64,000 nt of DNA, taken from an uncultured Hormoscilla sp. (GTDB taxonomy: Bacteria > Cyanobacteriota > Cyanobacteriia > Cyanobacteriales > Desertifilaceae). The position numbers and the translations under genes were made by a program. Below the pieces are notes generated by a model. It made no database searches and was not told the origin of the DNA. It saw only the letters and a program-made list of their open reading frames with translations. Positions 1 through 64,000 of the stretch are shown here, piece by piece. Location: assembly GCA_963921275.4 (NCBI GenBank), contig OZ001293.3:4576001-4640000 (forward strand). Direction: 5' to 3'. The first letter of the stretch is position 1. The number at the start of each line of letters is the position of its first letter.

Positions 1-229
1 GACGCAACCCAGTCATGGCTGCACCTACTGCCATACCGGTGAAGCTATTTTCCGCGATCGGGGTATCGAGAACCCTAAGTTCGCCATATTTTTGGTACAG
101 GTCTTTGGTAACTTTGTAGGAGCCGCCGTAATGTCCCACATCTTCTCCAAGCACGAACACTGAGGGGTCACGGGCCATTTCTTCGTCTATAGCTGCCCGC
201 AAGGCGTTGAAGAATAATGTTTCTGCCAT
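1..229 (-). CDS. pdhB: Pyruvate dehydrogenase E1 beta subunit, 5' part (runs off window)
   Basis: Reverse complement from ATG at 229 reads [45 protein letters not shown]...[22 protein letters not shown], the typical cyanobacterial PdhB N-terminus. Confidence 0.95.
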
Positions 230-337
230 CTACACTTTCCGGTTTAGGGGTTGTCAGACTAGCATCTTAACCTGTTGCGGGCACAATGGTTTCTCGTTCC
301 GCTTTATTGCGAATATAAAAGTATAATTGCAAATTCC

Positions 338-612
338 TATACTTTGAAAGGGATTGCGAACGACGAGCGCAAAATGGAGAAGAACGTGTCATTGCGAGGG
401 GGGGAATCCCTGACCGTTATTGTCGGGAACACAAGCGGATCCCCCCCGAAGCAATATCCTCACTAGCGCGTGGAGATTGCTAGCCCTCCTGGCGTCGGGC
501 CGCTGCGCTAGCGGGGGGTGTTACTCAAACTGTTCAAGTATCTCTCAATTATCCCCCCCCTCGCAATGACATTACCGCCCTAAAAGCTCAGTTTATGACC
601 GTTTGGAGTATA
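338..612. repeat. MITE/REP-like palindromic element
   Basis: Imperfect terminal IRs TATACTTTGAAAGG / CCGTTTGGAGTATA enclose the IR pair GTCATTGCGAGGGGGGG (~388) / CCCCCCCTCGCAATGAC (~554); a half-copy occurs at ~8533. Confidence 0.55.
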
Positions 613-809
613 ATTGCGAATTGCTAATTGCGAATGGCGAATGGTCAGAAAAGTGGGTGGGCCCTGCCAACTGTCAGATGCTACCGGTACTAGATAACGG
701 TTCAATTCTCGTCAAGTTCTTAACCTGTGTCCGACTTTAGTCCTCACTACAAACGTCGGACTGAAGTCTTCACTACAAACGATGTATTATATCATTTCTT
801 TCTAATCCC

Positions 810-1631
810 ATGACTGTCTCAACTCACCTACCTATTCAATCGGACCCCCCGCTGCTACCTTGGCAAACTTTACCGACCATGTACGATTTACCTAGCGATA
901 ACCCGGAGGATCCTGGTTTGCCTGACGAATTTCACTTTTTCCAACCCCTGCTGCTTTATCTCACTTTTTTACCAACTACCTATAGTCTGGAACTAACTTA
1001 CAGTGCTTGTGACCTCAATCTCTACTATGATGTAAATCATCTCCAATGGTATAAACGTCCCGATTGGTTTGGCGTCGTGGGAGTGCCTCGACTCTATGAG
1101 GGTCGCGATATGCGTTTAAGTTACGCGATCTGGCAAGAAAAAGTCAGTCCGATCGTGGTTGTGGAATTATTGTCGGCAGGAACAGAAGATGGAGATTTGG
1201 GCAGGACTGTAAGCGAGTCGGGAAAACCTCCGACAAAATGGGTAGTATACGAGCAAATATTGCACATTCCCTACTATTTTGTCTTCAGTCGCTATACTTC
1301 AGAAGTACAAGCTTTCCATCTGGCTAACGATCGTTATGAACCAATGCCAATGACTGAGGGGCGCTGGTCGGTCCCAGAGCTGGGATTGAGTTTGGGTTTG
1401 TGGCAAGGTGAATTTCAAAAAGTTAATCGCCTCTGGTTGCGGTGGATGACAGAGGAGGGAGAATTAATTCCGGTTCCCAGTGAAGTAGCATCCGCTGCTG
1501 AGACACGAGCCTCAGAGGCTGAGACACGCGCCTCTGAGGCTGAAAAAGATGCCGCTGCTGCTAAACTAAAGGCAGAAAAATTGGCGCAACGATTGCACGA
1601 GTTAGGATTCGATCCTGATGAGATTGATTAG
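810..1631 (+). CDS. Uma2 (DUF820) family putative endonuclease
   Basis: LPTMYDLPS, RPDWFGVVGV, VVVELLS, KWVVYEQIL and LGLSLGLWQG..WLRW motifs, followed by an A/E-rich coiled-coil tail. Confidence 0.9.
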   Translation: MTVSTHLPIQSDPPLLPWQTLPTMYDLPSDNPEDPGLPDEFHFFQPLLLYLTFLPTTYSLELTYSACDLNLYYDVNHLQWYKRPDWFGVVGVPRLYEGRDMRLSYAIWQEKVSPIVVVELLSAGTEDGDLGRTVSESGKPPTKWVVYEQILHIPYYFVFSRYTSEVQAFHLANDRYEPMPMTEGRWSVPELGLSLGLWQGEFQKVNRLWLRWMTEEGELIPVPSEVASAAETRASEAETRASEAEKDAAAAKLKAEKLAQRLHELGFDPDEID

Positions 1632-1735
1632 AATTTAAAGTATTGTGCATATCCGGAGCGTTCTTTAGACAAAAAAATGTAGGGACAATTCATGAATTGC
1701 CCCTACATTTAGGACATTAGCAGGAAGAAATACTT

Positions 1736-2427
1736 ATGACTATCTCAACTCATTTACCTCCTCAATCGGACCCTCCGGCGGTGTCTCCTGGGAGATGCAG
1801 AAGTTGTGGGAGTGTCTCGACTCTATAAGGGTCGCGATCGGCGTTTAAGTTATGTGAACTGGCAAGAGAGACTCCGTCCCATTGTGGTTGTGTAATTATC
1901 ATCTCCAGGGAGAGAGGATGAAGATTTGGACCCGACTGTAAGGGAGTATAGTCAACCTCCAACAAAATGGGTAGTATACGAGCAAATATTGCGTGTTACC
2001 TACTACTTTGTCTTCAGTCGTTATACTTCAGAATTACAAGCTTTCCATCGGGTTGGCGGTCATTTTGAACCAATAGCAAGTACTGATGGGCTTCGGCATC
2101 CCCGAGGAGTTCGATGTTTCCCGGGAGCGCTAAGCGCACTACCCAGGAAACATCGTAACCGCACTACCCCGGGGACACCGATGGTGGATACCAACCTTGG
2201 GATTGAGTTTGGGTTTGTGGCAAGGTGATTATCAAGATGTGAATCGTCTCTGGTTAAGGTGGATGACAGAGGAGGGAGAATTAATTCCGGTTCCCAGTGA
2301 AGTAGTATCCGCAGCAGAGACACGAGCTGCTGAGGCTGAAAAAGAAGCTGCTGCTGCTAAACTAAGGGCAGAAAAGTTGGCGCAGCTATTGCAAGAGTTG
2401 GGAGTTAATCCTGGGTCGATTGATTAG
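1736..2427 (+). pseudogene. Degraded Uma2 paralog (copy 2)
   Basis: DNA is similar to 810-1631 at start, middle and end, with deletions, stops and a palindromic insertion at ~2091-2182. Confidence 0.85.
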
Positions 2428-2601
2428 ACTCCTGATCGGGTGCATATTCCCAGCGTTCTTGAGACGAAAAAGAACATAACAGGGTGCTTTTTTTTCATGT
2501 CTGTGTAGAAGGGAAGCATTCTGGCAGTAACTATAGAGAAAATAGTTTCTCTCTGCTATGCCAAAATGCTTCCCCCGCCGCCAAAGTAAGATGCAAAAAA
2601 T

Positions 2602-3060
2602 ATGACTGTTTCAACTCATCTACCTACTCAAGCGAAACTACCGCTTCCAGCTTGGCAAACTTTGCCAACTATGTACGATCTACCTAGCGAAAATCAGGAC
2701 GAACAGCCAGATGATTTTCACTTTCTCCAAACCCTGCTGCTCTATCTCACTTTTATCCCAACTACTTGTAGTGGTAAATTGGCTTACAGTGCTTGCAACC
2801 TCAATCTCTACTATGACTTAAATCATCCCGAATGGTATAAACGTCCCGATTGGTTTGCTGCATCTCTTGGGTAGTGCGAGTAGCGCTCCCAAGAGATGCA
2901 GCAGTTGTGGAGTGCATCGACTCTATCAGGGTCGCGATTTGCGTTTAAGTTATTTGATCTGGCAAGAGATAGTCAGGCGTTGTTGTAGAATTATTGTCTC
3001 CAGGCACAGAAGATGAAGATTTGGGCCGGACTACGATCGAGTCGGGTAAACCTCCAGGGC
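2602..3060 (+). pseudogene. Degraded, truncated Uma2 paralog (copy 3)
   Basis: MTVSTHLP...LPTMYDLPS...RPDWF, then interrupted by a palindromic element at ~2857-2903; homology ends near 3057. Confidence 0.85.
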
Positions 3061-3120
3061 AAACGCATCTTATTTTTGAAACGCTTACAGCCTACATTCA
3101 GCACGATAAAATGTATTGCG

Positions 3121-3236
3121 GGTAGTGGGTCACAAGTAGTGATTGCCTGAAACCCAGACTGTGGCCCCGGCTGGCCCCGGCAGGGACACAGGACCGCAGT
3201 CAAATCACTACGCTGACGCTCAGAATGACCACTACC
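3121..3236. mobile_element. Short MITE with GGTAGTGG termini (related copy at 5437-5514)
   Basis: Terminal IRs GGTAGTGGGTCA / TGACCACTACC; internal sequence is shared with 5437-5514. Confidence 0.6.
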
Positions 3237-3355
3237 TCCCCGCCAAATCTGTCTCCTACAGGCTAACGCTGCTGACGCTGCTGACGCTACAAGAGGCAGA
3301 GCCTCAAAGGTAGCATTCCGTGGCTCAGCCACGGAACCAATAAAGCCACGGAACC

Positions 3356-3577
3356 CTGGGGGGGCAACATGCAAGCCCAAACCCTTACTGGGTAACGATT
3401 TGGGCCCATAATCTCCAAAAATATATCTGCTGTTTTGGGCCGACAGACGACGTAGTTATAAGGGTTTGAGCTTCATGAAAATGAAAGAATGGTACTGATG
3501 CGACTGTATCAAGTCTAAGCCCATAGCCCTCAAACCCTTATCTAGTAAGGGTTTGAGGGCTCATGTCGCCCCCTCAG
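3356..3577. mobile_element. MITE, probably IS4-family derived
   Basis: IRs CTGGGGGGGCAACATG / CATGTCGCCCCCTCAG with a 9-bp direct repeat CACGGAACC (3347-3355, 3578-3586); CTG ends with a 9-bp TSD resemble IS10/IS50. Confidence 0.7.
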
Positions 3578-3747
3578 CACGGAACCAGTAACCTCCTGCT
3601 GCTTTTCTGTTTACCCTGTGTCCTGCAGAAACCGGGTCGCAGCCGAGGCCACAGGATAGGAGGGTGGGCGGTGCCCACCCTACAGTAATTACATTTAAAA
3701 ACTTACCAAAAAGTTTTTGAAATCATCAGTGATTGCCCGAATGAACC

Positions 3748-5401
3748 AGTCGGGGTCGAGCTAACTCTCACGAGCTAACCCTCCCATTCGGAACCGGACA
3801 TGCGACTTTCATCGCATCCGGCTACTGGGTAGATAGCCCTTTGTCATGGGTAGAATTACTCGGGATTACTCCCTTTGTTCCTCTCTTTATGTAATTTGGC
3901 CCCTTATGGTTAGTCTCAGACTAGATAAATGCCTAACTCCGGAAGGTTCGCGGGGGTTAACAGGACAAACCCATATAAACCGCTCTTTACTAACGTTGCC
4001 CTCGTTAATTAGGGACTTTACAAGTTTTACCCGGTTAGGTCTTTAGTCCAATATTAACTACCTAGGATTTCTCCTGGTCTAGAACATTTAAGGCTACTTT
4101 CACCCAAAGATTCTATCTATCACCAACCCACGTCAGCATATCCATAGGAGTTACCCCAGGCTTTAGCTTCTTGGGCTATCTCTCCCCTCATGGCTTGCGC
4201 TTTACATCTAACTTGTCCATATGAGGACAGCTCATGAGAGGTTACTTCGTTCCCTAATATCATTTCACGATACCTTTAGGCTCCTACTATACCTCAGTAA
4301 CTTTTCGAGTACGATGTTAGTCACGGGCTACGACTAACACTAGCTACTTTCCCTTTTGGGCCAGCGTAATAGCCTTATTCCGCTGGTTTAATATCATGAG
4401 GCTTACATAGATTTGTTTGTTCTAGCCTTGGGTATCTAACAAGCGCGGAGTCACTGGCTTAGGCTGCCAGCTATCCTACATTTAAATCCTCGCTTAGCAC
4501 CACGGCGATGTTACTCCGCAGCACCTCACGCGGTCACCCCCGTACTTGAGAGGAATTAGGGGTCGAGCTGGGAATCGCTCCCCAACCCTCCCGTTCGGAA
4601 CCGTGCATGCGACTTTCACCGCACACGGCTACTGGGTAGTTGGTCCTTGTCACTGGTAGGTAACTTCGGGATTACTCCCGTTGTCCCTCGTCTCATGAGA
4701 TTTGGCCCCTTGAGCTTATCCATCTCTGACAGGTTTCCCCCGAGCTGTAGGCATATTTAGGGCTACTTTTACCCAAGACTTCCAACTATCACCGACCGAC
4801 GTCTGCATATCCCAGGCGTTACTCCGGGCATTTGCTTCTTAGGCCATCTTTCCCACTCGCGGCTTGCGCTTCACATCTGACTGGTCCTTTAGGACAGCAC
4901 ACGAAGGGTTACTTCGTTCCCTGGTATCATTTCACGATGCCTTTAGGCCCCTACTTTTCCCCGGCAGTTATTTGGGTACAATGTTAGCCAATTCCCTAAT
5001 TAACACTAACTGCATTAACTTTTGTTCCAGCGCATTAAGCCTTATTTCGCTGGTTGGGTTTAACGAGGTTTACATAGGTTCGCTTGTTCTAGCCATGGAC
5101 ATCTTTCCTAGCGGAGTCACCGGCTTGGGCTGCCAGCTATCCTACATTTGAGTCCTCGCTTAGCACCACGACGATGTTATTTCGCAGCACCTCACGCGGT
5201 TACCCCTGTACCTGGGGAGGGGGAATTAAACCCCCATGATTACCAGAGTTACTAGTTTCCTAGGCCAGCGTTCCGTATATGACTACGTTAGGCTGGAACT
5301 CATCGCACGGGAATTTAACCCTCATGATAATCAGAGTTATCTGGCTAATGGAACCAGACCCGACTTTCACCATTACTGGCTTATGTCAGAACGAATCGCA
5401 C
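3748..5401 (-). mobile_element. ORF-less group II intron A1 (outer intron of twintron 1)
   Basis: 5' end GTGCGATTCGTT at 5401; domain V AGCCGGATGCGATGAAAGTCGCATGTCCGGTT and domain VI ending CGACCCCGACT at ~3748; ~900 nt without the inner intron; no RT ORF. Confidence 0.92.
4555..5308 (-). mobile_element. ORF-less group II intron B1 nested in domain I of A1
   Basis: Own 5' end GTGCGATGAG at 5308; own domain V AGCCGTGTGCGGTGAAAGTCGCATGCACGGTT and 3' end CGACCCCTAAT at 4555; removing it restores a continuous A1 domain I. Confidence 0.92.
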
Positions 5402-5436
5402 AACCCGATTATTATCCTAAGATATATACAAACAGG

Positions 5437-5514
5437 AGTAGCGGGTCACAAGTAGTGATTTTAGCGCCTGAAACCCAGGACCGCAGTCAAATCACTATCG
5501 GAATGACCACTACC
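5437..5514. mobile_element. Short MITE, relative of 3121-3236
   Basis: AGTAGCGGGTCACAAGTAGTGATT...GAATGACCACTACC matches the 3121-3236 element. Confidence 0.55.
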
Positions 5515-7036
5515 TTGGAATCCATGTTGCGGATATATAGCAGTCGGGGTCGAGCTAACTCTCACGAGCTAACCCTCCCATTCGGAACCGGACATGCGAC
5601 TTTCATCGCATCCGGCTACTGGGTAGATAGCCCTTTGTCATGGGTAGAATTACTCGGGATTACTCCCTTTGTTCCTCTCTTTATGTAATTTGGCCCCTTA
5701 TGGTTAGTCTCAGACTAGATAAATGCCTAACTCCGGAAGGTTCGCGGGGGTTAACAGGACAAACCCATATAAACCGCTCTTTACTAACGTTGCCCTCGTT
5801 AATTAGGGACTTTACAAGTTTTACCCGGTTAGGTCTTTAGTCCAATATTAACTACCTAGGATTTCTCCTGGTTTAGAACATTTAAGGCTACTTTCACCCA
5901 AAGATTCTATCTATCACCAACCCACGTCAGCATATCCATAGGAGTTACCCCAGGCTTTAGCTTCTTGGGCTATCTCTCCCCTCATGGCTTGCGCTTTACA
6001 TCTAACTTGTCCATATGAGGACAGCTCATGAGAGGTTACTTCGTTCCCTAATATCATTTCACGATACCTTTAGGCTCCTACTGTACCCCAGTAACTTTTC
6101 GAGTACGATGTTAGTCACGGGCTACGACTAACACTAGCTACTTTCCCTTTTGGGCCAGCGTAATAGCCTTATTCCGCTGGTTTAATATCATGAGGCTTAC
6201 ATAGATTTGTTTGTTCTAGCCTTGGGTATCTAACAAGCGCGGAGTCACCGGCTTAGGCTGCCAGCTATCCTACATTTAAATCCTCGCTTAGCACCACGGC
6301 GATGTTACTCCGCAGCACCTCACGCGGTCACCCCCGTACTTGAGGGGAAGTCGGGGTCGAGCTGTCCCTCGCGGGACAACCCTCCCTTTCGGAACCGTGC
6401 ATGCGACTTTCACCGCACACGGCTACTGGGTACTAGGCCCCTTTCACGGGTAGGATTACTAGGGATTACTCCCATTGTCCCTTACTACTTGCACGTCCGC
6501 CCCTTTCCTGGTTGGTGAGTGGAGCTGCCGGATAACCTTTAGTATCACCATTTAACACTCCGTTTTACCAGTTAAACATTCCTCAATCCTCAACTCGCTT
6601 TCGCTAACGCTGTAAATGGGCTTATGACATTTTAGAGCTACTTGTAGCAATAGTTTACTAGTATCACCGACCCGCGTCTGCGTATCCATAGGCATTACCG
6701 GCGTCTTCCGCATGCTCTTGTCCTGAAGGACTTTGGCGTCTTCCGCACACTCTTGTCCTGAAGGACTCGGTGTGCTCCAGACACCAAGGCATGCTCCAGA
6801 CACCGCCTAGGCATTAGCTTCTCGGGCCATCTCTCCCCTCATGGGCATGCGCTATGCGCTGCGCGCACGCTACGCGGACGCACATCTGACTTGTCCAAAT
6901 GAGGACAGCACCACGGGGGTTACTTCGTTCCTCTCGCTGAGGTTACTTCGTTCCCTGGTATCATTTCACGATGCCTTTAGGCCCCTACTTTTCCCCGGCA
7001 GTTATTTGGGTACAATGTTAGCCAATTCCCTAATTA

Positions 7037-8046
7037 ACCTAAGTTGCGACCTATTAAAAAAAATATGAATTACCCACTTAGACTTTACAGATATTTGGGA
7101 TATTTCGTAGCTTTTGATACAAAATTATATTTTTTTTGTGCTAGACGGCGGGTTGGCTGTTTATAGGTTATAATGTACTAAAATAATAGTTAATTGCTAG
7201 GGGATGTAGATGATGGAAGATATGATTACAACAATTTTTGTTCTTTGTGATGAGCTACTAAAAGCGTTAAATATAAAAGAAGATCCACAAGTAAAAATGA
7301 ACAATGCCGAAGTGATGACAGTCGGATTAGTTGCTGCATATTTTTTCGGAGGACACCACGATCGCTCTTGTCAATTTATGGTCGAACACAAGTATATAAA
7401 AAATCTGTTAAGTAAAAGTAGGTTCAATCGTCGATTACACAATATTGACGAACCAATTTGGATGTTTTTCTTCCAAGTTATAGCTCAAACATTTAAAGAG
7501 CTCAATCCGTCAAGAATATATTCTTGATAGTTTCCCGGTGCCAGTATGTGATAATATTAGGATTGATAGATGCCAAATTTATAACAAGGAAGAATATCGA
7601 GGGTATATTGCCAGTAAAAAACGTTATTTTTATGGATTAAGAGTTCATATGTTGGTAAACAAAAATGGAAAGCCAATAGAATTTTATCTAGATCCTGGTA
7701 GTTATAATGATGTTAAAGTTTTGCAATCTTTTGGCTTTGACTTACCATCAAATTCAATAGTTTATGGAGATAAAGCTTATAATGATTATCAATTAGAGGA
7801 TTTACTAAAAGAGTCGTCAAGTATAATGTTAAAACCTTTGCGAAAAAAGAACTCAAAAAGAAAAGAATATTCTTGTTTTGAATATATACAAAAAGTAACA
7901 AGAAAACAAGTTGAAACCTGTTTTAGTCGAATCACCAATTTGTTTCCCAAGTCAATTCATGCTGTTACATCTAAGGGATTAGAGTTGAAAATAATTCTCT
8001 TTATCATAGCTTTTTGTATCCAATTTTTATAGGTCGCAACTTGAGT
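7037..8046 (+). mobile_element. IS982-family insertion sequence
   Basis: IRs ACCTAAGTTGCGACCTAT / ATAGGTCGCAACTTGAGT with 6-bp TSD TAATTA; near-identical to 41900-42911. Confidence 0.9.
7210..8032 (+). pseudogene. IS982 transposase, frameshifted
   Basis: Split ORFs 7210-7527 and 7538-8032; AATCCGTCAAG here versus AATCCGGGTCAAG in the intact copy (2-nt loss). Confidence 0.9.
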
Positions 8047-8591
8047 TAATTAACACTAACTGCATTAACTTTTGTTCCAGCGCATTAAGCCTTATTTCGC
8101 TGGTTGGGTTTAACGAGGTTTACATAGGTTCGCTTGTTCTAGCCATGGACATCTTTCCTAGCAGAGTCACCGGCTTGGGCTGCCAGTTATCCTACATTTG
8201 AGTCCTCGCTTGGCACCACGATGATGTTACTTCGCAGCACCTCACGCGGTTACCCCTGTACCTGGGGAGGGGGAATTAAACCCCCATGATTACCAGAGTT
8301 ACTAGTTTCCTAGGCCAGCGTTCCGTATATGACTACGTTAGGCTGGAACTCATCGCACGGGAATTTAACCCTCATGATAATCAGAGTTATCTGGCTAATG
8401 GAACCAGACCCGACTTTCACCATTACTGGCTTATGTCAGAACGAATCGCACAGTTCTCATATTAGTGTGATATGCTGTAGGATATTGCGTCGGGAGGGTA
8501 ACTCACCCCTCGCATAAGTTACTCGCCTTACTCCCCCCCCCTCGCAATGACAAGTCGGCGATTATTCTGTACCACATTAATTTGAGAAACG

Positions 8592-8753
8592 CTATACTTT
8601 CTGCAACAATAGTACGGATTGAGCGCTCGGGACATGGAAGATAGTTTGTATGACATCGTATCGATGCGTCAGTTTTCGGGATTGGGTATGGATGAGGTTC
8701 CTGACGAGACCAAGATATTGAGATTCCGGCATTGGCTGGAGGAACACAAATAG
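8592..8753 (+). pseudogene. IS5-family transposase remnant
   Basis: Translates YFLQQ*YGLSARDMEDSLYDIVSMRQFSGLGMDEVPDETKILRFRHWLEEHK*, matching the IS5 motif LSDPAMEDALY...PDETTILNFRH. Confidence 0.75.
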
Positions 8754-9286
8754 CAAAACTCGGTGGCGAAGCGGCAATCCTGAATTCTACCGAATACGAT
8801 CGCATCCCGGTTGACGACCCAAGAAGCCCCTAAGTCCGCCATACCCGATCGGAGCGGTAAAATAACCGAGATTTCCATTACATGACCATTAACAGGGACA
8901 ACTAACATTACTCGATCAATTTCGATACCAAGTATCAAAAGCAAATGAAAATCACCCTCATCATTATCCTATCCATACTGATATTTGTTGCCATTGTTTA
9001 TCTATGGGGCAGAACCTTACCCGCACACCAAGACCTACGGGTAGAAAGAACAATTAGCATCAATGCCCGCATATTAGATTGAGAAGAGCCGTCTTACGCA
9101 ACAATTTTGGTTGTTTGTAATGATCCTTTACAGAAATCCCAGATCCAGAGTCCGCTATCCATTTATCAGGACAGCCGTAGTGCCGGTCATAGAAAGAACC
9201 CAGGAAACCAGAGGGCTAAACAGCGAGAAACCGGGTTTCTGGCAGAAACCCGGTTTCTCAGTCCGTCGATGTTTGCCAGTGGTAGC

Positions 9287-10846
9287 TTAAAAGTTAGGCT
9301 CGACAATATAAGGAGAAGAAATTCTCGGAGCCTTGTTGGTGGCCACTAAAGCCTGGTAAATGAAGGCTGAAACTTCAGCTCTAGTGCTATCCAGCATGGG
9401 GTTAAGTATATTCTTCTGAGGATAATTGACCACCATCCACCTTTGGGTAGCAGTAGCCACTTCATCAGTAGCATAGCTGGGAATCTGGGCCCGATCGCTA
9501 TAAGCAAAAAGTAAATTAGTATTGCCCTCAGTTAAGCCTAAACCATTCACCAAAGAGACGATCGCCTGAACGCGAGTCAAATTATGCTCCGGACGAAAAG
9601 AACCATCAGGAAAACCAGAGATAAATCCCATGCGCGAGGCTTGCCCCATGCGCGAGGCTTGCCCGATCGCCGATGCGGCCCAAAAACGAGGGTCAACATC
9701 CCAAAAGTCAATCTCCGATCGCTTAAAAGGCAATGGGAAAGTCTTAGCAATCAAAGCGGCATACTGGGCGCGAGTGATGCTTTGGTCTGGTCGAAAAGTG
9801 CGATCGGGGAAACCACTAATAAAGCCCTTACTAACCATAGCAGCAATAAAGACTTCCGCCCAATGTCGGGCAATATCTGTCAATCCAGTTTCGCTGCGTG
9901 GTGCCGGAGTGGGAGTGGGAGTAGGGTTGGGAGTGGGAGTGGGAGTGGGGCTGGGAGTAGGGGCGATTGGCAGATCTGTGGCAACAAAATCGATCGAGCC
10001 TTTCACGCGGGTAGGATTAATCTGATTTCCCACCGAGACCAGCATCTTCTTAGTAGCATTATGCAAATCATATTGACCATTACCGCGCAGAATATTGCCA
10101 CCATTATCTTGAGGACTGCCCAAATCCGGTATCGCATTACCAATCACAACCAGACCATCCTCCGAGTTATTCTCAATTGTATTATTCCGCAGGACTGGAC
10201 GTGCTTGATTAGAAAGTACCATGCCAGAGCGATTGGCAAAAATCAGATTATCAACCACCACAGGCGCAGCATCATCGCTAATGGCAATCCCGTAACCAGT
10301 ATCTTGACAGACATTACCACGTATCTCGCCCTTCACATTTTTCGCGATCGATATCCCGTTAGCGTTATTTCTAATAAACAGATTACCCTCAATCACGGGA
10401 TGGGCCGTACCAGTAGCAAACAGCCCCTCTCGGGCCGAATTCGCTAAAGTATTGTTAGCCACGTAAGGGGCCGTAGATTCAATCCAGACCGCCGTCCCCC
10501 GTCCGGCCCGGTTAGTCACAGTGACTCCCCGCAATTGGGCATCATCGGACAGCTCTATGGTAATATTTTGACGGGCAAAGCTGCGCGAGAAATAACTGCC
10601 ACTGCCTTCAATTACAATCCCCTTGCCTTTGTCCGATTCATTCCCTAAAACCGTCACCCCAGCTGGCACGCTCAGGGGAAAAATCTCGCCACTGGCTTGA
10701 TTATAGACCCCAGGTGCCAGTTGAATCCTAGTTTCGCCCCTCGATTGCTGGAGTGCCCTGGTCAGGGTCTTAAACGGAGAATATTGATTACCGGCACCTC
10801 TGTCATTGCCAGTATCGGGATTAACATAAAGCATAGATTTGACCAT
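9287..10846 (-). CDS. DUF1565 / parallel beta-helix protein with C-terminal SLH domains
   Basis: LYVNPDTGND...PFKTLTRAL...GEIFPL N-terminus, PT-repeat linker, SLH motifs (TDIARHWA, ISGFPDRTFRPDQSITRAQ); alternative GTG start at 10873. Confidence 0.88.
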   Translation of the reverse strand: MVKSMLYVNPDTGNDRGAGNQYSPFKTLTRALQQSRGETRIQLAPGVYNQASGEIFPLSVPAGVTVLGNESDKGKGIVIEGSGSYFSRSFARQNITIELSDDAQLRGVTVTNRAGRGTAVWIESTAPYVANNTLANSAREGLFATGTAHPVIEGNLFIRNNANGISIAKNVKGEIRGNVCQDTGYGIAISDDAAPVVVDNLIFANRSGMVLSNQARPVLRNNTIENNSEDGLVVIGNAIPDLGSPQDNGGNILRGNGQYDLHNATKKMLVSVGNQINPTRVKGSIDFVATDLPIAPTPSPTPTPTPNPTPTPTPAPRSETGLTDIARHWAEVFIAAMVSKGFISGFPDRTFRPDQSITRAQYAALIAKTFPLPFKRSEIDFWDVDPRFWAASAIGQASRMGQASRMGFISGFPDGSFRPEHNLTRVQAIVSLVNGLGLTEGNTNLLFAYSDRAQIPSYATDEVATATQRWMVVNYPQKNILNPMLDSTRAEVSAFIYQALVATNKAPRISSPYIVEPNF

Positions 10847-10970
10847 GATTTTGTCGCGACCGGAGGCTGCCACCCCTGGGAAATATTAACATATTCCGTT
10901 ACGGTAGGCTGATTAACTCTTCGGGGAAATTAAAATATAAAAGCATTGCTGCCGCTAGTAAGGGTGAAAA

Positions 10971-11294
10971 ATGTTCTACATAGTCATAGCTCTGAATCTA
11001 CTAATATCATTACTCTGCCTGTTCGTTGCCTTCCGAGTTTGGCGACTGCGGCAAACTCTCTCTCGGGTGGCAGATGCGTTGGTAAAAGCTGAACGCAAAA
11101 CCCATGCCATACTCCACAAAGCTCCCCATAGCATTATTAAAGGGCAACGAGGCACGTCAACACTGCAGCGGCGGTATCGCAGTCTCATGAATCAAGTCAG
11201 GCAGGTGCAGCAGATTTTAGCCATTGTCAGTCTGGTGCTGGGAGTTGGGCATCGGGGCGGTACGCGGGCCCCACGGCTGGGTCGCGCTACGTGA
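10971..11294 (+). CDS. Conserved hypothetical membrane protein
   Basis: 107-aa ORF with an N-terminal TM helix, first gene of the YtxH/DUF948/TPM cluster. Confidence 0.65.
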   Translation: MFYIVIALNLLISLLCLFVAFRVWRLRQTLSRVADALVKAERKTHAILHKAPHSIIKGQRGTSTLQRRYRSLMNQVRQVQQILAIVSLVLGVGHRGGTRAPRLGRAT

Positions 11295-11470
11295 TTGCAC
11301 CAAGTACCGCGTACTGGCCTCCAGTAAGCAGCATGCTGAGATATTTCGATTTCCATACACAGACGCACTTGCGATCACAGAAGATAGAAGTAAGTTAGAA
11401 GGGGGTGGTCGGCGCTCTCCGACTGCGGCAGTCCCCAATCAATGTGAGTACAGCGAGGCTTAGCCCTAAG

Positions 11471-11881
11471 ATGTCAAAAAACAGTTCTGGAAAATTCATC
11501 AGGGGTCTGTTGTTAGGTACTGTGATTGGAGGTGTAACTGGCATCCTGATGGCACCTCGGTCCGGACGACAGACGCGGCAGTTATTGGAAAAATCAGCTG
11601 AAGCTCTGCCAGAGTTGGCAGAGGATATCTCGGCAAATGTCCAAATTCAGGCAGACTGGCTCTCAGAAGCAACACTGCGCAATTTGGAGGAGACTCTTGA
11701 ACGACTCCGACTGGCGATCGCGGTGGCGATCGAGGCGGGAGCCAGGGAACAGGAAGCACTCTCTCAGCAGTATGCCTCCGATCCCGAAGATCTGTCCGAC
11801 GATCCTAATGAACAACTGCCTGGGGACACCCCATCAGAGACAGATTTACTTTTTTCTCAACAACAGGAACCATCGCTGTAG
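11471..11881 (+). CDS. YtxH domain protein
   Basis: FIRGLLLGTVIGGVTGILMAPRSGRQTR motif. Confidence 0.85.
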   Translation: MSKNSSGKFIRGLLLGTVIGGVTGILMAPRSGRQTRQLLEKSAEALPELAEDISANVQIQADWLSEATLRNLEETLERLRLAIAVAIEAGAREQEALSQQYASDPEDLSDDPNEQLPGDTPSETDLLFSQQQEPSL

Positions 11882-11890
11882 GTAAATTTT

Positions 11891-12532
11891 GTGCTCGATC
11901 CCCTCTTTTGGCTAGGACTATCTATCTTACTGGTTGCCGTCAGCCTCACCGCTGTGCTGGTGGCGGCCCTGCCCGCCTTACAGGAGTTGGCCAGAGCTGC
12001 TCGCAGTGCCGAAAAGCTCTTTGACACCCTCAGCCGCGAACTGCCCCCCACCCTAGAGTCCATCCGTCTGACCGGTCTGGAAATCAGCGATCTCACCGAT
12101 GAGGTGAACAAAGGAGTTCAAAGTGCCTCTCAGGTAGTCCAACAAGTCGATGAAAGCATCGATATTGCCAAAAAGCAGGCACAAAAAGTCCAAATTCACT
12201 ACAAAAGCATCTGGGCTGGCCTTAAAGCTGGCTGGAAAACCTTGACAAAAAGTAAAAAATATGCTAAAAAATATCGCCACCCGACCGCTCCTCTGCCTTC
12301 GTCAGCTGGAACTGCCCTAGACTTTGAGCCAGCTTCCGGTCATAAACGCACCGGCGATCGAAAAGGTGCAGAGCGATCGCAAGCGCGGCGAGAGGCTGAC
12401 TATTTGCCCAGTCAATATTTGCCGAAGCCAGAGTCAGACCGACCCTCATCTCAACCGGTGTCTCCTGGGAGCGCTACTCGCACTACCCAGGAGACACCGC
12501 CTGCACCTGTAGATCGGCGGGATGAATCCTGA
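11891..12532 (+). CDS. DUF948-like membrane protein
   Basis: MLDPLFWLGLSILLVAVSLTAVLVAALPALQELARAARSAEKLFDTL, a conserved cyanobacterial family. Confidence 0.8.
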   Translation: MLDPLFWLGLSILLVAVSLTAVLVAALPALQELARAARSAEKLFDTLSRELPPTLESIRLTGLEISDLTDEVNKGVQSASQVVQQVDESIDIAKKQAQKVQIHYKSIWAGLKAGWKTLTKSKKYAKKYRHPTAPLPSSAGTALDFEPASGHKRTGDRKGAERSQARREADYLPSQYLPKPESDRPSSQPVSPGSATRTTQETPPAPVDRRDES

Positions 12533-12701
12533 ACGAAGTCGTTACTTACAGCAAAAAATATTAAAATCAAGTAAACAAGTGTAAAGTTTCGTTAACAAAT
12601 CTGTGAATTTGGCGACTTCTGTTTCCCTCGGGAGCGCCTTAAGCACTACTCGGGGACACAGACTCGTACTGGGTGTTGTTGAAGTAATGATCGAGTTTCC
12701 T

Positions 12702-13508
12702 ATGCAAAAGCAGTTTTTTAAGAGACTTTTGGTATCGCTGATGGCAGGTGTGCTGGGTTTGTCAATCTGGGCTCACGCCCCCGCAACCGCCGGTGCATAT
12801 AATAATCCCGAATTACTCCCCGCTCGCCAGACTCCGATAATAGACTTAGGCAAAACTCTGGCCGATATACAAGAAGAAAGACTGGTCCAGGAATTAGAAG
12901 CATTTGAAAGGTCAACAGGCTGGAAACTGCGAGTTTTGACCCAATTTGACCGCACACCGGGGCGGGCGATCAAAGATTTTTGGGACCTGAATGAAAAAAC
13001 TGTGCTGCTGGTTGCCGACTTACGAGGCGGCAATATCCTCAATTTTAACCTCGGCGATGAGGTCTACAAACTCCTACCTCGTACCTTCTGGGTGGAGTTG
13101 CAAACCCGCTACGGCAACCAGTTCTTTGTGCGCGAGAATGGCGAAGACCAATCCATCATTCAATCTCTAGAATCAGTCAAAACTTGTTTGTCTCAGGGAG
13201 GTTGCCGAGTAGTGCCAGGACTACCCAGAGAACAATGGATTCTCACCCTGATTACCTCGGTGATTGGTGGACTGGTCTGTGGTGTGGCCGCTATTCCCCG
13301 CAAACCAGGACAGGTGTTTGCCTGGCAGTGGGCTTTGATGTTCTCACCCCTGTGGGGCATCCTGTTTATCGCCTTCGGCATAGGACCGGTGATAGCCAGG
13401 ACGACGGATTGGCTGCCCTTATTTCGGAATGTGATGGGTTTTCTGCTTGGTGTAATGGTTGCCTACCTTTCCCCCACCATTAGCCAATCTTCGGCATCTG
13501 AAACCTGA
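12702..13508 (+). CDS. TPM domain membrane protein
   Basis: Signal peptide, PELLP..TPIIDL, WKLRVLTQFDRTPG, ELQTRYGNQFFV, and three C-terminal TM helices. Confidence 0.82.
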   Translation: MQKQFFKRLLVSLMAGVLGLSIWAHAPATAGAYNNPELLPARQTPIIDLGKTLADIQEERLVQELEAFERSTGWKLRVLTQFDRTPGRAIKDFWDLNEKTVLLVADLRGGNILNFNLGDEVYKLLPRTFWVELQTRYGNQFFVRENGEDQSIIQSLESVKTCLSQGGCRVVPGLPREQWILTLITSVIGGLVCGVAAIPRKPGQVFAWQWALMFSPLWGILFIAFGIGPVIARTTDWLPLFRNVMGFLLGVMVAYLSPTISQSSASET

Positions 13509-13569
13509 ATGCTCAACTAGATCCAGGCTCTGATAAGCTGATAGCTGATAGCTGATAGCCGATCGCTAT

Positions 13570-14150
13570 ATGGAATGGCACATAACAGATACCCAAAGTC
13601 TGGCAATTATTGACCGAGAAATTGGAGCCCATAGCTTCTCACCGGCGGAGTACGAGATTGTCCGCCGGGTAGTTTATGCCACAGCTGATTTTGAATATAA
13701 GTCGCTGATCAAATTCTCTGACCAAGCCTTACAGTCTGGGGCCGCTGCGTTAGCGGCTCGTACTACTATTGTGGTAGATGTGCCGATGGTACAGGTAGGG
13801 ATTGTACACACTATCCAGAACACCTTTGCCAACCCTGTCTATTGCAGCATGGAAACTCTGACGCGCCCCCAAAGGGAAAAAACTAAGGCCGCTTGGGGCA
13901 TTGAAACCTTGGCGCGACGATACCCAGAGGGGATATTTGTGATCGGCGAGGCTCAGACGGCCCTATCAGCTTTGGTAGAACTAATTGAGATTGAGGTGAT
14001 TAGACCAGCTTTGGTGATTGGGGTACCAGCTGGCTTTGTGGAAGTGGATGTCACAAAAGACCGGCTGAATGACTCCCAGGTGCCTCACATTCGCATAGAA
14101 TGGATTGGTTGAACTAGCGTGGCAAGCTTATAGCCAAGAAGGCGCAGGTA
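13570..14150 (+). pseudogene. cobH: Precorrin-8X methylmutase-like, C-terminally disrupted
   Basis: CobH/CbiC motifs (IVRRVVYATADF, RPALVIGVPAGFV); the ORF ends IEWIG* with no GRKG motif, while NGLVELAWQAY continues in another frame. Confidence 0.75.
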
Positions 14151-14162
14151 TGGGTTAATTTT

Positions 14163-14888
14163 CTATTCCATCCTGGTCCGCTGGGATGATGTTCTACTCC
14201 GACGGCGGCGGGAGTCTCTGCCCGATCGCTTAGCGTGCGCGGAGCGCAATCGCAGTTTGCGACTAACTTCGACAAACAGGTCCCGCCGCAGGTACGGATA
14301 GTCACTCACCCACAGATTAAGACTGGGAATATAGATATCTGAGGTCTTGGCAATGCGGCTGAGGTCTGGTTTATTGGAGACTACTAGCATCTGGGCCACC
14401 ATCCCCACGTCGATCGATCGATATTCGCGGCGTATGGGAACCTGTAGCTGGCTCTGGAAACCAGACTCATCGCCCACTTCCAAGTTTAGCCTGCGCTCCC
14501 GGTTTTCTACGATCACTAATTCTCCCCGTGAGTTCACCGTTTCCTCCATGCCGATCACATCATCTGTGATAAAAACATCGAGTACCCGACCTTGCCAGAA
14601 GCCACTGTAGGGGTATTTCCGATACATTATATTCCTCCGACTTGCCCAGAAGATGGGACCCCACAGCCAGTAAGTCCCTACTGTAATGCCAACGGCAAAT
14701 ATAAAGATCCCAAGGCTTTGACCAAAGGGCGAGATGCGTAAGAAAAAGACAATCACGACGCCAATGACTGAAATTAATAGGCGTCTGAGAAAATCTGGGA
14801 ATTTTCCCCAATAATATTGGTACTGGCTACCAGTAGCGACAGTAGGTATCAGTTCTTCAAATGTATTGCGAGTTATTGAAATTAACAT
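14163..14888 (-). CDS. Conserved cyanobacterial membrane protein of unknown function
   Basis: 241-aa ORF with two TM helices and the motifs VENRERRLNLEVGD and WVSDYPYLRRD. Confidence 0.75.
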   Translation of the reverse strand: MLISITRNTFEELIPTVATGSQYQYYWGKFPDFLRRLLISVIGVVIVFFLRISPFGQSLGIFIFAVGITVGTYWLWGPIFWASRRNIMYRKYPYSGFWQGRVLDVFITDDVIGMEETVNSRGELVIVENRERRLNLEVGDESGFQSQLQVPIRREYRSIDVGMVAQMLVVSNKPDLSRIAKTSDIYIPSLNLWVSDYPYLRRDLFVEVSRKLRLRSAHAKRSGRDSRRRRSRTSSQRTRME

Positions 14889-14894
14889 TGATTT

Positions 14895-15246
14895 GGTTAG
14901 TTGTCAGGGGTTAGTTGTCAGTGGTTAGTTGTTAGTGGTTAGTTGTCAGTGGTTAGTTGTTAGTTTTTAGCAGATTGGGCCCGTTTATGGGTAGTAATAA
15001 TTATACAGCAAGTGGCGATCAGGCAGGCTTGGGCAATAGTCAAGCGACTCGACAGCATGAAAGCCTTAGATTATTCATTTCATCAATTCCTCTTACTGTC
15101 AGGTTGAGAAAGAAGTATTATAGATTAGTATACCTCGTCATGAGTTCCAATGTCAATAAAATTAAAAATTCAAAATTGACAACCCACAACTGACAACCCA
15201 TAACCGACAACCCATAACTGACAACCCACAACTGACAACCCACAAC
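14895..15246. repeat. Heptamer STRR arrays (TTAGTTG/TCAGTGG and TGACAAC/CCACAAC), inverted relative to each other
   Basis: Arrays at ~14895-14965 and ~15177-15246. Confidence 0.7.
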
Positions 15247-15269
15247 TTTTACTGACTCTTCTCAACCTA

Positions 15270-15421
15270 GTATGCTAAATTTATAGCTAATGTGCCTGAA
15301 ACCCTTTACCCATGCTGGTTCCAACGCCTGTGCATTGCATATCAGTCGCTCTCGAGCGACGACAACCTCAAACCCATGCAAACTTTTGGTTTGAGGCTAT
15401 GAGGATGGCAATTTAGCATAC
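15270..15421. mobile_element. MITE-like element
   Basis: Perfect 12-bp terminal IRs GTATGCTAAATT / AATTTAGCATAC; no clear TSD. Confidence 0.5.
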
Positions 15422-15463
15422 CATTTCACGAAGAGCCCTTTTACTTAAAGGAGGCTAGGCAAG

Positions 15464-15715
15464 ATGAACAGTACAAAAACCATGCCCGTTCTACCCGTAG
15501 AAGCTTATACTTCTCAAGAATGGTTCGATAAGGAACCAAAATACATCTTTAGTCGCACCTAACAGTTTGCGAGTTTTGTGGAAGATTTAACCGCACCTGG
15601 AGAATATATTACAGTTCAAGCTGGACTTAACAATATTCTGATTATTTATGGCGAAGACAAGCAATTAAGAGCCTTTCACAACCTTTGTCGCCATCGCGGA
15701 ACTCAGTTATTACGG
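15464..15715 (+). pseudogene. Rieske aromatic-ring-hydroxylating oxygenase alpha subunit, 5' fragment
   Basis: RBS AAGGAGG; MNSTKTMPVLPVEAYTSQEWFD..IFSRT*QFA..PGEYITV..LRAFHNLCRHRG with an internal stop; truncated after the first Rieske motif. Confidence 0.8.
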
Positions 15716-15899
15716 GTGCATCCCAAAGTTTTGCTAAGTACAAATATTTAGATTAAAGAGAGAGGCTTTTAGGATAATCTACCCGCAGCTTCCTCTGGGC
15801 TGTAACTAAAGATAGCATTACTAGCTATCAACTACTCTGAAGGGCATTAATTGAACAAGCAGTTAAGAAATTTCGCCGCATTGTTAGCAATAGGCGGAC

Positions 15900-16490
15900 T
15901 TTCCCGTGCCGCCCAATAATTGGATATAGGAGTTTGGGGGAGACTCCCGAGAACGCGAATGGAAGCAGAAGCGATTCTCGGCCTGGTGCCCAAATCAGAG
16001 AGTACCCATGCTTTTGATTTTGCTGCCAATCGTGCTACTGTGACTAATCTCCAACTCAGTCAGTACCAAATTATCCATTTTGCTACCCACGGACTCCTGA
16101 ATAGCGTCAATCCGGAACTTTCTGGGATTGTCTTGTCGATGGTGGACGAACGGGCAAACTCCCAGAATGGCTTTTTGCGTATGCATGATGTTTTCAACCT
16201 CGATCTTGCCGCCGACTTAGTAGTTTTGAGTGCCTGTAAAACTGGATTAGGGAAACAAGTGCGAGGAGAAGGATTAGTGGGATTAACCAGGGGATTTATG
16301 TATGCAGATGCGCCCCAGTATTAGTGAGTTTGTGGGATATAGACGATGCTGCGACTGCCGAAATGATGAAGAGATTCTACCGCTTGATGTTAAAAGAAAA
16401 ATTATCAGCAACGGAGGCATTAAGAGCAGCACAGCGGCAGATACAAACCGAAACCAAGTGGAAATCACCTTTTTGTATGCAGCGATCGCC
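15900..16490 (+). pseudogene. CHAT domain protein, 3' fragment
   Basis: IIHFATHG, LVVLSACKTGLG, EGLVGLTRGFMYA, then frameshifted SLWDIDD..ATAEMM; no 5' part. Confidence 0.85.
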
Positions 16491-17236
16491 TGTGGTTTCA
16501 GGGCGATCGCCTTTTGGTGGCATGCGATCGCCTCTGCTAAGTTCCCCCATCCTTGATAGCAGTTACCCAACTGATTATAAAATTCCGCCTGTTCTGGTTT
16601 AATGGCAATGGCTTTTTTATAATAGGCGATCGCCTCTTTTCTGCGGTCATACTCTTCCATAATTCTAGCCAATTTATAGTAAACTTCCGCACCGTTGACG
16701 TTAATGCTGATGACCTTTTCGTAGCAGGCGAGCGCCTGTTGGTAATGAGCGCATTCGCCTCTCGATAACGCTTTTCCTCCTTCAGCATCGCCGCCAATTT
16801 TTCATGGGCCGCTCCACTCCGGATCAGCGGTACCACTTGCTGGTGCGTCTCGCGCGGCCTCTAATCTTTTTCCCTGTTTTTCCAGGGCCCAAGCCAGGTT
16901 ATTATAAGCATCAAGATAATCAGGCTTCACTGCGAGCGCCTGTTTGTAGGCAGCGATCGCCTGTTCTCTTTTTCCTTGTTGCCAGAAGCTAGACCCCAGA
17001 TTATTATAAGCCTCATGGTAATCTGGCTTTATGGATATCACCTGTTGGAAATAGCCGATCGCCCGATCGTATTCCTTCGTCCGATAAGCAATAATTCCCA
17101 GCAGAAGCATAGCCTCTAACTGGTGAGGCTGCTGTTCTAGCATCGCCAAATAAACAGCCCTCGCTTTATCCATACGTCCGGCTTTGTAGTGACTCAAAGC
17201 CTCTCTTAACCAATCGTTACCTGCTTGCTGTACCAT
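16490..17236 (-). pseudogene. TPR-glycosyltransferase paralog, truncated and frameshifted
   Basis: Same start (MVQQAGNDWLREAL) and upstream ~100 bp as 19642; split into three frames; lacks the GT domain. Confidence 0.85.
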
Positions 17237-17632
17237 TTCACCTCCTAATCATAACAGACAAACCAACGTTAATCATAGCTTCAATTTCCAACTGTTTAAT
17301 TTCTGATTCCCGGGATATTTTATTTTAACAGACCTGCGGCTGGAAAACTCCTTCCAGGAACAACAATTTCCTGGAATAATTTCTCTTCTAATTCTACATC
17401 TATGCTGCACCACCACAACAGGCCCAATGCCAAAAAGTGAGAAACTGCCAGTCCGATAGAGTTAACCCCTTTTCTTCTTATTCTCAACCCCGATCGCGTA
17501 GCGTGCGCGCAGCGCATTCGATGGAAATTACCTGAATTTTTGGTTGTTGCTCTAACAACTCACCCGCGGAGGCGCGATCCGGGAGGTTCTCCCGATACCG
17601 CCTTCGGCGCGCTCTTCGCTGTTAATACTGCT

Positions 17633-19642
17633 TTAACCTGGGCAAACACACTCGGCCAGTCTCCCAGTTTTGTTTGACGATCGGGGCCGCATCGTGGGAT
17701 ACCAAGGGCTATCCGATCGATCGAGGAACCAGCGCCAGTCAGGAGAAAAAGGTAACAGCACCCAGACAGGTTTTCCTAAAGCACCTGCTAGATGGGCAAC
17801 TGATGTATCTACAAAAATTACTAAGTCTAATTGTGAGATAACAGCAGCAGAAGAGGCGAAGTCATTCAACAGCTCTCTTAAATCCTGTATAGGTGCCCCA
17901 TCCAGGATATCTGTATGTTCCTTTTGCAAACTATAAAGAAAAATCCCTAATATCTGCGACAGTTCCAGAAACAGGGAAACCGGACAAGACCGCTTGCTAG
18001 CTGTAGGACTTTTAGCATTAACAGCCCACACAATGCCGACTTTTACTTCTCCTTCCGTTCGTAGCAAGCCACTGTACTTGACGGTGTCCTTCTCTTCAGC
18101 GTACAAATAGGGTATTCGAGCCGGAATAGTTTCTATAGTCGTACCCAGGATGCGGGGGAGACTCATCAGGGGGACTTGCACGTCAAATGCTGGTAATGGT
18201 TCGCCCATGACTACCACCTCCTGAACGCCAGAGACCGTAGTAAACAAGCGCCTGAGATCTGGATATGTTTCCACAATTACTTTACCAGCACCCAGCTGGG
18301 TTACTAAGGGCGCGTAACGGATGAATTGGATAGCGTCCCCGTGTCCCTGTTCTGTATGTAAAAGAATAGTTTTTCCTGCCAGTGGCGAACCGTCCCAAAG
18401 AGGTTTTCCCCCATCGCGCAGCGTGGCGCAGCCATAGCGTTGTTCCGGGGTCTGTCCCCGGAACAACCATGATGAATGGCGCCAGCGCCATTCATATTCT
18501 ACAAATCCTTGGCTCAAGTCCTGCAATAATAACAAGCACCTTCCCAGATTTAAGTGAGCCCTTACTGCATCTGGGTTTAAGGCAATAACATGACGGTAAT
18601 AGCCGATCGCCTCTTGTAATTTCAGTTTTTTTCGCAGGGCAAAACCCAGGTTGCTGTAGACTTCGGCAAGGTCTGGTTTCAGGGCGATCGCCTTTTGGTG
18701 GCATGCGATCGCCTCTGCAAACTTACGCTGCTCTTGCCAAGCGGTCCCCATCCTATTGTAAGCTTCTGGATAATCTGGTTTAATTGCCAGAGCCTGACGA
18801 TATTGTCCGATCGCCTCTGCTATTTTACCCTGCTTTTGCAGTATCACCCCCAGGTCGCAATTTGCGTCCAGATAGTTCGGCTTTAAGGCGATCGCCTGTT
18901 CATACTGCCTCGCCGCCTCTGCTAACTTTTCACATCTTTGATAGCATTTCCCCAACTGATTGTAAAATTTCGCTTCTGGTTTAATGGCAATGGCTTTTTC
19001 ATAATAGGCGATAGCCTCTTCTCTGCGGTCCTGCTCTTCCATAATTTTAGCCGCATTATAGTAAGCATCCGCACATTTGGGGTCAATGCCCCGAGCCCCC
19101 TTTTCGTAGCAGGCGATCTCTTGTTGGTAATGAGCGAGCGCCTCTTGATAACGCTTTCCTTGGCGACGCATCGCCGCCAATTTTTCAGGGGTCGCGCCAC
19201 TCGGGATCAGCGATCCCACTTGCTGGTCAGTCTCCTTCGCGTAGCGTGCGCGCAGCTCGATCGCCTCTAATCTTTTTCCCTGTTTTTCCAGGGCCAAAAC
19301 CAGGTTATCATAAGCATTAAGATAATCAGGCTTCACTGCGATCGCCTGTTTGTAGGCAGCGATCGCCTGTTCGATTTTTCCCTGTTCCCAGAAGCAAGCC
19401 CCCAGATTATTATAAGTCTCAGGCCAATCTGGCTTTATAGATATCACCTGTTGAAAATAGCCGATCGCCCGATCGTATTCCCTCGTCTGATAAGCAATAA
19501 TTCCTAGCATCTGCATAGCCTCTACCTTGTGAGGCTGCTGTTCTAGCATCGCCAAATAAACAGCCCTCGCTTCATTCAGACGTCCGGCTTGGTAGTGACT
19601 CAAAGCCTCTCTTAACCAATCGTTCCCTGCTTGCTGTACCAT
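17633..19642 (-). CDS. TPR-repeat protein with C-terminal GT9-like glycosyltransferase domain (extreme C-terminus frameshifted)
   Basis: Multiple TPRs, then YEWRW, WDGSPLAGKTILLHTEQGHGDAIQFIRY, DTSVAHLAGALGKP, DWRWFLDRSDSPWYPTMR. Confidence 0.88.
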   Translation of the reverse strand: MVQQAGNDWLREALSHYQAGRLNEARAVYLAMLEQQPHKVEAMQMLGIIAYQTREYDRAIGYFQQVISIKPDWPETYNNLGACFWEQGKIEQAIAAYKQAIAVKPDYLNAYDNLVLALEKQGKRLEAIELRARYAKETDQQVGSLIPSGATPEKLAAMRRQGKRYQEALAHYQQEIACYEKGARGIDPKCADAYYNAAKIMEEQDRREEAIAYYEKAIAIKPEAKFYNQLGKCYQRCEKLAEAARQYEQAIALKPNYLDANCDLGVILQKQGKIAEAIGQYRQALAIKPDYPEAYNRMGTAWQEQRKFAEAIACHQKAIALKPDLAEVYSNLGFALRKKLKLQEAIGYYRHVIALNPDAVRAHLNLGRCLLLLQDLSQGFVEYEWRWRHSSWLFRGQTPEQRYGCATLRDGGKPLWDGSPLAGKTILLHTEQGHGDAIQFIRYAPLVTQLGAGKVIVETYPDLRRLFTTVSGVQEVVVMGEPLPAFDVQVPLMSLPRILGTTIETIPARIPYLYAEEKDTVKYSGLLRTEGEVKVGIVWAVNAKSPTASKRSCPVSLFLELSQILGIFLYSLQKEHTDILDGAPIQDLRELLNDFASSAAVISQLDLVIFVDTSVAHLAGALGKPVWVLLPFSPDWRWFLDRSDSPWYPTMRPRSSNKTGRLAECVCPG

Positions 19643-19836
19643 TTCACCTCCTAATCATAACAGACAAACCAACGTTAATCATAGCTTCAATTTCCAACTG
19701 TTTAATTTCTGATTCCCGGGATATTTTATTTTAACAGACCCTCCGACGGAAATTACCTGAATTTTTGGTTATTGCTCTCACAACTCACCCACGGAGGCGC
19801 GATCCGGGAGGCGCGCTCTTCGCTGTTAATGCTGCC

Positions 19837-22098
19837 TTAACCTGAGCAAACACACTCGGCCAGTCTCCCAGTTTTGTTTGACGATCGGGGCCGCATCGTG
19901 GGATACCAAGGGCTATCCGATCGATCTAGGAACCAGCGCCAGTTAGGAGAAAAAGGTAACAGCACCCAGACAGGTTTTCCTAAAGCACCTGCTAGATGGG
20001 CAACTGATGTATCTACAGAAATTACTAAGTCTAATTGTGAGATAACAGCAGCCGAAGAGGCGAAGTCATGCAACAGCTCTCTTAAATCTTGTATAGGTGC
20101 CCCATCCAGGATATCTGTATGTTCCTTTTGCAAACTATAAAGAGAAACTCCTGGTATCTGCGACAGTTCCAGAAATAGGGACACTGGACAAGACCGCTTG
20201 CTAGCTGTAAGACTTTTAGCATTAGCAGCCCACACAATGCCGACCTTTACCCTGTATTCGGGATGCGCCGTTCGTAGTACTCCACTGTACTTGACGGCGC
20301 CTTCCGCGTGCTCTTGTCCTTCAGGACAAAGGCCAGCTCCAGGCACCGCAGCTTCCTTCTCTTCAGCGTACAAATAGGGTATTCGAGCCGGAATGGTTTC
20401 TATAGTCGTACCCAGGATGCGGGGGAGACTCATCAGGGAAACTTGCAGGTCAAAGGCTGGTAATGGTTCGCCCTTGACTACCACCTGCTGAAGGCCAGAG
20501 ACCGTAGTAAACAAGCGTCTGAGAGTCGGATAGGTTTCCAGAATCACTTTACCAGCACCCCGCTGGGCTACTAAGGGCGCGTAACGGACGAACTGGATAG
20601 CGTCCCCGTGTCCCTGTTCTGTATGTAGGAAAATAGTTTTTCTTGCCAGTGGCGAACCATCCCAAGGGGGTTTTCCCAAGCGTTCTTCCGGGGTCCGTGC
20701 CCGGAAAAACTCTACTTTTAGGCGCCGGTCCCATTCAATTTATACAAATCCTTGTCGAAAATTCTGCAATAATAATAAGCACATTCCCAGACCCATGTGG
20801 GCCATTGCTGCATCTGGCTTTAAAACAATAGCATGGCGGTAATAGCCGATCGCCTCTTGTAATTTCAGTTGTTCTCGCAGGGCAAAACCCAGGTTGCTGT
20901 AGACTTCGGCAAGGTCTGGTTTCAGGGCGATCGCCTTTTGGTAGCATGCGATCGCCTCTGCTAACTTACCCTGATTTTGCCAAGCGGTCCCCATCCTATT
21001 GTAAGCTTCTGGATAATCTGGTTTAATTGCCAGAGCCTGGCAATATTGTCTGATCGCTTCTGCTATTTTACGCTGCTTTTGCAGTATCACCCCCAGGTTG
21101 CAAATTGCTTCTAGATAGTTCGGCTTTAAGGCGATCGCCCGTTCATACTGTCTCGCCGCCTCTGCTAAGTTCCCACATCTTTGATAGTATGCACCCAACC
21201 TATTGTACAATTTCGCCTCTGGTTTAATGGCAATGGCTTTTTTACAATAGGCGATCGCCTCTTCTCTGCGGTCCTGCTCTTCCATAATTCTGGCCGCCTT
21301 ATAGTAAGCATCCGCATAGTTGGGGTCAATGCTGATAGCCTTTTCGTAGCAGGCGAGCGCTTGTTCCTTATGGCCCAAGGAGTGCAAAACTACGCCCAAA
21401 TTATTGTGCAGGCCCATATCCTGGGGATTGAGAGCGATCGCCTCCCGGTATACCGATACTGCTTCTGCTAGCTTCCCGGTATTTTGGAGACATACCCCCA
21501 ACAAATTCATGGTTTTGCTATTTCCCGGATGGGCCAATAGCGCTTGGCGACAGAGGGCGATCGCCTTGTCTTTTTCTCTCTTTTGATACCAACTCATCGC
21601 CTGTTGGTAATGAGCGCTCGCCTCTTGATAACGCTTTTCCTCCTTCAGCATCGCCGCCGATTTTTCATGGGCCGCTCCACTCCGAATCAGCGGTACCACT
21701 TGCTGGTGCGTCTCGCGCATATCTAATCTTTTTCCCTGTTTTTCCAGGGCCAAAACCAGGTTATCATAAGCATCAAGATAATCAGGATTCACTGCGATCG
21801 CCTGTTTGTAAGCAGCGATCGCCTGTTCGATTTTTCCCTGTTTTCAGAAGCAAGCCCCCAGATTATTATAAGTCTCATGCCAATTTGGCTTTATAGACAT
21901 CACCTGTTGGAAATAGTTGATTGCTCGATCGTATTCCCTCGTCCGATAAGCAATAATTCCCAGCATCTGCATAGCCTCTACCTGGTGAGGCTGCTGTTTG
22001 AGCATCGCCAAATAAACAGCCCTCGCTTCATTCAGACGTCCGGCTTTGTAGTGACCCAAAGCCTTTCTTAACCAATCATTATCCGCTTGCTGTACCAT
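19837..22098 (-). pseudogene. TPR-glycosyltransferase paralog broken into three ORFs
   Basis: TGG>TGA stop at 21844 and a frameshift near 20740; high DNA identity to 17633-19642. Confidence 0.88.
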
Positions 22099-22717
22099 TT
22101 CACCTCCTAATCATAACAGACAAACCAACGTTAATCATAGCTTCAATTTCCAACTGTTGAATTTCTGATTCCCGGGATATTTTATTTTAACAGACCCTCC
22201 GACGGAAATTACCTGAGTTTTTGGCGGTTCTCCCGATACCGCAAGTTATTGCTCTCACAACTCACCCAGGACATGCGATCCGGCCGCTCGACAGTGCTCT
22301 CGTCTTGCGGTGAGCGAAGTCAAACCGGCGGTGAGCAAAGTCGAACCGCAAGACGAGAGTCGGGCTAGTATTACACTAGCACATCAAAATCAATTCAGCA
22401 ACTTTAAAGTAAAGCATAATTTCTTTGCCAACACCATGGTAATAGTAGATGAATTACAACAGCACTCCGAGCAGATAATTATGTTAGCATATTAGATGGT
22501 AGTGTGTTGGCTAGCACCGGTAGTCTTAGATATTTACTTTGCCGCTGGGAGCTTGTAGCTTTGGTTCCGAAAAAACCAGTTACACCGGGAGAGTCGCGCG
22601 AAAAGCGCTTGCCGTTGGAAAACACCCCACCGCCCGAACTTTAAAAAACCCGGCTACACCTTTCCTACCCGCCTCCGCAGGCTAATACTCTCGTCACCGA
22701 CAATTTATGAAGTTGTT

Positions 22718-23036
22718 TTAGCCCAAACATGGCCTAGTTTAGCCCAAGCATGGCCCCGGTTAGCTCAGATATGGCTTAGCTTAGCCATCTTTGGACTAGT
22801 TTAGCTCAGACATGGCTTAATTTAGCCCAAAGTTGCCTAAAATAGCCCAAACATGGCCTAAAATAGCCCAAACATGGCCCTCCCATGGCCATTTTTAGCC
22901 CTCCCATGGCCTAGTTTAGCTCAGACATGGCCTAGTTTAGTCCAAAGTGGCCTATTTTAATCCCAAATGGTCTAGGTTAGCCCAAAAATGGCCATGGTTA
23001 ACCCCAAAATGGCCATTTTTAGCCCAAACATGGCCA
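22718..23036. repeat. Degenerate 21-bp tandem repeat array
   Basis: About 15 units with consensus TTAGCCCAAACATGGCCTAGT. Confidence 0.8.
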
Positions 23037-23467
23037 AAAAACAGCGCAGCCTGCTTTAGTCAAAAATGAGCCTAAGCTAGCAAGGTTAAGACAGAACCAG
23101 AGAAAGATATATTACCATGACCGGGTGCTACCTCAGAATACTCCAGCTAACAATTTCAGGAAACGGTAACACTATTAGTAGTAACGACCAACACTGGCTG
23201 TTCTTTGTCAGAAAGCAGTACAAATTTCGATAACCGACCTTTAGCAACGGGGGCCCAGAAAGGCAATAGCGGCGGGGCGGCAGGCATAAGCGGTGCCCTG
23301 TTTGTCTTTAAATGGACGGTCAGAATGACCAACTTTCCGGATAGCATAAAAAAGTAATTTTATGTATCAGAGACGAAAAAACATAAAGATCCGTAAAGTA
23401 TAAGTAGGTAATCCATATTTCTTAAGATTTTTTAAATAGGTCGCAACTTGAGTTATGATAGACCTAG

Positions 23468-23528
23468 GTGCGACTCGTTCCGGCGTAAGTTAGAAATATG
23501 ACGATAGTCGGGCTAGTATTACACCAGC
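23468..23528 (+). other. Group II intron 5'-end stub upstream of the DUF4347-LRR gene, preceded by a solo IS982 end
   Basis: GTGCGACTCGTTCCGGCGTAAGTTAGAAATATGACGATAGTCGGGCTAG resembles the intron 5' ends at 5401 and 37942; ATAGGTCGCAACTTGAGT lies at ~23436-23453. Confidence 0.6.
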
Positions 23529-23588
23529 ATTTCTACAGAAAAATACAAGAGAAACCAAAAAATAAAACATAATACCAATGCCAACACC

Positions 23589-26500
23589 ATGGTAGTAGTG
23601 GATGCCTCCCTAGAAAACTACCAGCAGCTTATAGACGGCATCCGGCCTGGGGCCAAATCTTTTTTCTTAGACCTTCGGTCCGATGGCATCGAACAGATCG
23701 GCGAACTTCTCCGACAGCATCAAGAAACAGAGGTTCTGCACCTACTCTCCCATGGCAGCCCTGGCTGTCTGTATCTGGGAAACTCCCAACTGAGTTTAGA
23801 TACTCTAGGAGATTACGCTTCTACCCTGCAGAAGTGGAAAGTAAAACAACTCCTACTCTACGGCTGTAACGTCGCCGCCGGAGATGCAGGAGAGGAGTTG
23901 ATGACTAAGCTACAGGCCCTGACCGGGGCATCCCTCGCCGCCTCTACTACCCGGACAGGGGCAGCAGCCCGGGGCGGAAATTGGAGGTTGGAGTGGCGAA
24001 CTCCGGGGATGAAAACTCCCTTAGCATTGTCCGCAGAAGCTCAGATGGCCTATGGGGGCATATTGATCTCCCAGCAGGAGTATCAGGCCTTAAGGGCTCT
24101 CTATCAAAGCACCAATGGGGCTTCTTGGAGTAACAATACAGGCTGGCAAGACTGGAATTTCAACAGCCCAACTCCCCCCAATGATTCTGTTGTTAATGGT
24201 TGGCATGGAGTGACGGTAGCTAGCTCCCGGGTGATTAACCTCGAGCTGAACTTCAACCAACTGACTGGCAGCATCCCGACGGAGTTAGGGAATCTTTCCA
24301 ATTTGGAGTCTCTCTTGCTGTCCTTCAACCAACTGACTGGCAGCATCCCGACGGAGTTAGGGAATCTTTCCAATTTGCAGTTTCTCCAGCTGTTTTCCAA
24401 CCAACTGACTGGCAGCATCCCGACGGAGTTAGGGAATCTTTCCAATTTGGAGAATCTCCGGCTGTACTCCAACCAACTGACTGGCAGCATCCCGACGGAG
24501 TTAGGGAATCTTTCCAATTTGCAGTTTCTCCAGCTGTTTTCCAACCAACTGACTGGCAGCATCCCGACGGAGTTAGGGAATCTTTCCAATTTGGTATCTC
24601 TCGTGCTGTTCTCCAACCAACTGACTGGCAGCATCCCGACGGAGTTAGGGAATCTTTCCAATTTGGTATCTCTCGTGCTGTTCTCCAACCAACTGACTGG
24701 CAGCATCCCGACGGAGTTAGGGAATCTTTCCAATTTTATTTGGCTCCGGCTGGACTCCAACGAACTGACTGGCAGCATCCCGACGGAGTTAGGGAATCTT
24801 TCCAATTTGCGATCTCTCCAGCTGTTCTTTAACCAACTGACTGGCAGCATTTCCCAAGAGGTTCTAGATTTGAGTGCTGAGAAGCGATTGGAAAACCCCC
24901 CTTATGTTTTAACCGAGATTCCCTACGTCCAACTCTTGCTAGGTAATAACCTCAACATAAACATTAGCGCAGATTTCCGCGACATCAATAACAACATTAG
25001 TAGCTACGGCGCTAATGGTTTGCCAAACGGTTTAACCATTAACTCCACTACTGGGGTGATCAGCGGCACTCCTACTACTGAGGGCAGTTTTACCGTGACG
25101 GTAACAGCAACGGATAGGGCGGGAGGCCGGGGAGAAGATGAATTTAATATTACGGTATCGATTCCTCTCAATGCAAGTGATTACGACGCCCTTCGGGCTC
25201 TCTATAACAGTACTTCTGGGAATAATTGGAGGAAGAGGACAGGCTGGGATGTCAGCAGCCCAACTCCTCCCTCTGCTAGTGTTGTTAATAGCTGGCATGG
25301 GGTGACGGTAGTGGGCGATCGGGTGACGAAACTCTCCCTGTTCAACAACTCCCTGAGCGGTACGCTCCCCTCGGAGTTAGGCTCCCTCAGCAATTTGCAA
25401 GTCCTCTCCCTGAACTTCAGCTCCCTGAGCGGTACGCTCCCCTCGGAGTTAGGCTCCCTCAGCAATTTGCAAGAGCTCTGGCTGGACAGAAACTCCCTGA
25501 GCGGTACGCTCCCCTCTGAGTTAGGCTCCCTCAGCAATTTGCGAAAGCTCTACCTGCACAGAAACTCCCTGAGCGGTACGCTCCCCTCTGAGTTAGGCTC
25601 CCTCAGCAATTTGCAAGAGCTCTCCCTGCACAGAAACTCCCTGAGCGGTACGCTCCCCTCAACCTTAGGCTCCCTCAGCAATTTGCAAGAGCTCTCCCTG
25701 CACAGAAACTCCCTGAGCGGTACGCTCCCCTCAACCTTAGGCTCCCTCAGCAATTTGCAAAACCTCTACCTGGACAGAAACTCCCTGAGCGGTACGCTCC
25801 CCTCTGAGTTAGGCTCCCTCAGCAATTTGCAAGACCTCTACCTGTTCAACAACTCCCTGAGCGGTACGCTCCCCTCGGAGTTAGGCTCTTTCAGCAATTT
25901 GCAAGAGCTCTACCTGAACAACAACGACTTTCGCGGTACGATCCCCGACAGTATCAACGCTTTGTCAGCATCCAAACGATTGGAAAACCCTCCCTATGTG
26001 GAAATTCAAATTCCCGACGTCAATGCCTTAAGTGGTGAGAAATTCAACTTCAAGGTGGGCGGGAACTTCGGCGACCTCAACAACAACATTAGTAGCTACG
26101 GCGCTAATGGTTTGCCAGACGGTTTAACCATTAACTCCACTACTGGGGTGATCAGCGGCATTCCTACTATTCCTACTATTGATGGCAGTTTTACCGTGAC
26201 GGTAACAGCAACGGATGGGGTGGGATACCGGGGAGAGGATGAATTTAATATTACAGTATCGCGTCCCACTAGCTTCAACCTTTCTGATAGTTTCGCTCTC
26301 AATGGCAACTTTACCAATTTGTACATCGGTGACTTTAATGGGGACAATCATGATGATATCCTCCGTCAAGAAAAGGGCAGTTGGTCCAACGAGGATGCCT
26401 ATCGGACTGCTGAAGTCCTCTTATCCCAAGGTAACGGCAACTTTACCCGCACCACCCTTCCTGATAGTAGATCTCTCAATGGCAACTTTATCAATTTGTA

Positions 26501-27707
26501 CATCGGTGACTTTAATGGGGACAATCATGATGATATCCTCCGTCAAGAAAAGGGCAGTTGGTCCAAGGACGATGCCGTAAGGACTGCTGACGTCCTCTTA
26601 TCCCAAGGTAACGGCAACTTTACCCGCACCACCCTTCCTGATAGTTTCGCTCTCAATGGCAACTTTACCAATTTGTATGTCGGTGACTTTAATGGAGACG
26701 AAAAAAGCGATATCCTCCGTCAAGAAAAGGGCAGTTGGTCCAAGGACGATGCCGTAAGGACTGCTGACGTCCTCTTATCCCAAGGTAACGGCAACTTTAC
26801 CCGCACCACCCTTCCTGATAGTTTCGCTCTCAATGGCAACTTTACCAATTTGTATGTCGGTGACTTTAATGGAGACGGGAAAAGCGATATCCTCCGTCAA
26901 GAAAAGGGCGATTGGGATAACGATGCCATTCGGACTGCTGAAGTCCTCTTATCCCAAGGTAACGGCAACTTTACCCGCACCACCCTTCCTGATAGTTTCG
27001 AGCTCAAGGGCGACTTGACCAAGTTGTATATAGAAGATTTGGATGGTGATGACCGAGATGAGATTCTGGTTCAAAAAAAATTGACCCAAGAGGGTCTGTC
27101 CCGCCTCCTGAAGGTATTGTCCTCAAATGATGGGCGCAATTTTACCGAATCTCTGCTCCCTTCTGCGCTTCAGTTTTCCAGTCAAAGCGGGCAACTGTAT
27201 ATTGCCGATTACTCCGGCAGTGGGCAAAACAATGATGTTCTGGTTCAGCGTTCTGGAAATAACCAAGCGCTGCTAGGCAGCATTACCCTGGGGAGCAATG
27301 ACTACCTTCAAGGGGGAACAGGAAACGATTCCCTCAATGGGGGTAACGGAAACGACTGGATTCGCGGATACGGGGGCGACGATACCCTTTTAGGGGGCAG
27401 CGATAACGATACTCTCTATGGCGACGAGGGAGAGGATATTCTCAATGAGGGTAAGGGGCACGACATGCTTTACGGCAATTCCGGTAGTGATACTTTTGTC
27501 TTGGCCCGGGGCATGGGCGGGGATACCATCCAGGACTTTTCAGATGGTACGGACTTTATCCGGTTAGAAGGAGGTTTGAGTTTTGCTGATTTAGGAATTG
27601 ATTCTCAGAACGATTCGACTTCTATTAAGGTCAGTGCTTCTGGGGAACTGTTGGGGATTTTGTCGGGGGTTGATTCTAGTCTTATTGGTGCTTCTGATTT
27701 TGTTTAG
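23589..27707 (+). CDS. Large secreted/surface protein: DUF4347 - LRR - Ig(He_PIG) - LRR - Ig - FG-GAP/VCBS repeats - RTX Ca-binding C-terminus
   Basis: LHLLSHGSPG/LLLYGCNVAAG (DUF4347); 24-aa LxxLxLxxNxLTGSIPxELGxL repeats; GLPNGLTINSTTGVISGTPT; GDFNGD repeats; GGxGND nonapeptides. Confidence 0.92.
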   Translation: MVVVDASLENYQQLIDGIRPGAKSFFLDLRSDGIEQIGELLRQHQETEVLHLLSHGSPGCLYLGNSQLSLDTLGDYASTLQKWKVKQLLLYGCNVAAGDAGEELMTKLQALTGASLAASTTRTGAAARGGNWRLEWRTPGMKTPLALSAEAQMAYGGILISQQEYQALRALYQSTNGASWSNNTGWQDWNFNSPTPPNDSVVNGWHGVTVASSRVINLELNFNQLTGSIPTELGNLSNLESLLLSFNQLTGSIPTELGNLSNLQFLQLFSNQLTGSIPTELGNLSNLENLRLYSNQLTGSIPTELGNLSNLQFLQLFSNQLTGSIPTELGNLSNLVSLVLFSNQLTGSIPTELGNLSNLVSLVLFSNQLTGSIPTELGNLSNFIWLRLDSNELTGSIPTELGNLSNLRSLQLFFNQLTGSISQEVLDLSAEKRLENPPYVLTEIPYVQLLLGNNLNINISADFRDINNNISSYGANGLPNGLTINSTTGVISGTPTTEGSFTVTVTATDRAGGRGEDEFNITVSIPLNASDYDALRALYNSTSGNNWRKRTGWDVSSPTPPSASVVNSWHGVTVVGDRVTKLSLFNNSLSGTLPSELGSLSNLQVLSLNFSSLSGTLPSELGSLSNLQELWLDRNSLSGTLPSELGSLSNLRKLYLHRNSLSGTLPSELGSLSNLQELSLHRNSLSGTLPSTLGSLSNLQELSLHRNSLSGTLPSTLGSLSNLQNLYLDRNSLSGTLPSELGSLSNLQDLYLFNNSLSGTLPSELGSFSNLQELYLNNNDFRGTIPDSINALSASKRLENPPYVEIQIPDVNALSGEKFNFKVGGNFGDLNNNISSYGANGLPDGLTINSTTGVISGIPTIPTIDGSFTVTVTATDGVGYRGEDEFNITVSRPTSFNLSDSFALNGNFTNLYIGDFNGDNHDDILRQEKGSWSNEDAYRTAEVLLSQGNGNFTRTTLPDSRSLNGNFINLYIGDFNGDNHDDILRQEKGSWSKDDAVRTADVLLSQGNGNFTRTTLPDSFALNGNFTNLYVGDFNGDEKSDILRQEKGSWSKDDAVRTADVLLSQGNGNFTRTTLPDSFALNGNFTNLYVGDFNGDGKSDILRQEKGDWDNDAIRTAEVLLSQGNGNFTRTTLPDSFELKGDLTKLYIEDLDGDDRDEILVQKKLTQEGLSRLLKVLSSNDGRNFTESLLPSALQFSSQSGQLYIADYSGSGQNNDVLVQRSGNNQALLGSITLGSNDYLQGGTGNDSLNGGNGNDWIRGYGGDDTLLGGSDNDTLYGDEGEDILNEGKGHDMLYGNSGSDTFVLARGMGGDTIQDFSDGTDFIRLEGGLSFADLGIDSQNDSTSIKVSASGELLGILSGVDSSLIGASDFV
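24230..24852 (+). repeat. 72-bp LRR tandem repeat block 1 (9 units)
   Basis: Near-invariant AACCAACTGACTGGCAGCATCCCGACGGAGTTAGGGAATCTTTCCAATTTG plus a 21-nt variable segment. Confidence 0.95.
25322..25950 (+). repeat. 72-bp LRR tandem repeat block 2 (9 units)
   Basis: Framework AACTCCCTGAGCGGTACGCTCCCCTC-GAGTTAGGCTCCCTCAGCAATTTG. Confidence 0.95.
26280..27005 (+). repeat. Four 177-bp (59-aa) FG-GAP-like repeats
   Basis: Repeated DSFALNGNFTNLY.GDFNGD...DILRQEKG.W...RTA.VLLSQGNGNFTRTTLP. Confidence 0.9.
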
Positions 27708-27883
27708 TTACGGTAAGGCTGTTGTTTTCCCTGGGGGGCCTTTGACTGCTATTGGGGTGTGGTCTTGCGCCCGTTGGTAGGAGACAGTAGCCGGGCCAGT
27801 GAAGGGCCGGGTCTGTCCTATGGTAAAGCAGGAAATGTTACCAATGTCGCCGGTAACCAACACTTGAGTTATAATAAACAAAC

Positions 27884-27944
27884 GTGCCACTCGTTCCGGC
27901 GTAAGTCAGAAATATGACGATAGTCGGGCTAGTATTACACCAGC
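27884..27944 (+). other. Second copy of the group II intron 5'-end stub, upstream of the paralog
   Basis: GTGCCACTCGTTCCGGCGTAAGTCAGAAATATGACGATAGTCGGGCTAG. Confidence 0.55.
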
Positions 27945-27977
27945 ACCTCTACAGAAAAATACAAGAGAAACCAAAAA

Positions 27978-30900
27978 ATGAAGCATAATACCAATGCCAA
28001 CACCATGGTAGTAGTGGATGCTTCCCTAGAAAACTACCAGCAGCTTATAGACGGCATCCGGCCTGGGGCCAAATCTTTCCTCTTAGACCTTCGGTCCGAT
28101 GGCATCAAACAGATCGGCGAACTTCTCCGACAGCATAAAGAAACAGAGGTTCTGCACCTACTCTCCCATGGCAGCCCTGGCTGTCTGTATCTGGGAAACT
28201 CCCAACTGAGTTTGGATGGGGTCGAGCCGGGAATCGCTTCCCGACCCTCCCTTTCGGAACCGGACTTGCGATTTTCACCGCATCCGGCTACTGGGTACTA
28301 GGCCCTTTTCATAGGTAGACTTAATAGGAATTACTTCCGTTAGCCCTTGCCGCCTGTCTTTTCTTCCCTTTCCTGGTTTAGCGAGTGGTTGTTCTGATAA
28401 CCGTTAGTATCACCATTTTCAAGTCAGTTTTACCAGTTATCCATACCTTATCCTCCACTTGCGTTTCGGATTAGTTCCGTGGCTTTTTAGGATTACTCAT
28501 TCCAGCAGCTTCCTAGTATCACCGACCCACGTCAGCGCTGGCTACCCAGCATCATCTACATTACTGTAGATGTTATCCCAGGAATTACCCCGGGCATTCG
28601 CTTCTTGGGCCATCCCTCCCCCCGTGGCTTGCGCTTAACATCTAACTTGTCCTGATGGACAGCACACGAGAGGTTACTTCGTTCCCTAACAACATTTCGC
28701 GATACCTTTAGGTCCACACTATACCCCGGGAGCTATTTGAGTACTATATTAGCCAGAGTCTAAAACTAATACTAGCTACCATTTCCTTTTTAGGCCAGCG
28801 CATATAGCCTTATTTCGCTGGTTCCTTATAACGAGGCTTGCACATGTTTGCCTGCTCTAACCTTGGATATCTTTCCTAGCGGCGTCACCGGCTTAGGCTG
28901 CCAGTTATCCTACATTTGAGTCCTCGCTTAGCACCACGATGATGTCGCTTCGTAGCACCGAGGACCGGTGTCACCCCCGTACCTGGGGGGAGGGGAATTT
29001 AACCCCCATGCGGTCAGAGTTCCCGGCTAATGAAACCGGGCTAGCGTTCCGTGTTTGACCACGTTAGGCTAGAACGAATCGCACAGATCCTCTAGGAGAT
29101 TACGCCTCTACCCTACAGAAGTGGAAGGTAAAACAACTCCTACTCTACGGCTGTAACGTCGCCGCCGGAGATGCAGGAGAGGAGTTGATGACTAAGCTAC
29201 AGGCCCTAACCGGGGCATCCCTCGCCGCCTCTACTACCCGGACAGGGGCAGCAGCCCGGGGCGGAAATTGGAAGTTGGAGTGGCGAACTCCGGGGATGAA
29301 AACTCCCTTAGCATTGTCCGCAGAAGCTCAGATGGCCTATGGGGGCATATTGATCTCCCAGCAGGAGTATCAGGCCTTAAGGGCTCTATACCAAAGCACC
29401 AATGGGGCTTCTTGGAGTAACAATACAGGCTGGCGAGACTGGAATTTCAACAGCCCAACTCCCCCCAATGATTCTGTTGTTAATGGTTGGTATGGAGTGA
29501 CGGTAGCTAACTCCCAGGTGACTCGCCTCCGGCTGTTCTCCAACCAACTGACTGGCAGCATCCCGACGGAGTTAGGGAATCTTTCCAAATTGGCGGCGCT
29601 CTTGCTGAACTCCAACCAACTGACTGGCAGCATCCCGACGGAGTTAGGGAATCTTTCCAATTTGCAGTTCCTCGAGCTGGACAGAAACCAACTGACTGGC
29701 AGCATCCCGACGGAGTTAGGGAATCTTTCTACTTTGCGACGTCTCTGGCTGGACTCCAACCAACTGACTGGCAGCATCCCGACGGAGTTAGGGAATCTTT
29801 CCAATTTGACAACTCTCCTTCTGAACTCCAACCAACTGACTGGCAGCATCCCGACGGAGTTAGGGAATCTTTCTAAATTGGCGGCGCTCTTGCTGAACTC
29901 CAACCAACTGACTGGCAGCATCCCGACGGAGTTAGGGAATTTTTCCAATTTGCAGTTCCTCGAGCTGGACAGAAACCAACTGACTGGCAGCATCCCGACG
30001 GAGTTAGGGAATCTTTCCAATTTGGTGCAGCTCTTTCTGTACTCCAACCAACTGACTGGCAGCATCCCGACGGAGTTAGGGAATCTTTCCAATTTGGTGC
30101 TGCTCTGGCTGTACTCCAACCAACTGACTGGCAGCATCCCGACGGAGTTAGGGAATCTTTCCAATTTGCAGTTTCTCTACCTGTCCGGCAACCAACTGAC
30201 TGGCAGCATCCCGACTGAATTAGGGAATCTTTCCAATTTGAAGAATCTCCGGCTGGGCTCCAACCAACTGACTGGCAGCATCCCGACGGAGTTAGGGAAT
30301 CTTTCTAATTTGCGACTTCTCTTGCTGTACTCCAACCAACTGACTGGCAGCATCCCGACGGAGTTAGAGAATCTTTCCTATTTGTGGGCGCTCTACCTGA
30401 ACAACAACCTCCTGACTGGCAGCATCCCCCAAGAGGTTCTAGATTTGAGGGGCTTAGTCTTAAAGCGATTGGAAAACCCCCCTTATGTTTTAACCGAGAT
30501 TTCGACGTCCAACTCTTGCTAGGTAATAATCTCAACATAGACATTAGCGCAAATTTCGGCGACATCAATAACAACATCAACAACTACACAGCTACCGGTT
30601 TACCAGGGGGCGTAACCATCAACAGTCGGGGAGTTATCAGCGGTACTCCTACTACCGCAGACACCTTTACCGTGACGGTAACAGCAACGGATAGGGCGGG
30701 ATACCGGGGAGAGGATGAATTTAATATTACGGTATTGACTCGTAATCCTCTCAATGCTAATGATTATGCAGCCCTTCTGACTCTCTATAACAGTACTTCT
30801 GGGGAGAATTGGGCGAACAGGACAGGCTGGGATGTCAGCAGCCGGACTCCCCTCTCTGCCGATGTTGTTAATGGCTGGCATGGGGTGACGGTAGTGGGAA

Positions 30901-31994
30901 ATCGGGTGACAGGACTCAACCTGGACAGAAACTCCCTGAGCGGTACGATCCCGTTCGAGTTAGGTTCCCTCAGCAATTTGCGATACCTCTGGCTGGGCTC
31001 CAACTCCCTGAGCGGTACGATCCCCTCTGAGTTAGGCTCCCTCAGCAATTTGCAACGTCTCTCCCTGCACCACAACAACTCCCTGAGCGGTACGATCCCC
31101 TCGGAGTTAGGCTCCCTCAGCAATTTGCAAGAACTCTCCGTGAACAACAACCGACTGAGCGGTACGCTCCCTTCAGGGTTAGGCTCCCTCAGCAATTTGC
31201 AAAGCCTTATTCTGTCCTCCAACAACCTGAGCGGTACGATCCCCTCGGAGTTAGGCTCCCTCAGCAATTTGTCAGGCCTCTTCCTGCACAACAACTCCCT
31301 GATCGGTACGATCCCCTCGGAGTTAGGCTCCCTCAGCAATTTGCAACACCTCTACCTGTACAACAACGACTTTCGCGGTACGATCCCCGACAGTATCAAC
31401 GCTTTGTCAGCAGACAAACAATTGGAAAACCCTCCCTATGTGGAAACTCAAATTCCCGACGTCAATGCCTTCAGGAGTGAGAACTTCAACTTCAATGTCA
31501 GCCGGAACTTCGGCGACCTCAACAACAACATTAATAGCTACGGCGCTAATGGTTTGCCAAACGGTTTAACCATTAACTCCACTACTGGGGTGATCAGCGG
31601 CACTCCTACTACTGATGGCAGTTTTACCGTGACGGTAACAGCAACGGATAGGGCGGGAGGCCGGGGAGAGGATGAATTTAATATTACAGTATCGCGTCCC
31701 ACTAGCTTCACCCTTTCTGATAGTTTCGCTCTCAATGGCAACTTTACCAATTTGTACATCGGTGACTTTAATGGGGACAATTATGATGATATCCTCCGTC
31801 AAGAAAAGGGCAGTTGGTCCAACGACGATGCCTATCGGACTGCTGAAGTCCTCTTATCCCAAGGTAACGGCAACTTTACCCGCACCACCCTTCCTGATAG
31901 TTTCGCTCTCAATGGCAACTTTACCAATTTGTATGTCGGTGACTTTAATGGGGACAATCATGAATTATTTCACCCCAGTCTGAACCCACCATGA
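27978..31994 (+). pseudogene. Second DUF4347-LRR-Ig paralog, inactivated
   Basis: Interrupted by an antisense intron (28214-29084); 1-nt frameshift near 30503; truncated in the second FG-GAP repeat; 13 + 7 LRR units. Confidence 0.9.
28214..29084 (-). mobile_element. ORF-less group II intron C, antisense to its host gene
   Basis: 5' GTGCGATTCGTT at 29084; domain V AGCCGGATGCGGTGAAAATCGCAAGTCCGGTT; boundaries fixed by the intact paralog (CTGAGTTT|AGAT); 871 bp. Confidence 0.93.
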
Positions 31995-32208
31995 TCTTAG
32001 GGATAAACCAACCCAAGCTCAAACCATTGTTAAGATATTTTGGCATTTTATTTAGGCTATCGCTCCCAAATGCGATCATAATTCGATGAAAAAATATGGA
32101 CAATCGTTCCTGTTACTCTTGGCTTAAAGTTGACTGGTTATTATAGCAAATGGACTTGATTTTATCCGGGCGATCGCCCGGGGGGTGGGCCCCAGCCCAC
32201 CAGAGAAA

Positions 32209-33036
32209 TTACAGGATTTTCTCCAAACCGTAAACCAAAGTCTTCAACTGCAATATTTTACGAATTGCGAGCAACACTCCCGGCATATAGCAAGAGCGAT
32301 CGCTCGTATCGTGACGCAAGGTATAGATTTGCCCCTGGGCACCAAAAATAACTTCCTGATGGGCAATCAAACCCGGTAACCGGACGCTATGAATGCGAAT
32401 CCCTTCATCAGCTAAACTCCCCCGGGCCCCAGCTAACTTTTCCGTTTCTATCACCGAGGGGGGGTTGAAAGTTTTGCCCATTTCTGCTAGCATCAGAGCA
32501 GTCTTAACTGCCGTCCCACTGGGGGCGTCGGCTTTTTGATTGTGGTGCAGTTCGATGATTTCCACATGGTCAAAATATTTAGATGCCTGTAGGGCCGCTT
32601 GCTGCAACAACACCATGCCAATGGAAAAATTAGGAATAATTAAACATCCCGTGCTAGCTTTATCGGCAAATTCAGCTAACTCGGCAATTTGTTCGAGACT
32701 CAAACCCGTAGTACCGACTACAGGCCGGATGCCATAGGCGATCGCCGATCGGACATTATCGTAAACTGAGTCAGGATGGGTAAAATCCACCATCACCCCC
32801 AACTGTTTTTCCTGTGCCGCCAAGGCCAAAACTGACTCTAACTGATTGAGGATCGGCACTTCCACAACACCGCATCCCGCCACTTCCCCAACATCCTGGC
32901 CATTATATTCTCTGTTGTAGTCAACAGCGCCCAGCAGGGTCATATCCTCTGCTTGCGTCACCGCCTTAATCACCTCGCGTCCCATTTTGCCAGCAGCACC
33001 ATTAACAACTACGGGAATGGGAAGATTACTTGTCAT
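32209..33036 (-). CDS. dapB: 4-hydroxy-tetrahydrodipicolinate reductase
   Basis: [37 protein letters not shown]. Confidence 0.97.
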
Positions 33037-33260
33037 CGGTCAAAAGTCCTTTATCCTCAGTTGATAGTTAACTATTATATCATAGCCCAAGTTGCTACCT
33101 ATAAAAAAATCAACCCTAGGATGGAGTATTTGAGAAAAATAGAGCCTAAAATGAAGAATATAGTCTATATTGACACTGGAAAACGGCAGGGGAGAGCTTC
33201 ATTGTTTTTGTGTAGGTCGTAACTTGAGTTATCATATTCGATAGCTATCATATTGAACTT

Positions 33261-34103
33261 ATGGACAAGCAAACCCTTTATAACCTGGTAGTGGGTGATT
33301 TTTCCTGGATGCGCCTGCTGCGTTTAGCTGCTCTAATCTATGGGACGATCTGCTTGTATGGCGTCTTCTGGTCCGATCGCATAATTTTTAAGCCCCATCC
33401 ATCCAGCTATCGGGACACAGATAAGATTATCAAACTCAACTCAGGCCCTGACGTGCAAATCTCAGCCATTCACCTGCCCAACCCTGCTGCGACCTACACC
33501 ATTCTCTACAGCCACGGGAACGGGGAAGACTTGGGAGACATAGATCCCACCTTGCGAAATTTGCAATCTTTGGGCTTTGCTGTCTTCGCCTACGACTACC
33601 AGGGTTATGGTACTAGCCAGGGAAAACCCTCCGAACGCAACACTTATGCAGATGTTAATGCGGCTTACAACTATCTGACCCAAAGCTTGGGGATTCCTCC
33701 TAGTCAGATTATCGCCTATGGACGTTCTTTAGGTGGAGGTCCGGCCGTTGACTTAGCAGGGCGTCAACCAGTTGCTGGTTTAGTGCTGGAAAACACCTTC
33801 ATCACCACATTTAGAGTCAGAACCCGCATTCCCATTATCCCCTTTGACAAATTTGACAATCTTGGCAAGATTAAAAATGTTCGTTGTCCTGTTCTAGTAA
33901 TTCACGGCACAGCTGACCGAACTATCCCCTTTGCCCATGGACAGAAACTCTATGCAGCTGCTGGGGAACCCAAACGCTTTCTGCGGGTTTTGGGTGCAGG
34001 TCATAACAACCTGCATAGCCTTGCTGGTGAAGATTATGACAAAACAATGCTTGATTTTGCTGGGCTCGTGCGCCAGTCTCATCCTATCGGTGTGACAAAA
34101 TAG
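33261..34103 (+). CDS. Alpha/beta hydrolase (ABHD17/Bem46-like)
   Basis: YSHGNGEDLG, YDYQGYG, GRSLGG nucleophile elbow, HGTAD, GAGHNN. Confidence 0.9.
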   Translation: MDKQTLYNLVVGDFSWMRLLRLAALIYGTICLYGVFWSDRIIFKPHPSSYRDTDKIIKLNSGPDVQISAIHLPNPAATYTILYSHGNGEDLGDIDPTLRNLQSLGFAVFAYDYQGYGTSQGKPSERNTYADVNAAYNYLTQSLGIPPSQIIAYGRSLGGGPAVDLAGRQPVAGLVLENTFITTFRVRTRIPIIPFDKFDNLGKIKNVRCPVLVIHGTADRTIPFAHGQKLYAAAGEPKRFLRVLGAGHNNLHSLAGEDYDKTMLDFAGLVRQSHPIGVTK

Positions 34104-34228
34104 AGCCGGAATTGGTTCGATCTGGACGACTTGGGTTCCAGACACCTCAGCCCCGGTCTGGCACCGGTTAGAATGCAATCGGGGTGTGGTGATTACGATC
34201 GCGATCTTCGAGCGCAGAGGTAAAGGAA

Positions 34229-36523
34229 ATGGCTGTGTATCATAAATTGTCATCTTATATCAGTTCGGCCTTGTCTTTCGCCTCTTTTGGAGGTAGGAAC
34301 CTATGGCAGGTCAGATGTAAGCCAGTAATTTTCATTACTGTGGCAGTCACCAGTTTATTACTGGCCTCCCGAGCACTCAAACTCCTAGAAGCACCAGAAT
34401 TGGCCGCTTACGACAAACTGATCCAGCTGCGTCAGTCCGAAGCCCTAGACGATCGCCTGCTGATCGTTGGGGTCACTGAAGCTGATATCAAGGCACAGCA
34501 GCGCTGGCCGCTGTCGGACGCGACCATAAACCGGGTATTGCAGCAATTGGAAAAGTATCAACCCCGGACGATCGGTTTGGATATATATCGAGATATCCCT
34601 CAGGAACCCGGACGTTCCGATTTACTCAAACATCTACAGACAAGTGAGAAGACTATTGCCATCTGCAAATTCGGTGAAGGTGCTGCTGATCTGGGCATCG
34701 GACCCCCGCCAGGTATGCCAGCAAGTAATCTGGGCTTTAGCGATCTGGCGATCGACGAAGATGGCATTATCCGCCGCAGCCTCCTGGTGGGAGATGGGGA
34801 TCCTGACTCGATTTGTAACACCCACGTCTCTTTTGCCCTGCAACTGGCATGGCATTACCTGGATGCATTGGGAATTAAGTCCCACTTGAAAGAAAATGGC
34901 GATATTATACTCGGTGAGACTAGACTACCGCGCTTAGACAGCCATAGCGGAGGCTATCTGGGAGTTGACGCTGGCGGCTACCAAATCCTGCTGAATTACC
35001 GATCGCCCCGTCAGATGATAAAGCAAGTCACCCTGATGGCAGTCCTCAATGACCAAATTGACCCTAGCTTGGTGCGCGATCGCATTGTCCTGATCGGCGC
35101 GATCGCCCCCAGCGCCAAGGACTCTTTTTATACACCCTACAGCGCTGGCAGGCAAGAAAACCACACCATGCCTGGGGTAGTGGTTCACGCCCAGATCGTC
35201 AGTCAAATCCTGAGTGCGGTTGTGGATGGCCGACCCCTGTTTTGGGTCTGGCCAGAATGGGCAGAAGGTCTTTGGATTTGGGTCTGGTCTTTGGTCGGAG
35301 GCGCGATCGCCTGGAAAATAGCACATCCGGGACGACTGGTAGCAGCTGGAGTTGTAGCAACTGGGACTTTATTGGGTGTCAGCTGGTTGATGTTTATCCA
35401 GGCCGGTTGGGTTCCCCTCGTGGCCCCCACCCTGGCCTTGCTGGCCAGTGGTAGCGGCATCTTTGCCTACAAATCCTACCACACTCAGCAAGAACACCAA
35501 CAAATAGCCGATCGGGTCAAAGAACAGAATCGCAACATCGAACTCCTGCAAACCCTGTTAGAACAACAGACTCAGGTTGATAATCGGGATGAAGCTACTG
35601 AACTGCCTCTGGAAATGGCTACCATCGAACTACTAGAAGATCCTACTATTGGCACCCCCGACAACCTGTTGAGAGGACGCTACCAAATCCTGGAAATTCT
35701 CGGTTGCGGTGGCTTTGCACGCACCTATCTGGCAGCAGATACCCAGCGACCTAATCACCCGCAATGTGTAATCAAGCACTTGATGCTAGCTAGATCCGAT
35801 CGGAAGTTTTTGCAGGTAGCCAGACGCCTCTTCCATACGGAAGCCGAAATATTAGAAGTATTGGGCAAACATAATCAGATTCCTCAATTATTAGCATATT
35901 TTGAAGAAAATCAAGAATTCTATTTAGTAGAAGAGTTGATCTGTGGAAATCATCTCAGCAATGAAATGCCAGCAGAAAAGCCGATACCGGAAAAGCAAGT
36001 AATTGATATTCTCGCTCAATTGCTGGAAATTATTGCCTTTATCCACTCTCATAATGTCATTCATCGGGATATTAAACCGAACAACATTATGAGACGCCAA
36101 GCAGATGGTCGCTTGTGCTTAATTGACTTTGGGGCGGTAAAACTTATGCATCCCCAGTTGGAGTCAACTTCCGAGAAATATACCGTAGCGATCGGCACTA
36201 ATGGTTATGCAGCTCCCGAGCAATTGGCAGGTCAACCCAGGCTCAACAGCGATATATACTCTTTAGGAATGATTGGCATTCAAGCTCTGACAGGCTTAAA
36301 CCCGACCCAGTTACGCCAAGACTCGAATACGGGAACGGTGGTATGGCGTCATCTGGCGGGAGTGGGGCCCCAATTAGCTGCGGTTCTAGATAAAATGGTC
36401 TCCTACCACTTTTCTGACAGATATCAGTCCGCCACAGAAGTGCTGCAAGACCTGAAAAAAATATCGCCAGCCTCCAAAAAGCTTCCACATCTGCGATATC
36501 GTGCTGGAAATCCCCCCACCTGA
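34229..36523 (+). CDS. CHASE2-domain transmembrane Ser/Thr protein kinase
   Basis: CHASE2 (IGLDIYRD, DGIIRR, MPGVVVHAQ), three TM helices, kinase motifs GCGGFA, HRDIKPNN, DFG, APEQ. Confidence 0.93.
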   Translation: MAVYHKLSSYISSALSFASFGGRNLWQVRCKPVIFITVAVTSLLLASRALKLLEAPELAAYDKLIQLRQSEALDDRLLIVGVTEADIKAQQRWPLSDATINRVLQQLEKYQPRTIGLDIYRDIPQEPGRSDLLKHLQTSEKTIAICKFGEGAADLGIGPPPGMPASNLGFSDLAIDEDGIIRRSLLVGDGDPDSICNTHVSFALQLAWHYLDALGIKSHLKENGDIILGETRLPRLDSHSGGYLGVDAGGYQILLNYRSPRQMIKQVTLMAVLNDQIDPSLVRDRIVLIGAIAPSAKDSFYTPYSAGRQENHTMPGVVVHAQIVSQILSAVVDGRPLFWVWPEWAEGLWIWVWSLVGGAIAWKIAHPGRLVAAGVVATGTLLGVSWLMFIQAGWVPLVAPTLALLASGSGIFAYKSYHTQQEHQQIADRVKEQNRNIELLQTLLEQQTQVDNRDEATELPLEMATIELLEDPTIGTPDNLLRGRYQILEILGCGGFARTYLAADTQRPNHPQCVIKHLMLARSDRKFLQVARRLFHTEAEILEVLGKHNQIPQLLAYFEENQEFYLVEELICGNHLSNEMPAEKPIPEKQVIDILAQLLEIIAFIHSHNVIHRDIKPNNIMRRQADGRLCLIDFGAVKLMHPQLESTSEKYTVAIGTNGYAAPEQLAGQPRLNSDIYSLGMIGIQALTGLNPTQLRQDSNTGTVVWRHLAGVGPQLAAVLDKMVSYHFSDRYQSATEVLQDLKKISPASKKLPHLRYRAGNPPT

Positions 36524-36633
36524 TATCATTGATGATTGGCTAATGGCCCCCCCTACCCCCACCCTTTAGGGTGGGGCTACATGCACAAAGCCCGCCTGCG
36601 CGGGCTCATCGGTATCGTACAGATCGTGATTAT

Positions 36634-36696
36634 ACTGACAACTAACAACTGACAACTGACAACTAACAGCTGACAACTGACAACCGACAACTGACA
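36634..36696. repeat. Heptamer STRR array (ACTGACA/ACTAACA)
   Basis: About 9 tandem 7-mers directly upstream of chlI. Confidence 0.75.
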
Positions 36697-36707
36697 TAGG
36701 TAATTTT

Positions 36708-37832
36708 GTGGTGAGCCTGATTGCTGATTTAAAGTCCGCGACGGTAGGAACCCTAGCTAGTCCTACTGTAAATTATGCTACGCGCCGTGCAGTTTTTCCC
36801 TTCACTGCTATAGTGGGGCAAGAAGAGATGAAACTGGCGCTGCTGTTGAACGTGATTGACCCCAAGATCGGAGGGGTGATGATTATGGGCGATCGGGGTA
36901 CTGGCAAGTCTACTACCATCCGGGCCCTCGCAGACCTGTTGCCAGAAATAGAAGTGGTCGCCGATGACCCCTTCAACAGCCATCCGGCGGACCCGGAACT
37001 GATGTCTGATGAAGTCAAGCAGCGGATAGAACAACATGAAGAAATTCCCGTGGTCCGTAAAAAGGTGATGATGGTAGACTTGCCTCTCGGGGCGACAGAG
37101 GATAGAGTCTGCGGTACGATCGATATTGAAAAGGCTCTTTCGGAGGGCGTCAAGGCTTTTGAACCGGGACTGCTGGCCAAAGCAAATCGCGGTATTCTTT
37201 ACGTGGATGAGGTCAACCTCCTGGACGATCATTTAGTTGACGTGCTGCTAGACTCCGCCGCTAGTGGTTGGAATACTGTCGAACGGGAGGGAATTTCCGT
37301 GCGTCACCCGGCCAGTTTCGTGTTGGTGGGTTCTGGTAACCCCGAAGAAGGAGAACTGCGCCCTCAATTGCTCGATCGCTTTGGCATGCACGCGGAGATC
37401 CGGACTGTCAAAGATCCTGCTTTACGAGTGGAAATTGTCGAACAACGATCGGCTTTTGACCAAAATCCCCCGGAATTTATGGAAAAACACCGCGACATCC
37501 AAGCAGAACTGCAAAATCAATTGGTAACTGCTCGGAAACAGTTGCGGTCCGTTGAGATAGATTACGACTTGCGGGTGCAAATCTCCCAAGTTTGCTCTCA
37601 ACTGGATGTGGATGGTTTGCGAGGCGATATTGTCACTAATCGTGCGGCCAAGGCTTTGGCAGCTTTTGAAGGACGCACAGAAGTTACAGTTGATGATATC
37701 GGGCGCGTGGTAACTCTCTGCTTGCGCCACCGACTGCGCAAAGACCCTTTGGAATCAATTGATTCTGGATCTAAGGTGCAAAAGGTCTTTTGCCAGGTGT
37801 TCGACCTAGAAATGCAAGAAAACGACAAGTAG
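36708..37832 (+). CDS. chlI: Magnesium chelatase ATPase subunit I
   Basis: [59 protein letters not shown]. Confidence 0.97.
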
Positions 37833-37941
37833 TTGGGATCCCCTCGTTCCCAGGCTCAGCCTGGGAACGAAAATCTAGAGGCAGAGCCTCCAGAAGGTAT
37901 GGGATAGACGAGTTGGGCTATAGATGTGTTATGATAGGATT

Positions 37942-38056
37942 GTGCGATTCGTTCTGACGTAAGCTAGAAATAGCGAAAGTCGGGCCTGGTTTCATTTGCC
38001 AGGTAACTTTGGCATCATGGGGGTTAAATTACCCTCGCCCAGGTATGGGGTTGACA
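37942..38056 (+). mobile_element. Truncated group II intron (5' ~115 nt only) fused to an hsdM fragment
   Basis: GTGCGATTCGTTCTGACGTAAGCTAGAAATAGCGAAAGTCGGG...CATGGGGGTTAAATTACCC aligns with the A1/A2 5' end. Confidence 0.85.
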
Positions 38057-39466
38057 ACGGTACATGGTTTGGATGGACTGATTCAGATCGGAAATACTTT
38101 TTACGATCGCCGGGAAGACTTAATCGGTGGGTGCGATTATGTGATGTCGAACCCTCCGTTTAATGTGGATGCGGTGATTCCCGATCGCATCAAGGATGAC
38201 CCGCGCCTATTTACCCAGAAAAAGATCCCCGGCATTGCCCAAAAAACCGGGGCGGTTAGCAATGCCAACTATCTCTGGATTCAATATTATTACAGCTATC
38301 TGAACGAAAAAGGACGGGCGGGCTTTGTGATGGCCAGTTCCGCTTCTGATGCGGGACATGGTGAAAAGGCAATTCGCCAGGAGATTATTGCTACGGGGGC
38401 GGTGGATGCGATCGTCTCCATTGGCACGAACTTTTTCTATACCCGATCGCTACCTTGTACTCTGTGGTTTTTTGATAAGGGAAAGCCCCAAGACCGCCTG
38501 GATAAAGTGTTGATGATTGATGGGCGGAATATTTACCGGGTCATCAGTCGCAAGCTGCGGGATTTTAGCCCGGAACAGTTGCAAAACCTGACGGCGATCG
38601 CCTGGCTGTATCGGGGGGAAACTGAGAAATATTTAGGCTTGGTGGGATCCTATTTGGAGAAGCTACAGGCTAGCATTGCCCCATTGCCAGCAGCAGTGCA
38701 AGCCATGCAGGAGTCGGTAATGTGGTTGGGGGAAGGGTTGCAGGAGTTCGCGGAGGAGATGGCCCAGCGTCAGAGTCGGGTACAAATTAGTTTATTTGAG
38801 GATGTCCCGGAGGTGGAGATTGACGCCCAGTTGCAAGGGTTGCACTCATTGCTGCAAGAGTTCGCCACGGTGCAAAGTCGATGTCAGACGGACGGGGAAA
38901 CTCTGATGGCTGAGTTGGCAAGGATCTCCATGCCAAGGAAGAAGACTAACGGGGCAATGATTGCCAATGTCCGCAAGTTTGAGCCGTTGATTTCCCGGTT
39001 GAAGGCGTACCGTAAGGAAATCGATGAACTGCACAAGTTACTCACTCGCGGTTTGGAAGTGGTCACCAAGAAGTTAAAGGCAAGTAAGCTGAAAAATTGG
39101 TACAGTCGAGAAATGGGCGATCGGGCCAAACGGCTAGATGGGGAACATGAGGAGGTACGGCATGGGATGAAAACAATCCGCTACTGGTACGACCAGGCCC
39201 ACTGGTTACAGTCGCGGTTCCCAGAGGCGATGTTTGTGGATGTACCGGGATTGTGTAAGGTGGTAACTCGGGGGGAGATTGCCGAACAGGACAGCAGTTT
39301 AACTCCAGGGCGTTATGTGGGGGTTGCACCGGTGATGGATGAGGAGGATGAAGAGGCGTTTGAGGCCCGGATGAAAGCCATTCATCAGGAGTTGGCAGAG
39401 TTGAATGAGGCGGCGGTGGAGTTGGCAGGGGCAATTCAAAGTAATTTTGAGGAGTTAGTGGGATGA
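38057..39466 (+). pseudogene. hsdM: Type I R-M methyltransferase subunit, 5'-truncated
   Basis: VHGLDG..NTFY..MSNPPFN, ANYLWIQ, SLTPGRYVG; the N-terminal half with the SAM-binding DPxxGxG motif is absent. Confidence 0.88.
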
Positions 39467-39633
39467 TATACCCTCGTTCCCAGAGGGTGCATCTACCCTC
39501 GTTCCCAGACTCCGGCTGGGAACGAATTACGCGGAGGCAGAGCCTCCGGTTTCTGCAACAGGAGGCAGAGCTGAGAGCAGTCATTGGCAGGTAGAACCTG
39601 CCAACGAGGTAAAATTTTACATAGTTTAGTTGA

Positions 39634-39809
39634 CAATAGTCCGGACATTTTTTAGACCCCAGAACCACGACATAGCAAGGGTTACGGCAAAAGGCGCATC
39701 ATTTTTTTCAAGGTCAGGCCCAGGGCTAACTTGTAAAAAATGGCTCGCTCTCCCAAAGGCTGACGCTGTAAGGCTTACGGCGTCGTTCCCCAAAGTGTCC
39801 GGAGTATTG
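39634..39809. mobile_element. MITE with 5-bp TSD
   Basis: IRs CAATAGTCCGGACA / TGTCCGGAGTATTG; GTTGA repeated at 39629-39633 and 39810-39814. Confidence 0.75.
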
Positions 39810-39923
39810 GTTGAATTATGCACACCTACTTATGGATGAAAGCTATTCATCAGAAGTTGGTAAAGTTGGATGAGGCGGCGGTGGAATTTGCAAGGACGAA
39901 TATAAGTAATTTCGCGGAGTGCT

Positions 39924-41153
39924 ATGAATTGGGAAACTTCTACATTAGGCTTACTTGGAGATTTTACAAATGGAGTTAATTTTAAGAGTGAGCAAATGGG
40001 ACGAGGTTTACGTATAATTAATGTAAAAGACATTTTTAATAGTGGCATATTTATTGATTTTGAATCCTTAGAGTTGGTTGATTTAGAAAATAGTTCTCGT
40101 ATATCAAATTACTTTGTTAAACAAGGAGATATATTTTTTGTGCGTTCATCTGTTAAACGGGAAGGCATTGGTCTTGTTACAATGGCTCGCCGTTCGGATG
40201 AGCGAACTGTATATTGTGGCTTTGTAATTAGATTTCGACCAAAAAGCAATAATTTAGATTCTTTATTTTTAACCTATCTATTGAGAGCGCCAGAATATAG
40301 AAAAAAGTTGATGAATCTATCGGGTGGTGCTGCAATAACGAACATTTCTCAAACTAATTTAAAAGGATTAGAGGTTCCTTTACCTCCCCTGCCAACGCAA
40401 AAACGAATCGCGGATATCCTCTCAAAATATGACGACTTCATCGACAACAACAACCGCCGCATCGCATTACTAGAGGAGTCTGTACATCTGCTGTATCGAG
40501 AGTGGTTCGTGAGCCTGCGGTTTCCGGGTCACGAGTCCGTGCGCGTTGTGGATGGAGTCCCGGAAGGGTGGGAACAGACAACTATAGGCAATGCTTTTTC
40601 AATTATGGGAGGTGGAACACCATCAAAAAAAGTGTCGGAGTATTGGAGAGACGGAACAATTAATTGGTACTCGCCCACAGATTTAACAAAAACAGGAACA
40701 ATGTTTATGGAAAGGTCATCAATTCAAATAAATGAAACAGGTCTAGCTAAAAGTTCTGCATGTTTATTGCCGCCTTTTTCAGTTATGATGACCAGTCGTG
40801 CGACAATTGGCGTTATTGCAATAAATACAACTAAATGTTGTACGAATCAAGGATTTATAAATTGTATTCCGAACCATCGCATTTCTTTGTATTTTTTATA
40901 TTGCTATCTACATGCTAATGTTGAAAAGACTTTAAGTGTCGCTACTGGTGGTGCTACCTTTAAGGAAATATCAAAAAAAGTATTTAATAAATTTTCAATT
41001 TTGATTCCAGAATTACAAATGAAAAAAAAGTTTGAAGAAAAAGCTAGCATTTTGGGGAATCAAATTCTTAATCTGCAATGTCAAAACCAAAAGCTCAAAG
41101 AAGCCCGCGACTCGCTGTTACCACGCCTAATGAATGGGAGCCTAGAAGTATGA
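39924..41153 (+). CDS. hsdS: Type I R-M specificity subunit (copy 1, intact)
   Basis: TRD1 - PLPPLPTQKRIADILSKYDD..NNRRIALLEE..LYREWF..GVPEGW - TRD2 - ARDSLLPRLMNG. Confidence 0.93.
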   Translation: MNWETSTLGLLGDFTNGVNFKSEQMGRGLRIINVKDIFNSGIFIDFESLELVDLENSSRISNYFVKQGDIFFVRSSVKREGIGLVTMARRSDERTVYCGFVIRFRPKSNNLDSLFLTYLLRAPEYRKKLMNLSGGAAITNISQTNLKGLEVPLPPLPTQKRIADILSKYDDFIDNNNRRIALLEESVHLLYREWFVSLRFPGHESVRVVDGVPEGWEQTTIGNAFSIMGGGTPSKKVSEYWRDGTINWYSPTDLTKTGTMFMERSSIQINETGLAKSSACLLPPFSVMMTSRATIGVIAINTTKCCTNQGFINCIPNHRISLYFLYCYLHANVEKTLSVATGGATFKEISKKVFNKFSILIPELQMKKKFEEKASILGNQILNLQCQNQKLKEARDSLLPRLMNGSLEV

Positions 41154-41437
41154 GCGCCGAATACTCCGATTTTTCCGGAACGGTAGACCAACTCGTACAA
41201 CAAACCACCGCCGATAAATTCCAAGACCTCGGTTGGGAAAGCATTTTTGCCTACAATGAGGAAACCTTGGGCGAAACCGGGGAAGTTCTGCTAAAACGGG
41301 ACCGCCGCCCTAAAAAGCCTCAACTTACGGGAGGCTTTACGGTTGTATGAAACTGTCGTACCAGTAGCGTGATGAAAACGATACTCTACTGGTACAGTCG
41401 CGGTTCCCAGAAGCGATGTTTGTGGATGTTCCGGGAA
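41150..41437 (+). pseudogene. hsdR 5' fragment followed by an hsdM 3' fragment
   Basis: 41150-41310 matches the hsdR start at 45651; ~41370-41437 matches hsdM ~39167-39250. Confidence 0.75.
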
Positions 41438-41899
41438 GCATTAATCGAAAAACTGCCGGACAACTTCAACAGTTATTGAGAGCGCTTCTGCTACTTGCTC
41501 GGCGCTTAAACCGAGGGCTAATAATCGGGGAATTGCCTCTCGTTGTGACTGTTCGGCTTTTTGCGCTCGCGCCCGTTCTTGTTCTGCCCGTCGGCGCTCA
41601 ATTTCGGCCTGTTGGCGTTCTTGTTCGGCCTGTTGGCGTTCCAGTTCGGCCCGTTGGCGCTCTAGTTCGGCCCGTTGGCGCTCTAGTTCGGCTCGCTCAT
41701 TCCCTAGGAGTAACAGATTTCCTCGATCGTCCCACCACCGCATCCACGGCTGATTTTGATTCAGATAGACCCCACGCCATACTCCTAGCTCTACTCCTAA
41801 CTCTGGTATGGGATAATGTCCTCGTTCGTTAGGAATTTGTCGCTGGTAACTCCCTCCTTGCAATTGGTAAAATTCCAAGGTGCCATTCTTGATAATATA

Positions 41900-42911
41900 A
41901 CTCAAGTTGCGACCTATAAAAATTGGATACAAAAAGCTATGATAAAGAGAATTATTTTCAACTCTAATCCCTTAGATGTAACAGCATGAATTGACTTGGG
42001 AAACAAATTGGTGATTCGACTAAAACAGGTTTCAACTTGTTTTCTTGTTACTTTTTGTATATATTCAAAACAAGAATATTCTTTTCTTTTTGAGTTCTTT
42101 TTTCGCAAAGGTTTTAACATTATACTTGACGACTCTTTTAGTAAATCCTCTAATTGATAATCATTATAAGCTTTATCTCCATAAACTATTGAATTTGATG
42201 GTAAGTCAAAGCCAAAAGATTGCAAAACTTTAACATCATTATAACTACCAGGATCTAGATAAAATTCTATTGGCTTTCCATTTTTGTTTACCAACATATG
42301 AACTCTTAATCCATAAAAATAACGTTTTTTACTGGCAATATACCCTCGATATTCTTCCTTGTTATAAATTTGGCATCTATCAATCCTAATATTATCACAT
42401 ACTGGCACCGGGAAACTATCAAGAATATATTCTTGACCCGGATTGAGCTCTTTAAATGTTTGAGCTATAACTTGGAAGAAAAACATCCAAATTGGTTCCT
42501 CAATATTGTGTAATCGACGATTGAACCTACTTTTACTTAACAGATTTTTTATATACTTGTGTTGGACCATAAATTGACAAGAGCGATCGTGGTGTCCTCC
42601 GAAAAAATATGCAGCAACTAATCCGACTGTCATCACTTCGGCATTGTTCATTTTTACTTGTGGATCTTCTTTTATATTTAACGCTTTTAGTAGCTCGTCA
42701 CAAAGAACAAAAATTGTTGTAATCATATCTTCCATCATCTACATCCCCCAGCAATTAACTATTATTTTAGTACATTATAACCTATAAACAGCCAACCCGC
42801 CGTGTAGCACAAAAAAAATATAATTTTGTATCAAAAGCTACGAAATATCCCAAATATCTGTAAAGTCTAAGTGGGTAATTCATATTTTTTTTAATAGGTC
42901 GCAACTTAGGT
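41900..42911 (-). mobile_element. IS982-family insertion sequence (intact)
   Basis: Same IRs as 7037-8046; 7-bp TSD TAATATA (41893-41899, 42912-42918). Confidence 0.92.
41914..42738 (-). CDS. IS982-family transposase
   Basis: 274 aa; ILDSFPVPVC, GYIASKKRYFYGLRVH, GDKAYND, RKQVETCFS. Confidence 0.92.
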   Translation of the reverse strand: MMEDMITTIFVLCDELLKALNIKEDPQVKMNNAEVMTVGLVAAYFFGGHHDRSCQFMVQHKYIKNLLSKSRFNRRLHNIEEPIWMFFFQVIAQTFKELNPGQEYILDSFPVPVCDNIRIDRCQIYNKEEYRGYIASKKRYFYGLRVHMLVNKNGKPIEFYLDPGSYNDVKVLQSFGFDLPSNSIVYGDKAYNDYQLEDLLKESSSIMLKPLRKKNSKRKEYSCFEYIQKVTRKQVETCFSRITNLFPKSIHAVTSKGLELKIILFIIAFCIQFL

Positions 42912-43643
42912 TAATATATATTCCGTAGTACCGAATGCCGATGATTTGCTCGTAAACCCAGAATTTGCCCGGTTTGATGAAGGTTCCATCTTCTTTGAAC
43001 GACATGGGCGTGTTGTCCCGTTCGGGTTTGCCACTGCCACTGGCAAACTCTAAGGCGACTAGGGGTGTTACATGTTCTTTCCAGAGTACATAAGAACGCC
43101 TCAGCTCTCCTGAGAGTCTAGGAGGCACTCCTGGTACCTAAAACCAGTCCGGTGCTTCGGCACCACCTTCTGGCGGATCCGTTTCTTTCCAGTAGATGCC
43201 GCAGTCTTGTCCGATCGCGTATTGTCCGTCCGGATGCAAACGGTCTAATATTGGCAAAATGGAATCTGTGAGAATTATACTCTGGGGGTGTTCCTGGAAA
43301 TTTTTCACAAATGTTCCATCTGATTCGGGCAGTTGGGTGTGATCCGGGAGTCTGAGCGATTGTACTGCATGATATGTTGTCTGGACCATTTTATTTTACT
43401 CAGGTGCTCTCGTAAGTACTTCCATACTATTCTATTCCATCGGGGGCACCGTTCCGGAAAAATCGACGCGGGCTCTGTATCCGGACCGCATTTGCGCGAT
43501 CGCCTACAGCGTAAGCGTGCGCAGCACGATCGGGTTTTACGGGAGGCTTTGGGGTTGTATGACAGCGCGGGATAATTTGACTAGGACATAGGCGCGATGC
43601 ACGCCGGATGATGATTTGACTTGATGGGTAAGGAGTTGGTAGG

Positions 43644-43934
43644 ATGAGAAGGGCCGAGTTATTAGAGTTGTTGCGGGAATATCGCCCCAAGTTACAGCAA
43701 TACGGGGTAAAATCTCTGGCGGTGTTTGGTTCTGTGGCGCGAGATGAGGTTACGCCGACTTCTGATGTGGATTTGTTGGTGGAGTTTGATGGGGTGGTGA
43801 CCTTCGATCGCTATATGGATTTGAAATTTTTACTGGAGGATGGTTTGGGGCGATCGGTGGATTTGGTCAGTGCTAAGATGTTAAAGCCTCTTATCAGAGA
43901 AACCGTGCTTCAGGAGGCGATCGATGTCTCGTAG
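43644..43934 (+). CDS. Minimal nucleotidyltransferase (MNT) antitoxin
   Basis: FGSVARDE..SDVDLLVEF motif, 96 aa. Confidence 0.92.
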   Translation: MRRAELLELLREYRPKLQQYGVKSLAVFGSVARDEVTPTSDVDLLVEFDGVVTFDRYMDLKFLLEDGLGRSVDLVSAKMLKPLIRETVLQEAIDVS

Positions 43935-44292
43935 TTTACGCCTGTATTTTGAATATCTTCTCATCGCCGGTGAAAAGGTGATGCGCTACACAGAAGGGAT
44001 GGAATTTGCCGAGTTTTTGGCAGACGATCGCACGTTTGATGCGGTGGTGCGGAATTTACAGATTATTGGAGAGGCGGTTAAACAAATTCCATTAGAAATG
44101 CGAGAACGCTATTCACAGGTAGAATGGCGCAAAATTGCGGGATTACGGGATGTGTTGGCACATGCTTATTTTAGTTTGGAGGATGAGACAATCTGGAATG
44201 CAGTGGAAACTAAGGTGCCAAAGTTACTCGATGAGGTCAGAGAAATTGTCGAGCGAGAGTTTGGTGGAGTTGATAGTATTGATTCGGAGTAA
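43924..44292 (+). CDS. HEPN (DUF86) toxin
   Basis: AVVRNLQIIGEA and WRKIAGLRDVLAHAYF (R-x4-H); overlaps the MNT gene. Confidence 0.92.
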   Translation: MSRSLRLYFEYLLIAGEKVMRYTEGMEFAEFLADDRTFDAVVRNLQIIGEAVKQIPLEMRERYSQVEWRKIAGLRDVLAHAYFSLEDETIWNAVETKVPKLLDEVREIVEREFGGVDSIDSE

Positions 44293-44310
44293 TTTGGAGA
44301 AATTGGTGGG

Positions 44311-45654
44311 ATGAAGTGGGAAAGTAAATCAATTGATGAAATCACCGAGGTCATTATTGACCATCGAGGAAAAACCCCTAATAAAAGTGCATCTGGAATA
44401 CCACTAATTACGGCTAAAATAAAAAATGGAGTCCCGTCAGGGTGGGAACTTCGACAATTAGGTGAAATCATTTTAGAAATCATTGATTATCGAGGAAAAA
44501 CTCCCAAGAAATTGGGCGGTGATTGGTCACAGGAAGGAATTCGCGCTTTATCAGCACTCAATGTGAAAAATAATCGGTTGATAAACTTAGAAAAATGTAA
44601 GATGGTTGATGAAAACTTATATCAAAAATGGATGCAATCTGAAATTTAAAAAGGAGATATTTTAATGACATCAGAAGCACCATTAGGAGAGTTATGCTAT
44701 TTAATGTCTGAAGAAATTTTTTGCTTGAGTCAAAGACTTTACTGTATACGAGCAAATCCTGATATTGTTTTATCTTATTTTTTATTTTGTTCGTTACAGT
44801 CACCTTTTTTTCAAGCAGGGTTAAAAGCTAAAGCCACAGGAACAACAGTTTTAGGAATAAGGCAAAGTGATCTAAAAAATGTACTTGTTCTACTTCCCCC
44901 ACTGCCAACGCAAAAACGCATCGCGGATATCCTCTCAAAATATGACGACCTCATCGACAACAACAACCGCCGCATCGCATTACTAGAGGAGTCCGTACAT
45001 CTGCTGTATCGGGAGTGGTTCGTGAGCCTGCGGTTTCCGGGTCACGAGTCCGTGCGCGTTGTGGATGGAGTCCCGGAAGGATGGGAACGAGTAACCGCAG
45101 AGCGGGTGATCTCGTTTAATCCTAAAACATCAGTTCCTAAAGGTGAAAATCGCCCATTCGTACCGATGCAATCTTTATCAACGAACCTAATGACAATTGA
45201 TGATATTGAATATCGACCGGTAAAAGGTGGAGCTAAATTTAAAAACTACGACACTTTACTAGCTAGGATAACACCTTGCCTTGAAAATGGGAAAACAGCT
45301 TTTGTTCAATTTTTAGACGATGATGAATTGGTTGCCACTGGTTCAACTGAGTTGATCGTCATGCGCTCTGAAAAAGTTTCGCCTTACTGGGTTTATTGTT
45401 TATCTCGATCTTATAATTTCCGACAACACGCAATCAATAGTATGTCAGGTTCAGATAATCGCCAACGAGTTCAACCAAAATCTTTAGAGGGATTTGAAAT
45501 ATTGAAGCCGAAAGAGAATATTTTAGAAAAGTTTCATAATCTATCTAGACCGGTTTTTATAAAGATTCATTTATTAAGTGATGCAAACCAAAAACTCAAA
45601 GAAGCCCGCGACTCGCTGTTACCACGTCTAATGAATGGGAGCCTAGAAGTATGA
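44311..45654 (+). pseudogene. hsdS: Type I R-M specificity subunit (copy 2), mosaic and frameshifted
   Basis: Partial TRD joined to GVPSGW-TRD; frameshift/stop at ~44647; conserved spacer nearly identical to copy 1; different TRDs. Confidence 0.88.
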
Positions 45655-48600
45655 GCGCCGAATACTCGGAAGACAAACTCGTACAACAAACCACGGCCGA
45701 TAAATTCCAAGACCTCGGTTGGGAAAGCATTTTTGCCTACAATGAGGAAACCTACGGCGAAACCGGAACCCTGGGCCGATCGCACGAGGGGGAAGTTCTG
45801 CTGAAACGGGACCTCCGCGCCGCCCTAAAACGCCTTAACCCCGGACATCCCGAAACCGCCTATAGCGAAGCCATAGAAAAACTCAGCCAAACCAGCAGTT
45901 CTAAAACCCTGCTGCAACATAACCAGGAAAAATATAAACTCATCCGCGACGGGATCCGCGTCAGTTACACCACCGCGAGGAGTGAAAAACGCGAGCCCTC
46001 ACTGCGCTTCATTGACTTTCAGCAACCGGAAAATAACCGCTTTCTCGTCGTTCGCGAACTCTGGATACAAGGTAAACTCTACCGCCGTCGCCCCGATATC
46101 ATCGGCTTTGTGAACGGCATTCCTCTATTATTTATCGAACTGAAAAAAACCAGCCGCGATCTTCGGGTCGCCTATAACTGCAACTTCAGCGACTACCAAG
46201 ACACTATCCCGGAACTATTCCACTACAACGCCATTGTTTTACTCAGTAATGGCATAAACTGTAAAGCTGGAAGCCTCACCAGTCCTTTCGAGTTCTTCCA
46301 CGAATGGAAACGCCTTCAAGAAAACGAAGTGGGGCGAGTTGACTGGGAAACCATGCTGATGGGCATTTGTACCCCTGCCAATTTCCTCGACTTAGTGCAA
46401 AACTTCCTATTTTTCGATGCCGGGGGGAAAAAAGGCACTGTCAAAATTCTCGCCCGGAACCACCAATATCTCGGCGTTAACCAGACCTTTAATATCCTTC
46501 GCAACCGTAACAACAGTCCAGAACCCAATAAAGTCGGGGTATTCTGGCATACCCAAGGTAGCGGTAAATCCTACTCGATGGCCTTCCTCAGCGAAAAAGT
46601 CCATCGCCTGCTTCCCGGTAACTATACATTTTTAATTGTCACCGATCGGGTGGAACTGGACCAGCAAATCTCCAGCACCTTTGCCAACTTGGGTACTTGC
46701 GCTGGCAACACCCAAGCCACCAGCGGCGCATATCTCACCGAACTGCTGAAGCAAAATCACCGCTACGTCTTCACTTTAATTCATAAATTCAACCGACCGG
46801 GCACCATCTACAGTCAGCGGGATAATATTATCGTCATGTGCGACGAAGCCCACCGCACCCAGTACGGTATACTGGCTGACAATATGCGCCACGGACTACC
46901 CAACGCCGCCTTTATCGCCTTTACCGGAACTCCTTTAATGGACTCCCCTGAAGACCAACTCACCCGTCAAACCTTCGGTGATTATGTTTCTACCTACGAC
47001 TTCCAACGGGCGATCGCCGATGGTGCCACGGTTCCCCTCTACTACGACAACCGGGGCGAAAAACTGGTCTTTCAGTGGGAGGGTGAAGAAATTTCCGTGG
47101 CTAACAGCGAGGAACTTAATGAGAAAATCGCTGAGGAACTGAACAAACACGACCTGGACGAAAAAGACGAAGCCGCTATTTGGCGTCGCTTGAAAAAAGA
47201 TTACATGATTCTCACCGCCCCAGACCGCCTCGATCGCATCGCGGAAGACCTGGTATCCCATTACATCCAACGCTGGCCAACAGGCAAAGCCATGCTAGTC
47301 TGTCTGGATAAAATTACCGCTGTTCGGATGCACGGACTCATCGATAAATACTGGAAACAGGCGATCGCCCAACAGCAACAGCGGGTGAAACAAGCAACGG
47401 ACGATCAAGACGCGATCGCACAGCAAAGCTATCTTGACTGGCTGCAAGAAACGGAATATATTGTAGTCATCAGCGAATCCCAGAACGAGGTAAAAACCTT
47501 TCAAGAATGGGAACTGGAAATCAAACCCCACCGAGAAAAGATCAAAAATCGTCCCCTTGACGATGAATTTAAGGACCGAGGCCATCCCTTCCGCCTCGCG
47601 ATCGTCTGCGCCATGTGGTTAACGGGATTTGATGTCAAGTCCCTGGGGACTCTCTACATCTACAAACCCATGCGGGGACACAATCTCATGCAAACGATCG
47701 CCCGGGCCAACCGAGTTGACGAGGGGAAAGATAACGGTTTACTGGTAGATTACAATGGAATTCTCAAAAGCCTGCGAGATGCCTTATCAAAATACGCTTG
47801 CGGGACAACTGAAACTGCCCAAAGTCAGGATGATACCAGCATCACTGAAGATAAAACCCTGTATCCTGACGTAGAAGCAGAACTCCGCAACAAGTATCAA
47901 TACTCAATTCAAGCCTGCATTAACCATATCCACAACTTCGGTTGCGACTTACAGCAACTCATCGATGCCACTGGTTTTGATAAGTCAGCCCTTCTCGACG
48001 GTAAAAATAAGGACTCCATCCTGAATGCGATTTGTACCAATGATGAATCACGGGCGCGGTTTGATGTACTAGCGCGGCAAGTTTTCCAGAAAAAGCGATC
48101 GCTTCAGGGCTATGACGGCATTACCCGCGAATACCAGCAGTATAACGCCATTGATGCCATTTACAAACAACTCCATCAACCCAAAGAACGCAGCCCTGAC
48201 TTAAACGCAGTCCTGCGATCGCTTCAGGAAAATATCGGAGAGGGAATTATCGTGCAAAGGGAACGAGAACCGGGGGCCGAGTCCGGCAATGTCTATGATA
48301 TTAGTCAAATTGACTGGGATTTACTGAAAGCATCCTTTAGAAAGTCATCAACCAAAAACCTCCAGGTACAATCTCTTAAAAATTACGTTCAACAGCAACT
48401 GAACCGGATGTTGGAAAAGAATCAAAGTCAGCGCCGCCTTAGTCTTTACGAACGCTACCACAAAATTGTCAACGACTACAACCGAGAAACTGACCAGGTG
48501 GCGATCGAGCAAACCTTCGAGGCCCTCATGTACCTGGTGCGAGATATCTCCGAAGAAGAAAGCCGCGCTGTCCGGGAAAACTTAAATGCAGAACATCTGG

Positions 48601-48908
48601 CAATTTTCGATTTACTGTGCGAGAATAAAGAAAATCTCAGTCCCCGATCGCGCAATCAAATTAAAGAAGTGGCCCGATCGTTACTTCTTGAAATAAAAGC
48701 CAGTTTATAAACTCTAGAAAGTTGGCAAAATAAAGAATCGACCCAAGCACAAGTACGCCAACTCATTTACAATATTCTTTACGATGAAATCGCGGTTTTA
48801 CCCATCAATGATTATGAGGAAAAGGAAATCGAAGAATATACCAATGTTATCTACCTGCACGTATTTCGCCAATATGGCCGGGCTAGCAGTCAATCCAATG
48901 TCGCTTAA
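45651..48908 (+). pseudogene. hsdR: Type I R-M restriction subunit with a premature stop near the C-terminus
   Basis: RRPDIIGFVNGIPLLFIELK, HTQGSGKS, DEAHR, FTGTP, MWLTGFD, QTIARANR; TAA at 48708-48710 but the frame stays open with HsdR-like sequence (WQNKESTQAQVR) to 48908. Confidence 0.85.
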
Positions 48909-48968
48909 TATAGTAGGGTGGGCAATGCCCACCCTACTTCTGCCTCTTTTGTTGTAGAAAAGATAAAT

Positions 48969-49460
48969 ATGGAAAAGCTTATTCTGGGATTAGACCCGGG
49001 ATTGGCCACTCTGGGGTTTGGGATAATTTGCTGTCAGACTGATGGTAATGGAGACAATAATGGCGTCAAAACTCTTGATTTTGGCGTGATTAAAACTCCA
49101 GCATCAGCCAAGATGGGCGATCGGCTGCGAACGATTTACGAAGATTTACACTTCCTGGTTTCAGAGTGGCAACCAGACTTAGCGGCGGTAGAAAAGCTGT
49201 TTTTTTATCGGATGGGAAATGTGATATTGATAGCTCAGGCGCGGGGAGTGCTAACCTTAGTGTTAGCTCAAAACAATATCCCAATGGTTGAATTTACTCC
49301 CCCGCAAGTGAAGCAGGCATTAACGGGTTACGGCAATGCGGATAAAGAGGAAGTCCAGGAAGCGGTAATGCGGGAGCTAGACTTGGAGTATATTCCTAAA
49401 CCAGATGATGCAGCGGATGCCCTGGGTGTAGCCTTGACCGCTTGGTTTCAATCAGAATAG
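48969..49460 (+). CDS. ruvC: Holliday junction resolvase
   Basis: [43 protein letters not shown]. Confidence 0.96.
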
Positions 49461-50011
49461 TTAATTGTTAATGGTTAATTGTTAATTATGAAACGATAGA
49501 ACACCATGCTTAACCCATTGTCCTGCCTCCTGTCAAATGGGAAGGCGAGAAAAGATGATTTTCTGTTCTGGTGCGGAGCTAGCAGCAGCACCGATGGCAC
49601 CGGTTGCATAATCTAGGACATTTACATCAGCTTCCTGCAACTGCGGTCGATTTCGATCCTCTAGCAGTTGCACTCTCTGGCAAACCACGTGCATTAAAAG
49701 TCAATTTTATCCGTCAAGATTTTAGCGATTAAGTATAATTATTTATTGACGATTAATATGCACCCATGTATAATTGTGTGGTTTGTAGCCAGTCGGATTA
49801 GATTCGGCGATCGGTTGCTTGACAGCAAAAGAAAATTTTCTCTGTTAAAGATTAGGTAATTAACTATAATTACTGTTGACATTATTAAATGTAGCCTGTA
49901 AAGTAGTAAAAAAAGTTGTGATAGACATGGTTGGGCGGCTATAATAAGGGTATGTTAAGTATTGTGGCGATTTCAGCCCCCCAAGAAAGTCTATCATATC
50001 TTGAAAAAATG

Positions 50012-50081
50012 GTATAACAAAAGCTTAAAGCTGACGCGCCAAAGGAAGCAAGCGTGCAGCTTAAGCAACTGAACGGCGGAC
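50012..50081 (+). other. Degenerate integron attC-like site upstream of the Schlafen-like gene
   Basis: GTATAAC-AAAA-GCTTAAAGCTG...CAGCTTAAGC stem with one extra base; the expected GTT of R' is degenerate. Confidence 0.5.
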
Positions 50082-50109
50082 GAATAATTTGATCGACAGG
50101 TTTTTTATT

Positions 50110-51607
50110 ATGAATGCAGAAGTTTTGACATTACAGACGAGAGTGGAAAATACTATTTCGTTGGGGAAAAGTCATTTTCGTGAATATAAGTCTGCTTTTG
50201 AAAACGCACCAGACAAGAAAGTACGAAGAAAGGTTAAACATATCTGTGCTGACATTGCTGAAGCACTGGTGGCATTTGCCAATGCTGACGGTGGTGAATT
50301 GCTTGTTGGGGTTGAGGACAATGGAACAATTACTGGCATTCCTCATGACGAAAAGGAAGTGCAGCAAATGCTGAAAGCTGTTGTGACCCACACCGAAGCG
50401 GATACAAAGCTTCCTTTAATCCATAGCGATCTTCTTAATCTTGATGGCTCAAAAGTATTGTTTTTTGCAGTTATTTGCTAAAGACTCTCGCAATTGGTAT
50501 CCGCACTCTAGTGTCCGAATCCTTAAAGTAAATGGGACAAAATTGAAATCAGGTGAGCAATACAATGTGGTGTCGGATAGAGGAATTTATGGAAACATTT
50601 TTGAACTATTAAGAAAAGCATGGGAGGAATTGCGATTCTTTCTGGCTTATAAGACAGAGTTTGGTTCAGATGCAAAGTTTGAGCAAAAGTATGTCTATCC
50701 TGAAGATGCGTGCAGGGAAGCACTTGTGAACGCAATCGCCCATCGAGATTATGTTGCTCAGTCAGGCATAGAAATATTTATTTTCGACGACCGAATGGAA
50801 ATAAAAAGCCCGGGAGCTTTACTATCCACAATGTCATTGGAAACATTACGTGACTTGAAGGGTGCTCATGAATCCAGAAACTCTACTATTGCAAGAATAT
50901 TGCGAGAAAATCAAATCATGAGAGAACTGGGCGAAAGAATGCAACGAATTTTCAAGGCAATGGAGAAAGGTGAATTGCAAGAACCAGAAATTTCGACTGA
51001 CGATCGTTCATTTTCAATAACTTTGTGGAAGAAATCAGTTTTTTCACCACAGCAGATGCAGTGGCTAAATGTATTCCGTGAGTACGATCTAACTAGACTC
51101 CAAAAGAAGATTCTTGTCTGTTGCATGAATGGGAACCAGATATCACAGCAAGATATTATTGATGCGATGAATGATGATGATAGAAACACTTATGATCGTG
51201 AAGTAACAGGTTTGAGAAAGGCCGGAATTCTGACTACCACAATGAGCAATTCTCAAGCTAACAAATTCGCAAAAAATAATAGTGTTGAGAAAGCGAAAAT
51301 AGCTAGATTTAAAGTAACTGTACCTGCATCAAGTTCTGTAAATCAGCAAGCAAAATTGGGTGTATTTGTACGCAATTTACCTGGAGATATTAATGAATAC
51401 GAGGTGCAAAGAAGATTCGAGAGTTGTGGACGAGTACGGAATGTTCAATTGGCAGCACCAAGAAATGGCTATTATGGAAGCTACAGGTTTGCAACCGTGT
51501 TCTACATATCAAAACAAGCCGTCGATTCAGCTATTGAAGAACTGGATGGCATTGAGGTTCGCTCACGAAGAATTGATGTTCGCAAATACATACCCAAGGC
51601 AACATAA
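50110..51607 (+). pseudogene. Schlafen/AlbA_2 + HATPase_c_4-type protein with C-terminal RRM; internal deletion/frameshift at ~50475
   Basis: EYKSA..ALVAFANADGGELLVGVEDNG; YPEDACREALVNAIAHRDY, IKSPG, SRNSTIARIL; RRM VFVRNLP..FESCGRV..FATVFY..AIEELDG. Confidence 0.82.
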
Positions 51608-51682
51608 TATATAAGATATTCTACTAACCACAAAACATATCTGGAACCCGTGTGACAAGAGACCCTTGTCTGGTGATACGCC

Positions 51683-51734
51683 GCCTAACAGGGCTTGCAG
51701 CCGACGCGAAGCGCGGCAGAAGCAACCGTTAGCT
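51683..51734 (+). other. Integron attC-like site
   Basis: GCCTAAC-AGG-GCTTGCAGCCG-ACGCGAAGCG-CGGCAGAAGC-AACC-GTTAGCT: R''/R' cores and L stem with an extra G; short (52 bp). Confidence 0.65.
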
Positions 51735-51828
51735 TTAACTTGAGTATTCACTCACGGAAATAACCAAGCACCATCAAATGTATGCAATATAGCGACGATA
51801 AATGTCTATATATTAGGACATTTCTAAA

Positions 51829-51927
51829 CGGGAGCATTTCAATTTTGCACGCTGCTGCCTGACAAAGGCGCGGCACCTTACTCGAAGCCCTTTTGGGCTA
51901 CTGGTTGCATTCATTGAAATGCTCCCG
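51829..51927. mobile_element. MITE
   Basis: Perfect 15-bp IRs CGGGAGCATTTCAAT / ATTGAAATGCTCCCG. Confidence 0.7.
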
Positions 51928-52002
51928 ATCGCAGGTTGATGCTGGTTTTCAATTCCTAACTAGCTATAAGCAAAGCAATTCTTGCAGCAATTAACCTTCT
52001 CC

Positions 52003-52401
52003 TCATTGCAACGGACGGTTAACTCGAATCAGCTTACCCCTTAAACTTTCTTCTCTAGAAACAGCGTCGTTGATTCGACTGGCCAGGGTTTCAAAGTCCG
52101 TGTCCTCCGTGCAAACCACGATACCCGCATGGTCGCTTTGTTGAAGGTGCAGCCGCATGAAATGACACGCTACGCTGATTGCCGGTTAAAACTGCGCGAT
52201 TGTTACTGGCTGCGAAAGCAAGCACCTCTGGAACTGAGGTTTGTAGTGAGGACGAAAGTCCTCACTACAAACCTCAGAAAAATCGGGAATCCCAAGATTG
52301 GCATTCCCGGCTTCTTGGGCAGTGAGGACATCGTGACCCATTGCTCGCAGAAATGCTATAACTGGACGGGGGAAATTTTCATCGATATAAAAACGTGCCA
52401 T
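52003..52401 (-). pseudogene. DUF5615 PIN-like toxin disrupted by palindrome insertions
   Basis: MARFYIDENFP..GHDVLT..; C-terminus HAGIVVC..LASRI; REP palindrome inserted at ~52234-52277. Confidence 0.82.
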
Positions 52402-52405
52402 TAAA

Positions 52406-52744
52406 TTAGCCTTCCTGCATCACTTCGTCGTTTTCGCGAATCGCTTGTTCGATTTCCTCTGGATATGCCTCAGCATAAGCCCAGGCATTGACTAAATCAG
52501 CGGCACTCAGATGCGGAAAAGCTTCTAAAATCTGGGCATCGCTCGCACCTATACGACGGTAATTCACTAAAGACCAAACGGGTATGCGGGTTTTGGCAAT
52601 ACAGGCATCGCCACCCACAACCCCAGGAGTTTTGCTAATACCTTGCGAACTGTGGAGAAAGCTTTGGGTTAAAATCTGAATTACTTCCACCTTCTCGGCC
52701 TTGGTCAAGGCTAGGATTTCAGTTTCTAATTGTTTGACAGTCAT
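52406..52744 (-). CDS. DUF433 antitoxin
   Basis: ISKTPGVVGGDACIAKTRIPVW..ILEAFPHLS. Confidence 0.9.
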   Translation of the reverse strand: MTVKQLETEILALTKAEKVEVIQILTQSFLHSSQGISKTPGVVGGDACIAKTRIPVWSLVNYRRIGASDAQILEAFPHLSAADLVNAWAYAEAYPEEIEQAIRENDEVMQEG

Positions 52745-52875
52745 TTTTTTACCCTCGCTGTGAGGCTCCGATAATATCTACGATTGTATAGCAAGTCTAA
52801 ATCATTAGCAATATCTGAGAAACCGATCCGAATCTCAGTTCAACGGTAAGGTGGGCGGTGCCCACCCTACATTCA

Positions 52876-53136
52876 TTAGCTAACCTTGACCTTGACTACC
52901 TTGTTCTTTTCTTCTTCAGCTTTGGGCAGAGTTAGAGTCAGAATGCCATCTTTATACTCGGCTTGAACGTGAGAATTATTGATGCGACCGGGCAGGGGAA
53001 TGACTCGCTGAAACTTGCCGTAACGAAACTCAGTGCGAGTCATGCCCTTGTCTTCGGTTTTGGTTTCAGATTTGCGATCGCCACTCACAGATACAGCTTC
53101 AAGAGTCGCCTGAATGTCTAGGTCATTAATGTCCAT
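52876..53136 (-). pseudogene. 5'-truncated duplicate of hspA
   Basis: Highly similar to the last 86 codons of 53772-54212. Confidence 0.85.
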
Positions 53137-53265
53137 CTTTGTATTCCGCTTGAATATCAGAATTATTGATGCGACCGGGGGGAGGAATGACTGGGTGTGA
53201 TCAAAAGTAGTTGCAGTAGGAGCCCCCCAAACCCCCTGGTCACATTAGCTATAGCTATTTCAACA

Positions 53266-53425
53266 TGCAGCTTGACAATAAACTATTGTTGGCTTACAAT
53301 AAACTATTGCTGGCTTACAACAAGCTATTGCTGGCTTACAACAAGCTATTGCTGGCTTACAACAAGCTATTGCTGGCTTACAATAAGTTGTTGTAAGCCA
53401 GCAATAAGCTATTGTAAGCCTATTG
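53266..53425. repeat. 21-bp tandem repeat array
   Basis: About 7 units of GCTTACAACAAGCTATTGCTG. Confidence 0.85.
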
Positions 53426-53562
53426 TTTGTTACAATTTTCTGACGATTGTCGCCGTGCCGGGCACGGCGACACCATAAGTTCAAATAGGGTGTGGTCATG
53501 CGTTGCAGCACCGATCCCCCCTAACCCCCCCCTTCCGAAAGGGAGGGTTTCGGAAGCCCCCT

Positions 53563-53740
53563 TATCCCAATGGTTGAATTTACTCCCCCGCAAGTGAAGC
53601 AGGCATTAACGGGTTACGGCAATGCGGATAAAGAAGAAGTCCAGGAAGCGGTAATGCGGGAGCTAGACTTGGAGTATATTCCTAAACCAGATGATGCAGC
53701 GGATGCCCGTAGCCTTGACCGCTTGGTTCAATCAGAATAG
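53563..53740 (+). pseudogene. Duplicated 3' end of ruvC
   Basis: Near-identical to 49277-49460, with small deletions. Confidence 0.9.
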
Positions 53741-53771
53741 TAGGGTGGGCAGTGCCCACCCTACATTGAAA

Positions 53772-54212
53772 TTAGCTAACCTTAACCTTGACTACCTTGT
53801 TCTTTTCTTCTTCAGCTTTGGGCAGAGTTAGGGTCAGAATGCCATCCTTATACTCTGCTTGAACGTGAGAATTGTTGATGCGACCGGGCAGGGGAATGAC
53901 ACGCCCGAACTTGCCGTAACGAAACTCAGTGCGCGTCATGTCATTTTCCTCAGTTTCGCTTTTTGATTTGCGATCGCCGCTCACAGATACAGCTTCAGCA
54001 GTCGCCTGAATGTCCAGGTCATTAATGTCCATACCAGGAACTTCCAGTTTCAGGTGATAAGCTGACGCTGTTTCTGACAATTCCGCAGCAGGTGCAAAAG
54101 CAAAAGTTCCGTCGCCCCGACGAGAAGTAGTGAAGAAGTCGTCGAACAGGCGATTCATTTGCCGTTGCATCGTGTCAAGCTCACGAAATGGTTCAAAACG
54201 TACAAGTGCCAT
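53772..54212 (-). CDS. hspA: Small heat-shock protein Hsp20
   Basis: MALVRFEPFRE..QRQMNRLFD, EFRYGKF.RVIPLP, AEYKDGILTLTLPK; RBS AGGAGG. Confidence 0.93.
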   Translation of the reverse strand: MALVRFEPFRELDTMQRQMNRLFDDFFTTSRRGDGTFAFAPAAELSETASAYHLKLEVPGMDINDLDIQATAEAVSVSGDRKSKSETEENDMTRTEFRYGKFGRVIPLPGRINNSHVQAEYKDGILTLTLPKAEEEKNKVVKVKVS

Positions 54213-54412
54213 AGTTCTACCTCCTAAATCAATCTCAGGTAAGATAAGATATATGCGAGAGGCTTCTTTCCTCCTTCAGTTCTTATCCTAGATAAACCTC
54301 CACAGGATGGGAAGATCGGCTTTCTGGAAAAATAAGTCGTGATTGCTGCCTACTTGTCGGCTGTAATCCAAAACGCTACCATAGACGGTAGGAGAAGTTA
54401 AGGGAGGACTAT

Positions 54413-54781
54413 ATGGCACTCTACCTTGTTACCTCACTCTTCGATGAAGGTATGTACGAAAGCGACTTCCAGGTAGTGGAAGCACAGTCGCAGATGGAAA
54501 TTGCTCAACATATGCTGGAACATCCCCACCAATGGGAGAATTATCTCTCCCAGGCTTACCCCAGGAACTGGCGAGACCATACATTTAATGTCGGCAGTCT
54601 CTGGGACTGCGTGCATTCCGACCAGATGACTCCCGATCGATTGCTGGAACTGATCGATATGACCAGTGTTGACGGAGATAGTACTTCTCAACTGCGCATC
54701 TTTGAGATCCAGGTGCAGCAGTTATCTGAGGTGGACACCAATCCATTTAAGCGCAAGATAATTCCCATTGTGCGCCTATAA
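54413..54781 (+). CDS. Hypothetical protein
   Basis: 122-aa acidic ORF with RBS GGAGG. Confidence 0.7.
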   Translation: MALYLVTSLFDEGMYESDFQVVEAQSQMEIAQHMLEHPHQWENYLSQAYPRNWRDHTFNVGSLWDCVHSDQMTPDRLLELIDMTSVDGDSTSQLRIFEIQVQQLSEVDTNPFKRKIIPIVRL

Positions 54782-54953
54782 AGAACTGGCATCCAGTCGC
54801 GGAAAACTGGAATTGTCTAGTTCGGGAAACTCGCCAAGCAGTTGACGGGAGTTTAACTATGTTTTGGAGATAGGACAGTTATAGCATAACTCGCACCCGA
54901 GTGTTGGGGCGACAAACTTAAACCGTTACAAGTGAAATTAGGAGGCTGACCAG

Positions 54954-55382
54954 ATGATTGTGCGTTGGCAAGCTTTTGATGACACTTTTCAGCGGATGGA
55001 AGCCCTTTCCCATCAGATGAATGAAATCTTTAGTGAGATAACTAGCACTACCTCAACCGCTGAAACGCTCTGGAATCCCCCGATCGAGCTAGTTGATACC
55101 CCTGATAACCTGCTGCAGCCGGGGATCGATCGCCAATTGATTGATATCCAGGTTGCCAGAGATGCGGTGCTAGTTGCGGGGGAACAACCTTATCCTCGCA
55201 AGGACAACTATGATGCTTATCTGCGATCGGAGTTTGCCTATGGTAAGTTCCGTCGGGTTGTGTACCTGCCAGTGGAGATTGAGAACGATCGCGTACAGGC
55301 CAACTTCCAGGATGGAGTGCTGACCTTGATGCTTCCCAAAGTCAAGCAAGCAGCTTGTTTCCAATCGCCTTCTGTAAGATGA
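54954..55382 (+). CDS. Second Hsp20-family protein (possibly eroded)
   Basis: WNPPIEL, SEFAYGKFRRVVYLP, DGVLTLMLPK; appears to lack part of a beta-strand before PG. Confidence 0.8.
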   Translation: MIVRWQAFDDTFQRMEALSHQMNEIFSEITSTTSTAETLWNPPIELVDTPDNLLQPGIDRQLIDIQVARDAVLVAGEQPYPRKDNYDAYLRSEFAYGKFRRVVYLPVEIENDRVQANFQDGVLTLMLPKVKQAACFQSPSVR

Positions 55383-55517
55383 CCTAGCCACCAGCAACGG
55401 CGGGTGGCTGATTTTTGCGACTCAGTCCGATGGGAGACTTGGCAGCACTGCTTCGACTATAATAAAGAAGGATACAGATTTTTCCCGAACGGTAGCGTAA
55501 GCGTGTACCTATAGCCG

Positions 55518-58388
55518 ATGACTGAATCACAACCTCCCGACTATGCTGCTATTATCCGCGCTGCTAAGTCAGCCGCCCCTGATACACCGGATTTTTTCGC
55601 ACCAGGCAAAACTGTTCATTCCCCTCACTACGGTACGGGGAAAGTGATTAGAATTCTCGATAACCGCCTGATTGTCAAGTTTCCCGGTTACTCCGTTCCC
55701 GTGCAATTTAAGGATTGGCGGCAAGCAGTGCAGTCGGGAGAGGTACTCCCGGAAACCTCTGCGATAACTGCCTCCACTGTGGAGAAAAAAATTACTGAAA
55801 GCGAAACAGGGATAGATTTTGAAATTATCGGCGTAATTGAGAAGCCTGAGTACCGGGCGATCGCCTCCCAGTTCTCCTCAAGTATCGCGGACATCACGAT
55901 TATACCTGCATCACCGGGAAAGCGCTATTCGATCCCAGCAGATTTACCTCCGACCCTGGTCCAGGGGTTACAGCGGGTGGGCATTACTAGCTTGTACGGA
56001 CATCAGTTGGAAGCGTTAGAACAACTCAGAAGTGGCAAGGACTTATCGATAACCACTCCCACTGCTTCGGGGAAAACTCTCTGCTACAATTTAGCTATTC
56101 TCGAATCTTGTCTCAAGCAACCTCATAACTGCGCCCTTTATATTTTTCCTCTCAAGGCCCTCGCTTTTGACCAGTTGGGGAAACTCCAACGGTTGGTCGC
56201 CACCTTTCCTCTCTCTGATCGGTTGAAAGTCGGCCAAATGACCGGGGATACTTCTAGGGGCGATCGCAAGCAACTGTTTTTCCCCAACCTTCCCCACATC
56301 TTAGCTGTCAGTCCGGACTTGCTGCATTACCAATTAGAAAAGGTGCGGCGGCGGGGAGAATGGCAACCTTGGCGAGAGTTTTTCCGCTGCCTGCGTTGGG
56401 TGGTTATAGACGAGTCTCACATTTATATTGGTGCTTTTGGCGCTCACTTTGCTAACCTGATGCGAAGATTGCGTCGCGCCGTGGATGAAGTGGGCGGAAA
56501 TAGTGAGAAATTGCAGTTTATTTGCTCCTCCGCTACTATTGGCAACCCCGCCGAAATGGCAATGGGTTTCAGCGGGAGAACCCATCAACCCGAGAGACTG
56601 CATCTAATTGAATGCAGCGATGCAACTGCCAGTACGCAAACGATTCTTTCCTTTGCTCCTAGTGACACCGCTAATCCCGATGCCTGTAAGATTATTGTCT
56701 CATTGTTGCAGCAGAATTTGAGGGGACTTGTCTTCTGTAACTCCCGAAGGGCGGTGAAGAAATTGCTCTCCTTAATTCAACGAGAGACAGCAAGGCAAGG
56801 ACTTGGCTATTTAGCCCAGCATGTGGGCATTTTCTACGGTTCCCTGAAGGGCGATCGCCGCCGCAATTTAATTCGCAAGCTAGAGACCGGTTCGCTGAAG
56901 GTCATCATCTCCACTTCGGCCCTAGAAGCTGGCATTGACTTACCAGAATTAGATTTTTGTTTGTTGCGCGGCTATCCCGGTTCGATCATGTCCTTTCGCC
57001 AGCGCCTCGGACGGGTGGGCCGGAAGCATCCGGGGTTGATTATCTTCCTGCCCGTGGCCCAAAATGCCCTAGACAACTATTATGGACAAAACCCCAAACA
57101 GTTACTAGAAGGGGAAGTAGAAAGTGCTGTCTTTAATCCTGATTATCCCACAATTTTGAGCAAGCATCTAGAATGTTGCGGCGCTGAAAGCGGGTTACCA
57201 CTCCAGGATATAGAAAGTAGGTTTGGAGAAAAAGCAGGGGCGATCGCCTCGGCACTGCTGGACCAGGAAAAGCTTGCTCTCTCTGCCAAGGATTATTTGC
57301 AAGCATATGGTTATCCTCACAAAAAGGTTAACATCAGAGGCAATAACTCCCTCAGGGTTGACTTGGTGAACACCGAGACAGGAGAAGAGTTTGAGAATAT
57401 GCCATTAGACATCGCTTACCGAGAGGTTTTTCCGAAAGCAATTTACACTGCTAGCGAGGATGGTAAAAGTCTGATTAGTTATGAGTGTGAAAAGCTAGAT
57501 ATAGAAAAGGGAAAAGCATATCTAAAGCCCTTGAGCGCTCCGCCAAATCTATTTACTAAAGCAGTGAATGATTTACAAGTTAAGCCGTTATCAAAACTTG
57601 AGGAAACCAAGATTATTGATACAGCCTTTACAGAAGGAAGACTGCGACTGCGGCTGTATTGGGGAGAAATCACTTCCCTGGTAACGGGATATGATGTGTT
57701 AAGCGAAGAATATCGCCCTACTTGTACTAATAAAAGATGTCCTAATTATCACCGGCCATTGAAGGGGAAAAGCTGCTCCGCTTGCGGTCGGAAGCTGCAT
57801 TATGCTGAAATAAACGAGGTAAAGGAGGAAATTCAGTTCGAGAAACCCTACGGCACTACCTATCAAGCTCCTTTACTTAAGGTAGAGATTAATCCTGGCC
57901 TGTTAAAGGCGCTCTCCCAGGAGGTCTCGCGCCTCAAAAAGACTGTCAGAGAGCAACATCAAGACAAAATTCCTAATGGACTAGAGTATTTGTGGAGATC
58001 GACTCCAGACTGGTTAGCTTTACACAGCATTGGACATCTGCTGAGTTTCGCCCTGCCTTTAGTCGTGCTCTCCTCCAGTTTAGATGTTAACTACTTTGTC
58101 GAGAAAGAAGGCGATCTCGCCACCGTTGTCGGCTATTTCTTCGATACCTGCGATGACGGCAATGGTGCCGCCGAGGCCATCTTTCAGCACTTCCCCCGTT
58201 TGGCCGCAAAGGCTAAGTCTTTGGCGGCAGCTTGTGATTGTCAATTCGGTTGTCCCAGGTGCCTCACCCAGTCGAGATGTCCCCAACGAAACGTGGGACT
58301 CCATAAGGAAATAGGGCTGTTTCTCCTAAAGGCGATCGCACCGGTTGAGGACTTTAGTCCTCACTACAAACCTGTTTACATAATTTAA
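55518..58388 (+). CDS. DEAD/DEAH-box helicase with DUF1998 (MrfA/SftH/Hrq1-like)
   Basis: PTASGKT, FPLKALAFDQ, DESH, SATIGNP, TSALEAGID, QRLGRVGR, C-terminal CDCQFGCPRC. Confidence 0.9.
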   Translation: MTESQPPDYAAIIRAAKSAAPDTPDFFAPGKTVHSPHYGTGKVIRILDNRLIVKFPGYSVPVQFKDWRQAVQSGEVLPETSAITASTVEKKITESETGIDFEIIGVIEKPEYRAIASQFSSSIADITIIPASPGKRYSIPADLPPTLVQGLQRVGITSLYGHQLEALEQLRSGKDLSITTPTASGKTLCYNLAILESCLKQPHNCALYIFPLKALAFDQLGKLQRLVATFPLSDRLKVGQMTGDTSRGDRKQLFFPNLPHILAVSPDLLHYQLEKVRRRGEWQPWREFFRCLRWVVIDESHIYIGAFGAHFANLMRRLRRAVDEVGGNSEKLQFICSSATIGNPAEMAMGFSGRTHQPERLHLIECSDATASTQTILSFAPSDTANPDACKIIVSLLQQNLRGLVFCNSRRAVKKLLSLIQRETARQGLGYLAQHVGIFYGSLKGDRRRNLIRKLETGSLKVIISTSALEAGIDLPELDFCLLRGYPGSIMSFRQRLGRVGRKHPGLIIFLPVAQNALDNYYGQNPKQLLEGEVESAVFNPDYPTILSKHLECCGAESGLPLQDIESRFGEKAGAIASALLDQEKLALSAKDYLQAYGYPHKKVNIRGNNSLRVDLVNTETGEEFENMPLDIAYREVFPKAIYTASEDGKSLISYECEKLDIEKGKAYLKPLSAPPNLFTKAVNDLQVKPLSKLEETKIIDTAFTEGRLRLRLYWGEITSLVTGYDVLSEEYRPTCTNKRCPNYHRPLKGKSCSACGRKLHYAEINEVKEEIQFEKPYGTTYQAPLLKVEINPGLLKALSQEVSRLKKTVREQHQDKIPNGLEYLWRSTPDWLALHSIGHLLSFALPLVVLSSSLDVNYFVEKEGDLATVVGYFFDTCDDGNGAAEAIFQHFPRLAAKAKSLAAACDCQFGCPRCLTQSRCPQRNVGLHKEIGLFLLKAIAPVEDFSPHYKPVYII

Positions 58389-58452
58389 CATATTTTTACA
58401 TAATTACCTCTAGAGAGAGTATCATAGAATATAAATATCTCTATACCAGAAC

Positions 58453-58537
58453 AGGACTTACGCAATTCAGTTCCCTTATACCGGTAGGATCTGGTGCATC
58501 GAAGCCAAAATAGTGAAGAAGTATTTGCATAAGTCCT
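58453..58537. mobile_element. MITE
   Basis: IRs AGGACTTACGCAA / TTGCATAAGTCCT. Confidence 0.6.
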
Positions 58538-58770
58538 ACAGCAGCAAGGGAAAAATACGCTGCCCAGAATCATGTTTCCTTGGACTCAAAAAATTCAACA
58601 ATGGGCCTCGGGAAGTATCTGCAAAACGCTATTCAAAGCCTGAACAACATAGTAGTAGAGAATGGCAGTAGTTTCAATGGCTTGAGGTTGATACCGGGGC
58701 TGAATGGACGTAAGCCCGTAGTTTGCTTAGTTAGCCAGTTTCAAGGAGGCTGCAACAGCAATAACATAAT

Positions 58771-59229
58771 GTGGGTTGTGGCATTGGGGGAAGCAGTCGC
58801 ATTTTGGCACGGGATTATGGATTCGCCGTTACCGGTATCACCATCAGTCCCCAACAAGTCAAACGCGCCCGAGAATTAACTCCCGAAGACCTGGAGCTGA
58901 AGTTTCTGGTGGATGATGCCATGGCAATGTCTTTCCCAGATGCCAGCTTTGACGTAGTTTGGTCGATCGAGGCCGGACCCCACATGCCAGATAAAGCTAT
59001 TTTTGCTCAAGAATTGCTGCGAGTTTTAAAGCCAGGTGGTATTCTGGTAGTTGCGGACTGGAATCAACGGGACGATCCCCAAAACCCGCTCAATTTTTGG
59101 GAACGCCCGCTCATGCGGCAACTTCTGGATCAATGGTTTCATCCAGCATTTGCCAGCATTGAAGAGTTTTCCGAACTTTTGGCAGCAACGGAACTGGTTG
59201 AAGGCAGAAAAATTAACAGAAACACCTGA
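58771..59229 (+). pseudogene. Internal fragment of an MPBQ/MSBQ (tocopherol/plastoquinone pathway)-like methyltransferase
   Basis: VGCGIGGSSRILARDYG, SFDVVWSIEAGPHMPDK, LKPGGILVVADW; N- and C-termini missing. Confidence 0.78.
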
Positions 59230-59404
59230 AGCTGTTGTCACAGCTATTTAGGTAAAATGGGTGAAGCGTCCGGTTAAGATCGCATCTGACATCCGTAAAT
59301 TGACCTTAATACCGTAGGTTAGGTTTCCTTAAGCACGAAACCTAACCTGCGTTGGTCCAGTTGGGTTTCGTGCGGAAACCCAAGCTACAGCAGCATCTGC
59401 AAGT

Positions 59405-59465
59405 TGCTAATTGTGAATTGCTAATTGTTAATTGCCAGTTAACAATTCACAATTAGCAATTCACA
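59405..59465. terminator. Inverted heptamer arrays forming a hairpin at the 3' end of the methyltransferase gene
   Basis: TGCTAATTGTGAATTG... pairs with ...CAATTCACAATTAGCA. Confidence 0.45.
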
Positions 59466-60660
59466 GGTATATTTGAGAATATATATAGCGGGCTAACTGT
59501 AAAGCCAGTAAAGGTGGTACGGCATTTCCAACTTGTGTAAATTGACGCGCAGTTGGACCACAAAAAACGAAATCATCAGGGAATGTTTGTAGCCTCGCTG
59601 ATTCTCTGACAGTTAAAGTCCGAGGATAAATAGGATGCAGATGGGATCTGCCGCCACCCTTCGTACCTCCACTGATTACCGTTTTAGATGGCAGATTAGG
59701 ATCTAATATATCAACTCTTCCCAGTCGATCTCGCTCTCCGTAATTTAGCTCCATATATCTAATCAATGATTCTGCTTTATGCTTTCTGGTTACATGATTT
59801 TCTAAGCCGTTTATTGTTTTTTCAAAAGCTTTATAGCAGGTAACAACCTTTGAGCTTGGTTCAGGAAAGATAAATTTGTTATTGGTACGATGACCAAATA
59901 CAAAGAGGCGATTCCGATTTTGTGGAACACCATAATGCGCAGCATTTGCTATCACCGGTTCAGAGATGTTGTATCCACACCCTCCTAAAAGATTAAGTGC
60001 TTCCGATAACTGAGTGCCGCCGTCAATATCTAGTAATCCTGTAACATTCTCAATCAAGAAAGCTTTTGGTTGAAATTGTTGAACATACCAAACAAAGTCG
60101 AAGAGAAGATTCCCGAAATCAGCATGAGCAAAACCAACTCTCTTAAAGTTATCTCCGTCTTTCGCGAATCTTTGATTAGCGACAATACTGAAAGGTTGAC
60201 AGGGCGGACCTCCTGTAAAAATCCCTTCAAATGGAATTGAAATGCCGACAATTAACTTCAAAATCGTGAAAAATTCTTCTCTATTTCTTACATCTCCACT
60301 GTATTCAGGTGGTCCGATCGCAACCCAATCAGGTCGGTTCAATCTAATTGTTTGACAAAAAATCGGATTGACTTCAATTGAAGCGAGGTGTTGAAAACCT
60401 GCATATTCAAAGCCAATATCTAAGCCACCGGCACCAGAGAAGAAGCTAACTACTGGAACGCCATGATTTTCCAAATCAAAATTATCAGGTGTTAGGAACT
60501 GAGCCGAACTATGAGTTATAGGTGGATTATTTCTGTATCTAAGAGCGTCATATCTCAAGCTCCTCCGCTTCAACTCACTGTGCAGGTCTAGCTTTTTGGC
60601 AATACATCTATTTAAAATGTCTAATTGTTCGTCAATAGTAATACTTGAATAAAACTTCAT
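59461..60660 (-). CDS. DNA (cytosine-5) methyltransferase
   Basis: FSGAGG, GGPPCQPFS, ENV, QNRNR, RESARLQTFPD, GNAVPP. Confidence 0.95.
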   Translation of the reverse strand: MKFYSSITIDEQLDILNRCIAKKLDLHSELKRRSLRYDALRYRNNPPITHSSAQFLTPDNFDLENHGVPVVSFFSGAGGLDIGFEYAGFQHLASIEVNPIFCQTIRLNRPDWVAIGPPEYSGDVRNREEFFTILKLIVGISIPFEGIFTGGPPCQPFSIVANQRFAKDGDNFKRVGFAHADFGNLLFDFVWYVQQFQPKAFLIENVTGLLDIDGGTQLSEALNLLGGCGYNISEPVIANAAHYGVPQNRNRLFVFGHRTNNKFIFPEPSSKVVTCYKAFEKTINGLENHVTRKHKAESLIRYMELNYGERDRLGRVDILDPNLPSKTVISGGTKGGGRSHLHPIYPRTLTVRESARLQTFPDDFVFCGPTARQFTQVGNAVPPLLALQLARYIYSQIYL

Positions 60661-61513
60661 AGCCTAATTGCCTCCTTTGCTAATTGATAAACTTCTATCG
60701 CTTCATCTTTAGAGGAGAAATCATCAACTAAATTTCTCTCAAACCATTGCTTGTAATATACATGAACGCTTCGATGACAGTTGGGACATAAGCCAACAAC
60801 ATCTTCTATAGATGTTCCTGCCCCTGTAATAGTAATGGCTGATAAAAGTGGTAGTAAATGATGAACTTCTAAAATGTTGCTAGTCCAAGGATATCTATGG
60901 CGCATATCACAAAAATTAGCATTTCCCGAACTTGCCTCTCTTCGTCGCCAATTGGTAAACGCTCTACCATTTTCAAAGCTCTGTAATGCTCTAGGGGTTC
61001 ACATCCATTACAGTTATTACCTATTATCAAAGAGAAAACTTGTGATAGCTCTATAAGAGCTTCCCCATGCTCCAATAATTGCGCAAATAGATATTTCAAG
61101 ACAGCGCATAGAGGAAAAACGCGATTATCAGAGGGTGTGTAATCTTGGAATGCGGGAGAAGGCAAATAGAATCGTGGAATCCAGAATGAAAAATATTCGT
61201 CTACATCTATCTCAGAGGAGTCAACACTAGCTAGTCTCTGACCAATATCTGTAACTCTTAAGTTTCCGTCTAACTGGGTTGCTATCAAAGCACAGGCGAA
61301 CACACGAGCATAGTTTCTCCACAGGGTGTAAGTAGTTGGGGCAAATGATAAGCCCGTTCGAGATGTGAGAACTTCTCGAATAAAAGGGTCTCCATCTCGA
61401 CCAATATTGCTCCCCTCAAGCTCAACAAGACCTTCACAAATTTTCTTAATATTTTCAAAACGAAAATATGTTGATCTACCTTGATCCCAGCGCCATCTCT
61501 TAACCATAACCAT
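60657..61513 (-). pseudogene. HNH endonuclease (probable cognate restriction enzyme), broken
   Basis: N-terminal part (MVKRWRWDQGR..) is out of frame with the C-terminal LEVHHLLPL..GLCPNCHRSVH; overlaps the MTase start (ATGA). Confidence 0.8.
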
Positions 61514-61679
61514 TATTTGTAAGCATAATCTTTTAGACCCCGCACCACCGGTTATGGCAGAGGAGCGATCTCCCAAACTCGGAGATCGCGTTCGCCAGAC
61601 TGCTCGCGACTGCTCGCGCAGCGTGCCACAGCCATACCATTTGGACCGCCAAACCTCCAAGTCAGAACTGTACTACTAC

Positions 61680-61709
61680 ATTCTATACTTCCCGAATCTT
61701 ACCTGTCAA
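61680..61709 (-). promoter_or_regulatory. Sigma70-like promoter in repeat
   Basis: TTGACA-N18-TAGAAT. Confidence 0.6.
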
Positions 61710-61841
61710 GCGATCGCCCCCCAAAACCAGATTTTCTCACTGCGATCGGTCCACCCCGTAGGTCGTACCCCGCACCGCCGGTTATGGCAGAGCCGCGATC
61801 GCCCCAACTCACCTACGCGATCTTCCGATCTGTACTACTAC

Positions 61842-61871
61842 ATTCTATACTTCCCGAATCTTGCCTGTCAA
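61842..61871 (-). promoter_or_regulatory. Sigma70-like promoter in repeat
   Basis: TTGACA-N18-TAGAAT. Confidence 0.6.
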
Positions 61872-62016
61872 GCGATCGCCCCCAAAACTCGATTTTCTCA
61901 CTACGATGGTCCGTAGGTTGTACCTCGCACTGCCGGTTATGGCTTAGACGCGATCTCCCCAACTCGGAGATCGCGTTTGCTCGTCTTGTAGAGTCAAGTA
62001 AAAATCTTTGCTTTGT

Positions 62017-62399
62017 TCATTCCCACACCCGGCTAATTGAATAAGTATCAAATTTTGTATCCGCACTCACCAAAGACAACGATCGATTCATTGCTTGGGC
62101 AACTAAAATGCGATCGAATGGATCGCGATGGTTAGAAGTTAAGGGAAGTGAAGCATAAGTTATTGCATCTTCAAATGTAATAGGTAATTCCTGGATATTT
62201 AATGCCATCATATTAACCCTAATCATTTCTAAAGGCGTTGTCACTGTTAATTTTCCAATATTAACCTTAATAGATATTTCCCAAATTGAAGCAATACTGA
62301 CAAATACTGATCCGTGTTTTCTATCTTTTCTTTAATCAACTTTGGGAGTCTAGGGTTATTATCAAGAAACCAGAGCAATACATGGGTATCTAGCAGCAT
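62017..62399 (-). pseudogene. VapC/PIN toxin, frameshifted
   Basis: MLLDTHVLLWFL.., frameshift near 62310, then VSIASIWEISIK..HRDPFDRILVAQA..LVSAD. Confidence 0.88.
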
Positions 62400-62414
62400 A
62401 GACTATCTAGTCCA

Positions 62415-62669
62415 TTACATATAGTCTTTGAGGTCTTCAAGGGGTTCATCAAAATCATCTGACATGATAATCATCCCTTTCATCGTTCCGGCAACGCGAT
62501 ACTTTTTAGGAGCCGTTTCTTGTTCCGTAGGCTGGTTTGCAGCCGGGTGGCCTTTAGCCATATATTGTTCGCGGTTTTCAATCAAAGAATCAATATACTG
62601 TAATACTTTCAATTGTAGAGATTCAGGAAGACTCTCTAATTTTTCCAAAATAGCAGGTTGGATCGTCAT
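62415..62669 (-). CDS. DUF2281 antitoxin
   Basis: LESLPESLQLKVLQYIDSL..G..KG..MSDDFDEPLEDLKDYM. Confidence 0.88.
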   Translation of the reverse strand: MTIQPAILEKLESLPESLQLKVLQYIDSLIENREQYMAKGHPAANQPTEQETAPKKYRVAGTMKGMIIMSDDFDEPLEDLKDYM

Positions 62670-62811
62670 TCTTTCTCCTTTTCAGTTTTAACTAATAACA
62701 TTACAGCAACACCTGAATATCAAAAACATTCCCACTGGTATCGCCCGATCAATCAAATACTGTGTCCAGATCGTATCATAAACCGCGATTTTGTTTTGTG
62801 CCGTTCCCAGT

Positions 62812-63060
62812 CGCTCCCCAAAACTCGATTTTCTCACTGCGATGGTCTACTCCGTAGGTTGTACCTCGCACTGCCGGGTCGCGATCGCCCCAACTCACCC
62901 ACGCGATCTTCCGATCTGTACTACTACATTCTATACTTCCCGAATCTTGCCTGTCAAGCGATCGCCCCCAAAACTCGATTTTCTCACTACGATGGTCCGT
63001 AGGTTGTACCTCGCACTGCCGGTTATGGCTTAGACGCGATCTCCCAAACTCCTCACGCGA
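62812..63060. repeat. Further units of the ~155-bp promoter-bearing repeat
   Basis: ~62880-63045 is nearly identical to ~61795-61960. Confidence 0.88.
62928..62957 (-). promoter_or_regulatory. Sigma70-like promoter in repeat
   Basis: TTGACA-N18-TAGAAT. Confidence 0.6.
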
Positions 63061-63213
63061 TCGCGGCTGGCGGACAACTGGGAGTTGTGTTAATCTGGAC
63101 GAAGCCGTGAAAGGCTTTCGATGAGGAATGGGCGATCGGGATGATTTTGCCTTCCCTCGCACCAATGACCGAAGCAGTCTAATGCTAGCATCACTGGCGA
63201 CATATAACCTTTG

Positions 63214-64000
63214 CTACTCAATTGGCACATCGATTCTAGACCGTGCCACGCAAACATTATCCTTGATGATATAACATTCCACAAAGTGTGGTCCGTGGAA
63301 ATCACTTGATTCCTTTTTTTGATGATTTCCACAGTCATCTTCAATTTGTCCTCTAATTTGATTTCTTCTTCTTGCTTCCTTTCCAACATTACGAACCTTC
63401 CATTTAACGGCAAATGGTTTGGGGACATCACAATCAGCAATATAAAATGTTAAAATTTTACCTATACGCAACGGCAATCTCTTGGAGAGCATTTCATATA
63501 ACTTTCTAGTCATAAAACCCTTTTGTGAAACCAGGCAATCGATCTTCAAATTATATTGAATCTTGACTGAAAAATAACTCTCAATGAACTCCTCAGTATT
63601 CTCCCACGCGCAGTCCACAACTTTAGTTTCGTCTTCGCTTTTACTGCAAGAAAATCTGTCACCAAAGTGCCTTTGCCAAGCTTTACAGGCATCCCTCTGG
63701 CTTGTTTTCTCATCCAAAGCTTTCTCAGCCGATTTAATTAAATTGTTAAGACGGATGAAAAAATTTTTCTTCTTAGCTTCGCTGTAATCCTCTAACAGGT
63801 TTTCACCAGTCGGGGTTGTCGGACGATAGCATACAAAGTTCCGTTTCAGATTCTTCTGAATTTTGCACAGAGTTTTGTACAAAGCTACGTCATCTCGCTT
63901 ATCAACAAAACAAATATTTTTAGCCGCTAATATCGAGAAAATTAATCCACTCAACAACTTACCTTTATAATCACTCCAGGCTTTTAGGTAAAGCACAATT
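63214..64000 (-). CDS. SMODS/CD-NTase nucleotidyltransferase C-terminal half with AGS-C domain (CBASS-like); 5' part outside window
   Basis: YLKAW..LSGLIFSIL, RPTTP.GENL, AWQRHFGDRF; then TEEFIE..LKIDC.V.Q.GF, VKWKVRNVG.EA.RRNQIRGQI, E...F.G.HFVECYIIKD..CVARSRIDVPI. Confidence 0.8.
   Translation of the reverse strand, partial: IVLYLKAWSDYKGKLLSGLIFSILAAKNICFVDKRDDVALYKTLCKIQKNLKRNFVCYRPTTPTGENLLEDYSEAKKKNFFIRLNNLIKSAEKALDEKTSQRDACKAWQRHFGDRFSCSKSEDETKVVDCAWENTEEFIESYFSVKIQYNLKIDCLVSQKGFMTRKLYEMLSKRLPLRIGKILTFYIADCDVPKPFAVKWKVRNVGKEARRRNQIRGQIEDDCGNHQKKESSDFHGPHFVECYIIKDNVCVARSRIDVPIE

Follow-up and report, generated by a model that had tools for sequence, protein, structure and literature searches.

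Two adjacent twintrons made of ORF-less group II introns in an uncultured Hormoscilla, with the inner intron in a domain-I hairpin of the outer intron

How did two neighboring group II introns without a reverse transcriptase (RT) gene each come to carry, at the same nucleotide, another intron that also has none? The question is raised by the minus strand of positions 3749–8451 in a 64-kb window (the whole stretch of DNA analysed, 64,000 nucleotides from an uncultured Hormoscilla sp.). Two outer ORF-less introns, A1 and A2, are found there, each with an inner ORF-less intron, B1 and B2, respectively. We consider it probable that the two A introns, residing in non-coding DNA, were each invaded by a related ORF-less B intron via standard retrohoming.

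Anatomy and condition of the four introns

The inner introns B1 (8358–6350, minus strand) and B2 (5308–4556, minus strand, 753 nt and insertion-free) both follow directly after nucleotide 93 of the outer intron, and the outer sequence preceding them reads ...GAGGGTTAAATTCCC in A1 as well as in A2. Each outer intron is divided into a 5′ segment (nt 1–93) and a 3′ segment (nt 94–900), all on the minus strand. The 5′ segments, at 8359..8451 in A1 and 5309..5401 in A2, are the same, start with GTGCGATTCG and align to nt 1–93 of uninterrupted relatives. The 3′ segments are located at 5543..6349 in A1, with domains V and VI (DV/DVI) at 5543–5620, and at 3749..4555 in A2, with DV/DVI at 3749–3826. 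The outer introns are separated by a non-coding spacer of 141 nt (5402..5542, minus strand) containing a short dispersed repeat. The locus is intergenic: in a search for a host gene, no ORF crossed the exon junctions.

Excision in silico of 8358–6350 and 5308–4556 gave two 900-nt introns with 99.4% identity (895/900). The restored A aligned gap-free across the junction with uninterrupted relatives, among them intron C from the same window, the Hormoscilla introns L020 and L028, and others. In both cases, a complete inner intron lies on the same strand as the outer one, and its removal leaves a continuous outer intron.

All four introns (A1, A2, B1, B2) carried domains V and VI. The Rfam domain V/VI model (Intron_gpII, RF00029) had four minus-strand matches in the interval, at 6350–6427 (B1, 47.9 bits), 5543–5620, 4568–4633 and 3749–3826. 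Their scores were between 45.2 and 47.9 bits, compared to a gathering score of 40, with E values, calculated over all 64 kb, from 2.5e-6 to 1.2e-5. One more match, the fifth, was found in the window at 28216–28292. The alignments showed the AGC triad in DV and the bulged A in DVI. Canonical GTGCGA 5′ ends were present on the minus strand at 8451, 8358, 5401 and 5308, the 5′ end of B1 reading GTGCGATGAG. The preliminary description had proposed a check with Rfam models in Infernal; the Intron_gpII part of it was positive, whereas the D1–D4 models had no match at E ≤ 1 over the whole window. An alifold consensus of 12 domain-I sequences gave conserved helices.

The 3′ terminus ...CUCG-A-CCCCGAC is common to A1, A2 and B1. 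These three have the expected termini (5′ GUGYG, 3′ AY, and a bulged A 7–8 nt from the 3′ end), whereas the 3′ end of B2 is ambiguous. Its terminus CCCCUAA is non-canonical, in contrast to the GAC of the other three, unless the site is moved by 1 nt (AAU). Since the B2 3′ end reads ...CUCGACCCCUAA, its splice site is uncertain by 1 nt (4556 or 4555). The end of the Rfam match, 4568, was rejected as the B2 3′ end. DVI of B2 was misaligned by cmscan, and a homologous DVI is visible in the alignment to B1.

With respect to class, A and C begin with GUGCGAUUCG, which is the IIB2 consensus quoted in PMC4649490, where GUGCGAUUC is given for the 5′ end of the IIB-type host intron; B begins with GUGCGAUGAG. 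We read A as a putative group IIB-type intron from its 5′ consensus, the locus offering no intron-encoded protein (IEP) for classification. A search for a column covarying with the first 3′-exon base identified no EBS3/IBS3, and had no discriminating power, since G can pair with C as well as with U.

The introns measured 753–993 nt without the insertion sequence (IS) described below, and the longest sense-strand ORF in the interval was 83 aa. Pfam matched none of the eight small ORFs of the interval, its sole match there being the IS transposase, and no RT gene was found in the interval or in the 64-kb window. A related genome has an intron with a gene for an RT/maturase/HNH protein (L028:428–1798). 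The Rfam matches, the 5′ ends and the restored 900-nt A1 and A2 bear out the earlier view of the locus as two adjacent twintrons built of four ORF-less group II introns; the identical insertion point in domain I of both copies (after nt 93) and the lack of an RT ORF in all four introns (longest sense ORF 83 aa, Pfam 0/8) were likewise described correctly. ORF-less cyanobacterial introns mobilised in trans have been published, as has intron-targeted homing (PMC2882425). From such introns (PMC2882425, PMC4649490), it is reasonable to infer that the present ones would need a maturase supplied in trans.

B1 (6350..8358, minus strand) owes its length of 2009 nt to small repeats and an IS of 1009 bp; subtracting the IS and a single repeat copy leaves 993 nt. 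The IS (7038..8046, plus strand) encodes a DDE_Tnp_1_3/DDE_Tnp_1 transposase (ORFs 7210–7527 and 7538–8032; Pfam E 7e-14) and is 99.3% identical to window positions 41900–42910. It was inserted in the EBS1 loop, directly 5′ of the EBS1 of B1, with TTAATTA on its flanks; these are AT-rich, leaving the IS ends and the length of the target duplication ambiguous. B1 is also chimeric when compared to B2, the first 400 nt being 99% identical and the last 300 nt 63%, and near 6955, at the breakpoint, GGAACGAAGTAACC occurs twice. Due to the IS in the EBS1 loop, the small repeats and the foreign 3′ half of B1, twintron 1 is probably dead, and B1 itself has probably lost the ability to splice. The structure of twintron 2 (A2/B2) appears intact, save for the unusual or ambiguous 3′ end of B2. 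The elements are in decay. Truncated 5′ intron fragments were seen elsewhere in the window, at 37942–38061 and ~23468–23520.

Pairing of the inner introns with a domain-I hairpin

The exon-binding sites of the inner introns are EBS1 GGGAAUU (7024..7030 in B1, 4990..4996 in B2) and EBS2 AACCC (8106..8110 in B1, 5056..5060 in B2), all on the minus strand. Their targets, at 8359..8371 in A1 and 5309..5321 in A2 (minus strand), consist of IBS2 GGGUU, a spacer A, and IBS1 AAUUCCC. Both B1 and B2 pair with the upstream outer flank at 7/7 positions for EBS1 and 5/5 for EBS2. The IBS2 of B begins at −13, as do the IBS2 stretches with which A1 and A2 pair through their EBS2. The EBS1 (4991–4996) and EBS2 (5056–5060) first proposed for B2 proved to be correctly placed, being homologous to the EBS1/EBS2 stretches of relatives, and their complementarity to the abutting outer sequence was confirmed by the 7/7 and 5/5 pairs.

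The outer introns differ in how they match their own 5′ exons. A2 pairs at 6/6 positions for EBS1 (one G-U) and 5/5 for EBS2, the last bases of the spacer, UAAUA-AU-CGGGUU, matching EBS2/EBS1 of A. A1 keeps EBS2 (5/5), while its EBS1 matches at 3/6 only, hence A1 is not at a clean homing site. Both pairings are thus found in B1, B2 and A2. Across 11 introns, the EBS1 loop matched its own 5′ exon at 6/6 positions in nine and at 5/6 in two. Non-cognate EBS1–exon pairs had a mean of 4.06, and reached 6 in 10/106. Comparison with nine related introns shows, at the level of homology, that these two stretches of B are true exon-binding sites. When the EBS1 region of B2 (51 nt) was folded alone, it formed a different helix, no better than shuffles (z −0.18). 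As the isolated fold fails to give the loop, the assignment of the EBS1 loop rests on homology and flank covariation, and not on thermodynamics.

B targets a conserved hairpin of domain I, GRGGG-UUWAAUU-CCCYY (hairpin 1), most of which is covered by the IBS2–IBS1 stretch in A1. The stem of this hairpin pairs 5/5 in 19/19 sequences, and its second pair shows G-C exchanged for A-U; folded as single sequences, the hairpin-1 regions did not outperform shuffles. The base after the target site (+1) is U in A, and C in intron C and in B. A location of the insertion point in a loop was rejected, since it falls within the 3′ strand of the hairpin stem. A role of the target hairpin as alpha or beta tertiary partner was considered and dropped, no covarying partner being found.

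We propose the following mechanism, built on what is established in the sequence: how the introns are nested, their ribozyme hallmarks, the complementarity of EBS and IBS, and the EBSs as identified by comparison with relatives. The B RNA, bound to an RT/maturase presumably encoded elsewhere in the genome, would base-pair through its EBS2 (AACCC) and EBS1 (GGGAAUU) with the DNA of the A domain-I hairpin GGGUU-A-AAUUCCC. It would then reverse-splice after the last C and be copied into DNA. In the transcript, B would be excised first, restoring the A fold, which corresponds to sequential twintron splicing. Because B splits the 3′ strand of the hairpin stem, it would have to splice before A.

Alternative origins of the nested arrangement

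With two visible copies, B may be specialised in homing into introns, as the preliminary description proposed. B could be an ordinary ORF-less intron, with a natural site elsewhere or at any GGGUUNAAUUCCC sequence, and the hairpin a neutral spot where insertions persist. We regard this as the most serious alternative, although it has the odds against it. In its favor, only two of the five perfectly matching target sites in the window are occupied; the empty ones are the hairpins of B1 and B2 themselves and that of intron C (28216..29084, minus strand), a related uninterrupted ORF-less intron with the same GGGUUAAAUUCCC site unoccupied, which served as empty-site reference. In a genome scan, the 18-nt hairpin motif gave at least 13 chance matches in unrelated taxa (13 of the 29 matches listed), and relatives of B whose EBS sequences differ are located outside introns. 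Against it, both visible B copies are inside introns (2/2), and the target is a structurally constrained hairpin, conserved family-wide, and therefore, in a genome rich in introns, supplies this sequence far more often than any other source.

The same scan gave 16 intron-borne copies of the motif among the matches listed, all uninterrupted and from other genomes. There was no B-type copy among the 29 matches listed, the source genome being outside those matches. The twintron was not found in a plasmid collection (blastn distant mode, with A2-5′+B2 as query), where the query had only short DV-type matches, with ≤9% coverage, in seven records. In a relative, Hormoscilla GUM202, an antisense ORF-less intron lies within the EBS1 loop of another intron (L011), whose sequence is 873/873 identical to an empty copy (L016). 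EBS2 (5 bp) and EBS1 (5/6) of this inner intron, separated by a 2-nt gap, match the flank in an alignment read by eye. This is a second, independent intron-in-intron insertion in a relative.

The two twintrons at our locus may not be independent events. A single homing event could have formed an ancestral twintron (A+B), later duplicated as one composite unit, by copying of the DNA or through mobility of the unspliced twintron. The shared nucleotide would then be one observation counted twice, and uninformative on site preference. We think this possible, if rather unlikely. It agrees with the few differences between A1 and A2 (5/900 positions), the similarly low divergence of domain I between B1 and B2 (five differences in the first ~310 nt and none in the ~100 that follow) and the mere 141 nt between the units. 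Such copying does not fit with the flanks, which are not duplicated: the spacer ends are unlike the sequence outside the pair, and the sole flank similarity is an internal dispersed repeat at 3122–3237. Further, the 3′ halves of the B introns are 63% identical over the last 300 nt, so that an extra replacement event is needed in any case, and an outer ribozyme whose domain-I stem is split would not be expected to reverse-splice as a unit.

That nesting is mimicked by recombination between related introns, without any insertion, is highly improbable: recombination does occur here, as seen in the B1 chimera with its duplicated GGAACGAAGTAACC and in the truncated 5′ intron fragments, but removal of B restores A to the nucleotide in both copies, B has its own complete ends with 12 bp of EBS/IBS complementarity exactly at the junction, and the alignment to uninterrupted relatives across the junction held.

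Related systems and significance

Intron-directed homing has already been described as a source of twintrons in Thermosynechococcus, Methanosarcina and Trichodesmium, and the present locus is a further example. In Thermosynechococcus elongatus, ORF-less TeI3/F3 introns are found inside TeI4/F1 introns (Mohr, Ghanem & Lambowitz 2010, PMC2882425). As in our case, the introns belong to a cyanobacterium and lie between genes, homing of the ORF-less inner intron was site-specific, into a conserved position of a related group II intron, the inner intron relies on the IEPs of other introns (as would B), and one intron has an IS insertion (PMC2882425). The outer intron of T. elongatus encodes an RT, whereas A and B are both ORF-less; its insertion site falls between the first and second ATG of the ORF in domain IV, leaving the ribozyme core untouched, whereas here a domain-I stem is split; and mobility was demonstrated there, whereas that of B is proposed from sequence (PMC2882425).

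The Trichodesmium erythraeum Tery_4732 twintron is also cyanobacterial; its inner intron occupies domain I of a host intron of IIB type whose 5′ consensus, GUGCGAUUC, is as in A and C, and sequential splicing is the expected logic (Pfreundt & Hess 2015, PMC4649490). There, both introns have IEP ORFs, and a single twintron resides in a conserved protein gene, with splicing shown in vivo; our locus has two adjacent twintrons, lacks ORFs and interrupts no host gene (PMC4649490). In Methanosarcina acetivorans (Dai & Zimmerly 2003), ORF-less and RT-encoding introns have likewise homed repeatedly and site-specifically into other group II introns; coding exons are again lacking, copies recombine, and introns act as a perpetual homing site (PMC4424553, PMC2882425). 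The system differs in being archaeal, in having intron ORF regions as targets, and in its five nesting levels, compared to one level in domain I here (PMC4424553, PMC2882425).

In organelles, the plant-mitochondrial “zombie” twintrons resemble our locus in having an ORF-less intron in paralogous introns and fossilised inner introns (Zumkeller et al. 2020, PMC7049729). There a hypermobile intron invades itself; the hairpin of B perfectly matches its own EBS1/EBS2, but self-invasion is absent in both B copies, and the outer introns of the plant system splice independently of the inner ones (PMC7049729). Euglena plastid twintrons likewise consist of ORF-less introns in ORF-less introns, the inner one splicing first by necessity; unlike here, they are organellar, located in protein genes and formed by highly reduced introns (PMC4424553). 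Our literature search found no publication on Hormoscilla introns, and no description of this locus among the papers listed on twintrons in cyanobacteria or on Arthrospira and ORF-less introns.

To our knowledge, bacterial twintrons are few, and those described have at least one RT-encoding partner. With both partners non-autonomous and the inner intron splitting a conserved domain-I stem, twintron 2 would offer a small natural system in which to examine obligatory sequential splicing and the trans-mobilisation of ORF-less introns. The locus leaves the current understanding of group II intron biology unchanged. It illustrates routes of decay (IS insertion, small-repeat invasion, recombination between paralogues) and the retargeting of related introns through changes in EBS1/EBS2.

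A wider reading, which we offer tentatively and hold to be doubtful, is that B is a non-autonomous intron hyperparasite, its EBSs retuned to the structurally constrained hairpin CAUGRGGGUUWAAUUCCC of an ORF-less intron family in Hormoscilla-like filamentous cyanobacteria and beyond. If true, the host ribozyme would be disabled until the parasite intron splices, and every related intron, B included, could serve as a renewable landing pad. Taken with the antisense case in Hormoscilla GUM202, homing among purely non-autonomous introns would then be recurrent in this clade.

Anatomy and coding capacity of the twintrons

The interval 3749-8451 contained two twintrons of group II introns, with the minus strand as sense strand. 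Four matches to the domain V/VI model (Rfam RF00029; gathering score 40 bits) were found at 6350-6427, 5543-5620, 4568-4633 and 3749-3826 (-), each above the gathering score (45.2-47.9 bits), and canonical GTGCGA 5' ends at 8451, 8358, 5401 and 5308. Twintron 1 consisted of the 5' segment of the outer intron A1 (8451-8359, 93 nt), the inner intron B1 (8358-6350) and the A1 3' segment (6349-5543). After a 141 nt spacer (5542-5402), twintron 2 comprised the A2 5' segment (5401-5309), B2 (5308-4556) and the A2 3' segment (4555-3749), all on the minus strand. Without the inner introns, A1 and A2 measured 900 nt each and were identical at 895/900 positions. Thus restored, they aligned unbroken over the junction to intron C, a related uninterrupted ORF-less intron of the window (29084-28216, -), as well as to ORF-less introns of Hormoscilla and further genomes; these are therefore real twintrons. 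The insertion point of B was identical in A1 and A2, in agreement with the preliminary description, and lay after outer nucleotide 93. A1, A2 and B1 ended in CCCCGAC and B2 in the unusual CCCCUAA, so that B2 either uses a non-canonical splice site or one displaced by a single base, giving AAU. The fifth RF00029 match of the window lay at 28216-28292. The spacer carried a short dispersed repeat (5438-5515), with a second copy ~500 nt downstream of A2 (3122-3237) and another occurrence in Hormoscilla (L010).

As the preliminary description had also stated, none of the four introns had an RT ORF. The longest sense-strand ORF of the interval was 83 aa, Pfam gave no match for any of eight small ORFs, and no RT domain was found among 24 larger ORFs scanned across the whole window. 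The sole Pfam match in the interval was an insertion sequence (IS) transposase within B1. When the three flanking stretches were joined, no ORF crossed the exon junctions. The locus is intergenic, as bacterial twintrons usually are according to PMC4424553. The gene content of the window was typical of cyanobacteria and, with the resemblance of its mobile elements (C and the IS, below) to Hormoscilla sequences, points to a filamentous cyanobacterium near Hormoscilla. By analogy, the maturase of the A/B introns would be supplied in trans: PMC2882425 and PMC4649490 describe ORF-less cyanobacterial introns spliced or mobilised by the proteins (IEPs) of other introns. An RT/maturase/HNH ORF was present inside an intron of Hormoscilla GM7CHS1pb (L028:428-1798).

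Exon-binding sites of B and the target hairpin

EBS1 of B, GGGAAUU (B2 4996-4990; B1 7030-7024), paired 7/7 with the seven bases preceding the insertion, and EBS2, AACCC (B2 5060-5056; B1 8110-8106), paired 5/5 with GGGUU at -13 to -9. Relatives for checking these sites came from a genome scan with the target-hairpin motif. Of the 29 matches listed, 16 were intron-borne, from Hormoscilla spp., Oscillatoriales USR001, Floridaenema and three uncultured-bacterium contigs. The stretch homologous to GGGAAUU was hypervariable in the domain I alignment, and it was complementary to its own 5' exon at 6/6 positions in 9/11 introns and at 5/6 in 2/11; non-cognate loop/exon pairs averaged 4.06 positions and reached 6 in 10 of 106. 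By inspection, the AACCC-homologous stretch behaved likewise, with a 5-6 nt IBS2, a gap of 1-2 nt and IBS1 in L010, L001 and L019, and the EBS2 geometry of A2 was confirmed by a pairing count. Both assignments proposed earlier for B were therefore right, by their pairing and by the use of these stretches as EBS in relatives. In the RNAalifold consensus, EBS1 formed the loop part of a conserved hairpin, where it had been expected. Folded singly, the 51-nt B2 EBS1 segment formed another helix, no better than shuffles (z -0.18), so it is homology and flank covariation, not thermodynamics, that support the EBS1 assignment.

The target of B was a conserved hairpin ~75-100 nt into domain I (hairpin 1), with a 5-bp stem GRGGG/CCCYY and a 7-nt loop UUWAAUU, pairing 5/5 in 19/19 family sequences examined. 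Its second pair alternated between G-C and A-U, with G-U as intermediates; the 3'-strand part with this switch lay outside the search pattern. Directly after it followed a second hairpin, CCCCC...GGGGG, which by inspection became CUCC...GGAG in more distant relatives. B lies between the third and fourth base of the 3' strand of hairpin 1 and thus splits the stem, and IBS2 and IBS1 jointly span almost the entire hairpin. Searches for an Rfam D1-D4 match and for a covarying tertiary partner of the target hairpin found none.

Decay of twintron 1 and neighbouring mobile elements

The earlier picture of four nested introns stood, but it had overlooked an IS and chimerism in B1, an EBS1 mismatch of A1 and the odd 3' end of B2. 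The IS (8046-7038, 1009 bp) lay directly 5' of the B1 EBS1, with TTAATTA on its flanks. It shared 99.3% identity with an intact copy of the element (41900-42910), and its DDE transposase was broken into two ORFs. B1 and B2 were 99% identical over the first 400 nt and 63% over the last 300 nt. Near the breakpoint, at about 6955, the conserved motif GGAACGAAGTAACC was doubled, and B1 held short dispersed repeats (6945-6700) in common with 17495-17517, 19238-19256, 20296-20347 and Hormoscilla L029 and L022. B1 is a chimera. The 5' flank of A2 matched its own EBS1 6/6 and EBS2 5/5; that of A1 matched EBS2 5/5 but EBS1 only 3/6. A2 is at a cognate site and A1 at a non-cognate one. Twintron 1 is therefore almost certainly dead. 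Twintron 2 looks intact.

The IS (DDE_Tnp_1_3 transposase) had three window copies: 41900-42910, with an intact 274-aa ORF (41914-42738), the frameshifted B1 copy (7038-8046) and a diverged end remnant at about 23329-23453, adjoining a 5' intron fragment. The IS was 93% identical to Hormoscilla GUM202 L001:1-257. The copy at 41900-42910 lay within a type I restriction-modification cluster (38009-48710: hsdM-like 38009-39466, hsdS 39924-41153, hsdS fragment 44665-45654, hsdR 45651-48710), which mobile elements appear to have disrupted.

Recombination between intron copies probably left two scars in the window, both of them truncated 5' pieces of related introns. One (37942-38061, +; about 115 nt) had its hairpin-1 site mutated to AAATTACCC and overlapped the start of ORF 38009-39466 (N6_Mtase, hsdM-like). 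The other (about 23468-23520, +; about 50 nt) lay just upstream of a DUF4347 gene, adjoining the IS remnant. Intron C, 92% identical to Hormoscilla L016, was antisense within a DUF4347/LRR gene (28005-28217 + 29086-29400, +), a paralogue of ORF 23589-27707, breaking it at about codon 71 (tblastn: aa 1-71 95.8%, aa 71-175 98.1%). Being antisense, C is unspliceable from that mRNA, and the gene is thus disrupted.

Intron-into-intron insertion

In line with a possible specialisation of B for introns, as proposed in the preliminary description, both visible B copies were inside A (2/2). But the 13-nt B target was also present, unoccupied, in C, B1 and B2; the base after the insertion point (+1) was C at these empty sites and U at the invaded A site. 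Intron-borne motif sites in other genomes were uninterrupted in 16/16 cases among the matches listed, and B may be absent from those genomes. In both B copies, their own hairpin 1, GGGUUUAAUUCCC (minus strand; B2 5233-5221, B1 8283-8271), was uninvaded, with its C at +1. Since it was fully complementary to their own EBS2 and EBS1, it could act as a self-target and could also compete within the molecule for the EBS sites. Both twintrons could descend from a single event, as divergence was similarly low between A1 and A2 and between the domain I sequences of B1 and B2; however, the twintron flanks were without duplication, and the 3' halves of B1 and B2 differed.

A further nested intron, found in Hormoscilla GUM202, gives support from a relative. 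The L011 intron (3432-5229, +), identical to the empty copy L016 at 873/873 positions, carried an antisense ORF-less inner intron of 924 nt (L011:3746-4669, -) in its EBS1 loop. Reading the alignment by eye, this inner intron matched its antisense flank with 5 bp of EBS2, a 2-nt gap and 5/6 of EBS1. Insertion of introns into introns therefore recurs in this intron family.

Twintrons arising from intron-directed homing are known from Thermosynechococcus (PMC2882425) and, as nested arrays, from Methanosarcina acetivorans (PMC4424553 and PMC2882425). In a Trichodesmium twintron, the inner intron also lies in domain I, with IEPs in both partners and splicing shown in vivo (PMC4649490). Nesting of ORF-less introns in each other is classical in Euglena plastids (PMC4424553), and for plant mitochondria PMC7049729 reports an intron that has invaded paralogues of itself. 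The A/B case differs in its combination of two non-autonomous partners in a bacterium with a target site whose occupation splits a conserved stem of domain I. No publication on this locus was found in literature searches on twintrons, cyanobacterial ORF-less introns and Hormoscilla introns. The A/B twintrons add to the known nested group II introns.

What the first reader, a model, noticed from the sequence alone, without database searches (positions are those of the whole stretch)
24230..31390. LRR arrays with a frozen DNA framework and hypervariable binding-face codons, next to a pseudogene paralog
Seen: across 9+13 block-1 repeats the 51-nt framework is almost invariant, even at synonymous sites. 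The x codons of LxxLxLxxN vary strongly (GAG TCT/CAG TTT/GTA TCT/GCG GCG/AAG AAT; CAG/CGG/GTG/TGG/TTG; TAC/GAC/AAC/TTC/GGC), mostly at codon positions 1-2. Some units recur exactly or nearly (gene 1 units 3=5 and 6=7; gene 2 units 2-3 ~ 6-7), and unit number differs between paralogs (9/9 versus 13/7). Established: these x positions form the concave ligand-binding face, and the 24-aa consensus is the plant receptor-type LRR. Inference: a variable surface-receptor system diversified by repeat shuffling or gene conversion (loosely VLR-like), with the pseudogene as a possible donor.
Basis: partly seen in the sequence, partly recalled or inferred. Interest (0 to 1): 0.8.

Follow-up and report, generated by a model that had tools for sequence, protein, structure and literature searches.

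The report
Fast-evolving LRR surface-protein family in a cyanobacterium
Two neighbouring genes (one intact, one broken) belong to a family of about 28 secreted leucine-rich-repeat proteins in one cyanobacterial genome, whose repeats are almost identical as DNA except at five binding-face codons that look driven apart by natural selection, much as in plant and fungal immune receptors.

Summary
The 51-nt framework of the window's arrays occurs 171 times (3 mismatches or fewer; 95 exact) in the 7.03-Mb genome. About 290 LRR units lie in 28 loci of one family: DUF4347 head, plant-type LRR, Ig-like, cadherin or FG-GAP, RTX tail. Codons 1, 2, 4, 6 and 7 of each 24-codon unit are hypervariable; the rest is nearly frozen, including the Leu codons that were not used to find the units.

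Parsimony on unit networks shows equal synonymous change per codon at x and framework codons, but about 10-fold more replacements at x codons (crude omega 2.4-4.3). A recently duplicated array pair differs at 10 of 576 nt, none in x codons, and framework adenines are not hypervariable. So this is diversifying selection on a young, recombining, lineage-specific expansion, not programmed hypermutation.

Genes are mosaics, and arrays grow by multi-unit tandem duplication. Gene 2 is broken by an antisense ORF-less group II intron that sits at the same DUF4347 site in 6 family members (140 copies genome-wide), by a frameshift and by truncation. It shares no cassette with gene 1, so its donor role is unsupported. 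Strain-level variation could not be tested.

The parts
23589..27707 (+). Gene 1, intact 1372-aa family member: DUF4347, cap, LRR-A, He_PIG, cap, LRR-B, He_PIG, FG-GAP repeats, RTX tail
   Evidence: ORF; Pfam (DUF4347 7.3e-51, LRR families, He_PIG 3.4e-31, FG-GAP_3 1.3e-18, HemolysinCabind 1.9e-13)
23589..24065 (+). DUF4347 head domain with invariant His55-Gly56 and Gly92-Cys93
   Evidence: AF2 pLDDT 93. Weak fold likeness to a T6SS effector chain (9qpe_G) and to legumain, caspases and CHAT
24066..24233 (+). N-terminal cap of the A array (cysteine-free, LRRNT-like)
24234..24881 (+). LRR-A array of gene 1: 9 units of 72 nt, 6 with the exact 51-nt framework
24882..25163 (+). Linker and first He_PIG Ig-like domain; closest copy lies in another locus (locus 7, 96%), not in gene 2 (86%)
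25326..25973 (+). LRR-B array of gene 1: 9 units. Units 1-8 are a collinear copy of units 6-9 and 13-16 of locus 13 (G000:C1:4933833-4937471, minus strand)
   Evidence: 10 differences in 576 nt, none in x codons
26271..27200 (+). FG-GAP/VCBS-type repeats (177-nt tandem period)
27201..27704 (+). RTX nonapeptide repeats and C-terminal end (type I secretion type)
   Evidence: A HlyD-type fusion protein gene is present elsewhere in the genome
27978..31994 (+). Gene 2, broken paralog: intron insertion, 1-nt frameshift, 3' truncation, no RTX tail
28214..29084 (-). ORF-less group II intron (about 871 nt), antisense to gene 2, inserted precisely at DUF4347 nt 210-213 without target duplication
   Evidence: Rfam RF00029 at 28216-28292 minus strand, 46.4 bits. 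Junctions compared with the uninterrupted gene 1 site. 140 copies at 98% identity or more. Same site and same antisense orientation in 6 family loci
29521..30456 (+). LRR-A array of gene 2: 13 units, 11 framework mismatches in the 12 regular units
30499..30504 (+). Frameshift of gene 2: one base missing relative to all paralogs listed
   Evidence: Not verifiable from reads
30909..31416 (+). LRR-B array of gene 2: 7 units, one carrying an extra codon
17633..22098 (-). Divergently oriented TPR-protein genes, co-duplicated with the LRR genes
   Evidence: Pfam and NCBIfam. Copies lie upstream of LRR loci 1, 4, 7, 9, 11 and 14 in this genome and beside LRR genes in two congeners
22717..23588 (.). 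Upstream intergenic region with 20-21-nt tandem repeats. Its proximal part (23001-23588) is shared with other family loci

Best explanation
Gene 1 is an intact member, and gene 2 a decayed member, of a recently and lineage-specifically expanded multigene family. The family has about 28 loci and about 290 LRR units. Its members are extracellular multi-domain proteins: a DUF4347 head, one or two plant-type 24-residue LRR solenoids each followed by an Ig-like He_PIG domain, cadherin or FG-GAP repeats, and an RTX tail of the kind exported by type I secretion.

Shown here:
- Arrays grow and shrink by tandem duplication of one to three 72-nt units.
- Family members exchange segments, so each gene is a mosaic.
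- The repeat framework is young and homogeneous. Its synonymous divergence is no greater than that of the adjoining head domain, or than that between sister species.
- Amino-acid replacements at five positions per unit (x1, x2, x4, x6, x7 of xxLxLxx), on and beside the concave beta-strand, have accumulated several-fold faster than synonymous change.

Inferred: the cause is positive diversifying selection on a ligand-binding surface acting on ordinary point mutations, with unequal crossing-over and gene conversion keeping the frameworks alike. The proteins then form a germline-encoded repertoire of binding specificities (adhesion or recognition of variable partners). There is no programmed hypermutation or cassette assembly.
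For: Scale. The framework occurs 171 times at 3 mismatches or fewer (0 for the reversed control) in the own genome. blastn finds 238 A-type and 58 B-type units in 28 loci. A framework-blind protein regex finds 290 units.

Frozen synonymous sites, free of ascertainment. Unit codon 3 is CTC in 225 of 227 Leu codons and unit codon 5 is CTG in 224 of 229. Tyr, Asn, Asp and His at x6 are C-ending 60 to 0 in the 95 exact-framework units.

Diversity. The 95 exact frameworks in 18 loci carry 77 different cassettes.

Selection, from minimum-spanning-tree parsimony on 262 unique units:
- x codons show 513 replacement and 28 synonymous changes; framework codons show 202 and 131.
- Synonymous change per codon is 5.6 at x codons against 6.9 in the framework.
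- Fisher odds ratio 11.9, p = 6e-37; crude omega 4.3.
- A neutral simulation conditioned on the same hits per codon expects 63.8 +/- 6.9 synonymous changes; 28 were observed, giving omega about 2.4.
- The same holds in congener G004 (356/20; 20 observed against 36.9 expected).

No hypermutation. Gene 1's B array and locus 13 differ at 10 of 576 nt, none in x codons. Framework adenines are no more variable than other bases: 0.0125 against 0.0189 (C), 0.0190 (G) and 0.0024 (T).

Young family. pS is 0.10 for DUF4347, 0.14 for cap A, 0.13 for the A framework and 0.04 for Leu3/Leu5. dapB pS against the congeners is 0.12-0.18. The exact framework was not found in 60 relatives (1 hit, with 3 mismatches) nor in genome contigs or metagenome contigs. 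Congeners have the family, but with thawed frameworks: 150 distinct in 197 units in G004 and 57 in 66 in G002.

Recombination and duplication:
- The best match of each gene 1 segment lies in a different locus.
- All 8 units of locus 11 share a private synonymous variant while carrying 6 different cassettes.
- Multi-unit tandem duplicates occur in loci 7, 10 and 11.

Fold and class. AF2 gives pLDDT 85, with strands at unit residues 2-6. The best PDB relatives are plant LRR-RLK ectodomains.

Secretion type. RTX repeats are present and a HlyD-type gene is present in the genome.
Against: - The omega estimates come from parsimony on short, recombining repeats. No codon-model test allowing for recombination was run.
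- In the smaller, more divergent G002 sample the conservative test shows no excess (18 synonymous changes observed, 17.3 expected).
- Nei-Gojobori within x codons alone gives only pN/pS 1.5, near saturation.
- He_PIG1 is much more diverged (pS 0.36) than the frameworks. Recency alone therefore does not explain the homogeneity, and the share of gene conversion versus fresh duplication is not resolved.
- Only gene 1 of the 34 ORFs scanned with Pfam has both a complete head and an RTX tail in one ORF, and at least 12 of 28 loci look broken. Much of the family may therefore be decaying rather than functioning.
- No expression, secretion or ligand data exist here, and no second strain was available, so the function is inferred from domain content only.
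- No type I secretion genes lie next to the locus.
Confidence: 0.65

Rival explanations
1. Programmed variation by cassette recombination, in the manner of lamprey VLR, Borrelia vls or Neisseria pilS. The many silent or broken copies, including gene 2, would donate LRR cassettes to a few expressed genes, using the identical 51-nt frameworks as recombination anchors. The population would then carry changing receptor or antigen variants.
For: At least 12 of 28 loci are broken yet keep well-formed arrays. Genes are mosaics of segments whose closest copies lie in different loci. The 51-nt identical frameworks are long enough for homologous recombination (inference). Patchy transfer of a 4-nt framework variant between neighbouring units is visible.
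Against: Gene 1 is a complete ORF, not an incomplete germline gene. Gene 1 and gene 2 share no cassette. Only 12 of 38 recurrent A cassettes occur in more than one locus, and 188 of 238 A cassettes are distinct sequences. Loci are dispersed over 6.6 Mb rather than arranged as a donor array beside an expression site. No dedicated recombinase or deaminase lies in the neighbourhood.
Confidence: 0.08
2. No positive selection. The five positions are merely unconstrained, and the pattern reflects relaxed constraint on solvent-exposed residues in a very young, partly pseudogenised family.
For: Many copies are broken. Gene 2's framework has already picked up 11 mismatches in 12 units, several of them replacements. 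G002 shows no excess under the conservative test. Within-x-codon pN/pS is only 1.5.
Against: Relaxed constraint gives omega of about 1. G000 gives 2.4-4.3 and G004 gives 1.9-3.6, with none of 300 neutral simulations producing as few synonymous changes as observed in G000 (63.8 +/- 6.9 expected, 28 observed). Third bases of x6 and x7 stay ancestral (86 and 88 of 95) while first and second bases approach saturation.
Confidence: 0.12
3. Targeted mutagenesis of the x codons, by a diversity-generating retroelement or another templated mutator.
For: Variation is concentrated at codon positions 1-2 with a fixed third base (NNC at x6 and x7, NNG at x4, NNT at x2). This superficially resembles DGR output from AAY template codons. 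The genome is rich in retroelements (140 + 102 group II intron copies).
Against: The 14 framework adenines are not hypervariable. All four bases occur at the variable positions. About 290 target units in 28 loci is unlike any single VR/TR pair. Synonymous change per codon is the same at x and framework codons. A recent duplicate pair has no x differences. DGR targets known to me are C-type-lectin or Ig-like folds, not LRR (recalled, not tested).
Confidence: 0.02
4. Assembly or polishing artefact: repeats homogenised by consensus polishing, so that the frozen framework is exaggerated.
For: Short-read contigs of public runs are fragmented across the arrays and cannot confirm them. Several arrays contain single-base frameshifts that could be long-read errors.
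Against: Private framework variants are kept array by array, for example in locus 11 (all 8 units) and locus 12. The cassettes are in frame and diverse. Congener assemblies show the same A and B frameworks with more variation.
Confidence: 0.03

Closest known systems
Highly internally conserved (HIC) WD40/ANK/TPR repeats of fungal NLRs (Podospora nwd/het-d/het-e family)
   Same: Repeats are nearly identical within and between paralogs. Variation is confined to a few positions on the binding surface under positive selection. Repeat number changes, and repeats are exchanged between family members. This is described in passages I read in PMC4986451.
   Different: Here the repeat is an LRR (that paper found no LRR in fungal NLRs). 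The proteins are extracellular RTX-type proteins with no NOD/NACHT or death-effector domain, and the host is a bacterium. Mean unit identity is 76-82%, below the paper's 85% criterion. Allelic repeat-number polymorphism was not testable.
Plant LRR receptor kinases, receptor-like proteins and R-gene LRRs
   Same: Same 24-residue LRR class; the closest solved sequences are GSO1, FLS2, MIK2, HAESA, PEPR1 and BRI1. Hypervariable solvent-exposed xxLxLxx residues with a replacement excess are the classical plant R-gene pattern (recalled, not read here).
   Different: There is no transmembrane helix or kinase. The N-terminal cap is cysteine-free, and Pfam reported no LRRNT_2. The arrays are embedded between DUF4347, Ig-like, FG-GAP or cadherin and RTX modules. 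DNA-level framework identity is far higher than is usual in plant genes.
Lamprey VLR and bacterial silent-cassette systems (vls, pilS)
   Same: Both have LRR modules (VLR) or silent copies beside an expressed gene. Identical framework DNA could guide recombination.
   Different: There is no incomplete expression-site gene, no cassette sharing between gene 1 and the neighbouring pseudogene, and no donor array. Evidence of somatic or clonal change is lacking; reads gave no verdict.
RTX adhesins exported by type I secretion
   Same: Both have a C-terminal RTX nonapeptide block, a large modular extracellular architecture with Ig-like, cadherin or FG-GAP extenders, and no neighbouring signal-peptide-type export genes.
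   Different: The ligand-binding module is a plant-type LRR solenoid, and the head is DUF4347. DUF4347 heads many cyanobacterial RTX, cadherin and FG-GAP proteins, but only 6 of the 120 listed homologs carry 4 or more LRR units, and 4 of those 6 are from this genome.
TAL effector repeats
   Same: Both have near-identical repeat DNA with variation confined to fixed codons that set binding specificity, and both evolve by repeat recombination (recalled).
   Different: The fold differs, the ligand is unknown here, five variable positions per unit replace two, and the proteins are secreted rather than injected.

Membership tests
Leucine-rich repeat, plant-specific class | 24-residue period | tested here: met
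   72-nt period in all four arrays; units read in register
Leucine-rich repeat, plant-specific class | Conserved segment LxxLxLxxNxL with a short beta-strand at positions 3-5 (definition read in PMC5976695) | tested here: met
   Per-codon table: L3, L5, N8 and L10 are near invariant. AF2 strands fall at unit residues 2-6
Leucine-rich repeat, plant-specific class | Variable segment of the type (T/S)GxIPxxLGxLxxL (consensus recalled, from no call) | tested here: met
   A consensus is NQLTGSIPTELGNLSNL and B consensus is NSLSGTLPSELGSLSNL. Best PDB sequence matches are plant LRR-RLK ectodomains
Leucine-rich repeat, plant-specific class | Cysteine-paired LRRNT_2 cap as in plant ectodomains | tested here: not met
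   Pfam lists no LRRNT_2 at E of 0.01 or below. The cap sequence has no cysteine
HIC repeats of fungal NLR type | Over 85% identity between repeats across at least 100 residues (criterion read in PMC4986451) | tested here: not met
   Mean pairwise unit identity is 76% (gene 1 A), 82% (gene 1 B), 80% (gene 2 A) and 69% (gene 2 B). With 5 of 24 positions variable, about 79% is expected when all x residues differ
HIC repeats of fungal NLR type | Positive selection at a few surface positions of each repeat | tested here: met
   (omega 2.4-4.3 in G000); position on the strand
HIC repeats of fungal NLR type | Concerted evolution and exchange within and between paralogs, with repeat-number change | tested here: met
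   Mosaic segments, an array-wide private variant, collinear arrays with a 4-unit indel, and 3 to 24 units per locus. Allelic polymorphism was not testable
HIC repeats of fungal NLR type | NLR architecture (NOD/NACHT/NB-ARC plus an N-terminal effector) | tested here: not met
   No such domain in gene 1 or in the 33 other family ORFs
VLR-like or silent-cassette programmed variation | Incomplete or expression-site gene completed from neighbouring donor cassettes | tested here: not met
   Gene 1 is a complete 1372-aa ORF. It shares no cassette with gene 2
VLR-like or silent-cassette programmed variation | Variation of cassette order within a clonal population | tested here: inconclusive
   Only fragmentary short-read contigs of 5 runs from 2 studies were available
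Diversity-generating retroelement target | Adenine-specific differences between variable and template repeats | tested here: not met
   Framework adenines are invariant like the other bases. All four bases occur at variable positions
Diversity-generating retroelement target | Adjacent DGR reverse transcriptase and template repeat | not tested
   No search for a DGR-type RT was run. None of the 15 neighbouring ORFs scanned is an RT
RTX protein exported by type I secretion | C-terminal calcium-binding nonapeptide repeats | tested here: met
   HemolysinCabind 1.9e-13, residues about 1235-1267 and neighbours; NCBIfam RTX_toxin region 1213-1349, below cut-off
RTX protein exported by type I secretion | Cognate ABC transporter, membrane-fusion protein and outer-membrane factor | tested here: inconclusive
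   One HlyD-type gene is over the cut-off at G000:C1:777916-779301. None lies near the locus. ABC and TolC partners were not searched
Group II intron (the insertion in gene 2) | Domain V/VI RNA structure, 5' GUGYG, precise insertion without target duplication | tested here: met
   RF00029 46.4 bits against gathering score 40; GTGCG 5' end and exact junctions against the gene 1 site
Group II intron (the insertion in gene 2) | Intron-encoded reverse transcriptase/maturase | tested here: not met
   The element is about 871 nt. The 80-aa ORF list has no ORF inside the element apart from the 107-aa gene 2 5' piece that runs into it. It would have to be mobilised in trans (inference)

The most novel reading that the evidence does not exclude
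A filamentous cyanobacterium keeps a germline repertoire of dozens of secreted LRR 'receptors' that evolve as plant and fungal immune receptors do: frozen scaffold, selected hypervariable binding face, inter-locus repeat exchange. Intron-silenced and frameshifted copies would serve as a recombination reservoir. The repertoire would be used for non-self recognition of phages, grazers or foreign filaments. That would make it a bacterial, extracellular counterpart of eukaryotic innate-immune LRR repertoires.
Probability: 0.15. Interest if true: 0.85.

Novelty: new variant of a known kind. Interest (0 to 1): 0.6.

Why it matters
Repeat receptors with a frozen scaffold and a selected hypervariable face are a hallmark of eukaryotic recognition systems: plant R genes and receptor-like proteins, fungal NLRs, lamprey VLRs. 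Here the same evolutionary regime operates in a bacterium, on plant-type LRRs carried by secreted RTX-type proteins, and with about 290 units in one genome. That suggests multicellular cyanobacteria also face an arms race at their surface.

The family is a tractable system. There are many paralogs of graded age. Sister species carry 'thawed' versions. Silenced copies are naturally marked by an intron. Together these allow study of how unequal crossing-over, gene conversion and selection build binding repertoires.

The x residues also mark where to look for ligands. My full-text searches found the fungal and plant analogues but no description of such a family in cyanobacteria. These searches cover open-access papers only.

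Tried and rejected
1. The fuzzy-regex genome scan timed out. It was replaced by blastn-short.

2. Strain or population variation. The look-up of sequencing runs gave 5 runs from 2 studies holding 30-58% of the sampled words. Laying 4 of the 5 runs gave only short Logan contigs that break inside the arrays, so there is no verdict on unit order, number or heterogeneity. An apparent 'inserted C' at the gene 2 frameshift turned out to be the sequence of paralogs, so the frameshift is neither confirmed nor refuted.

3. Exact-framework scans of metagenome contigs and genome contigs found nothing. No second population of this lineage could be compared.

4. Orthologous comparison through synteny. All four congeners align with the window only from about 32129 on the dapB side. 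The LRR pair has no positional ortholog there.

5. The notes of this scan held nothing for this genome.

6. Nei-Gojobori within x codons alone (pN/pS 1.5) is close to saturation. It was not used as the main test.

7. My recollection that the eLife 2020 paper on conflict systems (PMC7159879) describes near-identical repeats with variable positions was not borne out by the passages found. It is not cited as an analogue.

8. DGR-type mutagenesis was rejected. A VLR-like donor role of gene 2 was rejected for lack of shared cassettes.

9. Complex prediction, the viral collections and the plasmid, phage and E. coli collections were not used, because nothing pointed to them.


Full report
WHAT IS IN THE WINDOW

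Gene 1 (23589-27707, + strand, 1372 aa) is one open frame. Pfam finds:
- an N-terminal DUF4347 (E 7.3e-51);
- LRR families;
- two He_PIG Ig-like domains;
- FG-GAP repeats;
- C-terminal RTX nonapeptide repeats.

Tandem Repeats Finder reports four arrays of period 72 nt. Read in register, gene 1 has 9 A-type units from 24234 and 9 B-type units from 25326 (the last unit of each array is a divergent cap). Gene 2 has 13 A-type units from 29521 and 7 B-type units from 30909. The A framework is identical over 51 nt in 6 of the 8 regular units of gene 1 and 5 of the 12 of gene 2, with 13 mismatches in 1020 nt overall.

Gene 2 is broken in three ways at assembly level.
- An 871-nt element sits at 28214-29084. 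It carries Rfam group II intron domains V-VI on the minus strand (46.4 bits) and a GTGCG 5' end. It splits the DUF4347 domain exactly where gene 1 is continuous, with no target duplication. It is antisense to the gene, so it cannot be spliced from the gene's mRNA (inference).
- One base is missing near 30500 relative to every paralog listed.
- Homology to gene 1 stops inside the FG-GAP repeats near 31960, and there is no RTX tail.

THE PATTERN IS GENOME-WIDE

The 51-nt A framework occurs 171 times at 3 mismatches or fewer in the 7.03-Mb genome (95 exact); the reversed control gave 0. blastn-short finds 238 A-type and 58 B-type units in 28 loci. A protein regex that ignores the DNA framework finds 290 units.

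Pfam on 33 ORFs of the other 26 loci shows one family: DUF4347, LRR, He_PIG, optionally a second LRR and He_PIG, then cadherin or FG-GAP repeats and RTX.

Per-codon variability shows codons 1, 2, 4, 6 and 7 as hypervariable and the rest as near invariant. Ascertainment does not explain this. The two Leu codons inside the variable 21 nt were never part of a query, yet they are CTC in 225 of 227 and CTG in 224 of 229 A units, against genomic shares of 11% and 30%.

The 95 units with an exact framework lie in 18 loci and carry 77 different cassettes. Their third bases stay fixed (x6 NNC in 86 of 95, x7 NNC in 88, x4 NNG in 80, x2 NNT in 70), and Tyr, Asn, Asp and His at x6 are C-ending 60 to 0.

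SELECTION OR MUTATION?

I counted codon changes along minimum spanning trees of the units, a parsimony proxy. For the 262 unique regex-defined units of this genome:
- x codons show 513 replacement and 28 synonymous changes; the 19 framework codons show 202 and 131;
- synonymous change per codon is the same (5.6 against 6.9);
- replacement change per codon is about ten-fold higher at x codons;
- Fisher odds ratio 11.9, p = 6e-37; site-normalised omega about 4.3 at x and 0.54 in the framework.

The blast-defined set gives the same picture (432/30 against 207/96). A stricter null, which mutates each changed codon at random at the same number of positions, expects 63.8 +/- 6.9 synonymous outcomes against 28 observed. 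That implies omega about 2.4.

Congener G004 behaves alike (20 observed, 36.9 expected). The small, more diverged G002 sample does not (18 against 17.3). Nei-Gojobori within x codons gives pN 0.61 and pS 0.41, close to saturation.

Three results argue against a mutator aimed at the x codons:
- synonymous rates are equal;
- the 14 framework adenines are as invariant as other bases, which excludes DGR-type adenine mutagenesis;
- the one recent duplicate available, gene 1's B array against units 6-9 and 13-16 of locus 13, differs at 10 of 576 nt, none of them in an x codon.

WHY THE FRAMEWORK LOOKS FROZEN

The family is young. Synonymous divergence among paralogs is 0.10 for the DUF4347 head, 0.14 for cap A, 0.13 for the A framework overall and 0.04 at Leu3/Leu5. 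dapB differs from the four congeners by pS 0.12-0.18.

All four congeners have large LRR families (130, 74, 40 and 23 matches) with recognisably the same A and B frameworks. Those frameworks are far less uniform: 150 distinct in 197 sampled units in G004 and 57 in 66 in G002, against 113 in 290 here, where one framework is present 94 times.

The exact framework was not found in 60 relatives (one hit, with 3 mismatches), nor in genome contigs or metagenome contigs. So this lineage had a recent burst.

Recency is not the whole story. The He_PIG domain next to the A arrays is much more diverged (pS 0.36). Each segment of gene 1 also has its closest copy in a different locus:
- head: locus 6, 98.5%;
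- He_PIG1: locus 7, 96%;
- cap B and He_PIG2: locus 13, 97.5% and 99.7%;
- gene 2 scores only 86%, 86% and 91% for these last three segments.

In locus 11 all 8 units share a private synonymous framework change while carrying 6 different cassettes. Loci 7, 10 and 11 contain exact two- or three-unit tandem duplications. A 4-nt framework patch sits in two adjacent units in gene 1 but in one unit in locus 13. Unit duplication, unequal exchange and inter-locus recombination are thus all visible. Their relative shares are not resolved.

STRUCTURE AND LIKELY FUNCTION

AlphaFold2 on gene 1 residues 160-440 gives an LRR solenoid (pLDDT 85). Its strands have a 24-residue period covering unit residues 2-6, so x2, x4 and x6 lie on the strand and x1 and x7 flank it. 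That this sheet is the concave ligand face is established LRR knowledge; passages of PMC5976695 were read.

The nearest solved sequences are plant LRR receptor-kinase ectodomains: GSO1 at 6e-201, then FLS2, MIK2, HAESA, PEPR1 and BRI1. The cap lacks the plant cysteine pairs, and Pfam reports no LRRNT_2.

The RTX tail, and a HlyD-type gene elsewhere in the genome, suggest type I secretion. No export genes are adjacent.

DUF4347 heads hundreds of cyanobacterial RTX, cadherin and FG-GAP proteins (509 hits). Only 6 of the 120 listed homologs carry 4 or more LRR units, and 4 of those 6 are from this genome.

The best reading of function is a repertoire of extracellular binding proteins whose specificity is set by the x residues. 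The ligand is unknown. Expression was not examined.

STATE OF THE FAMILY

Only gene 1 combines a full head and an RTX tail in one ORF among the 34 family ORFs scanned. Arrays are split over more than one ORF in 8 loci. The group II intron interrupts DUF4347 at the same nucleotide, always antisense, in 6 loci: 1, 3, 6, 10 (= gene 2), 11 and 23. The union is 12 of 28 visibly broken loci. Some frameshifts may be sequencing errors.

The intron has 140 copies at 98% identity or more and 850 nt or more, plus about 102 copies of a family about 73% identical.

VERDICT ON THE INTERPRETATION

The VLR-like programmed element and the donor role of the pseudogene are not supported:
- gene 1 is complete;
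- it shares no cassette with gene 2;
- 188 of 238 A cassettes are distinct sequences;
- recent duplicates keep their cassettes.

Within-population variation could not be assessed.

COMPARISON WITH KNOWN SYSTEMS

The closest known evolutionary regime is the highly internally conserved WD/ANK/TPR repeats of fungal NLRs, with concerted evolution, repeat-number change and positive selection at four surface positions (passages of PMC4986451 read). Differences here are the repeat type, the extracellular RTX architecture without any NOD domain, the bacterial host, and unit identity of 76-82%, below that paper's 85% criterion.

Plant R-gene and receptor-like-protein LRRs share the repeat class and the hypervariable xxLxLxx pattern (recalled). 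My searches did not turn up a description of such a family in cyanobacteria; they cover open-access full text only.

I rate it a new variant of a known kind, of moderate to high interest.

Noticed in passing
window 28214-29084 (minus strand); genome-wide in G000:C1: An ORF-less group II intron of about 871 nt is present in 140 near-identical copies (98% or more), plus about 102 copies of a family about 73% identical. It has inserted at the very same DUF4347 nucleotide, always antisense to the gene, in 6 LRR family members. The 5' exon consensus is roughly AACCTTAATGAGTCT. This suggests sequence-directed homing into the non-coding strand of a gene family, or spread of the disrupted allele by gene conversion.
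   Followed up: partly
window 23589-24065 (DUF4347 of gene 1): In 29 aligned homologs, His55-Gly56 and Gly92-Cys93 are invariant and follow consecutive beta-strands in a confident AF2 model (pLDDT 93). Foldseek's best hit is a chain of the Pseudomonas Hcp3-Tce1 T6SS complex (9qpe_G, TM 0.56). Legumain, caspases and a SAVED-CHAT protease follow at low TM (0.3-0.46). DUF4347 may be a caspase-like (clan CD) fold with a His/Cys dyad. A P. aeruginosa DUF4347 protein is a putative Hcp-delivered effector (PMC8262886, passage read).
   Followed up: partly
window 17633-22098 (minus strand): TPR-protein genes, one with a C-terminal part showing faint likeness to heptosyltransferases (24.6 bits, far below cut-off), lie divergently upstream of gene 1. 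Copies lie upstream of LRR loci 1, 4, 7, 9, 11 and 14 in this genome and next to LRR genes in congeners G002 and G004. TPR and LRR genes seem to duplicate as one module.
   Followed up: partly
window 22717-23036: A block of degenerate 20-21-nt tandem repeats (unit roughly TTTAGCCCAAACATGGCCTAG, 6-8 copies) lies in the intergenic region upstream of gene 1. The proximal 23001-23588 part is shared with other family loci.
   Followed up: no
window about 31960-32129: Homology of gene 2 to gene 1 ends near 31960, and alignment with all four congeners starts at about 32129 just beyond dapB. The truncated end of gene 2 coincides with a synteny breakpoint; the LRR pair is not next to dapB in the sister species.
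   Followed up: partly
window 38009-41153: A Type I restriction-modification methylase gene (N6_Mtase) and a specificity-subunit gene (Methylase_S, two target-recognition halves) lie downstream.
   Followed up: no
G000:C1:4391880-4392527 (locus 7) and other loci: Several arrays carry single-base frame breaks inside otherwise perfect units, for example unit 8 of locus 7. These are either very recent decay or long-read homopolymer errors.
   Followed up: no
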